DNA from: Pseudomonadota bacterium
Lineage (GTDB): Bacteria > Pseudomonadota > Alphaproteobacteria > RF32 > CAG-239
Direction of reading: 5' to 3'
DNA: 64,000 bases
Assembly (NCBI GenBank): GCA_918234285.1
Contig: CAKJXZ020000001.1
Coordinates: 1 to 64,000 of the forward strand
The notes below the pieces were generated by a model, which saw only the letters and a program-made list of their open reading frames with translations, had not been told where the DNA came from and did not search any database. A program made the position numbers and the translations under genes. Positions 1 through 64,000 of this stretch are shown piece after piece. Positions within the stretch are counted from its first letter, which is position 1. Each line of letters starts with the position of its first letter.

Positions 1-24
1 AAAAGCCGAAATAAAGAGCAGACT

Positions 25-537
25 ATGATTATATTGGTAACAGGTGCATCACACACGGGGAAAACGCTTTTGGCACAGAAGTTGCTTGAAAAGTATCATT
101 ACCCGATTTTATCAATAGATTTGCTGAAAATGGGGTTAATCCGTAGCGGTCAAACCGATTTAACCGTAACAGATGACGATGAACTAACGGTTTATCTGTG
201 GAAGATTGTGCGAGAAATGATTAAAACCGCCATAGAAAACAAGCAAAACCTGATTATTGAGGGATGCTACATTCCGTTTGATTGGCAACAGGATTTTACG
301 GCCGATTATCTTTCGGAAATTAAATATATCTGCCTTGTGATGAGCAAAAAGTATATCACAGAGCACTTTGACGATATTAAATGCTATGCAAATGTCATTG
401 AACAAAGACTTGATGACAGCGATTTTACGCTGGAAAATGCCCTTCAGGATAATGAAGGTATTTTGCAACAATGTCAAAAATTCGGTTTGCCATATCATTT
501 GATAGACAATGATTACAATTTGAATGTTGACCTATAA
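25..537 (+). CDS. P-loop NTPase, adenylate-kinase/2-phosphoglycerate-kinase-like
   Basis: Walker A GASHTGKT at the N-terminus, IIEG Walker B-like segment; 170 aa. Confidence 0.75.
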   Translation: MIILVTGASHTGKTLLAQKLLEKYHYPILSIDLLKMGLIRSGQTDLTVTDDDELTVYLWKIVREMIKTAIENKQNLIIEGCYIPFDWQQDFTADYLSEIKYICLVMSKKYITEHFDDIKCYANVIEQRLDDSDFTLENALQDNEGILQQCQKFGLPYHLIDNDYNLNVDL

Positions 538-670
538 ATGTTAAACAATGTTAGGAATCCGCACAAAGTTTAACATTTTTTTGTTTGGGGTATTTTTGCC
601 ATTTTCAAAAGTGCTGATTTTTAGGGCTTTTCCGAGAAAATGTTAAAGAAGGTATGTTCTTTAACATTTT
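536..670. repeat. Two inverted-repeat pairs sharing an AATGTTAA core
   Basis: AAATGTTAAAC (536-546)/GTTTAACATTT (568-578), perfect 11 bp; AAAATGTTAAAGAA (637-650)/TTCTTTAACATTTT (657-670), perfect 14 bp. Confidence 0.7.
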
Positions 671-691
671 GGAATTTTATAACTGTTGATT

Positions 692-1414
692 TTATAATTC
701 GTTAGTTCCGGTTAACATTGCGTATGTTGTCTCGTCCATATCGTACCATTTAGGTTCAGATGACAAATCAACCAGGTATTTTTTCGTTAGTTCCTGTTTG
801 TCATATTGCCCCGGCTGCCATATTACCGGATAACCAAGTTTTCTCAGCCTTATAAGAGCCCTAAACCCATATATTGTGCAACGGTGTGCGCTAGAAATAT
901 AAAAGATCCACTTGTTTGAAGTCGTTTTCTCGTAATTCGATTTTATATCTCCGCTGTTTTCAAAATTATATCCGGTTTTCCAAAGATTACATGGATAGAA
1001 ATTACCGATAATCGTTTCCCACGGGTGTCCCAGATATTGAACATGATAATACCACCATTTAAATTCTTCTGGACTGTCATGGTTGCGATCTGCCAATATG
1101 CCCTCGGGATGTCCATAGTCCGAATGGAACATTTGCCTTCCGTCCATTACACGCCGTGCGATTGTTTCCGCATCCATATCTCGGAAATTAACTTCTCTGT
1201 CATTATAGTAAAATCGCTTGGAAATGCCGTTTTCATCACAAAAAGAAAGCTCAATTTCTTTGATTAACGCGAAATATTTGTTTAACGTTAAATCCTCGAT
1301 TGGTTTTGGAAGTTCTCCGCGTAACTGCATTTTGAGGTATTTTCGAACTTCTTTTCTCTCTTCATCAGACAAATAAAAACTGCCTGGGCCAAATTCTCTT
1401 TTATGTCTTCCCAT
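692..1414 (-). CDS. hypothetical protein (island cargo)
   Basis: 240-aa ORF with ATG preceded by AAAGGA; aromatic-rich, GHPWE segment; no family recognised. Confidence 0.65.
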   Translation of the reverse strand: MGRHKREFGPGSFYLSDEERKEVRKYLKMQLRGELPKPIEDLTLNKYFALIKEIELSFCDENGISKRFYYNDREVNFRDMDAETIARRVMDGRQMFHSDYGHPEGILADRNHDSPEEFKWWYYHVQYLGHPWETIIGNFYPCNLWKTGYNFENSGDIKSNYEKTTSNKWIFYISSAHRCTIYGFRALIRLRKLGYPVIWQPGQYDKQELTKKYLVDLSSEPKWYDMDETTYAMLTGTNEL

Positions 1415-1591
1415 GTTATTTTCCTTTCTTTATTGATAAATCTTAAATATTTTATAGGAAAATCCTTCATTTGCAATAGTTATAAGCTCAAAAGATACCT
1501 TTAGCCACAGGCTTTTGAAAATCCAAAATCAGCAGATTTCAGCAAAGGTGTTATAGGGATGTCAAAATAACAAATCCCTGAAAGAAAATGC

Positions 1592-1634
1592 TTGATTTTC
1601 TCCAAAAAGTCCAATATAATAAGACCAAATGGAG
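1592..1634 (+). promoter_or_regulatory. sigma70 promoter with overlapping imperfect inverted repeat (probable AbiEi autorepression operator)
   Basis: TTGATT (1592-1597)-17 bp-TATAAT (1615-1620); CTCCAnnnnGTC (1600-1611)/GACnnnnTGGAG (1623-1634) straddles the -10. Confidence 0.6.
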
Positions 1635-1639
1635 TAAAT

Positions 1640-2227
1640 ATGATATATTCTTTTGACGATTTGAAAATAAAGTTTAGCAATTATGCTAATATTAAGGATA
1701 AGATAGGCCGTGAAATACAAGCAGGGCGGCTTATTCCTGTTGCACGCGGATTATACGAGACGGATGCTTTCATTTCGGGAAAGTATTTAGCAGGACGCAT
1801 TTATGGCCCGTCATATTTGTCTTTTGATTATGCGCTTTATATCTATTCTCTCATACCCGAAGCCGTGTATAAAACATATACTTCGGCAACATTTGATAAG
1901 CGTAAGGCAAAGAAGTATCAAAATGCTTTTGGAGTGTTTACCTATCGCGATGTTCCGGCAAAAGTTTACCCGCTCGGTGTCATCATTCATGAAGAAAACG
2001 GTTATTCGTATCAAATTGCCACACCTGAGAAAGCATTATGTGATAAGCTATATACCATATCCCCGGTTAGTAATTTGACCGAATTAAAGGAACTTCTGTT
2101 TGATGATTTACGAATAGATGAGGACGAATTTGCAAAACTCAACAAGGATATATTGGAACAACTCGCTCCTTTATACCATTCTACAAACCTTAATTTGCTG
2201 GCTAAATTTATTAGGAGAATCCAATAA
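1640..2227 (+). CDS. type IV TA system AbiEi-family antitoxin / transcriptional regulator
   Basis: RGLY, PSYLSxxxAL and ATPEKALCD motifs; start at ATG 1640 after GGAG; stop overlaps the toxin start (TAATG). Confidence 0.85.
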   Translation: MIYSFDDLKIKFSNYANIKDKIGREIQAGRLIPVARGLYETDAFISGKYLAGRIYGPSYLSFDYALYIYSLIPEAVYKTYTSATFDKRKAKKYQNAFGVFTYRDVPAKVYPLGVIIHEENGYSYQIATPEKALCDKLYTISPVSNLTELKELLFDDLRIDEDEFAKLNKDILEQLAPLYHSTNLNLLAKFIRRIQ

Positions 2228-3081
2228 TGCAGACTATTTTAACCCAAATGTTGGCAGGGTATCCGACCAATACATTAGAAGACAAGAAAAATGCCGTAAA
2301 AGAAGTCGTCCAGGAAATTGCTTTATGCGGCTTATCTCGTGCCGGATTTTTCAAACAAGCCGCATTCTATGGCGGAACAGCCCTGCGTATCTTTTACGGA
2401 CTGGATAGATTTTCGGAAGATTTGGACTTTTCTCTCATATCTCCTGATTCTGATTTTGAATTACGTCCGTATTTTAGCGGATTAGAAAAGGAATTGGCTT
2501 CCGTTGGATTGAAATTTTCCGTGGAAGAAAAGGTTAAATCTGTTGATTCGGATATCAAATCAGCATTTTTGAAAGGTAATACCAAAGAGCATATTGTGAG
2601 TATTTATGATGAACAAAATAACCACATTAACCCTGATGAAGTTATCAAAATAAAGTTTGAGGTTGATGTTAATCCGCCGGCATTTGCAACATTTGAAAAC
2701 AAATACAGGTTATTGCCATCGCCGTATTCGGTAAAACTCTATGATATGCCGTCATTGTTTGCCGGTAAAGTTCACGCTGTTGTTTGTCGTGCTTGGAAAA
2801 ACCGGATTAAAGGGCGAGATTTGTATGATTACGTGTTCTATTTAGCCAATCAAGCAAAGATAAATTTACCACATTTGCGTGCCAGATTAGAAGATTCCGG
2901 AGTCCTAAAAGAAAATGATGTATTTACATTGGAGACTTTGAAAGCAATGCTCATAGAGCGCTTTGCAACAATTGACTACGAAAAAGCCAAGAAAGATGTA
3001 TTACCATTCGTTAAAGATGCTAATAAGTTGGATTTATGGAGCAAAGATTTCTTTACAAGCATTACGAACGACTTGAAATAG
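2227..3081 (+). CDS. AbiEii/AbiGii-family nucleotidyltransferase toxin
   Basis: FYGGTALR, RFSEDLDF, KxHA and KGRDLYD motifs of DNA pol-beta-like AbiEii. Confidence 0.9.
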   Translation: MQTILTQMLAGYPTNTLEDKKNAVKEVVQEIALCGLSRAGFFKQAAFYGGTALRIFYGLDRFSEDLDFSLISPDSDFELRPYFSGLEKELASVGLKFSVEEKVKSVDSDIKSAFLKGNTKEHIVSIYDEQNNHINPDEVIKIKFEVDVNPPAFATFENKYRLLPSPYSVKLYDMPSLFAGKVHAVVCRAWKNRIKGRDLYDYVFYLANQAKINLPHLRARLEDSGVLKENDVFTLETLKAMLIERFATIDYEKAKKDVLPFVKDANKLDLWSKDFFTSITNDLK

Positions 3082-3110
3082 GGATTGAGCTTAAACTATG
3101 TTTCAGATGA

Positions 3111-3166
3111 AAAAGTAGACATTGAAAGCCCAAAAGTAGACATTGAATACCCAAAAGTAGACATTG
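3111..3166 (+). repeat. Tandem repeat, 21-bp period, 3 copies of AAAAGTAGACATTG
   Basis: Copies at 3111, 3132 and 3153, between the two convergent toxin genes. Confidence 0.85.
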
Positions 3167-3202
3167 GATATATATTTATAAGGCTAATTTTCCGGTTAGA
3201 TG

Positions 3203-4105
3203 TTATTCAATAAATAATTTACTTAAACTTGCAAAAAAGGATAAAGCATCATCATATTTAATGCGTTCAGATATAGACGCATATGACATAACCTCAACAT
3301 ACTCTTCATATTTTTTACGGAATATAGAATCTGTTTGTAATAAATTCAAAGTATCTCTTACAATATCCTTGAATTCTATGCTGTTATCATGCAAACGAGG
3401 TTTATCTTTTGTTTCAAAGTTATGTAAAACGCGTTCCTTAAAAGCTTGTCTATCTTCTAAATAAGATTTCATAGCATAAAGATCATGTAAATGTCGTAGC
3501 AAAGTGTAGTCTGTGGCTTTATCTTTATTATAAATTCTCCAAACCAACGCATTAAACTTATCTGCACCAGTATTAAATGGTCTAACGCAGTTTATATGTG
3601 TATCTGCTTCATTATTACTATATTTTGTAACGAATGACTGGATAGCCCTTAATTCAAATGGCAATTTATCATCATCAAAAAAGATTTCGACTTGCAAGAA
3701 AGGACGTAAAAATTGTGGTAAATCAGGATTATGAGGATATTCCACATAAATACAGCAGTTTTTCCCTTCATTTCTAACCTTAATATTATCATTTGCAATT
3801 TTAAAGTCTGATATCTCTTTAATACAATCTATAAAACTATTTCTGATATTTCTGCGTTGTTCCCTAGTTAAAATTGATGCTCCAACAAATTTAAAATCCA
3901 GGTCTTCTGAAAATCTTTGAATAATATTATATCCTTTTGATAGAGAAGTTCCACCGGCAAAAACTGGGACGAATCTATCAAATTCCTTTTCTGATAACGC
4001 TTTAATAAGTTTGACTGCATACCAATCTTTTTCTATAAAAGCTGGATTAACACCTAATTCTCCGGATATTTCTTCTATTATTTCTTTAGATAGTAGATTG
4101 TTCAT
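3203..4105 (-). CDS. second AbiEii/AbiGii-family nucleotidyltransferase toxin
   Basis: IEKDW, FAGGTSLSKG, RFSEDLDF and RHLHDL motifs. Confidence 0.88.
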   Translation of the reverse strand: MNNLLSKEIIEEISGELGVNPAFIEKDWYAVKLIKALSEKEFDRFVPVFAGGTSLSKGYNIIQRFSEDLDFKFVGASILTREQRRNIRNSFIDCIKEISDFKIANDNIKVRNEGKNCCIYVEYPHNPDLPQFLRPFLQVEIFFDDDKLPFELRAIQSFVTKYSNNEADTHINCVRPFNTGADKFNALVWRIYNKDKATDYTLLRHLHDLYAMKSYLEDRQAFKERVLHNFETKDKPRLHDNSIEFKDIVRDTLNLLQTDSIFRKKYEEYVEVMSYASISERIKYDDALSFFASLSKLFIE

Positions 4106-4502
4106 AGCTTATTTCTCTTCCATTATATGATATTGTTCTAGATATTCTTTTATTAACACCAATACGCAAACCGGTAGGTACCTGAGTAGATTTTCCTGAA
4201 TTATAATCCTGTTCTGCTTTAGATGGAAATATTTTCACCTTTAACTTTTTTAATGCCTGTTTAGCGATGGTAATAAAATCAGTTTCCAGAATACGTTTAC
4301 CGGTTAATTTAGATTCTTTTGTTTTAGCAAATATACCTTGTCCAATTTTGATAAGAAATTGTTCTTTCACCATTTTTCTTAATACACGTCCAACCTGATC
4401 TCTATCGCTTAAATCATAGAAATCAGATAAAATAAATGCAGATACCTTACTCTTATTAATACGATATCTCATTTTAGCTTCTAACGTATTACCAACTGGC
4501 AT
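4086..4502 (-). CDS. DUF6088-like (AbiEi-type wHTH) antitoxin
   Basis: VGRVLRKMV..LIKIGQGIF wHTH segment and STQVP motif; overlaps the downstream AbiEii start. Confidence 0.8.
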   Translation of the reverse strand: MPVGNTLEAKMRYRINKSKVSAFILSDFYDLSDRDQVGRVLRKMVKEQFLIKIGQGIFAKTKESKLTGKRILETDFITIAKQALKKLKVKIFPSKAEQDYNSGKSTQVPTGLRIGVNKRISRTISYNGREISYEQSTI

Positions 4503-4910
4503 ATATGTATCCTTTTACAAAAACACGACAATATATAATGTAAATATACGACATTTTATTTTAAAAGTAAATAGATAAAATGCAGTAAATAAAAGAATTT
4601 TGATATATCTTATGATAATTACGAAATTATAATTACTATATAAATGAAATTATTTAGCATACAAACTACACCATTTATACAAATAACCTAAGATATGTTA
4701 ATTATGCATCATTCAATAATTCTGTAGACAATTCTTTGTTGAAACCATATTTTCTACTTAATTTATGATTTTGTTATAAAAAGTAGATATTCAATTTATT
4801 GAGTAAAAGTTCTGGAATCCCGATATATAGCCATTTACAAAGGGAATAATATCTATTAAAATTCATTATATAGCAAAAAATATTCACTAATAACGGTTCA
4901 AAAAGAAACA

Positions 4911-5717
4911 ATGAAAGTTCGCATTATATCAGATTTACATTTGGAAATAAATTCAGGGCATCCGTTTAGATTAGATGATACCGAAACATTTACTGTAATC
5001 TGCGGAGATATATCCGGATATTATGAAGAAACTTCACGGTGGCTAAAGAAAAATGTCAAAAATGGTGTGTTTGTCAGCGGAAATCATATTGTTTATAATG
5101 AAAGTAAACATTCTTTGCAGTATTTTATGAACCAATTTGAACGAAATTATCCGCTTTCTGCATCATTGTCATATTTGAATAACACTTACAAGATCGTGAA
5201 TGATATAGTGTTTGTCGGCGGAACGCTATGGACGGATTACAAATTATTGAACAAAGATGCTCAAGATATGTATATGTGGTATGCAACTCGTAATTTAAAT
5301 GATTTTCGCTATGGCAAATTTAATTCGGATTATAACAAAGAAAAAGAGGATACGCGGTTATTGAGAAGATTACAACCTGAAGACTGTGCCAAGATGTTTC
5401 AACAGACGGTAGAGGCGATTGATACTGTATGCAAAAAGTTCCCGGATAAGAAAATTGTTGTAATCACACATCATGCTCCGAGTATGATGTCGGTGCCAAG
5501 AGAATACAAGAACGACGAAACAACACCATGCTACGCCAGTAATTTAGAAGATTTTATATTGGATCGACCGAATATAAAGCTGTGGTGTCACGGACATATA
5601 CATCAAGCCAGCGACTATGAAATCGGCGATTGCCGTGTCGTATGCAATCCGAGAGGATATGTGAAATATGGTGAACCTTGTGGATTTAATCCCAATTTAG
5701 TAATAGAAGTGGAATAA
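4911..5717 (+). CDS. calcineurin-like metallophosphoesterase
   Basis: SDLH, CGDI, SGNH, THHAP and HGHIH metal-binding motifs. Confidence 0.88.
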   Translation: MKVRIISDLHLEINSGHPFRLDDTETFTVICGDISGYYEETSRWLKKNVKNGVFVSGNHIVYNESKHSLQYFMNQFERNYPLSASLSYLNNTYKIVNDIVFVGGTLWTDYKLLNKDAQDMYMWYATRNLNDFRYGKFNSDYNKEKEDTRLLRRLQPEDCAKMFQQTVEAIDTVCKKFPDKKIVVITHHAPSMMSVPREYKNDETTPCYASNLEDFILDRPNIKLWCHGHIHQASDYEIGDCRVVCNPRGYVKYGEPCGFNPNLVIEVE

Positions 5718-5850
5718 GCATACTTATTTGCTTTTTGTGCGGCATAAAATGATTTTCAAGCAAATTTTATCAACAGGCGATTCGCCGACGATTCGTGCTT
5801 TCTGCCTCAAAAATTACCGTTTTGTCGTTTGGTTATCGCCACTCCGATCG

Positions 5851-5889
5851 GCGTGTGACCGGGAAAATGCGTGTGACCAGCGTGTTACC
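5851..5889 (+). repeat. three direct repeats GCGTGT(G/T)ACC, candidate integrase arm-type sites
   Basis: Copies at 5851-5860, 5869-5878 and 5880-5889, about 70-105 bp from the tRNA CCA end. Confidence 0.6.
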
Positions 5890-5920
5890 GGAGGGATTTT
5901 GCAGCCTTGCAAAAAATTTT

Positions 5921-5950
5921 AAAAATAAAAAATCCCTGTAAAAACAGGGA
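5921..5950 (-). terminator. intrinsic terminator after tRNA-Arg
   Basis: TCCCTGT/ACAGGGA stem followed by a U-tract on the minus strand. Confidence 0.6.
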
Positions 5951-5956
5951 GTTAAT

Positions 5957-6033
5957 TGGCGCGCCCGGCGGGACTCGAACTCACAACCTTCTGATCCGTA
6001 GTCAGATGCTCTATCCAATTAAGCTACGGGCGC
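5957..6033 (-). tRNA. tRNA-Arg(ACG)
   Basis: Minus strand GCGCCCGTAGCTTAATTGGATAGAGCATCTGACTACGGATCAGAAGGTTGTGAGTTCGAGTCCCGCCGGGCGCGCCA: cloverleaf, ACG anticodon, TTCGA T-loop, encoded CCA. Confidence 0.97.
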
Positions 6034-6104
6034 CTTGACTTTTACGTTCATATATCAAAATATTCTTAAATGCAAGCATTATTTTTGTTTTTATTGTTAT
6101 TTTT

Positions 6105-9100
6105 TTATAATTCCGGCTCCTTGATATAATCACCCGCCTTTTTATCGTACTGATCTTTTATTTCCGGGTTGCCCCCTGCCGCAACGAATGCCTCCGCAAA
6201 TTCCCGATAAAAATCAGGATATTGTCTTGCCACCGCTACCAACACGGTTTGCCCGTTATAATCACGTGCATTTATGTCGGCACCATGTTCGACCAAAAGC
6301 TTTAATGTTTCCAAAACATCGACGCGCACACTCTCATCTTCCGCACCATATTGCTCTAATGCCTTAATCAAATAAGAAACTGCCGTCAACCCGTCGGCAT
6401 CCTTGGCATTTACATCAACATTGTGCTGCAGAACGTACTTTATCAACGGCATGTTCAAATTGCGAATCGTTGCCATCAAAACGGTTTCTCCGTCTGCCGT
6501 GACATGTGACACAGCGGCACTATGCGCCATTAGCAAATCCGTTAATTCGACAGAACCTCGTTTGCAATCCATCAAATAAGAGCGATCGTTATTGACTTTG
6601 TTGATATTGGCACCATGTTCCACCATAAATTTAATCATCCCGAGATTATTGTTGGCGAAAGCCAAATCCAACACACTTTTACCTTCAGCATTTTTCTGAT
6701 TTATATCTGCCCCTTTATCAAGCAGAACCTGTAAAAACTCCGGAGATGTACCTCTTCTGTAAGCCGAGATTAATAAAGTTTCGCCGTATTCGTCCAGTTC
6801 ATTCATATCCAACTCGTCGGTATTCATGTTGCGCAACAAATCAATCTGTTGACGCTTGACAATTGTTCTGAGAGTGGCAACATCGTTGTCGACCAAATAT
6901 TCGCTTACCAACGCAGATAAGTCGGCATCCTGCGAATTTTGCTGCAATAAATCAATAACGTTTTGGCCGTTCTCATCAGTTAAAGACAACGGATTTTCCA
7001 ACTTAGCAAACAAAGTTTTCAACGCAGCTAAATTGCCCTGTCGATACAGATATTTCCATAGCGGCAACCCGCCTTCCGGCATTTTCAGCATAACATCCGC
7101 GGCTTCGATTTTATCCCAAACCACATCATATATCTCTGCGGATTTATCATCCGTAAGCACATACGAAACAGCTGATTTTCCATAGTTGTCGACAATGTTA
7201 ATCGCCGCCCCTTTTTCAATAAATTTTTGGGCAGATGCAGTATCTTGTTTAGCCAGGGCATCATGCAAAACAGTGTTCCCGTCGCGGTCTTGATGATTAA
7301 TATCCGCACCGTTATCCAACAAATATTGCATAAACTCGTCCGGCGCCGCAATATCATAAGCATATTGCAAAGCACTGCGCCCGTTATCCGTAACTTCCGC
7401 CATTTGCTCTGCCGAAATATTTAATCTTTGCAATAACGTAATATCGTTATGCTCCGCCGCATCTTTAAGCAACGCCTGTTTGTCGGCATTGCTCAGTACG
7501 GAACCGCCGGCCCGCAATTTCTCGATAATTTCCGGCGGATAACTGTTGATTTCGGCATAATAAAGTGCGGAATGACCGTCATCATCAAGTCCGGATACTG
7601 CAATTCCTTTGTCCGCCAGCATATTGATATACGAAGACGGCTTATTCTGTTGCAGTCCCTGCACCAGCAAGTGCTTATATTGCGGTTGATTAATATCGGC
7701 ACCGGCATTCACGAGCATTTCGATAATCTCCGGCTCGGCATTGTTTTTTATGGCATAATCGAGCGGAGTACGGCCGTCCGCGTCCTTAATCTTAACATCT
7801 GCCGTTTGCAACATTTGCTTGATAATATCGGTATTAGCCCCGTTTTGTAAGGCATAAAACAGCAAATTGTTTATCGTAGCCGTGTCATCGGACGGCCACA
7901 AAGACAAGATAAGTTTCAAGCTGTCAATATTGTTTGCAAGCACGGCATGTTGCAACGGAGTCTCACCATCAGCATTAGCCGTTGACAGTTGCGACTTAAA
8001 TTTTTGCACGATTTCCGGCGATGAAGAAACGGCAACGGCATACATAAACGGTGTCATACCTGAGTACAGTCCTTCAGTATCGGCGGCAAAATCCGCTCCG
8101 CTGAAACGTTGGTACACTTCCATGTCATCAATGGCAAAGTTATGCATTTTCATTGCTCTTTCCAAGGCATCGATAAGTTCGATTTTCCCGGTTGTTATAC
8201 CCAACCATAGAATCCGATACCATGTATTGCGCTGCTTCAAAAGCGGTCCGATTTTACCTTCCTTAAACTTTTGGTAAAGCGGTGCTACTGCTTCCGTTTG
8301 CGACAAGTCAACCACAGTCTTCTCCGCACCGTCGTCAAAAAATTTGATTACTGCAAGTTCCTTACCCTTGTTATAATAACGTGATATTCCTTCCTGCTGA
8401 TTGTTGTGATAATTTTCAACGGAAACAAGCAAACCGTCTTCGGTAAATTTTTTCTCAAATCCGTTTTTCGTATCATCAACATACATCGTAGTTAAAGCAA
8501 TCTTATTATCAGGTCGATAGATTGTCGCCATACCGTTTTTCTTGTCGTTATGATATGGTGTTTCGCTGCGGGTACCGTCCTCGCTGTAATGCTTGTGCCA
8601 CCCCTCGCGCTGGCCGTCGACATATTCTGTTTCATCGGTCAGATATTTTTCGCTGTATTTTTTGGACACCCCGTTAATCCGACCGTTCACATAAGTATCT
8701 TCCGACACCAGAGTATTGTTTTTCACAATACGCTCAACTCCGTCTTTAACACCGTTCTTATATGTTTCTGTTTTGCTTAAATTTCCTTCGTCATCAAAAT
8801 AATTGACAGTGCCGTCTAACAAACCGTTGGTATATTTACTTTGTCTTTGCGGTTTTCCTGCCTTGTTGAACAAAATTTCTTCGCCGTTGATGATGTTATC
8901 TTTATAGGTGCGGCGATATTGCATATTGCCGTCCGGATAATAGGCTGCTTCCACTCCGTTTTTCATTCCGTTTTCATAAGAAGTCTTGAGCATGGGTTTC
9001 TTACCGTCATAGTAGGTTGTAGCCACTCCGCTCTTTTTGCCGTCTTTATATAAATAAACCGTTTTATGCCCGGCCGAATCCGGCAATTCTACCGCCCCGG

Positions 9101-9257
9101 AAAAAAGTTCTCCTTCCGCAACATAAACCTGTTCCACTCCGTCTTTTTCGGTAAAGTTCAATTTGTCGGCCGAATATAGGGCAATATCATTGGCAGCTGC
9201 CGTTCCGGACCATAAAAGCAACAAGCTCGTACCATACAATAACTTCTGGAAAAACAT
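6105..9257 (-). CDS. secreted MORN-variant (YwqK-like) repeat plus ankyrin-repeat protein
   Basis: Signal peptide from ATG 9257 (AAGGA upstream); N-terminal YxxGxxxG MORN-variant repeats; C-terminal GxTPLxxA/GADIN ankyrin repeats. Confidence 0.85.
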   Translation of the reverse strand: MFFQKLLYGTSLLLLWSGTAAANDIALYSADKLNFTEKDGVEQVYVAEGELFSGAVELPDSAGHKTVYLYKDGKKSGVATTYYDGKKPMLKTSYENGMKNGVEAAYYPDGNMQYRRTYKDNIINGEEILFNKAGKPQRQSKYTNGLLDGTVNYFDDEGNLSKTETYKNGVKDGVERIVKNNTLVSEDTYVNGRINGVSKKYSEKYLTDETEYVDGQREGWHKHYSEDGTRSETPYHNDKKNGMATIYRPDNKIALTTMYVDDTKNGFEKKFTEDGLLVSVENYHNNQQEGISRYYNKGKELAVIKFFDDGAEKTVVDLSQTEAVAPLYQKFKEGKIGPLLKQRNTWYRILWLGITTGKIELIDALERAMKMHNFAIDDMEVYQRFSGADFAADTEGLYSGMTPFMYAVAVSSSPEIVQKFKSQLSTANADGETPLQHAVLANNIDSLKLILSLWPSDDTATINNLLFYALQNGANTDIIKQMLQTADVKIKDADGRTPLDYAIKNNAEPEIIEMLVNAGADINQPQYKHLLVQGLQQNKPSSYINMLADKGIAVSGLDDDGHSALYYAEINSYPPEIIEKLRAGGSVLSNADKQALLKDAAEHNDITLLQRLNISAEQMAEVTDNGRSALQYAYDIAAPDEFMQYLLDNGADINHQDRDGNTVLHDALAKQDTASAQKFIEKGAAINIVDNYGKSAVSYVLTDDKSAEIYDVVWDKIEAADVMLKMPEGGLPLWKYLYRQGNLAALKTLFAKLENPLSLTDENGQNVIDLLQQNSQDADLSALVSEYLVDNDVATLRTIVKRQQIDLLRNMNTDELDMNELDEYGETLLISAYRRGTSPEFLQVLLDKGADINQKNAEGKSVLDLAFANNNLGMIKFMVEHGANINKVNNDRSYLMDCKRGSVELTDLLMAHSAAVSHVTADGETVLMATIRNLNMPLIKYVLQHNVDVNAKDADGLTAVSYLIKALEQYGAEDESVRVDVLETLKLLVEHGADINARDYNGQTVLVAVARQYPDFYREFAEAFVAAGGNPEIKDQYDKKAGDYIKEPEL

Positions 9258-9316
9258 CGATTTATCCTTATAAATAATTAACAATGTATGTAAATTATCA
9301 CTTATATTTGATAAAA

Positions 9317-10234
9317 TCAATCAGAAAAAGGCTTGAGTAAATTCAAGATATACGGCGACGGATTATCCTCGGTTTTGACCAATCCGTGTCCGATATATTT
9401 TAAGGCCAAAGCCTCAATCTGCCTGGTATCAATGTTCTTCCCCGTTATTTTATTATAGACCTTTAAAGTATCAAGAGCCAGTTTGCGATGAATTTTATAA
9501 AGCGGGAAAAATTCCTGTTCCACCGGAACAACGCGGGCATTACCGAAATCGATTATTCCGGCAACGATTGAATATTCTTCCGGATTTATCAAAAGATTGC
9601 TGCCGCTCAAATCGTTATGGCACAAAGCAAGCGGTGTAGTCGGAGCATCCGTAAGATAATCATCGAGATTTATTTTGTTTGCGCTCTGCCGCAATAAGGC
9701 ACTTTTGGCTTTTTCATAATCAAAATCCGGCCGCAGCGACACATCCCAACTATCCATGGCGGCAATAAGCGAAGTATCCTCCGGCGGAAGCTCCGAATTT
9801 TCATAATCAAAGGCGTGAAGCGCGGCAAAAAACTGCGCCACCTGCCGTGCCAGATTTTCCTGTTGCAATGTGTTTAATGCACCATAACCGGTGGTATATT
9901 CTCCCTCACCGCGATTATCACAAATTTTGCCGTTGAAGCGCAAAGAAATCGTAAACGGATAATCTTCTTCCACCAGTTCGATTTTATGGATTTTATGCGG
10001 GATTTTTTCTTCCATAAAAGGATGTATGGCATCAATTATCAGTTTTTCGCGACGCATTACATTCCAAATTATTTCGGCTTTTGGAAAGCGCACCAGCAAG
10101 TTATCGGCCGCAAAAGCATACGAGCGCGAGCCGCCGGGCAGCCGCTCAATCGAACGCGCGACAATTCCGGCAGATGATAGCACTTGCCGAACATTGTCCG
10201 TATCCTCGATAATCTCCGCCGTCAAAAACTGCAT
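9317..10234 (-). CDS. aminoglycoside-phosphotransferase-like (APH/choline kinase family) kinase
   Basis: HNDLSGSNLL Brenner motif, IIDFG, VRFPK; ATG 10234 with GGAGG. Confidence 0.8.
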   Translation of the reverse strand: MQFLTAEIIEDTDNVRQVLSSAGIVARSIERLPGGSRSYAFAADNLLVRFPKAEIIWNVMRREKLIIDAIHPFMEEKIPHKIHKIELVEEDYPFTISLRFNGKICDNRGEGEYTTGYGALNTLQQENLARQVAQFFAALHAFDYENSELPPEDTSLIAAMDSWDVSLRPDFDYEKAKSALLRQSANKINLDDYLTDAPTTPLALCHNDLSGSNLLINPEEYSIVAGIIDFGNARVVPVEQEFFPLYKIHRKLALDTLKVYNKITGKNIDTRQIEALALKYIGHGLVKTEDNPSPYILNLLKPFSD

Positions 10235-10289
10235 TTTTCCTCCATTTGGAGAGATTATACACCCGATTTGGTTAAATTTTCGTATGGAT

Positions 10290-10330
10290 AAAAAAGAACC
10301 GCTCGATTTCACTCGAACGGTTCTTTTTTT
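10290..10330 (-). terminator. intrinsic terminator
   Basis: AAAAAAGAACCG...CGGTTCTTTTTT hairpin directly after the HAD gene. Confidence 0.7.
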
Positions 10331-11165
10331 AGGCTTTCATATCATAATCGGCCTTAAGTTTTAATAGCCAAGCCTTGATGATGGCATCCATCTTACCGCC
10401 TTCGGCATAGTCCGCCGGCGCAATATTGTCGACACGACGGTCGTGCAACAACTTCTGCGCGTGGGTACTGCCGGTTTTGGTATGCGGACGATACACGGCA
10501 ATTGCCTGTCCGCCGAACTTGCGTAAAGTCGCCATACATGGGACATCGGTCAAGCCGTCACCGACATAAAGCATTTGCCCGAATGACATCACACGTTGCT
10601 CATGCGGAACCTTCTCATTTACGGCCAAATCGGTTTCATCCAAGCATCCTTTACTGATGCGGAACAAATACTGGGTTTTGGTCGTGTAGTTGATAACCTG
10701 AGCCGGCCAAAAAGCCACGCCGTTGGCATCATACATAAACGAGCAGGCATATACACGCTCAAAATGTTTGCTGATAGGCAGGCCGCTGACAATTTCTTTC
10801 AATCCGGAAGAAAGAAGAAAATGTTGCAACTCAATGCCGTTTTTCTTGGCAAAGGCATTTATACGCGTAAACCAACTGTCCACCCCGTTAAACAACGGAA
10901 TATCCTTACCGAACTCTTGTAAATCCTCTTTGCGGAAAGCGATATGCTTGGCCTTTGCTTCCTCAAGCATGGTGAGCATATAACAGAGGTTTTTATCGGC
11001 ATGTTGTCTTTCAGACAAAGCATCGGATTTTTTCCAAAAACTTTGCGGTGTGGTCTTAAGCGCACGCATAAAACCATACTCCTGCATATTGCCCGGAGCG
11101 AGTGTGCCATCAAAATCATAACAGATGGCTGCCTTTAATACTGTCTTTTTCATAACTGTATGCAT
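10329..11165 (-). CDS. HAD-superfamily hydrolase
   Basis: YDFDGTL motif I, SSG motif II, GDGLTDVP motif IV; alternative start 11153. Confidence 0.88.
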   Translation of the reverse strand: MHTVMKKTVLKAAICYDFDGTLAPGNMQEYGFMRALKTTPQSFWKKSDALSERQHADKNLCYMLTMLEEAKAKHIAFRKEDLQEFGKDIPLFNGVDSWFTRINAFAKKNGIELQHFLLSSGLKEIVSGLPISKHFERVYACSFMYDANGVAFWPAQVINYTTKTQYLFRISKGCLDETDLAVNEKVPHEQRVMSFGQMLYVGDGLTDVPCMATLRKFGGQAIAVYRPHTKTGSTHAQKLLHDRRVDNIAPADYAEGGKMDAIIKAWLLKLKADYDMKA

Positions 11166-11295
11166 ATATTTTTTTTAATAATTTTTCTTATGAAACGATT
11201 GTACTAAAAATCAACCGTTTGAGTCAAGAAAAAAATTTGTCAATTTTTGAATTATTGCACAAAGACAGTGTGTTTTGGTGTCAGAAAATACCCCG

Positions 11296-12624
11296 TCAGG
11301 CGACTTCCGACTTCCGCGCGTCTTTTAAGGTAGCTTTAACTCGTGTAATCCGCATATTATCGATTTTTAAAACTTCGTATACACAGAACTCGTCTTCGGC
11401 CTTATCGCCGACTTTCGGTTCTTCGCCGATTAAGTTAAACACATAGCCGCCCATGGTGCTTTCTTCCAACTCGTGATACGGCAAATTCATGGCGTCATAA
11501 GCATCTTCCACCAGATAAACTCCGTCAAACTCGTAGTTTTTATCATTGATTTTCTTCAGCGGTTTATGCTCGGCGCCGTCGTGTTCGTCCTGAATTTCGC
11601 CGACCAGTTCTTCCAAAATATCTTCCATGGTAACCAAACCGGCAGTGCCGCCGTATTCGTCAACCACAATGGCGATATGAATATGCTTTTTCATCATTTC
11701 GTGCAACACATCGGAAATCGATTTATTTTCCGGCACAAACAAAATCTTGCGCACAATATGCTTCAAAATATCTTTATGAATCGCATCTTTATTTTCGAGC
11801 AAATCGCGAATGTGAATCATTCCCAAAATCTGGTCTTTATCTTCGTCACACAGCGGGAAACGCGTGTGCTTATGCTCGCGCACGAAGGCCATAATATCGT
11901 CGAAGCTGTCGTCTTTATAAATGCACTTCATATCCTGCCGCGGCACCATAATTTCGTGGGCGCAGATTTCCGAAAAATTGATGGCATTCTGAATAATTTC
12001 ACTCTCGGTATCATCAATCACCCCGCCCTTTTGCGACGCGTCGATAATCAGTTTGATTTCTTCTTCGGAGTGTGCATCTTCATTTTCGTCCGCCTTTTCG
12101 ATTTTCATCAGCTTCAAAATCCACAGCGACACATGGTCAAAGCACCAAATAATCGGGGTGCATACCTTATTAAACGTATACAGCGGAATCGCCACCAACA
12201 AAGCGTAGCGCTCGGTATCCTGAATAGCCATGGACTTTGGTACCAACTCACCCAAAACCACGTGCAACAACGTAATAAACGTAAAGGCAATACCAAAGCT
12301 CAAAGAATGCAACAACACGGTTCTTCCTTCAAAAAAACCGCCGAACAAATCTTCCAACAGGTTGGAAACCGCCGGTTCGCCGAGCCAACCCAAGCCAAGC
12401 GATGCCAAAGTAATACCCAACTGAGTGGCACTCAGATAAGTGTTCAGATGTTCGTTGATTTCGAGTGCGACTTTAGCGCGCTTGTTGCCGGACGCGGCCA
12501 GTTCTTCCAACTTGGTGCGGCGAATCTTTACTACTGCAAACTCGGATATTACAAAAAAAGCATTACAAAAAACAAGAAATAAAACTAAAATTAAATTTAT
12601 AATATAGGTCGACACGGGACTCAT
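11296..12624 (-). CDS. hemolysin/CNNM-CBS-CorC family membrane protein
   Basis: N-terminal TM CNNM domain (QLGITLASL, GELVPK), CBS pair (VDEYGGTAGLVTMEDILEE), CorC C-terminus. Confidence 0.92.
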   Translation of the reverse strand: MSPVSTYIINLILVLFLVFCNAFFVISEFAVVKIRRTKLEELAASGNKRAKVALEINEHLNTYLSATQLGITLASLGLGWLGEPAVSNLLEDLFGGFFEGRTVLLHSLSFGIAFTFITLLHVVLGELVPKSMAIQDTERYALLVAIPLYTFNKVCTPIIWCFDHVSLWILKLMKIEKADENEDAHSEEEIKLIIDASQKGGVIDDTESEIIQNAINFSEICAHEIMVPRQDMKCIYKDDSFDDIMAFVREHKHTRFPLCDEDKDQILGMIHIRDLLENKDAIHKDILKHIVRKILFVPENKSISDVLHEMMKKHIHIAIVVDEYGGTAGLVTMEDILEELVGEIQDEHDGAEHKPLKKINDKNYEFDGVYLVEDAYDAMNLPYHELEESTMGGYVFNLIGEEPKVGDKAEDEFCVYEVLKIDNMRITRVKATLKDARKSEVA

Positions 12625-12795
12625 GGTTTGAAATTACAATTTACCTCATTCTGTTAAAACAATAAAGTCATATTATATGATAATTGAGATATTGTCAATA
12701 AATGATTAAAAATAAGGCGAATTTATAATTTTATTGATTTAAACGTCTTTTTTTGCTATATTGTACTCGGTAACCAACGGACACGGAGCATTATC

Positions 12796-12981
12796 ATGGA
12801 TAAAAAAGCAAAAAAAGAACACTTGCAAAAAATAAAAGAACAATTCCGTGCGGTACGCGCCGGTCGACGCCAAGACGAAATAGAAGACCATAACGGCAAG
12901 CCGTTTACTTCCAAAAATCTGCCAAAGTTGAAAAACAAATACGACCGCAAACGGCTTAAAAATTTGCGCGACGAATACTGA
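12796..12981 (+). CDS. small basic hypothetical protein
   Basis: 61 aa, GGAG RBS, TTGATT...TATATT promoter upstream, fills an otherwise empty intergenic space. Confidence 0.65.
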   Translation: MDKKAKKEHLQKIKEQFRAVRAGRRQDEIEDHNGKPFTSKNLPKLKNKYDRKRLKNLRDEY

Positions 12982-13020
12982 TACAAATCGTTTGCAATCT
13001 CGAAACATCCCTGCCCGGCT

Positions 13021-15225
13021 TTATTTATTCGGGCACGCTTCTTCCAATTTTTGAATAATTTGTTCGCGAATATTTTCTTTTGTATAGAAAAACGAATCAT
13101 AAATTTTCTTGGTCTCAGCACTGATTTCAAAATCGTTTTCACAATATTCGATAACCCGATTAACCACGTCATCTTCCTTAAAATACACATTCGGCAAAAT
13201 ATATTGTTTGTAATCAAACTTTGCCAAGTCTTCGCGCTCAAATTGCGGAAGAGAAGAATCTTGTCGGTCAAGTATATAAAGTACCACCGGCTTGTTTTGA
13301 AACATAAAATCAAAAGCGACCGATGAAAAGTCGGTTAACAAACCGGAGCACTGCCGAATATATTGCGAAATATCCTGGGTGTCTATAATCTTAATATGTT
13401 TTTCTGCCGACAAATTAAAATCTATCTTCATATTGCTCATCAGGGCATGGTGCGGCGCAAAATATAAAGTTATATTTTTTTGTTGCAAATATCTCATCAA
13501 TTTTTCGTTGTGTAACAAACTAAGTAAGTTTTTCTTATACAGCGAATTCTCAAAAAGCACCATGTTAATGTGCCGCCACGTCAGCATCAACAAAATGCTT
13601 TTTTCTTTCGGTTTAGGCAATCCGTTCAGCAAGTCCCAGCGCGGTAAACCGACTTTCAGCAGTTTTTCCGGCGGGAAATCATATTTAAGGAACAATTTTT
13701 CTTCTCGATTCGAACACACCAAAAACTTATCAAACTTCTGCGGATACAGATATCCGGCATACAGTACGCTGTCTCGAGCATAAGTCGGACCATGTTGAAT
13801 AAAGACATATTGCCACGACGGATGTTTTCTGAAGAACATATCGGCCGTTCCCGAATTTTCGCCAAAAGAGGTCAGAACGCACTTGGTACGCAGCAACACC
13901 TCCCAGATTTTTTGCATAAACTCATTGGGGTGAGTGCGAGATGAAAAATTCAGGACAATAACGTGATCAAGTTTATTTTCCGCTGCCAGACGTTGATATA
14001 GCGCAGTTTGTTTAAGTACCACATAATATGCCGGAATATTCATCTCCCGCATTTTTGCAAACAGAGAATACGCATCAATCGCCTCCACGGTTGCATCGTG
14101 CAGGCAATCAAACAATAAATAGGTATCTTTAGGATATTTTTTGTAATTTTTCCGCACCAGATTAATATAGTGCTGTTCTGCACCCAGACGTCCGCACCGC
14201 CGCTTGATTTTCAAGGTCAGCCCGAAAATTTTAACCACCTTATGACGTGGCGTCTTCGAAACCTTTATAAACTTACCGAAGATATTTTTAATCTTGTCTT
14301 TCAGCCTGATTTTCAAATACCTTTTCATTTCGCGGTATTCTTTTTTGGTTAAAAAGTTTTTGGCATGTTTGAGCAGAACTTTACGATCTTTTCCCGAAAA
14401 GCCCATATAGTTCCACGAAAAATTCATTACCTTCATATAATGCAGATTTAATTCCATACGCGGCAACAAATTCTGCTCCGCCAAAAACCGCTCCAATTCT
14501 TTGGCCACCTCGCAAAAATCCAAATATCTTTGATTATATGAGCGAACAATCGAATTTTTGCGCAGACGATAAATATAACCGGCATATTTAACATAAGAAA
14601 CCGCCTTGGCCAAAACATGTCCTTTCAAAACAAACGGACAATCTTCACAGCACTTATGTTTGGAAAATAAAATATTGTTATTTATTAAAAATTCACGCCG
14701 ATAAATGCGGACAACCGAATAGCAAGGCGAAACCAACAACGTATCCAGCAACATTTCGCGGTCGATGTTTTGACCGTCGGGGACATTGACCGGCACCGCC
14801 TTAATATATTTTACGGCTTTTTCGAAAAAATTCTGCGGAATGACGCATTCGGTCCACTCCTGATAACGCACATAATCGCAGATAACTATGTCGGAATCGA
14901 GTTGTTTGGCTTGAGTGTATAATCTCTCATACATATCCTCTTTTACCCAGTCATCCGGGTCAACAAAACCTACATACTCGCCCTTTGCCTCGGCAATACC
15001 CAAATTACGCGCAACCCCCGGTCCCTCGTTTTCTTTATCTATTACCTTAATTCGCTTATCTTCAGCGGCAAACTTTTGTAAAATTGCCAATGAATCGTCG
15101 GTGGAGCCGTCATTGATACAGATAATTTCGATATCCTTAAGCGTCTGTGCCGTCAAACTCTCCAGGCATTTTCCCAAATATTCCTGCACGTTATAAACCG
15201 GAACGATGATACTGACTTTAAGCAT
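13021..15225 (-). CDS. GT2 glycosyltransferase fused to a TagF-like CDP-glycerol:glycerophosphate transferase
   Basis: N-terminal GT-A (VSIIVPVYN, NDGSTD, FVDPDD); C-terminal QHG, GLPRWD, TWR, PHH and TDFSSVAFDF motifs. Confidence 0.88.
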   Translation of the reverse strand: MLKVSIIVPVYNVQEYLGKCLESLTAQTLKDIEIICINDGSTDDSLAILQKFAAEDKRIKVIDKENEGPGVARNLGIAEAKGEYVGFVDPDDWVKEDMYERLYTQAKQLDSDIVICDYVRYQEWTECVIPQNFFEKAVKYIKAVPVNVPDGQNIDREMLLDTLLVSPCYSVVRIYRREFLINNNILFSKHKCCEDCPFVLKGHVLAKAVSYVKYAGYIYRLRKNSIVRSYNQRYLDFCEVAKELERFLAEQNLLPRMELNLHYMKVMNFSWNYMGFSGKDRKVLLKHAKNFLTKKEYREMKRYLKIRLKDKIKNIFGKFIKVSKTPRHKVVKIFGLTLKIKRRCGRLGAEQHYINLVRKNYKKYPKDTYLLFDCLHDATVEAIDAYSLFAKMREMNIPAYYVVLKQTALYQRLAAENKLDHVIVLNFSSRTHPNEFMQKIWEVLLRTKCVLTSFGENSGTADMFFRKHPSWQYVFIQHGPTYARDSVLYAGYLYPQKFDKFLVCSNREEKLFLKYDFPPEKLLKVGLPRWDLLNGLPKPKEKSILLMLTWRHINMVLFENSLYKKNLLSLLHNEKLMRYLQQKNITLYFAPHHALMSNMKIDFNLSAEKHIKIIDTQDISQYIRQCSGLLTDFSSVAFDFMFQNKPVVLYILDRQDSSLPQFEREDLAKFDYKQYILPNVYFKEDDVVNRVIEYCENDFEISAETKKIYDSFFYTKENIREQIIQKLEEACPNK

Positions 15226-16199
15226 TATTTTCCCCCGTTTCTGAGCCGGATTTTAATAAGCCGCATAAGCACCTTAAAACGTAACTCGCGATAGTAAAAA
15301 CACTTTTCGTTATGTAACTGTTTAAGCGTCGCAAACAAAAATTTATCTTTCTCTTTTCTGCCGTCTTTGTTGTGATAAACCGCATTAATCAGATGTCGCA
15401 AAGAAGCACCTATACGGATTTTGCGAACAATCGGCCATAATTTTTGCCTTTCCGGCGTCGCAAAATAACGCGTCACCGCCCGAATGCCGGTGGCATAATT
15501 ATCAATTTTGCGTACCGAAAACGAACTGCGCATGGTTGAAGTATTGTCGGTGTTATAACCATACAAAGCATACGGCACCGTTGCATACTCTTTAATGTCG
15601 GCGAACAAACAGGTAACCCACGGCCAATCTTCAAAATAAATTCCCTCAATAAACGGACGGTCTTGAATGAGCTCACGTTTATAAAGTTTGTTCCAAATCA
15701 CCGAACCCGACGCCTCGTTTTGCAAAATATGCAAGAGCGGATTTTGATGCGTCTCGTACTGCAAATCAGCCATATTTATCAATGCCGGATCATATTGCTT
15801 AGTTTCAACCGTTGCTACCACTCCAACCCCTGATTTTTGCGCTGCGGTCAGCAAAACTTCCAACGTTTGCGGATGAATAAAATCGTCGGCATCAACAAAA
15901 AAAACATAATCGCCGCCGGCAATTTTTAATGCTACATTACGCGCCGCAGATTGCCCTTTATTTTCCTGTGTTATTACTTTTAATCTTTTATCTTTTTGCG
16001 CATAAGCGGCCAAAATTTCCGCACAGTTATCGGGAGAGCCGTCATCAACACAAATAACTTCCAGTGCCGAGTGGGTTTGCCCCAAAACGCTCTCCAAACA
16101 ATGCGGCAGATATTCCGCACAATTATAAACGGGGATGATAACCGAAATCATCGCCGATGAAATATCCGTTGCCGGTATGTTTTGCGCACGATTTAACAT
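15225..16199 (-). CDS. GT2 glycosyltransferase
   Basis: ISVIIPVYN, DDGSPD, FVDADD, WNKLYK and FEDW motifs. Confidence 0.9.
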   Translation of the reverse strand: MLNRAQNIPATDISSAMISVIIPVYNCAEYLPHCLESVLGQTHSALEVICVDDGSPDNCAEILAAYAQKDKRLKVITQENKGQSAARNVALKIAGGDYVFFVDADDFIHPQTLEVLLTAAQKSGVGVVATVETKQYDPALINMADLQYETHQNPLLHILQNEASGSVIWNKLYKRELIQDRPFIEGIYFEDWPWVTCLFADIKEYATVPYALYGYNTDNTSTMRSSFSVRKIDNYATGIRAVTRYFATPERQKLWPIVRKIRIGASLRHLINAVYHNKDGRKEKDKFLFATLKQLHNEKCFYYRELRFKVLMRLIKIRLRNGGK

Positions 16200-16283
16200 A
16201 GCTTAACTATAAGACAGACTTAAAATATGTCAAGCTGATTTGTGGGTTTGAGCCAAAGCGTATGAATAAGGCCGCGCCGCCGA

Positions 16284-16616
16284 CTAATTGGTCGGTTCTT
16301 CGTCCTCGTCGTCAATAATGATGAATTCGTTATCGCCGATAACATTGAGCACGGCACGCGCCCGCTCGTCAAGCAAATCCAAATCCAAGCTTGAAGACGA
16401 TAACAATTTAACCTTTTGATCTAACTCATCGCGACGCATTTGATAGGTTTGTTGCAACTGCTGAGCTTCCGCCACCTTATTTTGCAAATACAAATACTTT
16501 AAGTATCCGCGGTCACCGCGAATCGCAAAATATGAAAAATATGAAAACAAACAAATCAGCAAAACCAAAACGGCCGAGCTTTTGCTTTTATTGACTATAT
16601 AAGACCAAATTCCCAT
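16284..16616 (-). CDS. ftsB: septum formation initiator FtsB/DivIC
   Basis: TM helix, GDRG, coiled coil, LDLDLLDERAR alphaproteobacterial signature. Confidence 0.85.
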   Translation of the reverse strand: MGIWSYIVNKSKSSAVLVLLICLFSYFSYFAIRGDRGYLKYLYLQNKVAEAQQLQQTYQMRRDELDQKVKLLSSSSLDLDLLDERARAVLNVIGDNEFIIIDDEDEEPTN

Positions 16617-16688
16617 AATTTTTCCGTTGCAAGTTATTCTTCTGATATACGACCATATTTTTGTTAAAAAAAAGTTATTTTTTGTCTG

Positions 16689-17408
16689 CTAATAAAAATT
16701 TTTACCCTTGGAGATAAAATTAGTGGCGCGAGCATCAATCAACCGCCCTTCTTTAAGAGTTACTTCCCTATCCATGCGATGCGCCAGGTCGATATTATGT
16801 GTGGCTATAAGAGCCGATAATCCGGTTTCTTTAACCACTTCCAACAACGTCTGAAAAACATTATCCGCCGTGTTCGGATCCAAGTTGCCGGTCGGTTCAT
16901 CCGCCAACAACAGGCGCGGAGTGTTGGCTAAAGCGCGGGCAATTGCCACTCGTTGCTGCTCGCCGCCGGAGAGTTCTGCCGGACGATGATGTTCGCGCTC
17001 GGCCAAACCCAGCCTATGCAAAAGCCACATTGCCTTATCTTCGGCCTCGCTATATTTAACCCCCATAATCAATTGCGGCAAAATCACATTCTCGGCGGCA
17101 TCAAAATCCGGCAGTAAATTGTGGTATTGATACACAAAACCCAGATAATCGCGGCGCAGAGCCGTCCGCATATTATCGCTGTTGCCGGTACACAAATCGC
17201 CGTTGATATACACTTCACCGGAAGTCGGTTCATCAAGCAATCCGGCAATCTGCAACAGGGTTGATTTACCCGAACCTGACGGGCCGATGAGTGCCACCAC
17301 TTCCTTTGGTTTGATGTCTAAATTAACCTCGCGCAAAACCTGAAGTTGCTCGTTACCCTGACGAAACGTTTTGCTGATATTTTTCAGTTGCAAAGTCAAA
17401 CTACTCAT
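16689..17408 (-). CDS. lolD: lipoprotein-releasing ABC transporter ATPase
   Basis: [36 protein letters not shown]; directly downstream of the lolC/E gene. Confidence 0.92.
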
Positions 17409-18660
17409 AACGTAACGCCTCCGCCGGATTAAACTTTGATGCACGATATGCCGGATAAATGGTAGCCAGGAACGACAACACCAAAGTAATCACTACCACC
17501 AACAAAACTTCCATATTATCCACCTTCGCCGGAAGTTGTGACAAGAAATAGATTTCGGACGAGAACAGTTCGCGACCGGAAAGATTTTGCAAAAACTGCC
17601 GAATATTCTCAATATTGTGGCAGAATAACAATCCCAAAATTACACCGAAAGTAGTACCTACAACGCCGATAAACGCGCCGTCCATAAAGAAAATACGCAT
17701 AATCATCGCCCGAGTTGCCCCCATGGTACGCAAAACCGCCACATCGCGGCTTTTATCTTTAACCAACATAATCAAACCGGTGATAATATTGAAAGCCGCC
17801 ACCAAAATAATCAGAGTCAAAATCAAAAACATCACGTTGCGCTCGACATCTATGGCGTTAAAGAAGGTCGCATTTGTCTGCTTCCAATCGTAAACATACG
17901 CTTCCAGACTGACGCTCTTTTTCAGCATATCACGCACCTTGACCAGATCATTTTCATCTTTGAGGCTCACGTCGATAACCGACACCGCATCCTTGAGCCC
18001 GAAATAAGTCTGCGCAGCTTCCAGCGGCATAAACACATAATTGGCATCGTATTCGTACATTCCCATATTGAACATACCGATAACGCGATAAGCCTTTATC
18101 CGCGGCACGGTACCGAATGCCGTAACCTTACCGTTCGGCGAAATCAGAGTAATTTCATCGTTGATATAAACGCCGAGTTTGCGCGCCAGCTTATCGCCCA
18201 AAACCACAACATCGCCCTTAAATTCGGCCATATCAATGGTGGCGAAACCGTCGCGCATGACCTTTTTCTTTAAGATGTCATCACCGTTAATGCCGCGCAC
18301 CATCGCTCCTTCGGCACTTTTGCCGGAGGAAATAAGCAACTGTTTTTCAATCAGCGGCAACACCAATTCTATTTCATCGATACTTTGCAAATCGCTCACG
18401 GCTTTTTTGTAATTATTAAACGGAAAACCGGCCGAAGATACTATGGATATATGACCATTGATACCCAAAATCCGGTTGAGGAGTTCGGCCTTAAAGCCGT
18501 TCATAACCGAGGTGACAATAATTAAAGTTGCCACGCCCAAAGCAATACCGGTAAACGCAAAACCGGTAATAACCGAGATAAAACCCTCTTTTCTTTTTGC
18601 TCGCAAATAGCGCCATGCTGTCAGGCGCTCAAATTTTGAAAACAAAACGTTTCTCCTCAC
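17401..18660 (-). CDS. lolE: lipoprotein-releasing ABC transporter permease LolC/E
   Basis: RYLRAKRKEGFISVI, SVMNGF, C-terminal PAEALRYE. Confidence 0.9.
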   Translation of the reverse strand: MRRNVLFSKFERLTAWRYLRAKRKEGFISVITGFAFTGIALGVATLIIVTSVMNGFKAELLNRILGINGHISIVSSAGFPFNNYKKAVSDLQSIDEIELVLPLIEKQLLISSGKSAEGAMVRGINGDDILKKKVMRDGFATIDMAEFKGDVVVLGDKLARKLGVYINDEITLISPNGKVTAFGTVPRIKAYRVIGMFNMGMYEYDANYVFMPLEAAQTYFGLKDAVSVIDVSLKDENDLVKVRDMLKKSVSLEAYVYDWKQTNATFFNAIDVERNVMFLILTLIILVAAFNIITGLIMLVKDKSRDVAVLRTMGATRAMIMRIFFMDGAFIGVVGTTFGVILGLLFCHNIENIRQFLQNLSGRELFSSEIYFLSQLPAKVDNMEVLLVVVITLVLSFLATIYPAYRASKFNPAEALRYE

Positions 18661-18727
18661 ACATTTTTTTTGAACTTAGCGTTTTTGTTATTTTTTTGCA
18701 ATTATGAATCTGCGGATATACACAGCA

Positions 18728-19687
18728 TCACATTCCGATTCGTTGATTTAACTTCAGTAAGTTGACAATTGAAAACACAGTATAAAATTGCTCAAAAACC
18801 AAATCGATTTTCTTTTTATCGGTATTAGTGCGGAAAAAAGAATTGGCTTCAAACATGTTCTGTTTTGTCGGGATGGAGAGCAACAGTGTATTGTTATCAA
18901 AGCAAAACTGAATGGACTTTCCGCCGTACAAATCACGTAAACGCAACATTCTCTCCATAAATCCGGTGGTCAGCAGATAGCGCGCTTCCACTTGGTCGTC
19001 GGAATATACTTCAAAAAACTTTTCAAACTTACTGTCTTCGAGCTTAACATTCTGCAAACCCGGAATTTTGTTCATTGCATTCCCGATAGCTCCGCGGTCT
19101 TTGAGAACAACCGTGCGCCCCTTGAAACGCTTGTTCATTTCAAATAAAATACAAACTCCGCCAAACACATTTTGTTTGACTTCAAAATTTCTGAAATCGC
19201 GTTTCACATTCAACAACTTTTCTTCGGCAATACTGATGCGTACGTTATCATATATGCCCGAAAAATAGTCGTCTCCTACATTCTGATTGTATTTGCCGAA
19301 CAAATTGGATTGCTGCAAAATAGCGTCGTTGATTTTGCCCTCATAGGCATAAGTGAAAGTTCCGAAAAAGTTAGCAAAATCCGGCATAATCTGTGGCTTA
19401 ACCTTTTTACGACAATAGTAGAGCGGACCGCAGGCCAGCATGATAACACCGCCGGAGAGAGCCAATATAATTCCGGTAGAGGCACCGTGCAAAGCCCCCG
19501 TGAATATATAATACAAAATCAGCGGATAAAAAACCAAAGCCATCAGCAACAGCAATATAAAGACGGACACATATTTACGGCGGGTCCGATCGCTTTTTTC
19601 CAAAATCGGACGCAATTTGTTTTCATAATATATGTCAAACTTTTGTTTTAATTCGGCATATTCCGGTGTTTGTTTAATGTCTGTCAT
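18728..19687 (-). CDS. DUF3137-like membrane protein
   Basis: Two TM helices; VKLEDSKFEKFFEVYSDDQVEARYLLT motif; in an operon with lemA. Confidence 0.78.
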   Translation of the reverse strand: MTDIKQTPEYAELKQKFDIYYENKLRPILEKSDRTRRKYVSVFILLLLMALVFYPLILYYIFTGALHGASTGIILALSGGVIMLACGPLYYCRKKVKPQIMPDFANFFGTFTYAYEGKINDAILQQSNLFGKYNQNVGDDYFSGIYDNVRISIAEEKLLNVKRDFRNFEVKQNVFGGVCILFEMNKRFKGRTVVLKDRGAIGNAMNKIPGLQNVKLEDSKFEKFFEVYSDDQVEARYLLTTGFMERMLRLRDLYGGKSIQFCFDNNTLLLSIPTKQNMFEANSFFRTNTDKKKIDLVFEQFYTVFSIVNLLKLNQRIGM

Positions 19688-20627
19688 ACTGCTCCTGTAA
19701 CGTTTGTATGGTTTCGATAAATGTCAGCGTTTGTTCGATACTGTCATTGAGCTGAACAAATTTTTCTTTGTTTATCTTCCGGCTCCACAGCCCGTTACTT
19801 TCGATGTAAAGCTGTGCTTCCTCAAAATATATCCGCAATGTATTGCCCTGTATTTCAAAGTATAAACGCTTGGCGCCGTAGGCATCCCGCAAATCCAGAA
19901 TACGTTCGAAAAACATTGTCGGCAACATATTCAGCGCAAAATCGGCACGGTCAGAAAAAATATGAAAACACTCGGCCAACGGTGCCGCAATAACATCTTT
20001 GACATTCAACAAATCAAGGAATTTATTTTTACGATAAAATCCTTTTTTATCAAACATATAAATCTTCCCACTGAAGTTCTTCTTTAACTTTACCGAAAGC
20101 AAAATACCAAAAGATACGCTGCGTTTATAATGAATTTTTTTGATGGCGGCCGCAACCTTATAGTCTATATCGCACATATTGAGTTCCCATTCCGGATACT
20201 CGGCGCTGACATTATGACTTGCGCTTGCAAACTCATGCGGAGGAATTATCGGCGAATCTATCACCGGCGCCTCTACATTTTTCAGGTGTTTCCAATTACC
20301 GTAAAAACTCAGAAACGTATCAAAAATATCCAGCTTCGGCATCCGATAATATTTATAAATCGGCCAAAACACAATGGCCACTGCCACTGCGTTTACCAAA
20401 AAAATCTGCTCATAATTAATCGGATGATTGTTGAATATATAACCGAAAAAGCAAAACAGCAGGTTTACGCACATCAAAAACAGAACCGTCCAAAAATACC
20501 CCCAAAACTTGGAACGATATTTTTCTTTGAGGCGGTTTACGTCATCAACGGTCGGTACAATGTCCGACAGATAATACTGCTCAAACTCCGACAGTTCTTC
20601 TTCGTTTGTTTCTATAAACTCAACCAT
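19674..20627 (-). CDS. divergent DUF3137-like membrane protein
   Basis: Same two-TM architecture and a similar C-terminal segment (FHIFSD...FFERILDLRD); paralog-like tandem. Confidence 0.6.
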   Translation of the reverse strand: MVEFIETNEEELSEFEQYYLSDIVPTVDDVNRLKEKYRSKFWGYFWTVLFLMCVNLLFCFFGYIFNNHPINYEQIFLVNAVAVAIVFWPIYKYYRMPKLDIFDTFLSFYGNWKHLKNVEAPVIDSPIIPPHEFASASHNVSAEYPEWELNMCDIDYKVAAAIKKIHYKRSVSFGILLSVKLKKNFSGKIYMFDKKGFYRKNKFLDLLNVKDVIAAPLAECFHIFSDRADFALNMLPTMFFERILDLRDAYGAKRLYFEIQGNTLRIYFEEAQLYIESNGLWSRKINKEKFVQLNDSIEQTLTFIETIQTLQEQYDRH

Positions 20628-20642
20628 AAAATACTCCGACGA

Positions 20643-21206
20643 TTATTTGAAGTAATCTTTACTGTTAATCGGCTGTTTTTCGGTTTCGGTAGCTTGGAAG
20701 AACGGCATATTTTCATAGGTAATCGCCAACATATGCGCCACCATGCTGCTCGGAAAGATATCCACAAGGTTTTTGAGCTCGTTAACATTGGAGTTGTAGA
20801 AACGGCGAGCGGCGGCAATATGTTCCTCTACTTCGTTCATGCTTTGCATAGCCGTTATCATGGTTTGATTGGATTTCAAATCCGGGTAATTTTCCAAAGA
20901 AATTTTGAAGTCATGCAATTTCTGGTTCAGCATATTTTCCAAATCGATTTTCTCTTTCGGCGAAGTAACGAAAGAGCTTTGCATCGCTTTGGTACGAATA
21001 TCGGCAAGCTCGGTCATCAAGGTTTTTTCATGTTCCATAAATTTGGCTGCCATATTCAGCATATTCGGAATCAAATCGTATCTTTTTTTGAGCTGTACAT
21101 CAACGTCAGCCATTGATTCCTGCACTTTGTTGCGTGTTTTAATCAGGCGCGCATAAAGCACATAGAAGAATGCGAGAATCGCGATAACAACAATTATAAT
21201 ACCCAT
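20643..21206 (-). CDS. lemA: LemA family protein
   Basis: N-terminal TM, DVQLKKRYDLIPN, ENYPDLKS, ARRFYNSNV. Confidence 0.92.
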   Translation of the reverse strand: MGIIIVVIAILAFFYVLYARLIKTRNKVQESMADVDVQLKKRYDLIPNMLNMAAKFMEHEKTLMTELADIRTKAMQSSFVTSPKEKIDLENMLNQKLHDFKISLENYPDLKSNQTMITAMQSMNEVEEHIAAARRFYNSNVNELKNLVDIFPSSMVAHMLAITYENMPFFQATETEKQPINSKDYFK

Positions 21207-21333
21207 AGTTTTACTCCTTACAAAATTATTTTAATGAGCAGAGTATATCCGAATATTATTAAAAAAACAATAAATTTTTTCGTTGCATTTTATACAAAAA
21301 GATGTTATTATTTGACAAATAGGAGAAGAAAAT

Positions 21334-21624
21334 ATGACTATACGTCGCGCTAAATTTTTGCTGAATGATATAAACACCCGGATTGATGCCATGAATCCGG
21401 CCGATTCCGAACGTTCCGAAGAAAGAACGGTTGAGCAGGAGAACGAACTTACTCTTGAAGCTAAGCGAGAACAGGATCAGAAGGTAATGGCCAATTATCT
21501 CTATAAGCAAAATCAGCATCAAAATGAGCGCACCGATGAGGACAAAAAACGTGCCCGCGATGCCGAGCGCGTGTTGGGCCGCGAGATGTACGGCAGAGCC
21601 CGTCAGAGAGTATATGGCTCATAA
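21334..21624 (+). CDS. hypothetical charged coiled-coil protein
   Basis: 96 aa, AGGAG RBS, promoter-like region upstream, terminator downstream. Confidence 0.65.
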   Translation: MTIRRAKFLLNDINTRIDAMNPADSERSEERTVEQENELTLEAKREQDQKVMANYLYKQNQHQNERTDEDKKRARDAERVLGREMYGRARQRVYGS

Positions 21625-21645
21625 GTTTTTCTGAGAAAATGATAC

Positions 21646-21677
21646 AAAAAAGGCAGGATTTTACTCCTGCCCTTTTT
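21646..21677. terminator. bidirectional intrinsic terminator
   Basis: AAAAAAGGCAGGA...TCCTGCCCTTTTT between convergent genes. Confidence 0.7.
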
Positions 21678-21693
21678 ATTTGCTGTTTTTTGT

Positions 21694-24294
21694 TTAAAGT
21701 TCAAACTCGGTAACGCCGTCATAAGCATAGCGATACATTTGTTCAATTTCCTTAAACAGCGGATAGCGCGGATTGGCGGAAGTGCATTGGTCATCAAAGG
21801 CCAGTTCCGGCAAGTCTTTCATTGCTTTTTCCCAATCCTTCTCGGCAATACCCCATTCTTTGATGGACGGCGCAATATTGAGTTTGCGCTTCATTTCTTG
21901 CAAAGCCTTAATCAGATTCTCCACCGCCTCGTCATCGGTTTTACCCTTCAGGCCGATACCGCGAGCAAATGCCGCATAGGCCGCCTTGGTGTTCGGGAAA
22001 CGATATTGCGGGAAGGTTGCCTGCTTAATCGGGCAATCGGTCGCATTGTAGCGAATAACCTGACAAATCAGCAAAGCATTGGCAATACCGTGCGGAACAT
22101 GGAAACGTGCGCCCAATTTATGAGCCATGGAGTGACATACACCCAAAAAGGCATTGGCAAAGGCCATACCGGCAATGGTAGCGGCGTGGTGAACTTTTTC
22201 ACGTGCTTCGTGGTCGCCGGTTTCATACGACTTAACCAGATTTTCGTAAATCAATTTGCCGGCTTCGATTGACAAACCGCGCGTATAGTCGGTTGCCATG
22301 CACGAAACATACGATTCAAGCGCGTGCGTCATTACGTCAATACCGGAAGCGGCACACAAACCGCGCGGCATGGTCAACACCAAATCGGTATCAACAATTG
22401 CCATACTCGGAGTAAGCGCGTAGTCGGCAATCGCATATTTAACGCCGGTGGCATCGTCGGTAATAATTGAGAACGGAGTTACTTCCGAACCGGTACCGGA
22501 GGTGGTAGGAATCGCCACCATCTGCGCCTTAACGCCCATTTCCGGAAATTCAAAAATACGTTTGCGGATATCCATAAAGCGGCGAGCCAAGTCTTCAAAC
22601 TTGAGTTCCGGATGCTCGTACATAATCCACAAAATCTTGCAAGCGTCAATCGGCGAACCACCGCCCAGAGCAATCAGCACATCCGGCTCAAAACTCTCAA
22701 CCATATCGCGTGCTTTGTTAATGGTGGTCAAATCAGGATCCGGCTTAACGTCGCTGAAAATTTTATATTGAATACCCAGTTCATCCAAAACATCGGTAAC
22801 TTTTTTGGTATATCCCAAATCAAACAACGGTTTGTCGGTCACGATAAAGGCTTTTTTTCGTCCTTTGAGTTCTTTTAAGGCAAAGCCCAAACAACCCGGT
22901 TTGAAATAAATTTTCGGCGGAACCTTGAACCACAACATATTTTCTTCACGTTTTGCTACAGATTTAATATTCATCAGATGTTTCACTCCCACATTTTCAC
23001 TAACCGAGTTTCTACCCCAAGAACCGCAACCTAAGGTCAAAGACGGCTCCAACTTAAAGTTATAAATATCGCCGATACCGCCTTGTGCCGACGGACAGTT
23101 AATCAACACACGTCCCGTCGGCATGGTATCGCCGTAAAGTTTGATGCGCTCATCATTGCGCGGATTGGTGTACAATACCGAAGTATGACCGCAACCGGCA
23201 AATTCAACCAACGCTTTGGCTTTAGCCATGGCATCGTCAAAATCTTTGGCGCGATACATAGCCAAACACGGCGATAATTTTTCGTAAGCAAACGGTTCAT
23301 CGGCACCGATTTTGGTAACTTCGCCGATTAAAACTTTAGCATTTGCCGGCACTTTAATCCCCGACATATCGGCAATTTTTGCCGCCGACTGACCGGCAAC
23401 GGCAGAGTTAAGCTTACCGTTCTGAATCAGCGTGGCACCGACTTTGGCACGCTCTTTGGCATTCAAAATATACGCACCGCGCTTAATAAATTCGGCCTTA
23501 ACCGCGTCGTAAAGCGAATCGACAATAATAACCGATTGCTCGGAGGCGCAAATCGTGCCGTTATCAAAGGTTTTGGACATCAAAATCGAGCTGACGGCCA
23601 TTTCAATATCCGCCGTTTCATCAATCACCGCCGGAGTGTTACCCGGACCCACGCCGATAGACGGTGTACCCGAAGAATATGCCGATTTAACCATACCCGG
23701 ACCGCCGGTAGCCAAAATCAGGTCGGATTTTTGCATCAGGTATTGGGTGCGGAACAAACTCGGCTCGTCTATCCAGGCGATAATGTCTTTCGGTGCACCG
23801 GCCTTAACCGCTTCTTCCAAAATTATGCGGGCCATTTCAATGGTGCACTTTTTGGCGCCAGGGTGCGGAGAAAAGATAATACCGTTGCGAGTTTTGAGAG
23901 TTATCAATGATTTAAAAATAACGGTAGAAGTCGGATTTGTACTCGGAATAACACCGGCGATAACACCAACCGGCTCGGCAAATTTAATCATTCCGTTTTC
24001 TTTGTCGTCTTCAATCACACCGCAAGTTTTGGTATTTTTGAACTTGTTATATATATATTCGGCCGCAAAGTGATTTTTAATAACTTTATCCTCGGCAATT
24101 CCCATACCGGTTTCGGCAACAGCCATTTTTGCCATCGGAATACGCATCGAACTTGCCTTTAAGGCCACACGACGGAAGATTTCATCAACCTGTTCCTGAG
24201 TATAGTCGGCAAACTTCTTTTGCGCCTCACTAACGCGTTTAATCAGTGCGTCGATATATTCTTTTTCTTTTTTTTCATCAATAGTATTATCCAT
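21694..24294 (-). CDS. adhE: bifunctional acetaldehyde-CoA/alcohol dehydrogenase
   Basis: ALDH domain (FDNGTICASEQ), linker LGCGSWG, Fe-ADH domain (GGGSPIDA, PTTSGTGSE, CHSMAHK); 866 aa. Confidence 0.96.
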   Translation of the reverse strand: MDNTIDEKKEKEYIDALIKRVSEAQKKFADYTQEQVDEIFRRVALKASSMRIPMAKMAVAETGMGIAEDKVIKNHFAAEYIYNKFKNTKTCGVIEDDKENGMIKFAEPVGVIAGVIPSTNPTSTVIFKSLITLKTRNGIIFSPHPGAKKCTIEMARIILEEAVKAGAPKDIIAWIDEPSLFRTQYLMQKSDLILATGGPGMVKSAYSSGTPSIGVGPGNTPAVIDETADIEMAVSSILMSKTFDNGTICASEQSVIIVDSLYDAVKAEFIKRGAYILNAKERAKVGATLIQNGKLNSAVAGQSAAKIADMSGIKVPANAKVLIGEVTKIGADEPFAYEKLSPCLAMYRAKDFDDAMAKAKALVEFAGCGHTSVLYTNPRNDERIKLYGDTMPTGRVLINCPSAQGGIGDIYNFKLEPSLTLGCGSWGRNSVSENVGVKHLMNIKSVAKREENMLWFKVPPKIYFKPGCLGFALKELKGRKKAFIVTDKPLFDLGYTKKVTDVLDELGIQYKIFSDVKPDPDLTTINKARDMVESFEPDVLIALGGGSPIDACKILWIMYEHPELKFEDLARRFMDIRKRIFEFPEMGVKAQMVAIPTTSGTGSEVTPFSIITDDATGVKYAIADYALTPSMAIVDTDLVLTMPRGLCAASGIDVMTHALESYVSCMATDYTRGLSIEAGKLIYENLVKSYETGDHEAREKVHHAATIAGMAFANAFLGVCHSMAHKLGARFHVPHGIANALLICQVIRYNATDCPIKQATFPQYRFPNTKAAYAAFARGIGLKGKTDDEAVENLIKALQEMKRKLNIAPSIKEWGIAEKDWEKAMKDLPELAFDDQCTSANPRYPLFKEIEQMYRYAYDGVTEFEL

Positions 24295-24467
24295 AATATC
24301 CTCCTGTTATACTGCCGTCATAATAATCGTATCTCATAAAAAATAAATACTTTTTTACACGTTTTTCCTCACATTTTGTTACCAATTATAACATACCATC
24401 TTGAAAGAAACTTATCCATACATATTTAGGTAGAGGTTTTACTTTAACAATTATAAGGAGACAGCAA

Positions 24468-24833
24468 ATGAAATCCAAATTTTTATCCGTTTTGGCCGCG
24501 GCCGCCGTTATGTTCGGAGCATCCGCCGTCAATGCCGGAACAATGAGCACGAGCGAAAAGCCGGTCAGTCAGGTCAGTGCCGTGCAAAATATGCCGGAAG
24601 ATACCATGGTTTATATTCAGGGTTATTTAATCCAAAACTTGGGTAACGAAATGTATACTTTCCAAGATGACAGCGGCACCATAACCGTCGAAATCGATGA
24701 TGATTTAATGGCGCCGGTTGCCACCACCCCGAACACTCTGGTCTGGATTGCGGCAGAAGTCAATAAAGACGGTAACGTAACTTCGCTTGAAGCCGAAGAA
24801 GTTCAGTTCTTACCGACCCAGGCCTCGAACTAA
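24468..24833 (+). CDS. YgiW/YdeI-like bacterial OB-fold (BOF) periplasmic protein
   Basis: Signal peptide; YTFQDDSGTITVEIDDD motif. Confidence 0.85.
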   Translation: MKSKFLSVLAAAAVMFGASAVNAGTMSTSEKPVSQVSAVQNMPEDTMVYIQGYLIQNLGNEMYTFQDDSGTITVEIDDDLMAPVATTPNTLVWIAAEVNKDGNVTSLEAEEVQFLPTQASN

Positions 24834-24950
24834 ATCTATTCGCCGCACTTGACTTTTACGGCAAAAACGAATATCTTGAAAGCACTCACGAACGTCGTCG
24901 TTTTATATTTGCGGCGACGTTCTTCAAGATGTTTTTATAAGGAAAAAGCC

Positions 24951-25310
24951 ATGCGTAAATTGATAACTCTTATCGGAATTTTCTTAATGTATTCTTTTGC
25001 GGCCGCTGCCGATAACATTGAGTACGGATACAACTCTCGCGGCGAATATGTCCCAATCAAAGTCGACGGCAAGCAGGTCGAATACGGCTATAACTCCCGC
25101 GGTGAATATGTCCCGACCAAAGTCGGCAACGATAACATTGATTACGGCTACAACTCGCGCGGCGAATATGTCCCGACCAAAGTAGGCCACGATAACATTG
25201 ATTACGGCTACAACTCGCGCGGCGAATACGTACCGACCAAAGTCGGTGACCGAGATATCGGCTACGGCTACAACTCCCGCGGCCAATTCGTACCGGTAAA
25301 TTTAAAGTAA
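24951..25310 (+). CDS. small secreted protein of five 20-aa tandem repeats (YGYNSRGEYVP)
   Basis: ATG 24951 with AAGGA; signal peptide ending AAAA-D; 60-bp in-frame repeats. Confidence 0.8.
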   Translation: MRKLITLIGIFLMYSFAAAADNIEYGYNSRGEYVPIKVDGKQVEYGYNSRGEYVPTKVGNDNIDYGYNSRGEYVPTKVGHDNIDYGYNSRGEYVPTKVGDRDIGYGYNSRGQFVPVNLK

Positions 25311-26021
25311 TTTGCCGTATTTATAAGCGCAGGCCTTCAAAACCGAAAGATATGCCGGCGGAAAAACAAAATCCGGCGCAAAAACATTGTCTACCAAATG
25401 ATAAACATCATCATCGGTTGCCACCAACTGCGGCACAAAATGCCGACAGAAGGCATAACTTGCCGCCGCCAAATCGCTCACATCATAACCGATAATTTGC
25501 AAAAGCTCAGCCACATCGTTTTGCTCCACTTTCGCCGCATCGTTGATATCGTACCATAAGCCGATACCCTTATCGGCCAGATATTTCCACGGAAAGGCCA
25601 ATCCCGGGTCGGGTTTGCGCGTCGGTGCAATATCGGAATGTGCCACCACGTTAACGGCCGGAATCTGATAATGTCTGATAATCTGCCGGCTCAGTTTAAT
25701 CAATTTTGCTATTTGCACCGGCGAATACGTATCCTGCCCCAAGGTGGGCGAACTCAGTTCTATCCCGACCGAATACTGATTAAGCATCTTCATGCCGCGC
25801 CACTCACTCTGTCCGGCATGCCACGCGCGTTTTTTTTCGGAAACAAGCTGTAACACTTTGCCGTCCGTATCTATGATATAATGCGAACTCAATTCACGCT
25901 CGCGCAAAACCTCAACCATTTTGGCGGCAGAATGTGAGCTGCAATGCAACACCAATGCCTTAACTTTGGCTCCGTTGGGACGTTCGTCGAAATAAGGTAA
26001 AAATTCGCGGATGATTTTCAT
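25302..26021 (-). CDS. N-acetylmuramoyl-L-alanine amidase (Amidase_2, AmiD/AmpD-like)
   Basis: LVLH, SSHY, RAWHAG, SVGIEL and HSDIAPTRKPDPG motifs. Confidence 0.9.
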   Translation of the reverse strand: MKIIREFLPYFDERPNGAKVKALVLHCSSHSAAKMVEVLRERELSSHYIIDTDGKVLQLVSEKKRAWHAGQSEWRGMKMLNQYSVGIELSSPTLGQDTYSPVQIAKLIKLSRQIIRHYQIPAVNVVAHSDIAPTRKPDPGLAFPWKYLADKGIGLWYDINDAAKVEQNDVAELLQIIGYDVSDLAAASYAFCRHFVPQLVATDDDVYHLVDNVFAPDFVFPPAYLSVLKACAYKYGKLL

Positions 26022-26029
26022 ATTTTCTC

Positions 26030-26791
26030 CTATAGGCAAATGCAGGAATATTGCGTCGGATAATCTTTCGGCGCGTCAATTATATTCAAGTGGGTATTGC
26101 GACGATAGCTGAAATAGCCGTTTTGCGGCGGATAAGTATCTATCCGGCAATTTTCGATGTTTTGAATACCGACGTTTTTGAGTTGCTCCTCAACGTAGCC
26201 GCTTAAATCAAAATTATAATGCACCCCGTCACCGTCTGCCGTAAAGTATTGTTCGTTGGCGCTCGAAGCTCGCAACAATTCTTGCCGCATATCATCCTTA
26301 ACAACAAAAGATTGTTGCTGCATACAAGGCCCGATAGCCGCGGCAATATTTTCCGGGCGCGCCCCATGCTCAAACATAAGTTTTGCCACATTTTGCACAA
26401 TGCCTTTATAAGCCCCGCGCCAACCGGCGTGCGCCGCACCGATAACTCCGTGTTCGTAATCTGCCAATAACACCGGTGCGCAATCGGCGGTTTTAATACC
26501 GAGCAAAAGTTCGGGATTGGTGGTTACCGCACCATCAGCGTAAATCTTAAACCACGTCGGTTGCTCGGCATAAATTACATTAGCGGTCACCCCTTGTCTG
26601 AATGTTACCATATTTTCGGGGGTTTTATTAAAATGAGCGGCTATAATTTCAAAATTGCGGCGTAAATTTTCCGGATTATCGCGGCTGCTCAAATTGGTAT
26701 TGAGTGACGTATATTTGCCGGCGGAAACACCGCCCGCCGCACCGAAAAAACAATGTTTTTCTTTTTTGAGATTATGCGCTTCCCAACTCAT
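26030..26791 (-). CDS. pgeF: PgeF/YfiH-family purine nucleoside phosphorylase / peptidoglycan editing factor
   Basis: ADGAVT, TADCAPVLL, HAGWRG, AIGPC and FSYRR motifs. Confidence 0.88.
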   Translation of the reverse strand: MSWEAHNLKKEKHCFFGAAGGVSAGKYTSLNTNLSSRDNPENLRRNFEIIAAHFNKTPENMVTFRQGVTANVIYAEQPTWFKIYADGAVTTNPELLLGIKTADCAPVLLADYEHGVIGAAHAGWRGAYKGIVQNVAKLMFEHGARPENIAAAIGPCMQQQSFVVKDDMRQELLRASSANEQYFTADGDGVHYNFDLSGYVEEQLKNVGIQNIENCRIDTYPPQNGYFSYRRNTHLNIIDAPKDYPTQYSCICL

Positions 26792-26799
26792 TTTCCGCC

Positions 26800-27267
26800 T
26801 CAATAAATCGTCTTGTTCATTTTCCGATATTCATCAAACAACCGTAAACATTCCTCACGGTCAAGTTCATTGATTTCCATAATCGTTTTATCGCAACACT
26901 TATTTTCGATAAAACGATAAATAAAATCATCACGGAACCCGATGGCTTCGGCATCTTGCGGCCGACAACCGAAATACACTTTTTTGATGTTGGCCCAAAT
27001 AATCGCCGCCAAACACATCGGACACGGATAGGCCGTAGTGTACAATACACAATCGGATAAATCGTAGCTGCCGATTTTTTTGCAGGCTGCGCGAATGGCG
27101 TTGACTTCGGCATGCGCCGTCGGATCTTTATCGCGCAACACCGAATTGGAGGCCACCGCCAAAATCTCGCCTTTTTCGCTGATGATTGCCGCTCCGAACG
27201 GGCCGCCGATATCTTTATTCATGGTTTCACGGGCGCGCTCGAGTGCCTGTCGCATTATCTCATTCAT
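26800..27267 (-). CDS. nucleoside deaminase, guanine-deaminase (GuaD)-like
   Basis: GGPFGA, HAEVNAIR and PCPMC zinc motifs. Confidence 0.85.
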   Translation of the reverse strand: MNEIMRQALERARETMNKDIGGPFGAAIISEKGEILAVASNSVLRDKDPTAHAEVNAIRAACKKIGSYDLSDCVLYTTAYPCPMCLAAIIWANIKKVYFGCRPQDAEAIGFRDDFIYRFIENKCCDKTIMEINELDREECLRLFDEYRKMNKTIY

Positions 27268-27343
27268 TAAAGCATTCCTTCAAAAAAATTATCTTAGGTT
27301 TCAGCTTAACATTATCATCTTTATAAAAAGTAAAAGAAAGAAA

Positions 27344-27370
27344 AAAACCGCCGCACACAGCGACGGTTTT
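27344..27370 (-). terminator. intrinsic terminator after the antiporter gene
   Basis: AAAACCGCCG...CGACGGTTTT hairpin with a U-tract on the minus strand. Confidence 0.6.
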
Positions 27371-27389
27371 CGCGGGCAAAATGCCGAAA

Positions 27390-28880
27390 TCATACGTGCA
27401 CGATGCCGCGCATAAAGGCGTAGACGGCAAAGACGGCAATCAACACCATAAAGCCGGCGATGATTCCCTCACCCACGGTAAAGGCGCACTCATCTTCGTC
27501 ATGCTCTTTTTTGGCCCATATATAAACCGGTATGCCGACCACCATAAAAATTACGGCAAGCAACAAATATTGCAAACCGGCGGCATAAATCAGCCACAAT
27601 GCATATCCCGCGCCGATGATGGCGGAAAACAATGCTTGTGCCCGACGGATATAAAAATTATTCGGATATTCGTGGTCTTCGCAGATTTTCCACAAATAAG
27701 CACAACTGGCAAAATATGCCGGCAAGACCATTACGCCGGTAATGCTGAGCATAGTGTTCCACGCGTTGCCGGCAAAATAAACGAGCAGCATAAACAACTG
27801 CATCAGCGCACTCGTTACCCACAATGAAACCGCCGGTGCCTTGTGTTCGTTTTCTTTAGCAAAGGCTGTCGGAAAAGTACCGTTGACAGCGGCCGCCTGC
27901 GGAATCTGCGCCGTTACCATGGTCCACGCCAACCAGCTGGTCAACACCGAAATCAACAAGCCGATATTCATCAGCCAGGCGCCCCATTTGCCGACCAAAG
28001 CTTCCAAAATTCCGGCGGTCGACGGGTTAGCGATTTTTGCCAGTTCACTCTGATGCATTACCCCATACGGCAAAATCGATAACAGCACATAAATAAGCAA
28101 ACAGCCGGCAAAACCCAAAACCGTGGCGTGTCCGACCGTTTGCGGCGACTTGGCGTGTTTTGACATCACCACCGCGCCCTCGATGCCGATAAATGCCCAC
28201 AAAGTCACGAGCATGGTGCTCTTAATCTGCGTGGAGAGGCTGCCCAAGCCGGCTGAGCTTACCGTTTCGTTGCCCCAAAAATCAAACTCAAACATATTAA
28301 AGCGAAACATAAACATCACGATGATGATAAACAACATCAGCGGTACAATCTTTGCCACCGTGCCGATGAGATTGATGATTGTTGCCTGCTTAATACCGCG
28401 CAAAACCAGCCAGTTAAAGCCCCAAATCAGCAGTGAACCGCCGATAATCGACGGCAAGTTATTACCTCCGGCAAAGTGCGGCGGGAAAAAGTAGTTGAGC
28501 GCATCCATCGTAATCACGGCATAACCTACATTGCCGCAAATCTGGCACAGCCAATACGACCAACCGATGACAAAGCCGATAAACGGTCCGAATCCGGCAC
28601 GACTGTACATATAAATACCGGCGGTCAAATCCGGCTTGGCGGCCGAAAGTATGCGGAACGTATTGGCAATAAAATAAACGCCGATACCGGTAATCAGCCA
28701 CGCCAGCAACACCGCTCCCACAGAAGCTCCCGCCGCCATATTCTGCGGCAAACTGTAAATACCGCCGCCTATCATCGAGCTGACAACAATCGCCGCTAGT
28801 GCCCACACACCCAAGCCCTGCGCATTATAGTTGTTCTGCGAATTTGCCGGTGCGGTAATTCTATTTTCTTTTTTCAGCAT
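27390..28880 (-). CDS. aaxC: APC-family arginine/agmatine antiporter (AaxC/ArcD-like)
   Basis: SMIGGGIYSLPQNMA, WAFIGIEGA; about 12 TM; directly downstream of the pyruvoyl arginine decarboxylase. Confidence 0.8.
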   Translation of the reverse strand: MLKKENRITAPANSQNNYNAQGLGVWALAAIVVSSMIGGGIYSLPQNMAAGASVGAVLLAWLITGIGVYFIANTFRILSAAKPDLTAGIYMYSRAGFGPFIGFVIGWSYWLCQICGNVGYAVITMDALNYFFPPHFAGGNNLPSIIGGSLLIWGFNWLVLRGIKQATIINLIGTVAKIVPLMLFIIIVMFMFRFNMFEFDFWGNETVSSAGLGSLSTQIKSTMLVTLWAFIGIEGAVVMSKHAKSPQTVGHATVLGFAGCLLIYVLLSILPYGVMHQSELAKIANPSTAGILEALVGKWGAWLMNIGLLISVLTSWLAWTMVTAQIPQAAAVNGTFPTAFAKENEHKAPAVSLWVTSALMQLFMLLVYFAGNAWNTMLSITGVMVLPAYFASCAYLWKICEDHEYPNNFYIRRAQALFSAIIGAGYALWLIYAAGLQYLLLAVIFMVVGIPVYIWAKKEHDEDECAFTVGEGIIAGFMVLIAVFAVYAFMRGIVHV

Positions 28881-28934
28881 TTTGATTCCTTTCATGATTT
28901 AAAGGCGGTGTTTTTGCACCGCCCCTCCTCCGTT

Positions 28935-29516
28935 TTAGGCTTTTGCCGGTTCGGCATTTTCAAAATTCAAAAATCCGAGTGCGGTCAAGCAATAACCGAA
29001 GTGCTGAGTTATATTGATGTAGTTATGCCACATCTGAAACTCGCTATGTTTCTCCACACCGCGAATATCCAGTTCGTGTTGCAACGATTTATTGAGCCAC
29101 ATTTCGGCATGACCGCGAGCAATGTCATCATCAATATGCGTATCAAAATATTCCACATATTCGGCCGCCCAGCCACCGATTAACTCGCCGTCGGAATTCT
29201 TGCCCCAACAAATACCGACGCCGGTAGCAATTGCTTTATGGTCGTCGTGACAAGCGCCGTTACCGGCCATAATCACTTCCAAAACCGCACCGTGCTTAAA
29301 CTGATTCACCACGCGGTCGACCGGCACAATATTGCCGTAAATTTCTTTAGGCAAAACCGAGGTATAAGGAATAACGTTGAAGTTTTCAATGCGAGCCTGC
29401 ATTAAGGCCGAATCGTAGCAAAATGTTTCAAACGGTTGCGGCGGAATACCGTCGTTGGCCTCGCCGGCACCGCCGGTAATAAACGCTAAAGTCGGATAAC
29501 GAACTCCATAAGTCAT
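28935..29516 (-). CDS. aaxB: pyruvoyl-dependent arginine decarboxylase
   Basis: [34 protein letters not shown] self-cleavage site, [18 protein letters not shown]; closely resembles chlamydial AaxB. Confidence 0.9.
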
Positions 29517-29589
29517 CTTTTTCTCCTTTCTGGTTAAAACAATGTTATACGCCAGATGACTTATGTCGTTTCAGGCGGCTTTCAATATA
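29507..29589 (-). promoter_or_regulatory. aaxB leader with a start-codon-sequestering helix
   Basis: Perfect 12-bp inverted repeat 29507-29518/29554-29565, one arm covering the ATG; TATATT -10 at 29584-29589. Confidence 0.5.
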
Positions 29590-29623
29590 GCCTTTGGATG
29601 AGATAACCGATAAATCGGCGGTT

Positions 29624-30040
29624 TTATTTTTTCAGTTCGGTGCGAATCGCGGTTGTGGAACGCACCGGCAACAAATCTTTCGGGATACGGTTGCTCACGA
29701 TGTAGCGCACACCCAAACCTTCAATAAATTCTCGTTTTTCGGCGCTATCACCATCGGAATTCACAAAGAAAATATCCGGTTTAATCCGCTTGATTTCCTC
29801 GGCGAAATCCAATTTACCGGAACCACGCGCCACAAACGCCTGATGCACAAATTTTATGGACGACACCATATACAAACGCTCGTCTTCGTTATACAGTGTC
29901 GGGCGATGTTTAAGTTCTTCCACGGTTTTATCAGAGCCGATGGAAACATACAAATCGCCGTATTGCGCCGCCTCTTCAAAAAAGCGAATATGTCCGCTGT
30001 GCAACACATCAAAACAACCCGATACAAACACCTTTGTCAT
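29624..30040 (-). CDS. HIGH-motif cytidylyltransferase (TagD/RfaE-II-like)
   Basis: SGCFDVLHSGH, ER motif, RSTT C-terminal motif. Confidence 0.88.
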   Translation of the reverse strand: MTKVFVSGCFDVLHSGHIRFFEEAAQYGDLYVSIGSDKTVEELKHRPTLYNEDERLYMVSSIKFVHQAFVARGSGKLDFAEEIKRIKPDIFFVNSDGDSAEKREFIEGLGVRYIVSNRIPKDLLPVRSTTAIRTELKK

Positions 30041-30041
30041 A

Positions 30042-30992
30042 TTATTTTTCCTCTATCGATAACAACGGAATAAAGCCGAAGAGACGGTATACTTCTTCTT
30101 TCTTTGTGTTATCATACTGTTCCATAAATAGATTTATACTTTTCTCATATTGAATTTGTTCCCGAGGACTGAATTGATGTTTTAATCTGTTATATGTGCC
30201 TATAAGATTATTAATATAAATCCTATTGTATTGTTTTTTAATTTCGGAAGAAACCGACAGTCCTTCTACCAAATTAATCACTTTTTCACATATTTGCAAA
30301 TAATCAGAAAAATGTTTACTCCAATTCTGTGTGGTAGATGTTGAATGCACTCGTCTAAAATATAACGTTTCTTTGCAAATTCCACAGCGCCGTGCCATCA
30401 AAAAAGCATTCGTAAAAAATACATCGTCCTCAAAATACAAATTTTCCGGAAAAGTAATATTATTTTTTTGTAAAAATTCATGTTTATAGAAAGTCAAACA
30501 AGCAGAGACCGCCACTTTATCTATAAACTTAGTGCACTGTTTATAATTGAAACATTTTGTATCGAAATCTTCTGGTAAATATTTGAATTGGTAATATGGA
30601 TTTTCTTGCAACTTTCTATTGAAATCTATGAAATTAATACCGCTGAAAGATAACATATCCAAATTATTTTCAAAAGCCCGTTTATATAAAATTTGTAAGG
30701 TATCTTCACGCCAATAATCGTCGGAATCCAAAAAGGCAATATACTCGCCAGTTGCTACCTTCATTCCATTATTCCTTGCCGCACCCTGTTTTAAATTCGA
30801 TTGTGTAATTATTTTTATGCGTTTATCTTTTTTAGCATATTGCTTTAATATTTTTAATGAGCCGTCGGTCGAGCCATCATCGACACAAATTATTTCAACA
30901 TCTTTGAGTTTTTGATTAATAACACTGTTCAAACATTCATGAATATATTTTTCTGTGTTATAAACCGGAATAACCACACTAACTTTAGGCAT
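30042..30992 (-). CDS. GT2 glycosyltransferase with C-terminal LFGFIPLLSIEE tag
   Basis: VSVVIPVYN, DDGSTD, FLDSDD and YFED motifs. Confidence 0.9.
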   Translation of the reverse strand: MPKVSVVIPVYNTEKYIHECLNSVINQKLKDVEIICVDDGSTDGSLKILKQYAKKDKRIKIITQSNLKQGAARNNGMKVATGEYIAFLDSDDYWREDTLQILYKRAFENNLDMLSFSGINFIDFNRKLQENPYYQFKYLPEDFDTKCFNYKQCTKFIDKVAVSACLTFYKHEFLQKNNITFPENLYFEDDVFFTNAFLMARRCGICKETLYFRRVHSTSTTQNWSKHFSDYLQICEKVINLVEGLSVSSEIKKQYNRIYINNLIGTYNRLKHQFSPREQIQYEKSINLFMEQYDNTKKEEVYRLFGFIPLLSIEEK

Positions 30993-30993
30993 T

Positions 30994-31728
30994 TTATTGC
31001 TCCTCTATTGATAGTAACGGAATAAAACCGAATAGATGCCAACGTTGTTTCATCGTATAATAATTACTTTTCACAATTTGTTTTTCGTACAAATGTTTGG
31101 CGTTCATATTTGATCCAACACCACCACGCCAAAAGTCAGCAACAATCATCTTCAGCGGCTCAAATTTGCAATTGTTTTGTGCAAAGACTATCCATTTTTC
31201 CCAATCGCTAACTATGCGATACTCCTCATTATACATTCCGTATTTTTCAAACAGTTCACGCCTGATAAACGATGATTGATGACCGATAACATCGTTATAA
31301 AAATATGCTTTTGATATTTTATCAGGATAAACTCGAAGTTGTATTGTCCCATCGATATTATGTATATTCATACAGCCGTACAGCACATCTGCGTCGTATT
31401 CTTTATTCTTAAATACCTTTTCCAAAACATCGTCTTCCGCAAAACGATCGCCGCCGTTCATAAAATTAAGCCACTTACCTTTGGCCAGTCTAATGCCTTT
31501 GTTCATCGCATTATAAATGCCTTTATCCGGTTCCGAAATCAAAATATTGATACGTTTTTGATATTTTTTGAGCACATCAACCGTGCCGTCGGTGGAGCCG
31601 CCGTCAACCACAATCCACTCAAAGTCTTGCCATTTTTGCTTGACAATGCTCTTACAGGTTCGCTCGATTTCATTTTTTATATTGTAGCAAATTGTTATAA
31701 TGCTCAAAGTCGGTGTTTTCTTTTTCAT
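30994..31728 (-). CDS. GT2 glycosyltransferase (WcaE/WfgS-like) with C-terminal tag
   Basis: SIITICYN, DGGSTDG, DKGIYNAMNKG, NGGD and HQSSF motifs; start placed at ATG 31728 after GAGGA. Confidence 0.9.
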   Translation of the reverse strand: MKKKTPTLSIITICYNIKNEIERTCKSIVKQKWQDFEWIVVDGGSTDGTVDVLKKYQKRINILISEPDKGIYNAMNKGIRLAKGKWLNFMNGGDRFAEDDVLEKVFKNKEYDADVLYGCMNIHNIDGTIQLRVYPDKISKAYFYNDVIGHQSSFIRRELFEKYGMYNEEYRIVSDWEKWIVFAQNNCKFEPLKMIVADFWRGGVGSNMNAKHLYEKQIVKSNYYTMKQRWHLFGFIPLLSIEEQ

Positions 31729-31729
31729 T

Positions 31730-32815
31730 TTACATTTCCTCAATACTCAGTAACGGAATAAAACCGAACAGTTTGTATGTCGACTTGTATCCTTTATATA
31801 TTCTTCTTTTATTTTCATTTATAAGCTTATTTATTTTTAGTCTGTAGTTCTCATCCTCCAATTCTCTCCGGATACTTTTATATAGTTTATCTGTGTAATT
31901 AACCACTTTAACAGAGGCTTCCTGTTCTGACATTGATGAAAAATGCCAACGGGACACCGAATTGATAAGATTCAAGTAACTGTCTAGATATTTAGTACCA
32001 TACTGCGATATTCTATTATATAGTGCAGAAAGCGCTACCATAAAACATTCAGGATCTTTTTCTTTTACTTGGGAAATTGATTGATGAGGCGTATACCTAT
32101 AATGTACTAATACATCGTCTATAAAGGTAATTTTTTTACATATAATCAAATACGACAAAACAAAATATGTATCATTTGAGTGATGAATACTCTGAAATCT
32201 CCGATTATATTTGATAATATTGCTTCTTTTAAAAAGCTTATCCCATGTATATCCGCAACAGATTTGAAAAACATTATCCGCAACATCTTCTGGTGAGAAA
32301 ACTTTCCTACTGGGAATAAGATCTTTTCTCAGTCCCCAAGGCATATCCAAATTTCCCTTTTCTGTTTTCATTTGAGAACGACAAATACATAAATCTGCCT
32401 TTTTCCTTGTAATTTGTTCATATTGTCTTTCCAATAAATCCAACTCAAAAAAGTCGTCGGAGTCCAAAAAACATAAATATTCACCTTTGGCTATGTTTAA
32501 GCCAGCATTACGCGCCACTCCTGCATATAAATTCTTCTGTGTCATGATGGTAAATCGTTTATCACTTCTAGCATATTCCCTCAGAATTTTCAGTGAATTA
32601 TCTGTTGAGCCATCATCTACGCAAATAATTTCTATTTCTTTGAGCGTTTGCTTGACAACACTTTCCAGACACTCCCGTAAATATGGTTCCACATTATAAA
32701 CCGGAATAACCACACTGACTTTCGGAGTATAATCGATTTTGTTTTGCACCAAAATCTCGGCCTGTGTCTCTGGCTCTCCTTCGGCATTTTGAACTGTTAT
32801 CAGATTTTTTTTCAT
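31730..32815 (-). CDS. GT2 glycosyltransferase with C-terminal tag
   Basis: VSVVIPVYN, DDGSTD, FLDSDD and WDKLF motifs; start ATG 32815. Confidence 0.9.
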   Translation of the reverse strand: MKKNLITVQNAEGEPETQAEILVQNKIDYTPKVSVVIPVYNVEPYLRECLESVVKQTLKEIEIICVDDGSTDNSLKILREYARSDKRFTIMTQKNLYAGVARNAGLNIAKGEYLCFLDSDDFFELDLLERQYEQITRKKADLCICRSQMKTEKGNLDMPWGLRKDLIPSRKVFSPEDVADNVFQICCGYTWDKLFKRSNIIKYNRRFQSIHHSNDTYFVLSYLIICKKITFIDDVLVHYRYTPHQSISQVKEKDPECFMVALSALYNRISQYGTKYLDSYLNLINSVSRWHFSSMSEQEASVKVVNYTDKLYKSIRRELEDENYRLKINKLINENKRRIYKGYKSTYKLFGFIPLLSIEEM

Positions 32816-32816
32816 A

Positions 32817-33251
32817 TTACTTATTTCTCCATCTTTCCAAAATCCAGCTGGAAGAATTGGCTTTATTATCTCCGCCGACACCGAATGCTAATTCGACATC
32901 GCATTCGGCACAAACCGGACCTTCCGGAATATTGTCTTTACCTCTGTCACCGCCGTTGGCAAATACCAATTTATCATGCGGATATTTGGCTCTGGCTTTA
33001 CGAATGCCATCAGAAGCAGAATTATCAGTATCATCAAATTCTAAAACATCAATAACCCCTTTTAGGGCCGCCATAATAACTTTACGGGTATCCATCGTAT
33101 AAAAGTTTTTACCCTTTTTGCGGCACAGCCAAGCATCCGAATTTACCAATACTATAACCCCGTCAGAATGTTCTGCGGAATCCAATATCATATTAATATG
33201 ACCTTCATGAAGCGGATCAAAACCGCCGGAAACAATGTAGTATGTTTTCAT
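32817..33251 (-). CDS. HIGH-motif cytidylyltransferase
   Basis: SGGFDPLHEGH, FANGGDR and KANSSSWIL motifs; start ATG 33251. Confidence 0.88.
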   Translation of the reverse strand: MKTYYIVSGGFDPLHEGHINMILDSAEHSDGVIVLVNSDAWLCRKKGKNFYTMDTRKVIMAALKGVIDVLEFDDTDNSASDGIRKARAKYPHDKLVFANGGDRGKDNIPEGPVCAECDVELAFGVGGDNKANSSSWILERWRNK

Positions 33252-33252
33252 A

Positions 33253-34245
33253 TTAAACTTCCTCAATACTGAATAGTGGTAAAATCCCAAAAAGTTTGTA
33301 TTTGCATACATGTTTATTTTGTTTTAGCTTGACTTTTTTTATCGGGGCATTAATCCAATCAATTATTTGCATTTTATTCGCTTCCCACTGACGGAATCCG
33401 TTCTCTATATATTCCGCAACGTTTTTCTGAATCTGTGCAATATTTTTCATTTCGATTTTCTGCGGATTGGAAAAATCATATAAAAAGCCGGTTTTTCCAT
33501 TGACTATATATTCGTTCATCGTCGGATTATTCGGTGCAATCACGCAGCGCCCCTGTGCCATCGCATCCAAAAAGCTCATTCCTATACCCTCTTTCAAGCG
33601 CGGAGCCATATATAGTGCCGATTTCTGCAACACGGTATACATATCCTCTTTTTTATCAAACCAAACCGAGGTGGTTCGCTTTTGCTTGATTGGATAATCG
33701 ACAAAGTTTTGATTCGGATCCATCGCCTGATGTAAATGGACATGAGAAACTTTTGAAACGTCAAACAATTTATCAACCAAAGCTAAATCTATTTCTCGAC
33801 GGCGTTGCCAGAAAAACAGCGATTTCTTTTTACCCCAATCGTTGATTTTACGCGGTTCGGGAAAATACTGAATGTATTTACTGTCAAACCCCATTTTTTG
33901 TAATTGTTCATGTAAATAGCGGCAAAAGCAAATTATGGTTGTTCCCGCATATTCCTGCCAAACCGGAGCTGTAGTTGATGGAATACCATCATACATCGGA
34001 AAGAAAATACTTTTACGAAAAGGGACATGCTTTTTCAACATATCCATACTAGGCATCATTTGCCAACAAACAACCGTATCAAACTTTTCGCCTCTTATTT
34101 CGTCAAGCCATTGTTCCACCGGCTTTATGTAAGGATCAATATAAAATTTTGTAATTTCAAAATGATTTTCAAGCATCTTAACAACGAAGTCGGCAGATTT
34201 TGTTTTTTGATGATACGAGTGCCCGATGAACAAAAGCTTCTTCAT
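33253..34245 (-). CDS. GT-B (GT4-like) glycosyltransferase with C-terminal tag
   Basis: EGIGMSFLDAMAQG, MNEYIVNGKTGFLY. Confidence 0.82.
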   Translation of the reverse strand: MKKLLFIGHSYHQKTKSADFVVKMLENHFEITKFYIDPYIKPVEQWLDEIRGEKFDTVVCWQMMPSMDMLKKHVPFRKSIFFPMYDGIPSTTAPVWQEYAGTTIICFCRYLHEQLQKMGFDSKYIQYFPEPRKINDWGKKKSLFFWQRRREIDLALVDKLFDVSKVSHVHLHQAMDPNQNFVDYPIKQKRTTSVWFDKKEDMYTVLQKSALYMAPRLKEGIGMSFLDAMAQGRCVIAPNNPTMNEYIVNGKTGFLYDFSNPQKIEMKNIAQIQKNVAEYIENGFRQWEANKMQIIDWINAPIKKVKLKQNKHVCKYKLFGILPLFSIEEV

Positions 34246-34259
34246 AAAGTTGCTCCTTA

Positions 34260-34469
34260 CTATACCACTTTTTTGCTGACTTTCATTAACGGAAGACCGA
34301 AGGTATAATATTTGGTCGTGATGTTGTTTTCAAAACGACGAATCGTAAACACCGGTAAGCCCAAAATCTTCCATGTTTTTTTGCCGCCGCGCTGCACCCA
34401 GCCGTATATTGGCAAAATGCAGAACAACTTAATGGTGCGCGAGTGCTTGATTACGTTTTGTTTAGCCAT
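34260..34469 (-). CDS. 69-aa basic protein built from three copies of the glycosyltransferase C-terminal motif
   Basis: AGGAG RBS; first gene of the operon; IKLFCILPIY / WKILGLPVF / YYTFGLPLM repeats. Confidence 0.72.
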   Translation of the reverse strand: MAKQNVIKHSRTIKLFCILPIYGWVQRGGKKTWKILGLPVFTIRRFENNITTKYYTFGLPLMKVSKKVV

Positions 34470-34598
34470 TTTTCTCTCCTATAAAACCACTTTTTTGCAA
34501 CTAAACTTTAATTGCAATTCTTTGTATTGTCAGATAGAGAATCTATATCTTTGCGGATTGTGATTGTCAAGCAAAATTACGTATTTTTAGGTGTATAA

Positions 34599-36725
34599 TC
34601 AGCGATATTTTTTAATGACTTCAATCGCGCGTCTGAAATCCGCATTTTCGGCATAATCTTCAATTTTTACCGGCAATTTGCGCCGCCAATTCGGGTGTTT
34701 ATCGCGGTCCGTTCCCGGCAGATTTTGCAACAACTCCACCCCGAAAATATCTTCAAGTTGTGCCAAATACACTATACTGCACGATGAAGATACATACGCC
34801 TCAACTGCTTCCATAATACCCTGCGGATAACCTTCGCCGTACAGACAATCGCCCTGCCGTGGTTTATCTGCCGGCCATACACCTGCCCAATCCAGTGCCC
34901 CGAGCAAGCGTTTACGTTCATCTTCGCGTCCCTTATATTGATTTTGCCGCTCAACATCATCCAACATTTTCAGATTATACATGGTTTCGATATCATAACC
35001 GAACCAGCGCATCTTGAGCGGCGCCATATCATGGGTACCGACGGAACAAAACGCACTCGACGCAAAATCATACGGTGCCTTAAAATCGCCGTTGCCGTTC
35101 CAACGTTCGGCCCACAATACACTCAGTGAATAAATGCCGCGATTGTGAAGCTTATCGATAAATCCGTCCGGCACATTACCGATGCTTTCACCTACAACCA
35201 TGCACTTATTCAAATAACTTTCCAGTGCCACGATACCGAGCATGTCGTCGAAGTTATAATAAACATAAGTGCCGTCTTCGGAAGCGTCCGGAATAATATA
35301 TAAACGCATCAGACTCATAACGTGGTCAATTCTGAGTGCCCCCGCACCTTGCATCGCCGCCCGCAGAATCTTGATAAACGGCCGATATGTCGCTTCTTTC
35401 AAGCGATACGGATTAAATGCGCCCAAACACCACTTTTGCCCGGTCGGAAAAAATACATCCGGCGGAGCTCCGGCACCGCAGTTTTTAATAAATAAATCGC
35501 TTTCCGCCCACAGCTCGGCGCTGTCTTTGCATAGGCCCACCGGCAAATCGCGATACAGACCGATACTCAGATTATTATCTTTTATGGTGTGATAAACCGC
35601 TCGCAGTTGCTCGTCGGCAACATATTGCAAAAACTTGAAAAACAGTATTTCTTTTTGATGCGACTTCTTAAATTCCGCCACCGCCGGAGAATGCGGATTT
35701 TGCAATTCTTTGGGCCACGCATTCCACCCGCCGTAAACTTTATCTTTTTGCTTCGAATACAGTGCTTGGAAAGTCGCCAGATTAATCAAATCGACACCGG
35801 CTTTTTCACAATATTTTGCAAATTTTTTATATTCTCCGCTCTGAGGTTTGGTAATAAATTCGGCAAAAATCTTTTTGAGGACATTTATCTTCAGATTATA
35901 CACGGTCGTATAATCTATATCCTTGGCAGAACGCGCCTTGGCAAGAGCTTTTTCATCAACGTACTGCGGCTTGTAACCGGCCACCTTTTCTACATCGATA
36001 TAAATCGGATTCAAAAACAACCGACTGATGGACGAATACGGACTGGCATTTTCCGGATAATCATGAAACAACACGTTGAGCGGATTAACCCCGATAACAT
36101 CAGCTCCGACCTGAGCGCACATCAACGCAAAATTTTGCAAATCGGTAAAATCGCCGACTCCCCAATTGCGCGCGCTGGTCAGAGCGTAAAGCTGAATAGC
36201 AAATCCCCACGGCTTTTTGTGTTGCAAAACTTCCGGCACATAACATTTATCGGGAGTTACCGCCAGTACCGAGCGCGATAAGGCTCCGTCCGTTTGCAAT
36301 TCTATATCGTAATATTGCGGTGCCAATTCGGAGGTAATTTCCACTTGCACACGCACATATTCGTTGCGGCCGATTTGTTTGGTCTCGACAATATTTCTGG
36401 TATATTCTATTTGTAGCGGCTTGCCGTTAAGATAAAGATGCAAGCTCAGCGAATCCGCTTTTTCTGCCTTAATCACCGCATCAAAAAATTTTTTCTGCGT
36501 ACGCACCACATAAATCGGTTCCAAAACATATTGCCAACGTCTGTCCTCTATTTTTTGCAACAAATGCTCGCTTTCGCTTTTATCTTTAAGCTTAAAGCCC
36601 AGATAATTTACCATCTTTTGTAACGTTTCATCGTCAACGGTATATATTTTATGGTTCTGTGCCGCATCACTGAAAGTTTTGGCAATGCCGATTTTTGTAA
36701 GTAATGTATCCCAACTGTACGCCAA
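34599..36725 (-). CDS. malQ: 4-alpha-glucanotransferase (amylomaltase, GH77)
   Basis: WGVGDF, ASPYS, GAPPD, LRIDHV, THD and NLPGT motifs. Confidence 0.93.
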   Translation of the reverse strand: MAYSWDTLLTKIGIAKTFSDAAQNHKIYTVDDETLQKMVNYLGFKLKDKSESEHLLQKIEDRRWQYVLEPIYVVRTQKKFFDAVIKAEKADSLSLHLYLNGKPLQIEYTRNIVETKQIGRNEYVRVQVEITSELAPQYYDIELQTDGALSRSVLAVTPDKCYVPEVLQHKKPWGFAIQLYALTSARNWGVGDFTDLQNFALMCAQVGADVIGVNPLNVLFHDYPENASPYSSISRLFLNPIYIDVEKVAGYKPQYVDEKALAKARSAKDIDYTTVYNLKINVLKKIFAEFITKPQSGEYKKFAKYCEKAGVDLINLATFQALYSKQKDKVYGGWNAWPKELQNPHSPAVAEFKKSHQKEILFFKFLQYVADEQLRAVYHTIKDNNLSIGLYRDLPVGLCKDSAELWAESDLFIKNCGAGAPPDVFFPTGQKWCLGAFNPYRLKEATYRPFIKILRAAMQGAGALRIDHVMSLMRLYIIPDASEDGTYVYYNFDDMLGIVALESYLNKCMVVGESIGNVPDGFIDKLHNRGIYSLSVLWAERWNGNGDFKAPYDFASSAFCSVGTHDMAPLKMRWFGYDIETMYNLKMLDDVERQNQYKGREDERKRLLGALDWAGVWPADKPRQGDCLYGEGYPQGIMEAVEAYVSSSCSIVYLAQLEDIFGVELLQNLPGTDRDKHPNWRRKLPVKIEDYAENADFRRAIEVIKKYR

Positions 36726-36729
36726 TTTT

Positions 36730-38814
36730 TTACTCCGGTTTTCTGATTTCCAACACTATAACACTCCAGGCCGGCACACTGAATGCTTCGGTCGGATTGA
36801 TGATTTTTCCGTTGATTCGCGCAGAACTGTCGAACACTGCCTCAACCGCCAAGTTTTTGCAAAATGCCGGCAAGTGCCATTCTTCCGCAACGGCATTGGC
36901 ATTACATATTAACATATATGAACGATTTTCCTGATACACAAAACTGGCAATACTGCGACGATTTTCCAAATACCAATCGGAAGTTTCAAATTCACTACCG
37001 TCGTTTTTAATCCACATCATATCTTTGACTTTGTAACGCGCAAATTTTTCAACCAATCTGCCGTCAAAGAATTTTATCCGTTTAAAGATGCCCATTTTCT
37101 TGCGCAGCGTAATCAGTTTGCGCACAAAAGCCGTAAGGTCGTGACCTTCTTTATCAATGGCTTCCCACACCAACCACGTCATTACATTGTCCTGACAATA
37201 CGGATTATTGTTGCCGAACTGGGTGTTGCCAAACTCATCACCGGCCACCAACATCGGAGTGCCGAAACTCATCAATAGAGTTGCCAACATGGCCTTTTTA
37301 CGCAACAGGCGATTATGTCTGATTTCGGTATCATCGCTTCGACCCTCTTGTCCGGAATTCCAGCTCCAGTTACAATCGTTGCCGTCGCGGTTGTGTTCAC
37401 CGTTAACCATATTGTGCTTTTCGTTGTAGCTAACCAAGTCGGTCAAATTAAAACCGTCATGTGAGGTAATAAAATTGATACTGCTCCAAATATCGCGATT
37501 GGCATAACCGAAAACATCGCTGGAACCGGAAATACGACTGGCAAACTCGCCTACCTGTTTATCATCACCGCGCCAAAAACGTCTGACCACATCACGATAG
37601 CGATCGTTCCATTCCGCCCAGCCTTGCGGGAATGCGCCGATTTGATAGCCGTCCATGGTGGCGTCCCACGGCTCGGCAATCATCTTACAGGAACGCAGGC
37701 TCGGGTCTTGTCTGGCCGCCAGCAAAAAGCCGCTGTCTTGCGTAAACTTACCGCGGACCCGGCTCAGGCTGGTAGCTAAATCCAGGCGGAAACCGTCAAC
37801 ATGCATCACATCATGCCAATACCTCAGCGAATCCGTTACCAGAGTCAACACATACGGGTTTTGCAAATTAAACGAAGCACCGCAACCGGTGGTATCAAAA
37901 TAAAAACGTTTGTTTTCGGCCTGCAAAGTATAATAACTTTCATTATCAATACCGCGATAACACAGCGTCGGACCCATCTGATTACCTTCAATCGTGTGAT
38001 TGTAAACCACGTCCAAAATAACTTCTTTGTTGTGTGCGTGCAGGGTTTTGACCATTCGCTTGAATTCATCAATATCGTTACCAACCATATATTTGGCTTC
38101 CGGAATAAAATACGACAGCGTTTCGTAACCCCAGAAATTATCGATATACATTCCGTCTTTTTCACCGAAAAAGGCAAATACCGGCAACAATTCTACCGCC
38201 GTCACACCGAGCCAATCTAAGTAGCTTGTGATGCAGTCCGCGGTGAGCCCCAAAAATTTGCCGCGATTGCGGGTCGGTACTTTCGGGTGCAACATGGTAT
38301 AACCGCGCACATGCATTTCGTAAATCACACTTTGTTCAAACGGAATCTGCGGATGCTTATCCTGCCCCCAATCAAAGGTGTCGGCAACAACTACCGACTT
38401 CGGCACATAAGGTGCGCTGTCAAGGGTACTGAATGATAAATCTTTTTGCGGACTGTCGACATCATAACCGAACAAAGCCTTGTGCCAAATCAGCTTACCG
38501 ATAAGCTTTTTGGCATAAGGATCCAGCAGCAGTTTATTCGGATTGAAGCGCTTACCTTCCTCCGGCTTGTACGGCCCGTAAACACGATATCCGTAGACCT
38601 GCTCCGGTTTGATACCTTCCAAATAAATATGCCAAATGTTATTGTCATTTTCGTTGATGCAAAAACGCTTTTCTTCTTTGGTTCCGGTAGCATTAAACAA
38701 GCAAAGTTCCACCTTTTCGGCATTGGCGGAAAACAGAGCAAAATTAACACCCTTGCCGTCATAAGTTGCGCCAAGAGGATACGCTCGTCCCGCTGAAACT
38801 TTTATCTCTTTCAT
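36730..38814 (-). CDS. glgX: glycogen debranching enzyme
   Basis: GVNFALFS, DVVYNH, VDGFRLDL, IAEPWD and HDGF motifs. Confidence 0.95.
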   Translation of the reverse strand: MKEIKVSAGRAYPLGATYDGKGVNFALFSANAEKVELCLFNATGTKEEKRFCINENDNNIWHIYLEGIKPEQVYGYRVYGPYKPEEGKRFNPNKLLLDPYAKKLIGKLIWHKALFGYDVDSPQKDLSFSTLDSAPYVPKSVVVADTFDWGQDKHPQIPFEQSVIYEMHVRGYTMLHPKVPTRNRGKFLGLTADCITSYLDWLGVTAVELLPVFAFFGEKDGMYIDNFWGYETLSYFIPEAKYMVGNDIDEFKRMVKTLHAHNKEVILDVVYNHTIEGNQMGPTLCYRGIDNESYYTLQAENKRFYFDTTGCGASFNLQNPYVLTLVTDSLRYWHDVMHVDGFRLDLATSLSRVRGKFTQDSGFLLAARQDPSLRSCKMIAEPWDATMDGYQIGAFPQGWAEWNDRYRDVVRRFWRGDDKQVGEFASRISGSSDVFGYANRDIWSSINFITSHDGFNLTDLVSYNEKHNMVNGEHNRDGNDCNWSWNSGQEGRSDDTEIRHNRLLRKKAMLATLLMSFGTPMLVAGDEFGNTQFGNNNPYCQDNVMTWLVWEAIDKEGHDLTAFVRKLITLRKKMGIFKRIKFFDGRLVEKFARYKVKDMMWIKNDGSEFETSDWYLENRRSIASFVYQENRSYMLICNANAVAEEWHLPAFCKNLAVEAVFDSSARINGKIINPTEAFSVPAWSVIVLEIRKPE

Positions 38815-38821
38815 ATTACCT

Positions 38822-41020
38822 CTATCTCAAAGGTTTTAACACAATGGTAGAAAGCGGCGGCAATATCAATTCTATCGAATAAGGTAAATTGTTGACGCCG
38901 TAATTCTGCGCCTGCTTCGGTCCTTCGTTGCGCACACCGCTGCCCCAATAATTTCTGTCGTCGCTGTTGAAAATTTCCTGATACGCGCAAGCCTCACGTA
39001 CCCCGACGCGGAAGTTATGGCGCACTACCGGCGTAAAGTTGCAAATCACAATCACATAGTCGTCCGGATTGTGACCTTTGCGGAAGTACGAAATCACGCT
39101 GTCGTCGCAGTTGGCATAATCAATCCATTCAAACCCGCGCGAATCGAAATCTTCTTCATACAAAGGCGCGTTGCCCCGATACATCAAATTCAAATCGCGT
39201 ACACAATTTTGCATACCCTGATACATCGGATATTGCAACAAATGCCAACGCAGACTCTCACCGGAGTTCCATTCCCAATCTTGTGCAAATTCGTTGCCCA
39301 TAAACAACAGCTTTTTGCCCGGATGAGTCCACATAAAGCCGTAATAAGCACGCAAGCTGGCAAATTTTTGCCATTCGTCACCCGGCATTTTGGAGAGCAT
39401 CGAGCCCTTGCCGTGCACCACTTCGTCATGCGAAATCGGCAAAATAAAGTTTTCGTTGAAAGCGTACAACAGCCCGAAAGTCAACAGGCCGTGATGATAT
39501 TTGCGGTGTACCGGCTCATGGCTGATATAACGCAGAGTATCGTTCATCCAGCCCATGTTCCACTTAAAACCGAATCCGAGACCGCCGGCCGAAACCGGAC
39601 GCGATACCATCGGCCACGCGGTTGATTCTTCGGCACAAGAAAACGAGCCCGGAGATTGCGAATAAATCAGCTCATTCATTTTGCGCAAAAAGGCAATTGC
39701 TTCCAAATTTTCGTTGCCGCCGTAAACGTTCGGAATCCACTCGCCGGACTTACGCGAATAATCCAGATAAAGCATAGAAGCCACCGCATCAACCCGCAAG
39801 CCGTCAATATGAAATTCTTTGAGCCAATAAAGCGCACTCACACATAAAAAGTTGCAAACTTCGGTGCGACCGAAATTGTAAATTTTGGTACCCCAATCTT
39901 TTTGTTCGCCCTTACGCGGATCGGCATGTTCATATAAACATGTGCCGTCAAATTCGGCCAAACCGTGACCGTCCTTCGGGAAGTGCGCCGGCACCCAATC
40001 CATAATCACACCGATACCTGCCTGGTGGAATTTATCAATCATATAACGGAAGTCGTCAGGGTTACCAAAGCGCGAAGTCGGCGCAAACAAACCGGTTATC
40101 TGATAGCCCCATGAGGCGTCGAGCGGGTGTTCACACAACGGCAGAAATTCAACATGAGTAAAGCCCATATTGCTGACATACGGCACCAGTCTGTCCGCAA
40201 ATTCGCGATAAGTCAAAAACTCGGACCCGTTGTCACCTTTGCGTCGCCATGAGCCCAAATGCACTTCATAAATCGACATCGGTTTATCATAAATATTGTT
40301 GTTTGCCCGATAATTGAGCCAACCTTCATCACCCCATTTATAATGATTTATATCAAAAACGATTGAAGCGGTTTTCGGACGCATTTCGGAGAATGTTGCC
40401 ATCGGATCGGCTTTGCTCAGAATATGGCCTTCGTAAGTTTTGACTTCAAACTTATAATATTCGCCTTCCACCAAATTCGGAATAAATATATCCCAAATGC
40501 CGCAACTGATATGTTTACGCATCACATTGACACGTCCGTCCCAGTTATTAAAACTGCCGACCACCGACACCCGTTTGGCATTCGGGGCCCATACTGCAAA
40601 AGCAACACCTTTAACCCCGTCCATTTCAATCAGGTGCGCACCGAGCTTTTTATACATTTCGCGATGGTTTCCCTGCGCAAACAAATAGGCATCAATATCG
40701 CCGATGGTTGCCGGAAAACGATACACGTCTTCAGCTTCGTAAACATGTCCGCGGTCGTTGGTTATTTTGAATTTATATTTGAACTCTTCGGTTTTATCCG
40801 AATTGAATTGGAAAAAGCCGCGTGCATCAATCTTTGTCATTTTACCGAGAGATTTTTTGGCGGCATCAATTACTTCTATTTCTGTAGCAAACGGTTGATA
40901 TGCACGAATAAAAACTTTTTTGCTTCCTTTGTCGCGGTGTATTCCCAAAACCGCAAAAACATTTCCGTGATCACCGTTGATAATGGCGTCGATTTCTTCT
41001 TTAGGCAACATATTATCCAT
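38822..41020 (-). CDS. glgB: 1,4-alpha-glucan branching enzyme
   Basis: FAVWAPNA, DWVPAHF, DGLRVDAV, AEEST and SHDEVVHGK motifs. Confidence 0.96.
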   Translation of the reverse strand: MDNMLPKEEIDAIINGDHGNVFAVLGIHRDKGSKKVFIRAYQPFATEIEVIDAAKKSLGKMTKIDARGFFQFNSDKTEEFKYKFKITNDRGHVYEAEDVYRFPATIGDIDAYLFAQGNHREMYKKLGAHLIEMDGVKGVAFAVWAPNAKRVSVVGSFNNWDGRVNVMRKHISCGIWDIFIPNLVEGEYYKFEVKTYEGHILSKADPMATFSEMRPKTASIVFDINHYKWGDEGWLNYRANNNIYDKPMSIYEVHLGSWRRKGDNGSEFLTYREFADRLVPYVSNMGFTHVEFLPLCEHPLDASWGYQITGLFAPTSRFGNPDDFRYMIDKFHQAGIGVIMDWVPAHFPKDGHGLAEFDGTCLYEHADPRKGEQKDWGTKIYNFGRTEVCNFLCVSALYWLKEFHIDGLRVDAVASMLYLDYSRKSGEWIPNVYGGNENLEAIAFLRKMNELIYSQSPGSFSCAEESTAWPMVSRPVSAGGLGFGFKWNMGWMNDTLRYISHEPVHRKYHHGLLTFGLLYAFNENFILPISHDEVVHGKGSMLSKMPGDEWQKFASLRAYYGFMWTHPGKKLLFMGNEFAQDWEWNSGESLRWHLLQYPMYQGMQNCVRDLNLMYRGNAPLYEEDFDSRGFEWIDYANCDDSVISYFRKGHNPDDYVIVICNFTPVVRHNFRVGVREACAYQEIFNSDDRNYWGSGVRNEGPKQAQNYGVNNLPYSIELILPPLSTIVLKPLR

Positions 41021-41239
41021 AATAAACTCCTGTGTGATAAGACCGAATCGTCAGTCGCTACAATCCTTATAAAATATTCGTTATATCTATATCTGTTTAT
41101 CGGCAAAATTGCAAGTAAAATTACTAAAAAAAAGTATGTTTGTTTAAGCGGCAACAATAATAAATATTTTCAAAGATTTTGTTTTCAAACCTTAATAAAC
41201 AATTAATTTGCACACGCCTAATTTTTCCGAATTTAGGTA

Positions 41240-41267
41240 TTGACGCTTTTAAAAAAGTGATTATACT
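41240..41267 (+). promoter_or_regulatory. sigma70 promoter
   Basis: TTGACG-16 bp-TATACT upstream of 41327. Confidence 0.55.
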
Positions 41268-41326
41268 GGGAAACGGTTATATAAACTATTGGTAAATTAT
41301 ATTTAAATTTATTAGGAGAAATTACA

Positions 41327-41563
41327 ATGTCTACGACGAAAAAATCATACAACGAAAATTACATCCGTGAAGCAGCTTATTACTGCTGGAAAAATGCCGG
41401 TTGTCCGTGGGGTCAGGATGAATATTTCTGGAACATGGCTATTAAGCAACTTTACGGTTCTAACTGCTCGAAAACTTCTTGCAGCACATCTTCTTGCTCT
41501 TCTTCCAGCAAAAAGAGCTCTTCATCTTCTTCAAAGAAAACCACTACTCCGAGCAAAAAATAA
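41327..41563 (+). CDS. DUF2934-domain small protein with Ser/Cys/Lys tail
   Basis: IREAAYYCWKNAGCPWGQDEYFW matches the DUF2934 pattern (I+xRAYxxWExxGxPxG...W); AGGAG RBS. Confidence 0.78.
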   Translation: MSTTKKSYNENYIREAAYYCWKNAGCPWGQDEYFWNMAIKQLYGSNCSKTSCSTSSCSSSSKKSSSSSSKKTTTPSKK

Positions 41564-41595
41564 TTTAAGAAACATATTTAAGTGCATTGTTTCTG

Positions 41596-41630
41596 AAAAT
41601 ATCCGCTTATGTTTTTAAGCGGATATTTTT
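41596..41630. terminator. bidirectional intrinsic terminator
   Basis: Perfect 14-bp stem AAAATATCCGCTTA/TAAGCGGATATTTT. Confidence 0.75.
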
Positions 41631-41638
41631 TATTTTGC

Positions 41639-42460
41639 TTAATCAAAAATATTGTTACCCAAAAACTCGGTCATCAATTTCTTTTTATCCGACGAATCTT
41701 TGTCATCCATCTGCACTTTAATCCGTGCAGCCGCCTTTTTTTCGGCTGCGGCTTTTTTCTGAGCGCGCGATATTTCACGTTCTTTTTGCCGTTCGGAGCG
41801 TTTTTTCTCCGCTTCGGCGCGGGCAATTTGTTTTAAGCGTTCCTGCTCAGCCTTCAACTCGCTTTTGGTAATGATAAAAGTATTGAAAAACTCCAACGCA
41901 AATTTATAAATAATCGCTTTTCTTTTTTTGATGTCGTTATCGTTAAGCGCTATTTTATCTTGCTCACTCAAACCGGAATCAATAACAAAATCATATACCG
42001 GCATGGTTCGCTCAAACCACGGTTTTACCTGTATATTATCGGTGGTTTCTATATAAGGCGTATCACCGGTACCGCTGGAATGAATATGCGCCAAATCGGT
42101 TGCACCGGAGGTAATATCAACAAAAACCTCACAGGTGCGCCATGCTTCATGACGACCTTCAGTATTGTAATAATAGCGGTTATGCGCGGCAAAAGAAGTC
42201 ATTATATAAAGCATGCCCTCAGGAGCCAAGGCTTTTTTGATAATCGGCACCACATAATATTTGGATTGACTGCATTGGTGCGCCGCTTCGTGTTGGGTTT
42301 CCGGTTTGGTTCCGGAAATTGACCACGATGCAACCGCAAAGCGCTTGCGCCGAAAAATGCCTCCGGTCGAAACAATACGAAAACCGGAAAATTCTATTTC
42401 CTGATTGTATTGCCGCTTATAGTGCGCTTCCAAATCCTGTTTTGATATCGTGATTGCCAT
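41639..42460 (-). CDS. hypothetical protein with C-terminal charged coiled coil
   Basis: 273-aa ORF, GAGGTGGA RBS; no family recognised. Confidence 0.65.
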   Translation of the reverse strand: MAITISKQDLEAHYKRQYNQEIEFSGFRIVSTGGIFRRKRFAVASWSISGTKPETQHEAAHQCSQSKYYVVPIIKKALAPEGMLYIMTSFAAHNRYYYNTEGRHEAWRTCEVFVDITSGATDLAHIHSSGTGDTPYIETTDNIQVKPWFERTMPVYDFVIDSGLSEQDKIALNDNDIKKRKAIIYKFALEFFNTFIITKSELKAEQERLKQIARAEAEKKRSERQKEREISRAQKKAAAEKKAAARIKVQMDDKDSSDKKKLMTEFLGNNIFD

Positions 42461-42645
42461 AATATTCCACCTCTGATTACATTCAGCTTAAAATAAAAAA
42501 TCAAACTTTGCAAGAGTGATGAAACTTTTTTGCGCAACACCAAAGGTACACACACCACAAAAACTCGGATAACGCGGTAAATACGACGGAAGTCTGTTTG
42601 CGCGGTGTATATGCGGCAAAACTGCGCAGAATGGCTCCGATAGAA

Positions 42646-42696
42646 AAAGAGCGTTTTGCGCGGTGTACAAAAAGGTACATAAGCAAAACGCTCTTT
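42646..42696. repeat. 14-bp inverted repeat after rpsA (palindromic element / possible terminator)
   Basis: AAAGAGCGTTTTGC (42646-42659)/GCAAAACGCTCTTT (42683-42696). Confidence 0.6.
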
Positions 42697-42722
42697 GATT
42701 AGCGGACCATTATCCGCAGTTT

Positions 42723-44405
42723 TTAGTTGGCTTTTTTCAAGGCCTCACCCAAAGCCTCTCCGAGCGATGAACCGCCGGAAGTGTTGGAATATTCTTCCAA
42801 AACTTTCTTTTCTTCATCTACTTCGAGAGCCTTGATGGACAAGCCGATTTTAACGTTCTTCTTGTCAACCGAGGTTACTTTGGCTTCTACGGTGTCGCCT
42901 TCGTTGAAGTTAGCCGGATTTTGCAAAGCCTTATCCTTAGAGAGGTCGGCTTTCTTGATTATAGCGTTCAAACCTTCAACTTCAACGGTGATACCTTTAT
43001 CATCGATTTCTTTCACCACAGCCTTTACGGTATCGCCCTTTTTGATGCTGGCGAGTGCCTGATTTACGCTGTCTTCGGAAAGCTGTTTGATGCCGAGGCT
43101 GATGCGCTCTTTTTCAACATCAACATCGATGATTTTGGCTTCGATTTCCTGACCCTTGGTATAGTCTTTAACAGCTTCTTCGCCGGACTTTTCCCAAGAG
43201 ATGTCGGAAAGGTGAATCATACCGTCGATTTCATCGGTCAGGCCGATAAACAAACCGAATTCGGTAATGTTTTTGATTTTGCCGGTAATAACCGAGCCGA
43301 CCGGATGCTCTTCAACATAAGCAGCCCACGGGTTCGGTTGGCATTGTTTAATGCCGAGGCTGATACGACGTTTGTCGGCATCAACTTCCAAAACCTTAAC
43401 TTCAACTTCTTCCGAAGTAGAAACGATTTTGCCCGGATGAACGTTCTTTCTGGTCCAGCTCATTTCGGAAACGTGTACCAAACCTTCAATACCGTCTTCG
43501 AGTTCAACAAACGCGCCGTAATCGGTAATGTTGGTGACTTTACCTTTGTAAATTTCATCAACTTTATACTTATCGGCAACTGCTTGCCACGGATCATTTT
43601 CAAGCTGTTTCATACCGAGGCTGATACGTTGTGTATCTTCGTTGAAACGAATCACCTGAACTTTTACGTTTTGACCAACCGTCAAAACTTCGGCTGGATG
43701 ATTGATGCGTTTCCAAGAAATATCGGTAACGTGCAACAAACCGTCAACGCCGCCCAAGTCAATAAACGCGCCGTAATCGGTGATGTTTTTAACCACACCG
43801 TCTAAGATAGCGCCTTCTTTAATGCCGTCAATCAATTCGGCACGAGCTTCGGCTCTGGTTTCTTCTAAGACAACGCGACGCGAAACAACGATGTTGCCGC
43901 GTACCTTATCCATTTTCAAAATTTGGAACGGTTGCGAAATACCCATAAGCGGAGTAATATCTCTAATCGGGCGAATATCGATTTGCGAACCAGGCAAGAA
44001 AGCGATTGCGCCGTTCAAATCAACCGTAAAGCCGCCTTTAACGCGACCGAAAATGATACCGTTAACACGTTCGCCGGCGTTCATGGATTTTTCAAGATCA
44101 ACCCATACTTCTTCACGGCGAGCTTTTTCACGAGAAAGTACAATGTTGCCGTCTTTGTCTTCATATCTGTCAACCAAAACTTCAACAACATCGCCGACTT
44201 TAAGTTCCGGATTGGTGCCGAATTCGCGCACCGGAATGTTGCCCTCGGATTTGAGGCCGACATCAACCGTAACATAGTCATCGGAAATTCTAACGATTGT
44301 ACCTTTTACAACGGTACCCAAGATGCCGTTTTCACCGAATTGTTCGTTCAATAAATCTGCGAAATTCTCGGTCATTTCCGGCATTTTAAATTCTGTATTT
44401 GTCAT
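42723..44405 (-). CDS. rpsA: 30S ribosomal protein S1
   Basis: Six S1 domains (DYGAFIDLGGVDGLLH, EGLVHVSEMSW); strong high-expression codon bias. Confidence 0.97.
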   Translation of the reverse strand: MTNTEFKMPEMTENFADLLNEQFGENGILGTVVKGTIVRISDDYVTVDVGLKSEGNIPVREFGTNPELKVGDVVEVLVDRYEDKDGNIVLSREKARREEVWVDLEKSMNAGERVNGIIFGRVKGGFTVDLNGAIAFLPGSQIDIRPIRDITPLMGISQPFQILKMDKVRGNIVVSRRVVLEETRAEARAELIDGIKEGAILDGVVKNITDYGAFIDLGGVDGLLHVTDISWKRINHPAEVLTVGQNVKVQVIRFNEDTQRISLGMKQLENDPWQAVADKYKVDEIYKGKVTNITDYGAFVELEDGIEGLVHVSEMSWTRKNVHPGKIVSTSEEVEVKVLEVDADKRRISLGIKQCQPNPWAAYVEEHPVGSVITGKIKNITEFGLFIGLTDEIDGMIHLSDISWEKSGEEAVKDYTKGQEIEAKIIDVDVEKERISLGIKQLSEDSVNQALASIKKGDTVKAVVKEIDDKGITVEVEGLNAIIKKADLSKDKALQNPANFNEGDTVEAKVTSVDKKNVKIGLSIKALEVDEEKKVLEEYSNTSGGSSLGEALGEALKKAN

Positions 44406-44595
44406 ATAAATTTAGTTTTCAAAAAATTGCCAACTTTCATAAAAGCGGACTTGTGCGAGGTTAAACAACAGCCGTTTATAAGCGCACCCTTATCAACAAC
44501 TGCCTTTCTTATACACAAAAAATATTATTTTTCAAGTGTTTTTTCGCGCTTTTTGCAGATTTTTTCGCCGATTTTTATGCATATTAATTTTTTTA

Positions 44596-44623
44596 TTGAT
44601 TTACACAGAAAATTGAATATACT
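44596..44623 (+). promoter_or_regulatory. sigma70 promoter driving a long structured leader
   Basis: TTGATT-16 bp-TATACT, about 265 bp upstream of the porin ATG. Confidence 0.55.
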
Positions 44624-44629
44624 CTCTTA

Positions 44630-44860
44630 CAGATAGGTAAAACTGTCTGAGGTGTGGTAGCCTCTCAATCAGCGTTTGTGCAAGACGTTAATTTTGTACG
44701 CCTTAATGGTTATATGGAAGTATGACTGGAGGGCGGCAAAATAAGCCGTTTTACATAACAACATATATAACTGCAGAGATATATGCCCGTTTAGGCAAAT
44801 ATGTCGCACTATTCTGATTGATAGTTACCAACGTCCAGTCGCCTTATCGGCGGCTTTTTT
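44630..44860 (+). ncRNA. candidate c4-antisense-like structured leader RNA with attenuator
   Basis: GACTGGA (44724-44730)/TCCAGTC (44834-44840) closing helix with internal hairpins; CTGATTGATAGTTACCA (44814-44830) complementary to upstream TGGTAGCCTCTCAATCAG (44655-44672); terminator AGTCGCC/GGCGGCT-TTTTT (44837-44860). Confidence 0.5.
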
Positions 44861-44888
44861 GTTTGTTAACTAGAAAAGGAATATAAAA

Positions 44889-45578
44889 ATGAAAAAAACA
44901 TTATTACTTGCCGGAGTGGCTTGTTTGTTTGCCGCGCAAGCTCAAGCTTTCAATATCAATCCGTACGTATCCGCAAAACTGAAATATTCTATGATGGATA
45001 ACTCATGGAAACCGAGTGAAACAGACCGTTTGATAAATGAAGAAGTTTATAATTTTGAAAAAACTATTGATGTCGATGACAAAGTATTCGGCGGAAGTAT
45101 TGCTTTAGGTTTAAGAGCACCGTTAAATTACGGAGCGTTAAGAACGGAAATCGAATATTCACATAACGGCGAAGCAAAAAAATCCCATACCGATGATTGG
45201 GGAGACAAATTTGAAACGAAATTAAAAAGCCAAGCCGTTTTGTTTAATGCCTACTATGATTTTGACACACATACGGCATTTACTCCGTATGTCGGCGGCG
45301 GTTTGGGATTCGCTCGCTTAAAAGGCTCCGTTAAGTGGGATGAAGATTCTGAGCTTAACAACAGTATAAAACACACAAACTTTGCTTGGCAACTCGGTGC
45401 CGGTGTGGCATATAATGTAAACCAACACGTTGCTTTGGACTTAGGTTATCGTTATATAGATTACGGAGATTTCGACAAGTCCTCATCATACAAATATGAC
45501 TGGGGAACTCTAGAAGAAAAGAATAAAATAGAATCCAAAGCACATGAAATTATGCTAGGTTTGCGCTACACATTCTAA
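44889..45578 (+). CDS. outer-membrane beta-barrel protein (opacity/OmpW/porin-like, 8-stranded)
   Basis: Signal peptide, RTEIEY, NAYYDF, PYVGGGLG, FAWQLGAG, DLGYRY, terminal LRYTF. Confidence 0.88.
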   Translation: MKKTLLLAGVACLFAAQAQAFNINPYVSAKLKYSMMDNSWKPSETDRLINEEVYNFEKTIDVDDKVFGGSIALGLRAPLNYGALRTEIEYSHNGEAKKSHTDDWGDKFETKLKSQAVLFNAYYDFDTHTAFTPYVGGGLGFARLKGSVKWDEDSELNNSIKHTNFAWQLGAGVAYNVNQHVALDLGYRYIDYGDFDKSSSYKYDWGTLEEKNKIESKAHEIMLGLRYTF

Positions 45579-45610
45579 TATAGTCTTATAACTTAATTTT
45601 TTTCATAGCG

Positions 45611-45638
45611 AAAGGTCGGTGTCATACCGGCCTTTTTT
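45611..45638 (+). terminator. intrinsic terminator after the porin gene
   Basis: AAAGGTCGGT...ACCGGCCTTTTTT. Confidence 0.72.
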
Positions 45639-45645
45639 AATTAAT

Positions 45646-45922
45646 GTCATCCTTCAAGGTGCGCTGCGCGTCACCTTGTCCAAGGATCTCGTCTTTCAAT
45701 GCGCCAGCATTGCTTCCGCTTCACACAAAATATTGCGCTTCGCAAAGGTCAGATCCCTTGACGCACGAATGCACCGCATCGTGCGAGGGATGACTTTATT
45801 TTTATATTGTGCGAGGGATGACTTTATTTCTATATTGCGCAAGGAATGACTTTATTTCTATATTGCGCAAGGAATGACTTTATTTCTTTGCACTGCGTAT
45901 CGCGAGGGATGACTTCTATATT
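45646..45922. repeat. REP/RPE-like palindromic element (GTCATCC...GGATGAC) with a tandemly amplified 28-bp right end
   Basis: Element 45646-45794 with internal hairpins; 28-bp units at 45781, 45809, 45837 and 45865, and a partial copy at 45901. Confidence 0.75.
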
Positions 45923-46058
45923 AGATTTTCTGAACGAAAACGAAGCATGTCTCATTTTTTGATTACCCGACCTCGGCTCATTTTCTATTGACAAAATGCC
46001 TTATTGTGCTATATTCGGCGCAAATTTCAATTATTGTTTTATTAAAACTATTTTGCCT

Positions 46059-46862
46059 ATGATTAAAATTGGTGTTGTAGGTGCATTGAGCCCGTTGGGG
46101 CGAGAAATGCTTACGGTATTGACTTCAACTGCGGGCTGTAGAATTGTCTGGACGGTTGACAAGCATTATGCGGCCGATGATCCGCAGCAAGCCCGTTTCA
46201 AAGATTTGGATGATGCGATATTTAACGCCCAGTTGCCTGATCTTGTGCTGGATTTTGCTGCGCATGCCTCAACTTCTCAGCGCGTGAAGATCTATCGCAG
46301 CAACGGCATTCCCGCCATTATGCAAGGCATGTTGCCCGAGGCAGAAATTGCCGCATTGAGCGAGATTACCATGGGCGGAATTTGCGCTCCAATTATCATT
46401 GAGCCGGATTTTTCAACCGTTATCGCGCAAGCAGTGAAGAATCTTTTGTGCCAAACCCATCATCTGATGAATGCAGTGCAAAGTGTTCGGGTGGATATAC
46501 GGCATAATTCCAACGTTGATTTCGTGCGCTTGCCGTGGTTACATTGGGCTAAGATACTTAACTCAATAGTCGGCGACGATACACAATTTCCGACCTGGGA
46601 CGGTGCAATGTTCAGCTTTGGCCATGTGAATGTCCATAATAATCATGCCGCCGAATTGGCTCAGGACGAGGAAGTTGTTAACATTGAACTTATTCTCGAT
46701 GACCCCAAAGGCAGTTTGATTTGGAACATTGCCTGCCCGCTGTTGCAATCGCGAGTTGAGGGTGTTGACCTTTTGCTCGATTGGTATGCCGCCCAGCGCG
46801 AAATTAACCAGAGTTTGGTAATGGGTGAGATTACGACCGATGTGTTGGCGCTGTTGATTTAA
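46059..46862 (+). CDS. DapB-like Rossmann-fold protein (divergent)
   Basis: MIKIGVVGA..PLGR Rossmann start, DLVLDF, PDFS; the DapB catalytic loop is not recognisable. Confidence 0.6.
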   Translation: MIKIGVVGALSPLGREMLTVLTSTAGCRIVWTVDKHYAADDPQQARFKDLDDAIFNAQLPDLVLDFAAHASTSQRVKIYRSNGIPAIMQGMLPEAEIAALSEITMGGICAPIIIEPDFSTVIAQAVKNLLCQTHHLMNAVQSVRVDIRHNSNVDFVRLPWLHWAKILNSIVGDDTQFPTWDGAMFSFGHVNVHNNHAAELAQDEEVVNIELILDDPKGSLIWNIACPLLQSRVEGVDLLLDWYAAQREINQSLVMGEITTDVLALLI

Positions 46863-46880
46863 CCTACATTGATTTTTAAG

Positions 46881-46916
46881 AGAAGCCGTCTGTTGATTCA
46901 GACGACTTCTTTTTTT
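46881..46916. terminator. intrinsic terminator between convergent genes
   Basis: AGAAGCCGTCTG/CAGACGACTTCT followed by a T-tract. Confidence 0.7.
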
Positions 46917-46922
46917 GCGTTT

Positions 46923-47417
46923 TTATTCCTTACAGGTTTGTTCGATATCGGCGAGAAAATCCTCGAGTTCCTGCTCGTGTTCAATTTCTTCTTTCAAAAT
47001 TTTCTCGGCAATACGATAAGTTTCATAATCGCGACCGTGCGTCAAATCGCAAATCCCCTCATAGCGACCGACAGCGCAGCGCTCGGCTTCCAAATTATCG
47101 TGCAACAATGCCGTTACGTTAAAGTTATGCGGTGTGATGTATTTACAATGCGCCAGTTCGTTCCAGCTCATCGGTTCCAGCACCGGAACTCCGCCCAGTT
47201 GAATAATGCGCTCCGCCAACCAATCGGCGTGTTTCAATTCTTCCGTCGCGTGTTCGGCAAACTCCTCCTCGATTTTGGCGCGCTCCTGCCCGTAAGCGAT
47301 TTTTGATGCCACCCAATACTGATAATAGGCCAGCCATTCTTCGGCAAATGCTTCATTTAATACTTTAAGTAAATTATCAATATCGACCTTGGCGATTTTC
47401 TTTGCCATTTCTCCCAT
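46923..47417 (-). CDS. ferritin-like / DPS-like (DPSL) protein
   Basis: AEEWLAYYQYW, EELKHA, ERIIQLGG, AERCAV and EEIEHE diiron motifs. Confidence 0.88.
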   Translation of the reverse strand: MGEMAKKIAKVDIDNLLKVLNEAFAEEWLAYYQYWVASKIAYGQERAKIEEEFAEHATEELKHADWLAERIIQLGGVPVLEPMSWNELAHCKYITPHNFNVTALLHDNLEAERCAVGRYEGICDLTHGRDYETYRIAEKILKEEIEHEQELEDFLADIEQTCKE

Positions 47418-47552
47418 AATTTTTTCTCCTTTGCTGTTTGTTATACGCCACAAAAATAATCACTGCGGCACGAAAATCAATATCACTTTATGCTTGAAAT
47501 TTTACGACATATTAACTTTCCGACATTATATTATAGGGCAAAGGAGAGCGCG

Positions 47553-48203
47553 ATGATTTTGGTTGCACCGAGTATATTGGCCGCCGATTACGGTTGTTTG
47601 CATCGGCAAATCCGTATGGTTGAAGATGCCAAGGCCGATTGGCTGCACTTTGATATTATGGACGGACATTTTGTGCCGAACTTAAGTTACGGTGCCGATT
47701 TGGTGCGGCAAATGCGCCCGGTCAGCACGTTGTTTTTCGACGTGCATCTGATGGTGGAAGAACCATTGAATTTTCTGCCGATGTTTGAGCATTGCGGTGC
47801 CGACCAGATTACGGTGCATTATGAAGCATGTTCCGATTTGCCGGCGGTTATATCTTATTTGAAACAGCGACATATCAAAGTCGGCGTTTCGCTCAAACCG
47901 AGCACTCCGGCCAAGGTGCTAAAACCGTATCTCGACGATGTTGACAATGTCTTGATTATGACGGTTGAACCGGGGTTCGGCGGACAGGCTTTTATGTCGG
48001 ATATGCTGCAAAAAATCAAAGAAGCGGCGCAGCTCATCAACGGTCGAGCCGTTACGCTTGAAGTTGACGGCGGCATAAATCCGCAAACGGCCGAACTGTG
48101 TTTTGAGGCCGGCGCCGATGTTTTTGTGGCCGGTAATGCCATATTTAAGGCACAAAATCCGGCGGAAATTATAAAACAACTGCATCTTTTGGGAGAAAAA
48201 TAA
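47553..48203 (+). CDS. rpe: ribulose-phosphate 3-epimerase
   Basis: APSILAAD, HFDIMDGHFVPN, DVHLM, PGFGGQ and VDGGI motifs. Confidence 0.95.
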   Translation: MILVAPSILAADYGCLHRQIRMVEDAKADWLHFDIMDGHFVPNLSYGADLVRQMRPVSTLFFDVHLMVEEPLNFLPMFEHCGADQITVHYEACSDLPAVISYLKQRHIKVGVSLKPSTPAKVLKPYLDDVDNVLIMTVEPGFGGQAFMSDMLQKIKEAAQLINGRAVTLEVDGGINPQTAELCFEAGADVFVAGNAIFKAQNPAEIIKQLHLLGEK

Positions 48204-48901
48204 TGGCAAAAATTTTGGTTGTTGAAGATGAACAAGCTATTGCCGTATTGCTTAAATACAATTTGGAAAAAGCCGGTTACGAAACAATTTGCGTGGCGCA
48301 GGGCAACAAAGTTCTGCCGGCCGTGGAAAAAGAAACGCCAACTCTCATTTTGCTTGATTGGATGTTGCCGGAAATGTCCGGTTTGGAGTTGTGCAAAATT
48401 ATCCGCAACAACCCGGATTTGAAAAATATTCCGATTATTATGCTCACGGCCAAAGGTCAGGAAGAAGATAAAATCGCCGGACTTTCCGCCGGTGCCGACG
48501 ACTACGTGACCAAACCGTTTTCCATTCCGGAACTTTTGGCGCGCATACAAACCAACTTACGCCGTGCCGGTAACGTCGCATCGAGTATCAAAAAAGAGTA
48601 TGTTTTCCGTGATATTGTGCTGAAAAGTAACGAGAAAAAAGTTTTCCGCAACGATAATTACATTCAGCTCGGACCGACCGAATTTCGTATTCTGCAGTTG
48701 TTGATTTCCAACCCGACGCAGGTGTTTTCGCGCGATGAGGTCTTAAAAACGGTGTGGGGTAACAGTATTTATGTGGAGCCACGCACGGTAGATGTGCATA
48801 TCCGCCGCCTGCGCAAAGCCCTCAACGAGTTCGGACCGGATTATATCCGCACCATTCGCTCGACCGGCTATTCGCTTGATGATCACCAGGTGGAAGAATA
48901 G
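48203..48901 (+). CDS. phoB: PhoB-like OmpR-family response regulator
   Basis: LLDWMLP, GADDYVTKPF, LGPTEF, YVEPRTVDVHIRRLRK. Confidence 0.85.
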   Translation: MAKILVVEDEQAIAVLLKYNLEKAGYETICVAQGNKVLPAVEKETPTLILLDWMLPEMSGLELCKIIRNNPDLKNIPIIMLTAKGQEEDKIAGLSAGADDYVTKPFSIPELLARIQTNLRRAGNVASSIKKEYVFRDIVLKSNEKKVFRNDNYIQLGPTEFRILQLLISNPTQVFSRDEVLKTVWGNSIYVEPRTVDVHIRRLRKALNEFGPDYIRTIRSTGYSLDDHQVEE

Positions 48902-51900
48902 TTATTTTCCGTTTTCATAAAGTTGCTGAGCCGACACGTAGTCAAATTTACCGCTGCCGAGCAACGGCGGAGTTGCCGTATACACTACCTCGCGCGGAAT
49001 CCATAATTCGCTGACCCCCTGTTTTTGAAAATACTTTTTGATTTCGGTAACGTTGGCTTTGTTATCCGACGTTATCAGCACCAATTTTTCGCCTTTTTTC
49101 TCGTCTTCAACCGCGATAATTCCTTGCTTGACATCAGGATACAGCGCATCCAGCAACTGTTCCACCGCTGTCAACGACACCATTTCTCCGCCGATTTTGG
49201 CGAAGCGTTTGGCGCGGCCGCAAATCGAAACGAACCCTTCTTCGTCAATGCTGACGATATCTCCGGTATCATACCACTCGCCGGCCTTTTCCAAAACCTT
49301 CGGCTTGTCGGCACGCATGTAGCCGAGCATAACATTGTCACCCTTAACCTCGAGCCGACCGCCCTCTGCTACACCGTTGACTTTTTGCAACCTATATTCA
49401 ATATGCGTCAGCAAACGACCTACCGTATTTTCTTTGCAAAACATCGGCGTATTTACCGCCAACACCGGCGAAGTTTCGGTAGTTCCGTAACCTTCATAGA
49501 TTCTGACACCGAATTTTTTCATCCATAATTCTGCGGTGCGGGCTTTGAGTTTTTCGCCTCCCATCACGGCAAAACGCACCGTGAAAAAGTCGTACGGATG
49601 GGCACGCCGACCGTAACCGAAAAGAAAAGTATCCGTGCCCAAAATTGCGGTTGCCTGCAAACCGTAGGCTATTTCCGGAATAATGCGATAGTGCAACGGC
49701 GACGGATAAAAATAAGTCTTAACTCCGTTTAACATCGGCAACAGCGTACCCACCGTGAGCCCGAAAGAATGAAACATCGGCAACGCGTTCAGAATCACAT
49801 CACGGCTGGTAAACGGCACGGCCAAACGAATCTGCAACACGTTGCTGAGCAGATTGCGGTGTGACAGCAAAACCCCTTTCGGCAAACCTTCCGAACCGGA
49901 AGTAAACAGTATGGCCGCCACATCATCGGCCTTGGCCCGTGACTTGCGGCGCAATATATAATTCCATAAACCTTTTAATTTATCGCCTAAACTTATTTTT
50001 GCGGACAAATCTTCCAAATACACCAATTCGCATTTTGCCTTATGCGCACATTTTTCCAACCGCTCCAAATTGCCTTGCTCGATAAATTTATGAGCGGTTA
50101 TAATCTTTTTCAAACCGACGGTTTTCAAACACGATGTAAACTGCTTATCGCCCAAGGAAAAGTTCAGCATTGCCGGCACTTTATCAATACTTTGCAAAGC
50201 AAAAAAACTGACAAGTCCGACCAGACTGTTCGGCAGTAAAACCCCGATTTTTTCTTCCTGCGGCATAAATTTCTTAAATAACGTGCCCAACACGTACATC
50301 TTCAAAAGTATTTGCTTATAATTTAGCGTTTTGCCACCTATATCCGTGGCCAGCGGATGCTTTGAACCATATTTTTTCTCGGCTGATAACAACGCATTAA
50401 ACAACGGTATATCGATATTTTCCGTAACATACATCATCTCGTTTAACATATCGTGGAGTTGTAATGCCGCTTTTTGTCTCCGCTCGCGTGCCAACAGTCC
50501 GTTGTCGGTTTTAATTTCCTGCGGAGGCAGAATCGTCAGCGTAATTTGCGGAAAAGAACGAGCCTTTACCAAGTGACCTATATACGAAAATTTGGAATAT
50601 TGCGCGCCGTCGATACGCACCGGAACGATTTTGGCGCCGGTTTTTTCCGCCACCACGCCGGTACCTTCATAAATTTTCATCAAAGTTCCGGTTACGCTGA
50701 TACGTCCTTCCGGGAAAATCATTACCGTACGGCCCTGATTAATCACCTCCATCAAAGTACGCAACGCCAGTGGACTGGCTGGATTAAGCGGGCAAAAACG
50801 CACCAACCCGTCGAGCATTTTCACATACCATTTTTTGCCCCACGCCTCGTCGATGGCAAAGGTCATTTTGCGCGGCAAATACACCGCCGCCAACACTCCG
50901 TCCAAAAGCGAAACGTGGTTTGCCACCACCAACGTACGCGATTTGGAATTCTCAAAATTCTCCAGACCGTTTACTTTAACCCGATACAGCGCACCCAATA
51001 TCATATATAAAAGCGAACGCGCCAGAGAATCCGGCAGCAATTTGCTGATATAGCAAGCCATCAACAAACTAAGCACCGCCATTACCAAGAACAAATCGAC
51101 GATTTCCAAACCGAGCGCCAACAATGCCACCGAGCTCAGCGCCACCAACACCATACCCAGTGAATTGATAATGTTGTTGCCGGCAATAATCGAGGCCACA
51201 CAACTTTTCGGTGCCCGTTTTTGCATCAAAGCATTGAGCGGCACCACATATACTCCGCCGGCGCAAGCAAACAAGAAAAACAGCACCAACAATGTCGCAC
51301 CGCGCGGCATAAGCACAAACTCGCTCAAAGCAATCGGAGCAGCCGGAGCCGCGAAACCTTTGGCCAAAAAGTAGATAGCAAAAGCGCAGGCACTCATACA
51401 AAAGGCGCTGAGCGGAACATATAACACCGAAACCCTGCCTTTAAGCAGTTTATTACATAGTAACGATCCGGCACCGACACCGACCGAAAACAGCACCAAA
51501 CACAGCGTTACCACTTCCTGCTCGGTGTTCAAAACCTTACTGCACAGCGGAAACACGTTGGTCAGCACAAAGGCACCGAGCATCCAAAACCAGCTGGCGC
51601 CCAAAATGGCGCGAAAAATAATGACATGCGAGCGTATTAGTTTATAATTGTCGCGAATCTGCTTAAACAAATTAAAGTTAATGATTAAATTTTCATCGGC
51701 ACACGGTGTATTCGGAATTTTATAGGCCGCCGCCATACCGATAAGCGAACAGCAAATCAATAACGCAATACCGGCATTGACCGACAGCATCGTACCGAGT
51801 ATCGTACCCAAAATAATTGAAATATACGTACTTCCCTCAACATAAGCATTACCGGCAATCAGCTCCTCCTGGCGCAGCAATTGCGGCAACAGCGCATATT

Positions 51901-52276
51901 TTATCGGCCCGAAAAAGGTGGATTGCGTCCCCATGAAAAACAAAATAACAATCAGCAGCGGCACGCTTTTGGTAATAAATACCGCACCGGCTCCCATCAT
52001 CAGCAACAGTTCGGTAACTTTCAAAATCCGCACCAAGTGCGCCCGGTTGTATTTATCCGCCACCAGTCCGGCCAAAGCCGAAAACAAAAAATACGGCAAA
52101 ATAAAAACACCGGCAATAATATTTGAATATATGCCGGAAACCTGCTCGTCGGCGCCCATCTTAAACGCCACAAAAGTCAATAAAGTTGTTTTGAATAAAT
52201 TATCGTTCAAAGCGCCGAAAAATTGCGTCACAAGGAGCGGTATAAAACGCATTCCTTTCCATAAATCGTTTTTCAT
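48902..52276 (-). CDS. aas: MFS-acyltransferase-acyl-ACP synthetase fusion
   Basis: LplT-like MFS N-terminus (FFGPIKY), NHVSLLD/FPEG acyltransferase, FTSGSEGLPKG/EGYG AMP-binding domain. Confidence 0.92.
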   Translation of the reverse strand: MKNDLWKGMRFIPLLVTQFFGALNDNLFKTTLLTFVAFKMGADEQVSGIYSNIIAGVFILPYFLFSALAGLVADKYNRAHLVRILKVTELLLMMGAGAVFITKSVPLLIVILFFMGTQSTFFGPIKYALLPQLLRQEELIAGNAYVEGSTYISIILGTILGTMLSVNAGIALLICCSLIGMAAAYKIPNTPCADENLIINFNLFKQIRDNYKLIRSHVIIFRAILGASWFWMLGAFVLTNVFPLCSKVLNTEQEVVTLCLVLFSVGVGAGSLLCNKLLKGRVSVLYVPLSAFCMSACAFAIYFLAKGFAAPAAPIALSEFVLMPRGATLLVLFFLFACAGGVYVVPLNALMQKRAPKSCVASIIAGNNIINSLGMVLVALSSVALLALGLEIVDLFLVMAVLSLLMACYISKLLPDSLARSLLYMILGALYRVKVNGLENFENSKSRTLVVANHVSLLDGVLAAVYLPRKMTFAIDEAWGKKWYVKMLDGLVRFCPLNPASPLALRTLMEVINQGRTVMIFPEGRISVTGTLMKIYEGTGVVAEKTGAKIVPVRIDGAQYSKFSYIGHLVKARSFPQITLTILPPQEIKTDNGLLARERRQKAALQLHDMLNEMMYVTENIDIPLFNALLSAEKKYGSKHPLATDIGGKTLNYKQILLKMYVLGTLFKKFMPQEEKIGVLLPNSLVGLVSFFALQSIDKVPAMLNFSLGDKQFTSCLKTVGLKKIITAHKFIEQGNLERLEKCAHKAKCELVYLEDLSAKISLGDKLKGLWNYILRRKSRAKADDVAAILFTSGSEGLPKGVLLSHRNLLSNVLQIRLAVPFTSRDVILNALPMFHSFGLTVGTLLPMLNGVKTYFYPSPLHYRIIPEIAYGLQATAILGTDTFLFGYGRRAHPYDFFTVRFAVMGGEKLKARTAELWMKKFGVRIYEGYGTTETSPVLAVNTPMFCKENTVGRLLTHIEYRLQKVNGVAEGGRLEVKGDNVMLGYMRADKPKVLEKAGEWYDTGDIVSIDEEGFVSICGRAKRFAKIGGEMVSLTAVEQLLDALYPDVKQGIIAVEDEKKGEKLVLITSDNKANVTEIKKYFQKQGVSELWIPREVVYTATPPLLGSGKFDYVSAQQLYENGK

Positions 52277-52294
52277 AAATGCCTCATTTTTATA

Positions 52295-55654
<3,360 letters not shown>

Positions 55655-55818
55655 AGAGCAACGTCCACTTTAATATTTCATTAATAGTACTACAATTTTG
55701 CAAAAAAATCAAGTATAAAATGCCTGAAAACGTACTTTTTTAGGTGCGAAAAATTACCGATTGACACGGCACGAAATTGGCTATATATACTGGACAAAGC
55801 CAATGAAAGGATAATGTT

Positions 55819-56739
55819 ATGAATCTTGATTTGATTAAAGTAAATTTGCAATATTTTTTACCTAAGCATTTACTCACCCGTTTAGTCGGGTTTTTAGCCG
55901 CCGCAAAACTCGGTAAAGCCACCAATTTTGCCATAAAATCATTTATAAACGTGTATAAAATCAATATGGATGAAATAGATGAAGAAATCGAGGATTTTGA
56001 AACGTTTAACGACTTTTTTTCCAGAGCATTGAAGGATGGGGCCAGACCGATTGATGCCGCGACAAACAGCGTGATTTTTCCGGCTGACGGTAAAATAAGC
56101 GAATTCGGCGACTTGCACGGAGATTTTCAACTGCAGGCCAAAGAACACTATTTTACGACGGCAGCACTGCTCGGCAGCCGCGATGATGCCGCATTATTTA
56201 CCGACGGCAAATTTATGACTGTTTACCTTGCGCCGCAGGACTATCACCGGGTTCATATTCCATTGGCCGGAAAACTTTTGAAAATGACTTATATCCCGGG
56301 AGAATTGTTCTCGGTTAATCCGTTATATACGGCCAATATTCCGGAACTTTTTTCACGCAACGAACGTGTTGTATGTCTGTTTGAAACCGTTGCGGGTAAA
56401 ATGGCCGTAGTCTTTGTCGGTGCCGCGATTGTCCGCAGTATTGTCACTGCTTGGGCCGGCACGGTTGCACCGGCACGCAAGGCGGAAATCAGCACCAAAA
56501 TTTATGATAAACAAGATATATCTTTTGCCAAAGGTGACGAAATCGGTAAGTTTATGATGGGAAGCACCGTAATCTGCCTGTTTGAGAAAAATCAAATTGA
56601 ATTCAGCGGCGGTTTAACCCGTGAGCAAAAAACCCGAGTCGGCCAAAAAATGGCTCTGATAAAGGCCGTAGCTCCTAAAGCGGTTAAACGAGCGTCAACA
56701 ACCGCGCGCCCTCGCACTGCCAAGAAAAAAACTGCTTAA
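55819..56739 (+). CDS. psd: phosphatidylserine decarboxylase proenzyme
   Basis: FNDFFSR, PADG, YLAPQDYHRVH, NER, and MGST self-cleavage site. Confidence 0.93.
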   Translation: MNLDLIKVNLQYFLPKHLLTRLVGFLAAAKLGKATNFAIKSFINVYKINMDEIDEEIEDFETFNDFFSRALKDGARPIDAATNSVIFPADGKISEFGDLHGDFQLQAKEHYFTTAALLGSRDDAALFTDGKFMTVYLAPQDYHRVHIPLAGKLLKMTYIPGELFSVNPLYTANIPELFSRNERVVCLFETVAGKMAVVFVGAAIVRSIVTAWAGTVAPARKAEISTKIYDKQDISFAKGDEIGKFMMGSTVICLFEKNQIEFSGGLTREQKTRVGQKMALIKAVAPKAVKRASTTARPRTAKKKTA

Positions 56740-56753
56740 ACAGCAGTTTTTTT
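56725..56753. terminator. bidirectional terminator
   Basis: AAAAAAACTGCT/AGCAGTTTTTTT. Confidence 0.65.
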
Positions 56754-56768
56754 CTTTTTTTTCAAGCT

Positions 56769-58952
56769 TTACAAAATATCTATCAAGCGTTGTTTAAGCT
56801 CTGTCGCGACATCCAGTCGGTGATAACCTTTATTGCTGACATTCTGCGGGAAATATTCGCCGATATCCAGAGCAAATATGTTCGACTGCTGGTTGACAAA
56901 GTTGCGGCTGAGATTGATAGTCTCGGCATTACTTGTCAAATATTCTTTGTATTGTCTTATGGCTTCCTGAGCCTCTTCCGCAAAACTGTTTTGTTTTGCG
57001 AATATACCCGTAAAGGCAAAAATGACAACTATCATCATCATAATCAGAAAACTGCAGATTCCGCCGATATAAATACTGCTGAATCCCCAAATCAGCACCA
57101 TAGCCACCAGAGTCAGTACTTTGGTCGGAATTGCGATATACCAGTGTTTGAAATTATGGCGCAGAATCCAGATATAAAAGGCATACATCAAGGTTGTAGA
57201 AAGCAAAATGATGAGTGTCTGCGCAAAGTTTATACTGATAAAGGCGATAAATATCTCCGTTACAAGCAACATGGCCGTGCTGAACAAAACATAGCTTATG
57301 TTATGGAAAATATTATATTTTTTAATTTGTCGCAATATGATTTTTTCCAATATTTTCTTGGCCTTTTTGAAACGGACGTTGTTGGCATTATTTACCTCAA
57401 CGGCATTTCCCTGTTTTTTGAACAGCACTTTAATGGCACGGCGTTCCGGAGACGTCAGCTTGGTCGAACTGAGGTTCTTCTTGGTGATATAAACTCGGTT
57501 ATCGCTCTGCTGAATATCAATGGCATTTTTACGGAATAAATCCAAAATTTGCGCCACAAAGGCCACTCTATCGTATTTATTGATCATAATACTGCGCATC
57601 AACGAGCCGTTGTAAGAAGGAGTGTACTTCCGATTTTTACGGTCTTTTTTCAGGTTAAGAAGCGACAGCACAAACGAAATCAAAATGGCCGCCAAACCGA
57701 TAAGGGCGTATAAAATGTTCCCCCAGTTGGTTAAAAAGTGAGAAAAGTTGCGATTGAAGCCTTTAATGAAGATAGAGCTATCCATAACCGCCAACACGTG
57801 CATAATTTCTCCGTTAAGCATCGGTGTAACGTTAGAAAAGGCCACCACATTAGAGCTTAAATCAAAGCGTCTGGTACGTCTTTGCGTCATCGATTCAGCT
57901 CGTCCGACTAACGCGACAACATCTTCAAAGCCGTATTTTGATGCATTGTCTGTCTTCTGCTCGGTACCATTATTAAACAAGTCAGAATTATACCCGCCAG
58001 GCGTGCTGATAATAGCGTTGGCCGATGTAATCAAAATATCCATCGGACGACCGGTCAGGCTCCAATCCAAAAATTGCTTTTGCTCCGATGTGGTCAATTT
58101 ATTATTGATTTTATAGTTAAAAACATAGGTATAAACACCTGCTTCCAAGCGTTGGTTGTATTTTGGTTTTATTACGATATTATCACCGATTTCTTCTGCC
58201 ATATAAGGAACTTCGGTGCCGTTAACCGTTACACTGTCCAGCATAAAATCAATTTTTTGATATTTGGCTGCATATTTCGGAAACATTCGCGATAATCCGT
58301 ATGCGAATTTTTCGTTGTTGGCTACAAGCGTAATGGTATCTTCAACCGTCAAATATCCGTTGGCTTGAATATCAATATAGCTTAGGAAATATGCAATATG
58401 TTCACGCGCCGGCGCCAAAATTCGCCGACCGCTCGGTAACGTAACACCGACGGTAGGTATCTGCGGTTGCTTTTCCGGCTCTGCTTCGGCAAAAGAATAA
58501 AATTTCTGAGCTGCCTGTGCCACCGCGCGCATGGTCTGTTCGTCCTGTTTATATGCAGTTTCTTCCGAATCCGGTATTTTGCCGCCGAGAGATGCCAAGG
58601 CTTTTTCGTAAAATGTTTGGAATAAGCCCTTTTTATTTTGTTCTTCCTGTTCTTTGAGATATTCCGCGGAGTGCACGATGTTGACACCGATAGAGTTGTT
58701 CAAATCGGTATCTTTATCCATAACGGACTGCGAAACCTCTTCGAATCTTTTCTTAAAGTATGCCCGCACTTCTTGCTCGTTATTCGGATCAGGCAACCAA
58801 TCTTCACTGCTTCTCTGCCAACCGGATTGCGACTGCGGACGCGGTTGGGAACGTGTATCCGGAGAGCCGAGCGGATAAATATCGGCCGGTGCCGGAGTGC
58901 TCAACAATGTTACAAAACATAAACTTATTATTGCTAAAAAAAACTTTTTCAT
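56769..58952 (-). CDS. DUF2207-like membrane protein
   Basis: Signal peptide, DIQANGYLTVEDTI periplasmic domain, C-terminal TM bundle and YKEYL segment. Confidence 0.7.
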   Translation of the reverse strand: MKKFFLAIISLCFVTLLSTPAPADIYPLGSPDTRSQPRPQSQSGWQRSSEDWLPDPNNEQEVRAYFKKRFEEVSQSVMDKDTDLNNSIGVNIVHSAEYLKEQEEQNKKGLFQTFYEKALASLGGKIPDSEETAYKQDEQTMRAVAQAAQKFYSFAEAEPEKQPQIPTVGVTLPSGRRILAPAREHIAYFLSYIDIQANGYLTVEDTITLVANNEKFAYGLSRMFPKYAAKYQKIDFMLDSVTVNGTEVPYMAEEIGDNIVIKPKYNQRLEAGVYTYVFNYKINNKLTTSEQKQFLDWSLTGRPMDILITSANAIISTPGGYNSDLFNNGTEQKTDNASKYGFEDVVALVGRAESMTQRRTRRFDLSSNVVAFSNVTPMLNGEIMHVLAVMDSSIFIKGFNRNFSHFLTNWGNILYALIGLAAILISFVLSLLNLKKDRKNRKYTPSYNGSLMRSIMINKYDRVAFVAQILDLFRKNAIDIQQSDNRVYITKKNLSSTKLTSPERRAIKVLFKKQGNAVEVNNANNVRFKKAKKILEKIILRQIKKYNIFHNISYVLFSTAMLLVTEIFIAFISINFAQTLIILLSTTLMYAFYIWILRHNFKHWYIAIPTKVLTLVAMVLIWGFSSIYIGGICSFLIMMMIVVIFAFTGIFAKQNSFAEEAQEAIRQYKEYLTSNAETINLSRNFVNQQSNIFALDIGEYFPQNVSNKGYHRLDVATELKQRLIDIL

Positions 58953-59049
58953 AACCTTCGTCCTTGTATTTACAAATACGCTATATGTTGATAATATGCC
59001 TATAGTATTTTATTGGCAACACATTAAAAAAGTTATAAGGAGATATTAT

Positions 59050-59775
59050 ATGAGCAATAAAACCGCTGCAATAATTTTAGGGGCCGGAAAAGGTACCAGA
59101 ATGAACTCGGACAAACCCAAAGTTCTGATGCCGGTGTGCGGTAAACCGATGATTAATCATATTATTGACACGTTGAAAACCGTACCGGTGGATAAAATAG
59201 TGACGGTAATTTCTCCCGAAGGTCAAGACGTCGCTGCTGCTGTTGCCCCGTATGAAACTTGCGTGCAATCGGCACAGCTCGGTACCGGACATGCCGTTAA
59301 TTGTGCCAAAGATTTGTTCAAGGGATTTGACGGCACTATTTTGGTGGTTTTTGGCGATACTCCGCTGATTACGGCAGCAACTTTCCGCCGTGCCATAGCC
59401 AAAGTTGCCGAGGGATTTTCGGTGGTAGTTTTGGGTTTTGTGCCGGCAGATGCCGGACGTTACGGCCGTTTGGTAATGAAAGGCTCGGAGCTCGATCGCA
59501 TTGTCGAATATAAGGACGCCAACGACGAAGAACGCGCCATTACTTTTTGCAATTCCGGCGTTATGGCCTTTGACGGCAAATATTTGTTCGATATTTTGGC
59601 ACGAATCGAAAACCATAATGCTGCCGGCGAATTTTATTTGACCGATGCAGTTGCCATCGCCCATCAAATGGGCCTAAAGTGTACTGCTTTGGAGGGGAAT
59701 CCGGAAGAAGTGGCAAGTGCCAACACTTTGGAGGAGCTGGCTCAACTGGAAGTTTTTTATAAGAAAGCAATATAA
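59050..59775 (+). CDS. GlmU N-terminal domain only (UDP-GlcNAc pyrophosphorylase, no acetyltransferase domain)
   Basis: GAGKGTRM, QLGTGHA, GDTPL, YGR, EYKDA and GEFYLTD motifs; ends at 241 aa without a left-handed beta-helix. Confidence 0.85.
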   Translation: MSNKTAAIILGAGKGTRMNSDKPKVLMPVCGKPMINHIIDTLKTVPVDKIVTVISPEGQDVAAAVAPYETCVQSAQLGTGHAVNCAKDLFKGFDGTILVVFGDTPLITAATFRRAIAKVAEGFSVVVLGFVPADAGRYGRLVMKGSELDRIVEYKDANDEERAITFCNSGVMAFDGKYLFDILARIENHNAAGEFYLTDAVAIAHQMGLKCTALEGNPEEVASANTLEELAQLEVFYKKAI

Positions 59776-60446
59776 TGGATAAATTTTTCCAATATCTGTA
59801 TTATACGGTTTTAACGCTTTTTGTCAGCGGCGTAATTTATCTGACGACTATGTTGTTTTTGGCACCGCGCCAAGATGTTCATGACCGCGGCTTTATTGTC
59901 TGCACCAGAGAGTTGGTTAATAACCTTTCCGAATGTGAAAGAGGTAGAATCGGATGCCCGCTCAAGTTTTTGTGGCACGATATGAAGTGCAATGTCGGCA
60001 TCATCTATACCGGTGCCGTCGATTGGCTGAAGGGTAAACAGAAAACGCCGTGGGCAAACTATTTGTTTGAACCGCAACTAACCGCACCGGAAGATCAGGA
60101 ATTATACCAGAGCAACGCGCTGAACGATATGATGGATATTGAATATCAAAATCAGCTTTTCGAACAGAAAAATCAGGAGTTGGAAGCGGCTAAGCAGCGT
60201 ATGATGAACGCGGATAAAGATGTCTTGCTGTTTAATCCGGCCGATGCGACACCGACCGATGTTCCGTCGGTTCCGGCAACAGATGAGAATACCGAAACCG
60301 ATAAGGGAGATATTGCCGATGAAGCCGATATTTCCCTGACTCCGCCGGAAAATCCGGAAACATCGAATGCCGCTGCACCGCAAAATAAAGACCTGTTGCA
60401 GGATATTAAGAAGCAGACGGAAGAAAAATTACAGAAAGGAAATTAA
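59775..60446 (+). CDS. hypothetical membrane-anchored protein
   Basis: N-terminal TM helix, four Cys, acidic disordered C-terminus; translationally coupled in the operon. Confidence 0.7.
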   Translation: MDKFFQYLYYTVLTLFVSGVIYLTTMLFLAPRQDVHDRGFIVCTRELVNNLSECERGRIGCPLKFLWHDMKCNVGIIYTGAVDWLKGKQKTPWANYLFEPQLTAPEDQELYQSNALNDMMDIEYQNQLFEQKNQELEAAKQRMMNADKDVLLFNPADATPTDVPSVPATDENTETDKGDIADEADISLTPPENPETSNAAAPQNKDLLQDIKKQTEEKLQKGN

Positions 60447-60449
60447 ATT

Positions 60450-62234
60450 ATGAAAAGAAATATGCCGGCTTGGGACCTGTCGGACTTATATAAGGGTATT
60501 GACGACCCGCAAATCAAAAAAGATTTGGAAACCTACCGCAAAAGCGCAATCAAATTTGCAAAAACCTATAAAGGGCGTTTGCTCAATCTTTCCGCCGATG
60601 AATTTTACGAGGCAATCAAAGATATAGAAGCTCGCTCCAAATTATCGGGGCGTTTAGGCGGTTTTGCTTATCTTAATATGGTTACGCAGATGAAAAACAC
60701 CGCGGCAGTCGCGTTTTATCAGTCGATTGAAGAAAAAATAACCGATTATGTTAAACCTATAGTGTTCTTTTCGCTCGAATTCAATAAATTACCGCAAGCC
60801 AAAATCAACGAATGGCTTAAAGATAAGCGCATTAAAAAATACAGATATTGGATTAAACGATTACGTAAATTCAAAGACTATGAATTAACCGAACCGGAGG
60901 AACAAATCTTTATTGAAAAATCTATAACCTCGGGTGATGCCTGGGTACGCTTATATGAAGAAACTTCTTCGCGTTTGGTATATACGGTAGACGGTAAAAA
61001 ATATAATGATGCCGAACTGTCCAAACTCTTGCTCGATAAAGACGTAAAACTGCGTCGTAAGGCCGGCAAGGAAATGAATCGTGTTTTGTTTGAAAACAGT
61101 CATCTGTTTACCTTTATCTATAATATGGTAATGAAAGATAAAGCGATTGAAGATGATAAGCGCGGATTCAAATATCCGGTTTCCGCCCGCAATATGAGTG
61201 AGGATGTCAGCGATAAAAGCGTGGAAGTGCTGACCGCCACCGTCAAGAAACATTATAAAGATATTGCACATCGCTTTTATAAACTCAAAGCCAAATGGCT
61301 CGGTATGAAGAAAATTAACTACTGGGATCGTAATGCCCCGTTGCCGTTTTCTGCCGATATTAATTATACATGGGATGAAGCGGTGAAAATCGTACTGGAT
61401 GCTTATAAGGAATTTTCACCGAAGCTGTATGATATTGCTAAAGATTTCTTTGATAACAATTGGATTGATGTTCCGCCGCGCGACGGCAAACGCAGCGGTG
61501 CTTTCTGCAGTTCGCCGATTACCACTTGGCATCCGTATTTAATGCTCAACTTTGCCGGTAAGCAAAATGACGTATTGACATTGGCGCACGAATTGGGGCA
61601 CGGCTGCCATCATCAGTTGCGTATTAAAAACGGCGAGCTTAACGAACATACGCGTATGACTTCGGAAGAAGTGGCCTCGGTGTTCGGTGAAATGATTGTA
61701 TTTCAATCTATGCTCAACAATACTAAAGACGACAAGGCTAAATTATGTCTGATTGCCTCTAAGGTGGGAGATATGATTAATACCGCCATCCGTCAGATAG
61801 CATTCCACTGTTTTGAAACACGTGCCCATGACGAGCGTAAAAAAGGCGAAGTTTCGGAAGAACGCTTGAGCCAAATTTGGGTAGAAGAAATGCGTGACAG
61901 TTTGGGTGATTATGTGGAGATTGACGAAGACAGCACGCATATTTGGTCGATGGTCGGACATTTCTTCTTTTTACCGTTCTACGTATATGCTTATTCGTAC
62001 GCCGATTGCTTTGTCAATTCGCTGTATCGCGTTAAGGAATCCGGCAAAGTGGAGAATTTTGCCGATAAATATTTGGATATGCTTTCCAAAACCGCGCTTG
62101 AGGATTATGCCACAATTCTCAAACCGTTTGCGCTCAGTCCGAATAATGCAGAGTTTTGGGAATACGGGTTGGAGCTGATTTCTTCTTATATTGATGAGCT
62201 GGAAAAACTCGATAAAAGAATCGGTAAAAAATAA
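60450..62234 (+). CDS. pepF: M3B oligoendopeptidase F
   Basis: WDLSDLY, GKRSGAF, TLAHELGH, ExAS and HFF..PFYVYAY motifs. Confidence 0.92.
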   Translation: MKRNMPAWDLSDLYKGIDDPQIKKDLETYRKSAIKFAKTYKGRLLNLSADEFYEAIKDIEARSKLSGRLGGFAYLNMVTQMKNTAAVAFYQSIEEKITDYVKPIVFFSLEFNKLPQAKINEWLKDKRIKKYRYWIKRLRKFKDYELTEPEEQIFIEKSITSGDAWVRLYEETSSRLVYTVDGKKYNDAELSKLLLDKDVKLRRKAGKEMNRVLFENSHLFTFIYNMVMKDKAIEDDKRGFKYPVSARNMSEDVSDKSVEVLTATVKKHYKDIAHRFYKLKAKWLGMKKINYWDRNAPLPFSADINYTWDEAVKIVLDAYKEFSPKLYDIAKDFFDNNWIDVPPRDGKRSGAFCSSPITTWHPYLMLNFAGKQNDVLTLAHELGHGCHHQLRIKNGELNEHTRMTSEEVASVFGEMIVFQSMLNNTKDDKAKLCLIASKVGDMINTAIRQIAFHCFETRAHDERKKGEVSEERLSQIWVEEMRDSLGDYVEIDEDSTHIWSMVGHFFFLPFYVYAYSYADCFVNSLYRVKESGKVENFADKYLDMLSKTALEDYATILKPFALSPNNAEFWEYGLELISSYIDELEKLDKRIGKK

Positions 62235-62259
62235 AAGACGCGGATAAATTAAAAAGAGA

Positions 62260-62292
62260 AAGGCTTTATCATTGCTGATAAAGCCTTCTTTT
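62260..62292. terminator. bidirectional terminator
   Basis: AAGGCTTTATCA/TGATAAAGCCTT. Confidence 0.72.
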
Positions 62293-62317
62293 ACGGACCT
62301 AATAATATTTCGGGAAA

Positions 62318-64000
62318 TTAGAACACGTATCTGACGTTACCGCCGACACCCCATGCGTCATAATGAGAACCGAAGGTATAGTTGCCGAATACGCCAACCG
62401 AGAAGCCGGTAGTCAGATTTGTATCTGCACCGATTTCGATTCTACCCAAGGTTTCATTATCCAAAGTCTTCTTATATTCTCTGTCGTCGACCTTAACTTT
62501 GCCACCGTCCGGAATAGTCTGAACAATCGACGGTTTAATGTAACCGGTTGTCGGCAACTGTTGAGAATTGTTGAACTGGTGTTCAAGTTTAAGAGCGGCT
62601 TCGATTTCAAAGCTGTTAATCTTGCCGATGGAAATTTCCTTACCGCTGCTGGTATGACCCTTATCATACTTGATGTAGTCATAAGTTCCGCGTACCGACG
62701 GCGTCAAAGTATCACGACGCGTCAGCTTGATATCATAACCGATTTCAGCCTGTGCACCGAGGTGTTTGCCCTTAATCGAGCCTTTAACACCGTTATCGGC
62801 CTTAATGTCACCATCGAGCTTGCCGGCATAAATCGCACCCACAAGATACAATTTATCGATATATTTACGATAGTAAAGTCCGGCAGTCAGGCTCTTAAGT
62901 TCGAATTCACCGCCCTGTTCAGAGAAGTAGGTACTCGGATCACCGTAATGCTTCTGGTTACCATCATTCTCATACTTACCATGACGATAAGAACCGAACA
63001 CGCCAATCATATCTGTGCTGGTCGGTTGGAAATCGACACCGGCATCAACACCGAACAGCTTAAAGTCGGTATCAAACGGTCTCTCGAAAGTACCCTGACG
63101 ATAGAACGGAGTTGCCCATAATCTGGTTTTCGGGCTGCCTTGTTCATATTGGCAGAATGCGTTATCACAATTATCCTTGTAGCAGCTGCACTGACCGCGA
63201 TTGGTTTTATCCAACGGGAATCTGAATGAACGCAACTGTTCCAAAGTTGCCCGCGGAATGGTAATCGATACCATTTCTTCAGGAGTAATACCCGGAATAG
63301 GCGCTGTGCTTGCACGATACAAGAACCAGTCATAAACCGTACCGTTTTGGTCATAACCGATACCGATTTGATAATCATCGTTAACAGCGTTAACCACATT
63401 CCATTTATAGCCTTCCAAACCTTCATTATATTGTGTTTGGGCAAAGTAGATACGCTGACCTTCATCAAGCTTGATTTGCGTATAATCATGATTTTCCAAA
63501 TCAACCAATGTAATCTTGGTCGTACCCCGAACCGCTTTATCAATTACGATAACTTCGGAATCATAGTGTTCGCCCAAATAAATACCGAAGTCATAGCCTT
63601 CTTTTTCTTCAGGAATCAACACATGCTCACTATCGCCTCTTATAAGGTGGTCGTTATCCGTATTGATATAAATGGCACCGCCATCGCTTTCGAGTGTTCC
63701 GATATGAATATTCTTGGTAATAAAGTTATCGGATGCCGTGGTCACAATACCGCGGTTGATGAGGGTTGTGGCAATTTTAATATCCGTATCGCCGGACGTT
63801 ATTTCATCCGGATACATATTTCCGGCAATACCGTTTTGCGGTTTGTCATCATAAATAATCAAACCGTCATTCTCGATATAGTTACCGAGAGTAAAGTTTC
63901 TGAACGTGCTGTCGTAGTCACCATAATACAGAATGGCTTTCTTATTGCTGATATAGAAATCGTTATTTGCCAGAGTATCATTTTGCGAAGTCAGGTAGAT
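62318..64000 (-). CDS. autotransporter (type Va) outer-membrane protein, 5'-truncated by the window edge
   Basis: Frame is open to base 64000; pertactin-like junction (..YDWFL), C-terminal beta-barrel ending VRYVF. Confidence 0.85.
   Translation of the reverse strand: MYLTSQNDTLANNDFYISNKKAILYYGDYDSTFRNFTLGNYIENDGLIIYDDKPQNGIAGNMYPDEITSGDTDIKIATTLINRGIVTTASDNFITKNIHIGTLESDGGAIYINTDNDHLIRGDSEHVLIPEEKEGYDFGIYLGEHYDSEVIVIDKAVRGTTKITLVDLENHDYTQIKLDEGQRIYFAQTQYNEGLEGYKWNVVNAVNDDYQIGIGYDQNGTVYDWFLYRASTAPIPGITPEEMVSITIPRATLEQLRSFRFPLDKTNRGQCSCYKDNCDNAFCQYEQGSPKTRLWATPFYRQGTFERPFDTDFKLFGVDAGVDFQPTSTDMIGVFGSYRHGKYENDGNQKHYGDPSTYFSEQGGEFELKSLTAGLYYRKYIDKLYLVGAIYAGKLDGDIKADNGVKGSIKGKHLGAQAEIGYDIKLTRRDTLTPSVRGTYDYIKYDKGHTSSGKEISIGKINSFEIEAALKLEHQFNNSQQLPTTGYIKPSIVQTIPDGGKVKVDDREYKKTLDNETLGRIEIGADTNLTTGFSVGVFGNYTFGSHYDAWGVGGNVRYVF

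Follow-up and report, generated by a model that had tools for sequence, protein, structure and literature searches.

Why should four glycosyltransferases of two different folds, encoded in one gene array, end in the same short peptide? The array is located in a 64-kb stretch of DNA (here referred to as the window, 64,000 nucleotides), in which four minus-strand enzymes, three of the GT2 and one of the GT4 family, share the C-terminal sequence LFG(F/I)(I/L)PL(L/F)SIEEx-stop. The common tail comprises 14 residues, and the four enzymes are otherwise unrelated. It is a long-standing question how soluble glycosyltransferases of different folds stay together at the membrane to assemble a single defined glycan, and bacterial glycan metabolons have, to our knowledge, seldom been demonstrated directly.

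The glycosyltransferase array

All genes of the array are located on the minus strand. The operon starts with the gene of a 69-aa protein (34260..34469), which is preceded by AGGAG 8 nt upstream of its ATG. It is followed by a GT4 glycosyltransferase of the GT-B fold (330 aa, 33253..34245; PF00534, E 1.4e-13, 51.2 bits at a gathering cut-off of 26.4), whose one-hairpin tag YKLFGILPLFSIEEV (33256..33300, stop at 33253) places GAGGAA 8 nt upstream of the ATG of the next gene. The latter encodes an untagged cytidylyltransferase-like protein of 144 aa (32817..33251; PF01467, E 9.7e-9). Three tagged GT2 enzymes with matches to PF00535 (gathering cut-off 23.3) come next: GT2c (361 aa, form P0012; 31730..32815; E 5.9e-38, 130.9 bits) with the tag YKLFGFIPLLSIEEM (31733..31777, stop at 31730), the WcaE-like GT2b (244 aa; 30994..31728; E 2.7e-25, 89.7 bits) with WHLFGFIPLLSIEEQ (30997..31041, stop at 30994), and GT2a (316 aa; 30042..30992; E 2e-41, 142.2 bits) with YRLFGFIPLLSIEEK (30045..30089, stop at 30042). 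GT2b also matches TIGR04009 of NCBIfam at E 4.7e-30, yet remains under the cut-off of that model. The last gene of the array encodes a further cytidylyltransferase-like protein without tag (138 aa, 29624..30040; PF01467, E 2.7e-13). The starts of GT2b, GT2c and the 144-aa cytidylyltransferase-like protein were corrected to 31728, 32815 and 33251, respectively, and the genes of the array thus abut without overlap. The transferases begin straight with their catalytic domains.

An earlier note on this DNA had described the four C termini, had assigned the enzymes to two folds and had stated that the cytidylyltransferases lack the tag, all of which is borne out: the four tails end as described, the enzyme classes agree with the Pfam matches, and tagging within the window comprises 4 of 4 transferases versus 0 of 2 cytidylyltransferase-like enzymes, neither of which matches the hairpin-unit HMM described below. 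In related loci, tagged genes of the GT2, GT8 and Stealth types similarly follow one another, and in related MAGs the locus is found between malQ and an arginine decarboxylase gene with differing gene content. It should be mentioned that all of the evidence is computational and comes from genomes of uncultured organisms, and that the lineage with the one-hairpin form is represented by MAGs of Alphaproteobacteria from the ruminant gut.

Conservation of the shared C terminus

When all six reading frames of the 64 kb were scanned with a regular expression, the motif turned up in the four tagged ORFs and once in the ORF of the 69-aa protein, and nowhere else. A hairpin-unit HMM that was trained solely on stand-alone small proteins was run against 351 ORFs (48,494 aa) and yielded matches, at 8.5-27 bits, exclusively to the four tags and to the three hairpin units that the 69-aa ORF encodes, the tags of GT2c, GT4 (residues 315-329), GT2a and GT2b scoring 17.8, 15.8, 13.1 and about 8.6 bits, respectively. 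Five shuffles of these ORFs yielded 0 matches at 8 bits or more, with a maximum of 6.3. The match between the four enzymes is far beyond chance.

The synonymous codons listed in the earlier note are correct for the serine (TCG, TCA, AGT, AGT) as well as for the first leucine (CTC, CTA, CTG, CTT). Counted by eye over the 12 codons from LFG to SIEE, the GT2 tags are mutually identical in protein sequence (12/12) and differ pairwise in 5, 6 and 6 codons, all of them synonymously, while the GT4 tag differs from them by 5-8 synonymous and 3 non-synonymous codons. Thus, the peptide has remained unchanged despite synonymous divergence, which shows selection on the protein, as had been claimed. The codons of the final two glutamates (GAGGAA), however, double as the ribosome-binding site from which the next gene is translated. 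Since these two residues are double-coded with a Shine-Dalgarno sequence, the tag is conserved in part at the level of the DNA or RNA, and it provides a tidy example of a peptide end that shares its codons with the translation signal of the following gene.

The tag as one unit of a hairpin module

As judged by sequence comparison, the tag represents hairpin 1, a single unit (consensus GKKKYKLFGIPVLKIKKK), of an unannotated repeat module. The full module comprises three predicted beta-hairpins in about 60 aa and is basic (median net charge +11) and aromatic-rich; the number of hairpin units per protein ranges from 1 to 4. A MAFFT alignment of 26 GT2 proteins aligned the tag to hairpin 1 of the full module. 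The view of the tag as a self-contained invention therefore has to be replaced by that of a one-unit truncation of a module of 1-4 hairpins, which elsewhere forms a C-terminal domain. In the lineage of ruminant-gut Alphaproteobacteria the enzymes retain hairpin 1 alone, ending in Glu-Glu.

The 69-aa ORF encodes the module in free-standing form. Its three units match the unit HMM at 23-27 bits, which confirms the link between this protein and the tag that had been envisaged earlier. The protein has 14 K+R and 1 D+E, a pI of 10.7 and 9 close homologs. Structural modeling by AF2, which yielded a model of moderate quality (pLDDT 74, pTM 0.50, 10 sequences), predicted six antiparallel strands with an (F/L)(G/C) pair at every hairpin turn, in line with the beta-hairpin character that had been proposed for the tag. 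On GT2a (mean pLDDT 89.6) the tail at residues 294-316 is predicted to be unstructured, with the pLDDT falling from 67 to 45, and without packing on the catalytic domain. The free-standing module heads the operon in all four genomes in which the head is visible, i.e. in the window and in the loci L005, L027 and L020. A membrane handle alone, as discussed below, leaves this copy at the operon head unexplained.

In agreement with the novelty suggested at the outset, the 69-aa protein matched 0 families at E<=1 in Pfam-A and NCBIfam, no match in these databases reached the last 15 residues of any of the transferases, and no family better than E 0.0048 was obtained for 25 stand-alone members. We found no description of the module in the literature. 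In the PDB, a profile search reached E 0.086 at best, with unrelated proteins, and the best Foldseek match was TarM (E 0.44, TM 0.53), with nothing at E<=0.001.

Several known types of C-terminal signal were considered and rejected. An amphipathic helix of the LgtC/TagA type does not agree with the AF2 models, in which the module folds into six beta-strands and the GT2a tail lacks secondary structure; the center of the motif holds Gly and Pro. Sorting signals of the PEP-CTERM, LPXTG or GlyGly-CTERM type were dismissed since the tagged proteins end 3 residues past the hydrophobic 10-mer, leaving no transmembrane helix behind the motif. Pfam matched neither dockerins nor cohesins in the 7 array proteins, and no shell-protein family was detected among these and 43 further ORFs of the window as would be expected for an encapsulin cargo peptide. 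The comparison with dockerins and encapsulation peptides drawn in the earlier note is thus restricted to a resemblance in logic, the defining features being absent.

Distribution of the module

A profile search for the 69-aa protein among 1.84 billion representatives resulted in 99 matches at E<=1e-3, 8 of which, from TPR or low-complexity proteins aligned over numerous segments, were judged to be spurious. In the other 91 the module is C-terminal (46), stand-alone in proteins of up to 100 aa (26 clusters of small proteins), N-terminal (10) or internal (9). Pfam families were assigned to 43 of the 64 non-spurious matches longer than 100 aa, and 21 were without any. The families are GT2, GT4, GT8, Stealth, DUF4422, TupA ATP-grasp, TagF-like, RgpF, FkbM and DUF1796, all of them of the glycan-pathway type (43/43), and a second search similarly identified glycan-pathway families on 29 of 30 longer matches. 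Confinement to glycan-pathway enzymes rather than random spread, on which the earlier proposal depended, is therefore observed. Its notion of a portable tag likewise holds across folds, as the tag occurs on GT2, GT4, GT8, Stealth, GT32-like and SGNH-like proteins. The tags match a profile that was built without them, they reside at extreme C termini, and they are found on glycan enzymes; on these grounds tag and module appear to form one family, which we propose as new. A handle of 14 to 60 residues, without database entry, thus marks at least 10 enzyme families of one pathway type. As it is compact and occurs both fused and free, the question of metabolons becomes accessible to simple fusions and pull-downs, and a new domain model would flag glycan loci in uncultured gut bacteria for annotators.

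Proposed function and alternatives

With a probability of roughly one half, the module and its one-hairpin remnant may be regarded as putative non-catalytic handles for localisation at the membrane. Such a handle would retain enzymes whose substrate is a lipid-linked or growing glycan at the inner membrane, on its cytoplasmic side, where aromatic and hydrophobic hairpin residues might insert at the interface and flanking basic residues might bind anionic lipid, while makers of soluble precursors, such as the cytidylyltransferases, could dispense with it. A lone hairpin would be too small to fold alone and would need a surface or a partner; either the membrane or the free-standing module may serve as such, or the two together. 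Consistent with a handle are the basic and aromatic-rich nature of the module, its distribution on glycan enzymes, the unpacked tail of GT2a and the restriction of tagging in the window to transferases; the occurrence of one to four units fits additive surface binding. Precedents are described in two studies, in which a C-terminal appendage tethers TagA to the membrane (PMC6493773) and the C-terminal 25 residues of LgtC are predicted to do so (PMC9952996). However, the tails in the window are not basic (net charge of the last 25 residues about -1, +1, +3 and +3) and end in two acidic residues, and should thus be repelled by anionic lipid. In addition, the membrane tails known from bacteria are amphipathic helices, and an anchor made of a beta-hairpin has little precedent.

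It might alternatively be speculated, with some doubt, that the hairpin at the end of each enzyme extends, edge to edge, either the six-stranded sheet formed by the 69-aa protein or other tags, so that a shared intermolecular sheet gathers the four transferases and the acidic EE end pairs with the basic stretch where the first strand of the partner begins. The homology of the 69-aa protein to the tags and its position at each of the four visible operon heads are in favor of such docking, as are the free edge that a lone hairpin would offer in the way hairpin 1 uses its edge toward hairpin 2, the lack of structure of the tag on its own enzyme (GT2a model), and the complementary charges of the EE ends and the highly basic 69-aa protein. 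Also, EE is kept, as GAA GAA, in the loci L017 and L031, where a ribosome-binding site is not needed. On the other hand, all three hairpins of the module are present in cis on enzymes elsewhere, and the variable unit number suits an additive surface binder better than a lock and key. We are more hesitant still about the corresponding history, according to which the lineage would have split a three-hairpin domain into enzyme tags and a free hub, the tags zipping by strand addition onto the hub, and onto one another, into a candidate assembly line. If true, such an assembly would be a cytoplasmic, self-homologous counterpart of dockerin and cohesin for a membrane-bound glycan line.

The net charge of the module would also suit binding of an anionic phosphate glycopolymer or a pyrophosphate-lipid acceptor that is fed to the active site, in the manner of accessory domains on teichoic-acid glycosyltransferases. 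Its partners include Stealth and TagF-like proteins and cytidylyltransferase-linked loci, which as a rule are involved in the synthesis of phosphodiester polymers, and RmlT is described in PMC11697029 to have a second teichoic-acid binding site on its oligomerisation domain. This appears unlikely, as the one-hairpin tags of the window no longer have the basic residues and terminate in EE, and as the module shows neither sequence similarity to solved structures nor a significant fold match to TarM. Less likely again is a feature of the DNA, in which conserved 3' end, ribosome-binding site and ATG form a cassette junction by which translation is coupled and which supplies homology for swapping of transferase genes, the peptide being incidental. 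In support, GAGGA(A/G) is positioned 7-9 nt upstream of the next ATG in 15 of 16 tags with an adjacent start (the 16th has AAGGAC), gene content differs at one and the same locus, blastn homology blocks break off at the tags' 5' edge (30079/30080 and 31780 in the window), and the array is a low-GC island (33-37% versus about 45%). Against it stand the 5-6 synonymous differences per 12 codons at unchanged peptide, the equally tight junctions behind the untagged cytidylyltransferases, a longest identical DNA run between two window tags of about 20 nt, and the existence of the unit in a predicted three-hairpin domain and in separate genes. Finally, a short motif common to the extreme C termini of several proteins of one pathway is reminiscent of a degradation or quality-control signal read by a C-terminal protease or adaptor. 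This is highly improbable: the very last residue varies freely (K, Q, M, V, I, N), the motif is the repeat unit of a domain and often internal to it, and Pfam revealed no protease or adaptor gene among the genes of the array.

Relation to known systems

Among the systems closest to a membrane handle are the tails of TagA and LgtC, which are, like the module, short non-catalytic C-terminal extensions on cytoplasmic enzymes with lipid-linked acceptors, hydrophobic, basic and disordered or poorly predicted off the membrane (PMC6493773, PMC9952996). As described there, they are amphipathic alpha-helices limited to one enzyme family, whereas the tag is a predicted beta-hairpin that is identical across unrelated folds, occurs in 1-4 repeats and, in addition, has a gene of its own. 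The oligomerisation domains of TarS, TarP and RmlT resemble the module in that they are extra non-catalytic domains which determine the quaternary structure and contact the polymer (PMC11697029). The closest, although non-significant, Foldseek match to the module is the beta-sheet domain of TarM (E 0.44). Unlike the tag, all these domains are large and family-specific, do not form a portable 14-residue unit and are without sequence match to it.

Dockerins and cohesins share with the tag the principle of a common C-terminal handle on different families and a separate protein with repeats. Dockerins are calcium-binding modules of roughly 70 aa on secreted enzymes and have no sequence kinship with their cohesin receptors; here, in contrast, the small protein has repeats homologous to the handle, and everything is cytoplasmic. 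A short peptide on unrelated glycosyltransferases is also used for localisation in the case of GOLPH3, which is reported to recognise the short cytosolic tails of many Golgi glycosyltransferases (PMC13408441). That system shows no homology to the tag and differs in being eukaryotic, in relying on N-terminal tails and in employing an unrelated adaptor.

The seven-gene array and its shared C-terminal tail

Seven tightly packed genes on the minus strand occupy 29.6-34.5 kb of the window and form a low-GC island of 33-37%, compared to about 45% on both flanks. The array starts with a 69-aa ORF (34260-34469), which has no match at all in Pfam or NCBIfam, followed by the genes for a GT4 transferase (33253-34245), a cytidylyltransferase-like protein (32817-33251), the transferases GT2c (31730-32815), GT2b (30994-31728) and GT2a (30042-30992), and a second cytidylyltransferase-like protein (29624-30040). 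Three of the products belong to Pfam family GT2, one to GT4 and two, both untagged, to PF01467. The earlier note had described a tail shared by the four transferases, and reading of the C-termini bore this out: they end in YRLFGFIPLLSIEEK, WHLFGFIPLLSIEEQ, YKLFGFIPLLSIEEM and YKLFGILPLFSIEEV. When the entire window was scanned for the pattern in all six frames, the motif appeared exclusively at these four ends and once in the 69-aa ORF, and the last 15 residues of the transferases have no match in Pfam, in agreement with NCBIfam. A sequence TTGACA-17 nt-TATAGA can be read upstream of the 69-aa ORF; it is absent from the list of a promoter scan across 29300-34700, which, with 15 sites compared to 20.6 +/- 3.9 in shuffles, is uninformative.

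The tag as one unit of a larger module

Within the 69-aa protein the motif recurs in three degenerate copies, KLFCILPIYGW, KILGLPVFTIRR and YTFGLPLMKVSK; the protein is highly basic, with 14 K+R residues and a single D+E residue. Structural modeling with AF2, based on a family of 10 sequences, predicted six antiparallel strands (pLDDT 74, pTM 0.50), each motif copy forming a hairpin that turns at its (F/L)(G/C) pair. An HMM of this hairpin unit, 18 positions long and trained on stand-alone proteins only, recognized three units in the 69-aa ORF (23-27 bits). In the four transferases it matched once each, at the extreme end (8.6-17.8 bits), and it had no match in the cytidylyltransferases of the array. 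When all 351 ORFs of the window were searched, matches were restricted to the 69-aa ORF and the four tags, while shuffled ORFs never exceeded 6.3 bits. In an alignment of 26 GT2 proteins, the window tags coincide exactly with hairpin 1 of the complete module carried by the homologues; following "SI", the tags end in EE-x, whereas the full module runs on with K-x-R-G-G. Homology thus identifies the tag as a single unit of a larger module, of which the 69-aa protein is a free-standing copy. Among the proteins collected, the HMM detected one to four units.

On its own enzyme the tail appears to be disordered. AF2 modeling of GT2a (26 sequences) yielded a confident catalytic domain (mean pLDDT 89.6), while the tail beyond the last helix (residues 276-293) has no secondary structure, with pLDDT declining from 67 through 57 to 45. 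The absence of docking in this model suggests that the tag may fold only when a partner surface is provided.

No counterpart was recovered from the structural databases: Foldseek returned 0 PDB matches for the 69-aa model at E<=0.001, a sequence-profile search of the PDB gave nothing significant, and the homologue P0006 had no usable match in the ESM Atlas. The motif strings were likewise unmatched in the literature, and keyword searches retrieved helix-type tails and accessory domains only; as most subscription journals were outside the scope of these searches, an earlier description is possible. We consider the module an unannotated domain family that occurs both in an unusual one-unit form, as a tag, and on its own as a separate protein.

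Distribution among proteins of glycan pathways

A profile of the 69-aa family, searched against 1.84 billion representatives, had 99 matches at E<=1e-3, 40 of them at E<=1e-10. Eight were dropped as spurious, being TPR/NB-ARC or low-complexity proteins aligned in 4-18 short stretches. In 46 of the 91 retained, the module ends at most 12 residues from the C-terminus of a protein of more than 100 aa; a further 26 are stand-alone, at up to 100 aa, and the module is N-terminal in 10 and internal in 9. Net charge over the matched module ranges from +4 to +16, with a median of +11. Pfam was run on the 72 matches longer than 100 aa, a set that includes the eight spurious ones: 43 carry Pfam families, every one of a glycan-pathway type (GT2, GT4, GT8, Stealth, DUF4422, TupA ATP-grasp, TagF-like glycerophosphotransferase, RgpF, FkbM methyltransferase, DUF1796, DUF6492 and FUT8-like), and 21 have none. 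Similarly, when 25 stand-alone members were used to query longer proteins, 29 of the 30 matches proved to have glycan-pathway families. All carriers of the module are from uncultured organisms. Nine proteins of 126-266 aa (P0059, P0060, P0068, P0075, P0083, P0085, P0091, P0094 and P0100) make up a family that begins with the three-hairpin module and continues into a Gln/Glu-rich, coiled-coil-like tail; none has a Pfam match.

A profile of the four 40-residue tails identified 11 longer proteins in addition to those of the window. Seven end in KLFGFIPLLSIEEK; these comprise GT2 proteins, a Stealth-GT2 fusion and two proteins lacking a Pfam family, one of them with a GDS-type motif near its N-terminus that by eye resembles an SGNH fold. 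Three others (GT32-like, GT8 and GT2) have their units in tandem, two to four per protein with basic linkers in between, and no EE. In the remaining one, P0022 (843 aa), the tag is internal at residues 88-103 and is followed by DUF1796 and a cytidylyltransferase domain, an arrangement suggestive of a fusion or of loss of the stop codon at the tag junction.

Selection on the tag and overlap with the ribosome-binding site

The codon usage of the tags described in the earlier note proved correct on recount. Counted by eye, the three GT2 tags share 12 identical residues, and pairwise comparison of the 12 codons shows 5, 6 and 6 differences, every one synonymous. This divergence under an unchanged peptide shows that the tag peptide is under purifying selection, and recent gene conversion does not account for the identical residues.

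Alignment of the four tag junctions revealed an invariant GAGGA, TAA and one base before the ATG of the next gene; thus, the Glu-Glu codons of the tag are double-coded as the Shine-Dalgarno site of the gene that follows. In all, 18 tags were surveyed, drawn from the window and from six related loci; they do not represent 18 independent cases, as the loci L019 and L036 are close relatives. In 16 of them a start codon overlaps the stop or lies at most one base away, with GAG GA(A/G) in 15 and AAG GAC in one. The two tags without an adjacent start (loci L017 and L031) have GAA GAA, and Glu-Glu is therefore retained as peptide even where no binding site is needed, its codons being tuned to the binding site wherever one is. 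The junctions behind the untagged cytidylyltransferases are equally tight, so gene packing requires no tag.

Tagged loci in related genomes

A degenerate DNA pattern of the tag, scanned over 185,579 species genomes, matched 38 stretches. In eight, located on 6 contigs, the motif closes an ORF that is at least 60 aa long; the remaining 30 contain stops, fall in short frames or are internal, and are close in number to our chance estimate of about 27. All eight loci are from ruminant-gut MAGs titled Alphaproteobacteria, "uncultured proteobacterium" or "Bacterium". The tagged genes occur in runs, such as GT2, GT2, Stealth and GT8 in L036 and L019, and GT8 followed by GT2 in L005, and the 69-aa gene comes first in all four cases in which the head of the run is visible (the window, L005, L027 and L020). 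At L020 1995-2886 (minus strand), the tagged GT8 behind the 69-aa gene is split into two ORFs (2734-2886 and 1995-2762), which may reflect a frameshift or an assembly error. In the genomes RUG13901 and Tb.RUG.243, the locus is found at the same site, between malQ and a pyruvoyl arginine decarboxylase gene, and its transferases differ. In the comparison with L019, L020 and L036, blastn blocks (window 29407-30080 and 30801-31780) reach no further than the 5' edge of the tags. Such a mosaic is typical of variable glycan loci, and the tags may also serve as cassette boundaries.

Possible role of the module

The comparisons establish homology of tag and module, repeat architecture, C-terminal position, restriction to glycan enzymes, selection acting on the peptide, and double use of its end as a ribosome-binding site; the module itself would be a non-catalytic handle for localisation or assembly. 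We favor, at a probability of roughly 0.5, that module and tag attach the enzymes peripherally to the cytoplasmic face of the inner membrane, where lipid-linked acceptors are located. This is suggested since the module is basic and aromatic, the number of units varies, the transferases are tagged and the enzymes for soluble precursors are not, the tag is unstructured on its own enzyme, and C-terminal tethers are known for TagA (PMC6493773) and, as a prediction, for LgtC (PMC9952996). Counting against it, the tails in the array are near neutral and end in EE, the known tethers are helices, and the free-standing copy is left unexplained.

That copy is accounted for by the main rival, in which single hairpins would add to the sheet predicted for the 69-aa protein or to each other, their acidic ends meeting a basic hub. 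We consider this reading less likely than membrane attachment; the two are compatible and both might apply. Of lesser weight is binding of the module to an anionic polymer, by analogy to the accessory domains of RmlT and TarP (PMC11697029). Conservation of the tag mainly as a DNA-level cassette junction, to which the ends of the blastn blocks might point, is also a lesser rival; the synonymous divergence speaks for selection on the peptide. A degron was likewise weighed as a lesser rival and rejected.

The closest known systems in function are found on bacterial glycosyltransferases, namely their C-terminal membrane tails and their accessory oligomerisation domains; the closest in logic are dockerin-cohesin pairs and GOLPH3, which recognizes the tails of Golgi transferases. 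Among the defining features of these systems that were checked, none was observed in the tag or module. The tag lacks the defining features of a sorting signal, a dockerin or an encapsulin peptide, and these assignments were rejected.

Other features of the window

A second glycan-type cluster (9317-16199, minus strand) encodes a choline-kinase-like protein, a HAD protein, a 734-aa fusion of GT2 and TagF-like domains and a 324-aa GT2. The unit HMM detected no hairpin unit in this cluster, so tagging is specific to the low-GC array and not genome-wide. Another gene (6105-9320, minus strand) encodes a 1071-aa protein consisting mostly of ankyrin repeats; proteins rich in such repeats are unusual in free-living bacteria and more typical of host-associated ones. 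A second low-GC stretch (33-36%, 1-6 kb) contains two AbiEii-family nucleotidyltransferase toxin genes, one adjoining a DUF6088 gene (2227-3081, plus strand; 3203-4105 and 4086-4502, minus strand). An ORF at 24849-25310 (plus strand) without a Pfam match has about five tandem YGYNSRGEYVPTKVG-like repeats behind a hydrophobic, signal-like N-terminus, and a 1124-aa ORF at 48902-52276 (minus strand) combines MFS transporter, acyltransferase and AMP-binding domains.

Follow-up and report, generated by a model that had tools for sequence, protein, structure and literature searches.

A covarying, pseudoknotted leader RNA ahead of surface-protein genes of uncultured Alphaproteobacteria: a candidate transcription attenuator from a family absent from Rfam 15

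The window (the whole stretch of 64,000 nucleotides analysed here, from a contig of an alphaproteobacterial Pseudomonadota bacterium) carries a highly structured segment between a promoter-like site and the start codon of a small outer-membrane protein (OMP) gene, and the question is what this segment does. It had been read in an earlier note as a phage c4-like antisense RNA, domesticated to control the OMP gene and perhaps acting in trans among surface-protein paralogues. The analysis presented here points instead to a leader that acts in cis as a terminator/antiterminator transcription attenuator of the downstream gene, a reading to which we assign a probability of roughly 0.7. The leader is a member of an RNA family of ~150–200 nt that is absent from Rfam 15; 'undescribed' is used here on the strength of Rfam scans only, absence from the literature not being proven.

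All of the elements named in the earlier note were found in place within positions 44596–44888 of the window, and the features of the locus are collected in Table 1. The RNA spanning 44625–44870 is predicted to fold with −82.6 kcal/mol (z = −5.07), a value equalled in 0 of 200 shuffles. The proposed promoter is present, but with a score of 9/12 it belongs to a kind of site that is common: seven promoter-like sites were found in the 1.5 kb versus 4.4 ± 1.9 in shuffles, so that the match is weak taken alone. Similar −35/−10 pairs are found upstream of other leader copies. The 229-aa product of the gene is a small outer-membrane beta-barrel (PF13505, 8.7e-22; Opacity, 3.5e-12); from a Rickettsia Adr-like match that lies below cut-off, it appears to resemble small adhesin-type barrels more closely than a porin. 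The earlier observation that phage genes are absent holds, as the neighbours are the housekeeping genes for ribosomal protein S1 (rpsA) and ribulose-phosphate epimerase (Rpe) and a ferritin-like gene, together with a DapB_N-like gene. Directly past the OMP gene's own terminator, positions 45640–45880 form a dispersed repeat, of which 22 further pieces (68–91% identity) are scattered over 9 other contigs of the same genome; its depth is raised in a DNA metagenome run (44 versus about 5–6).

Table 1. Elements of the leader and of the gene that follows it, in window coordinates
Feature	Position	Strand	Evidence
Sigma-70-like promoter TTGATT-16-TATACT; transcript start probably ~44630	44596..44623	+	score 9/12
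P0, 5'-terminal hairpin, 7 bp	44630..44649	+	>=5 pairs in 112/112 members, stem sequences differ
H1, local hairpin GAGG/CCUC with loop L1 (44655-44661), the 5' arm's conserved half	44649..44664	+	covariation
T1, variable half of the 5' arm ('address'; the target of the earlier note)	44665..44672	+	covariation
H-type pseudoknot; stem 44673-76/44684-87, loop 44677-81 pairs with 44696-44700	44673..44700	+	88.5% and 85.2% paired
Region 1, forms the anti-antiterminator hairpin 1:2 with region 2 downstream of it	44700..44715	+	83% paired
Region 2 (GACUGGAGG), partner of region 1 or region 3	44724..44732	+	covariation
P4/P5 arm with invariant A-rich internal loop; optional insert 44748-44793	44733..44807	+	covariation
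H2, local hairpin ACUAU/AUAGU with loop L2 (44813-44820), the 3' arm's variable half (the anti-target of the earlier note)	44808..44825	+	
T2 (GUUACCA), pairs with L1	44824..44830	+	100% paired, 4/7 pairs compensated
Region 3 (CGUCCAGUC), pairs with region 2 as antiterminator; its 3'-most 4 nt form the foot of the terminator stem	44832..44840	+	
Intrinsic terminator: 7-bp stem, 5-nt loop (together 44837-44855), 6 T	44837..44860	+	99% paired; in MFE of 105/111 members
RBS AAGGAA (44876-81) and controlled gene 44889-45578 (ATG 44889)	44876..45578	+	229-aa ORF

Scanning of the 64 kb with Rfam 15 at the gathering score returned one tRNA only. Relaxing the threshold to E<=10 over the 601 nt that surround the leader (44400–45000) gave six matches at chance level, the best of which was osmY (18.9 bits against a threshold of 46.9), located on the terminator and RBS; a match to isrK reached 11.7 bits (E = 7). 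Relatives of the leader are nevertheless abundant. BLAST with the leader hit 108 of 201 genomes within the same family, mostly as two conserved blocks, relative to which the window copy has an extra insert of ~45 nt. An exact pattern for the 3' block was found at 118 loci in one-genome-per-species contigs of alphaproteobacterial MAGs, and all 80 of the 80 titled records are MAGs of uncultured Alphaproteobacteria, Rhodospirillales, 'Azospirillum sp.' or proteobacterium, from guts and rumens. Extraction yielded 134 elements, 112 of them unique; 10 loci missed by the 5' anchor regex and 1 at a contig edge were dropped. A covariance model (R1) built from 55 trimmed copies detects the RNA at E<=1e-6 in 109 of 151 genomes, which represent 22 of 23 genera, and gives at least 431 matches; some of these genomes supplied training sequences and so match by construction. 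The RNA also occurs in four or more further families of the class, BLAST finding it in no fewer than 8 of 401 genomes.

A genome-wide search found two copies in the window's own genome, and the genes downstream of both can be given: the OMP gene and, behind a divergent copy on a second contig (C10:3799–4010), a gene for an 81-aa protein in which no Pfam or NCBIfam family was found. Small proteins like the latter trail leaders elsewhere (L085, L019, L148 and L057, judged by eye) and may constitute an RNA-linked family. Near the second leader, contig C10 also bears ORFs with tandem 'GAPQKVGG(D/N)F.C..N.LTSL' repeats of leucine-rich-repeat-like character (L150 3–374 and 10013–11047). The congener G002 holds 31 leader copies in 1.5 Mb by the covariance model; four of them lie within 10 kb on its contig C1, in alternating orientation. 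At locus L175 (320–380) only the 3' part of the leader matches (model positions 125–184), the 3' arm of the terminator is missing by eye and the match runs into apparent coding sequence; this copy has probably decayed.

The architecture common to the family comprises a 5' hairpin, a pseudoknot, a conserved P4/P5 arm, two local hairpins and three overlapping helices (1:2, 2:3 and the terminator). Every helix is backed by covariation, which was evaluated in an alignment of 72 sequences with <85% identity (A1) and in an alignment of 30 leader copies of G002 fitted to a covariance model (A3). Paired cells in A1 amount to 96.3% and 90.5%, compared with 31–47% in slid controls, and 0 of 500 shuffles reach the observed scores, a control that overstates significance because many of the sequences are related. 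Within the single genome sampled by A3, pairing is seen in 96.7% of cells and compensation in 23 of 31 pairs, helix 2:3 included; since the model behind A3 holds P4, P5, the S1 helix and part of H2, the counts for P4, P5, S1 and H2 are biased to the structure, helix 2:3 being absent from the model. The divergent copy on contig C10 and a copy from another family keep all helices through compensation.

The two arms that the earlier note had called target and anti-target, 44655–44672 and 44814–44830, are indeed complementary, and form a long-range helix whose conserved half, L1:T2 (44655–61 with 44824–30), has 100% paired cells among the 72 relatives, with changes on both sides at 4 of its 7 pairs. 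One of these pairs occurs as AU in 36 sequences, UA in 25, GC in 8 and CG in 3, and the half as a whole contains 8 G-U cells and 0 unpaired cells. In the variable half, T1:L2, all 6 of 6 pairs show changes on both sides, with 73% paired in the MAFFT register; in an alignment-free test, cognate arms pair in runs of 5–9, versus a mode of 4 for non-cognate arms.

Elsewhere in the fold, the small hairpin noted at 44630–44649 does fold and has an equivalent in 112 of 112 members, with a mean of −9.0 versus −3.5 kcal/mol for shuffles. H1 is 100% paired, its changes being one-sided only in A1 and both-sided in A3, and in H2 3 of 5 pairs are compensated within one genome (A3). The two helices of the H-type pseudoknot (88.5% and 85.2% paired in A1) have 3 compensated pairs each. 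P4 is 99.8% paired in A1, with one pair that is G-U in 58 of 72 sequences, and one pair of P5 shows 20 both-sided changes. Pairing of this kind is specific to the strand, and together with the G-U pair of P4 it indicates that the element acts as RNA and not as DNA. The conserved pairings of the P4/P5 arm are GCGGCA with UGUCGC (44733–38 with 44802–07) and GCC with GGC (44745–47 with 44794–96), and the GCGGC/GCCGT hairpin proposed earlier is accordingly not a conserved pairing. The CATATAT/ATATATG hairpin is real, but occurs only in the optional insert, present by length class in about 35 of 112 elements.

Helix 1:2 is 83% paired with 3 compensated pairs in A1. Helix 2:3 (44724–44732 with 44832–40) is 99.5% paired in A1, with 4 of 9 pairs compensated, and 97% paired in the 30 copies of G002, with 5 of 9 compensated; the terminator helix is 99% paired in A1. 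Helices 1:2 and 2:3 share the same bases and both covary, and in the divergent C10 copy regions 1, 2 and 3 have changed together. Helix 2:3, the closing helix of the earlier note, overlaps the 5' arm of the terminator by AGUC (AGTC in the DNA), so that these two compete as had been supposed. The leader thus contains an antiterminator helix that is under selection and is mutually exclusive with its alternatives, and the description of the OMP gene as preceded by a structured attenuator with a competing closing helix and terminator is borne out.

The coupling of the element to the gene behind it is tight. A co-oriented ORF (>=50 aa) follows 109 of 111 elements, at a median of 26 nt from T-run to start codon (<=40 nt in 101 of 109), which means that the gene must be read through the terminator. 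No promoter-like site lies on the + strand between 44624 and 44889 of the window, and the interval from the end of the T-run (44860) to the ATG at 44889 is too short for the OMP gene to have a promoter of its own there. The terminator thus follows the promoter and precedes the start codon, and no second promoter intervenes. In MFE folds of 111 members, the terminator forms in 105, helix 1:2 in 92 and helix 2:3 in 0, and forcing helix 2:3 costs +12.0 ± 4.4 kcal/mol; nearest-neighbour energies ignore pseudoknots, so 'default off' is a result of the model.

A plausible sequence of events can be drawn from these features. The leader of the OMP mRNA, window 44630–44860, would be transcribed from the promoter that precedes it, and H1 and H2 would pair with each other, through their loops and tails, across about 150 nt. 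By default, region 2 (GACUGGAGG) would be held by region 1 and the terminator would form, so that transcription, judging by the energies, would end about 28 nt ahead of the start codon. An effector that stabilises the 2:3 fold would then deprive the terminator of its foot (AGUC) and allow polymerase to enter the gene; the direction of the switch, like its default state, is thus a prediction.

Metatranscriptome contigs from two libraries of two studies cover 44721–44874 (0 differences) and 44656–44833, with DNA carry-over possible; the leader sequence occurs in RNA libraries, and the contigs show only that. One RNA-library contig extends 14 nt beyond the T-run, which counts against the attenuator reading. 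In two RNA-library runs no contig was found on the OMP coding part (44928–45631), and a DNA run bridges 44645–45336; contigs cannot rank the parts of the locus.

The genes behind the leader were characterised by Pfam scans of 27 proteins in one set and 60 in another (six re-scans). They encode GT1/2/4/8/92 glycosyltransferases, small OMP beta-barrels, PEGA lipoproteins and a BspA-type LRR protein, further a PLD-like nuclease, HsdM/N6_Mtase, VRR-NUC and resolvase-like proteins, an acetyltransferase and Imm_superinfect, and many have no Pfam family. By a crude motif, 14 of 105 distinct products are prepilin-like and 12 have a lipobox. In G002, 27 of the 30 leaders examined (loci L179–L208) precede paralogous type IV pilin-like genes, whose products of about 200–220 aa share a prepilin cleavage motif, have variable C-terminal parts and a mean identity of 38%; the suggestion that the RNA is tied to surface-protein paralogue families is borne out in relatives. 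The pilin-like genes of the window's own genome (C20:47491, C24:80833 and C28:375) have short, plain upstream regions without a leader, so leader control of pilins is lineage-specific. The downstream genes as a group are of envelope and surface types with no metabolic theme, and name no one metabolite; the heterogeneity of this gene set counts against the cis attenuator.

A further point against the cis attenuator is that a simple cis switch does not require what the long-range helix displays, an address private to each copy. Some 15 bp, in L1:T2 and T1:L2, make up the address; outside it the RNA is alike from copy to copy, the differences lying in T1:L2 and in part of L1:T2. All 29 of 29 addresses in G002 are distinct, and recent duplicates there already differ by compensated changes; in nine other sampled genomes the paralogous copies carry different arms too, and apparent orthologues in genomes of the same genus share an arm. 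The diversity is explained by free drift of an otherwise unconstrained helix, and selection for private addresses explains it too; the information content of T1:L2 is as low as that of unpaired loops. The cross-talk in trans between paralogues that had been envisaged finds no support, the arms differing among the paralogues of one genome. For the two G002 addresses tested, no contiguous antisense partner was found elsewhere in the G002 genome, the searches returning only the own site and sense-strand sister leaders.

A role of the address as a specificity code, by which separate RNA molecules recognise one another, is unlikely, if conceivable. In that case a terminated leader, presenting L2 in a hairpin loop, might act on nascent transcripts of its own locus by pairing with their 5' arm, as P4 CI RNA does with seqA, or leaders of the same locus might form homodimers. 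We regard such intermolecular pairing, through which every gene would have its own feedback loop or stochastic switch, as a somewhat less probable proposition still. The perfect covariation of the 5' and 3' arms agrees with it, as covariation cannot separate cis from trans pairing of like molecules, and so do the distinct addresses of paralogues and their compensated divergence in duplicates, with the arm shared by same-genus apparent orthologues. In H1 and H2 each arm would be exposed partly in a loop and partly in a tail, and the RNA left by termination would bear a stable hairpin at its 5' end and a terminator, in a genome that has Hfq. However, the arms are about 150 nt apart in one molecule, so that cis pairing is kinetically favoured; there is no second target downstream and no Rfam kinship with c4 or isrK; and a helix free of other constraint is expected to drift to just the loop-like information content that is seen.

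The cis attenuator also has to be set against a free-standing sRNA gene with trans targets that merely happens to lie upstream of the OMP gene. Promoter, terminator, Hfq and the RNA-library contigs inside the leader would suit such a gene, but the co-oriented ORFs behind 109 of 111 elements, at a median distance of 26 nt, leave no room for a promoter, and the leader has few single-stranded conserved segments; we consider this very improbable.

The origin favoured in the earlier note, a domesticated member of the phage c4 / P4 CI antisense RNAs, is more improbable again. The resemblance to P1/P7 c4 (RF01695) and P4 CI is genuine in outline: a promoter-proximal structured RNA with a link to termination, and an upstream segment complementary to a segment of that RNA near the terminator. 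The c4 and P4 CI RNAs proper are trans-acting products of roughly 77–79 nt, processed by RNase P. P4 CI acts by termination via pairing with seqA and seqC, according to an extract of its description (PMC4825925), and c4 and c4-a1b1 are among the RNAs listed in an extract of Weinberg et al. 2010 (PMC2864571). However, no kinship with c4, c4-2, c4-a1b1 or P4 CI was detected with Rfam 15 in the window, or at E<=10 in the 601 nt around the leader, and the covariance check of 13 other leader loci matched only two tRNAs. Unlike these RNAs, the leader is about three times larger (about 200 nt, with pseudoknots), has no phage context, its neighbours being rpsA, the epimerase and the ferritin-like gene, and does not precede ant, icd or kil. 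The second target proposed just before the RBS finds no support in the family: cognate loops pair with their own 120 nt downstream in a mean run of 6.67, versus 6.32 for non-cognate loops, TGGWAAC occurs downstream in 2 of 112 elements, and a search for cognate partners gave no cognate excess within 1400 nt downstream. There being no locus-specific downstream target, the layout is not target-antisense-target.

A DNA-level element, whether a miniature transposon or a segment able to invert between its flanking repeats, is scarcely credible: imperfect inverted repeats of 17–19 bp do surround about 150 bp ahead of surface genes, a class often under inversion control, but G-U pairs are common and their mirror A-C is not (the P4 pair and the 8 G-U cells of the fully paired L1:T2 being cases in point), the arms are different from copy to copy, the repeats enclose neither promoter nor terminator, and model positions 1–150 are covered in one orientation among the 150 matches listed and in 29 of 29 strong G002 matches.

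As is characteristic of riboswitches, the fold of the leader is conserved and covarying with invariant unpaired nucleotides. A small ligand, which would make the leader an orphan ON-riboswitch, may tentatively be put forward, the alternative being a protein or another RNA; a ligand would be suggested by the size of the fold, its pseudoknots and the invariant bases in its loops. The textbook signal for a pilin riboswitch is c-di-GMP, according to an extract of PMC6200980. In genus g10 the leader is found in 12 of 12 genomes and GGDEF in 1 of 12, and in genus g17 the leader in 3 of 12 and GGDEF in 12 of 12; GGDEF does not track the leader, and c-di-GMP is therefore unlikely as the effector. Independently of the leader, 11 of 12 sampled g10 genomes (98–100% complete) are without GGDEF at E<=1e-5, and nearly all other genera have it; genus g10 may have lost c-di-GMP synthesis. 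Among other candidates, no CsrA gene was found, and an ANTAR search is uninformative, since control genomes gave no match either. A leader peptide was rejected, as the ATG ahead of region 2 is not conserved, and control by a NusG paralogue or RfaH-like protein is disfavoured by a single PF02357 match in a genome rated 100% complete.

Several known systems combine some of the properties of this leader. The c-di-GMP-II riboswitch Cdi-2-4 lies before pilA1 of Clostridioides difficile, and the leader shares with ON-riboswitches of this type, as far as they are described in an extract of PMC6200980, a position in the 5' leader, a conserved pseudoknotted fold, a sensor helix opposed to an intrinsic terminator, many copies per genome, association with type IV pilin, adhesin and surface genes, and read-through as the 'on' state. 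Unlike Cdi-2-4, it matches no Rfam family, is unlikely to bind c-di-GMP and has a long-range, copy-specific address helix without counterpart there. The three overlapping helices, the last of which is a terminator just before the gene, recall 1:2/2:3/3:4 attenuators of the trp type, from which the leader differs in lacking a conserved leader peptide and in a P5 region that varies in length between copies. T-box leaders are likewise large RNAs with many copies per genome; unlike them, the leader has no invariant tRNA-type contact, and the GG:CC pairs of L1:T2 covary. RfaH/ops (JUMPStart) and other NusG-paralogue leaders are, similarly, common to LPS, capsule and pilus operons, and the conserved segment of the leader holds GGCGG, which we take to be present in the ops consensus as well. 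In contrast to the RfaH/ops case, the genome has one NusG-family gene, Rfam gave no JUMPStart match and the leader folds as a large RNA that includes a terminator.

The leader is a well-populated candidate for an orphan riboswitch or attenuator, with its at least 431 matches, 109 genomes and rich covariation, and its effector could reveal what these gut bacteria sense. The address helix raises the question of the coexistence, in a single cell, of many regulatory RNAs that are nearly identical. Were the address a code, each pilin or surface paralogue would have an independent feedback or on/off switch made of RNA only, and a few members of a large surface-antigen family could be expressed by RNA addressing. 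If the attenuator reading holds, one uncatalogued RNA class would govern much of the cell surface in widespread uncultured gut and rumen Alphaproteobacteria, the genes under its control including pilins, adhesin-like barrels, lipoproteins, LPS-modifying enzymes and restriction-modification genes.
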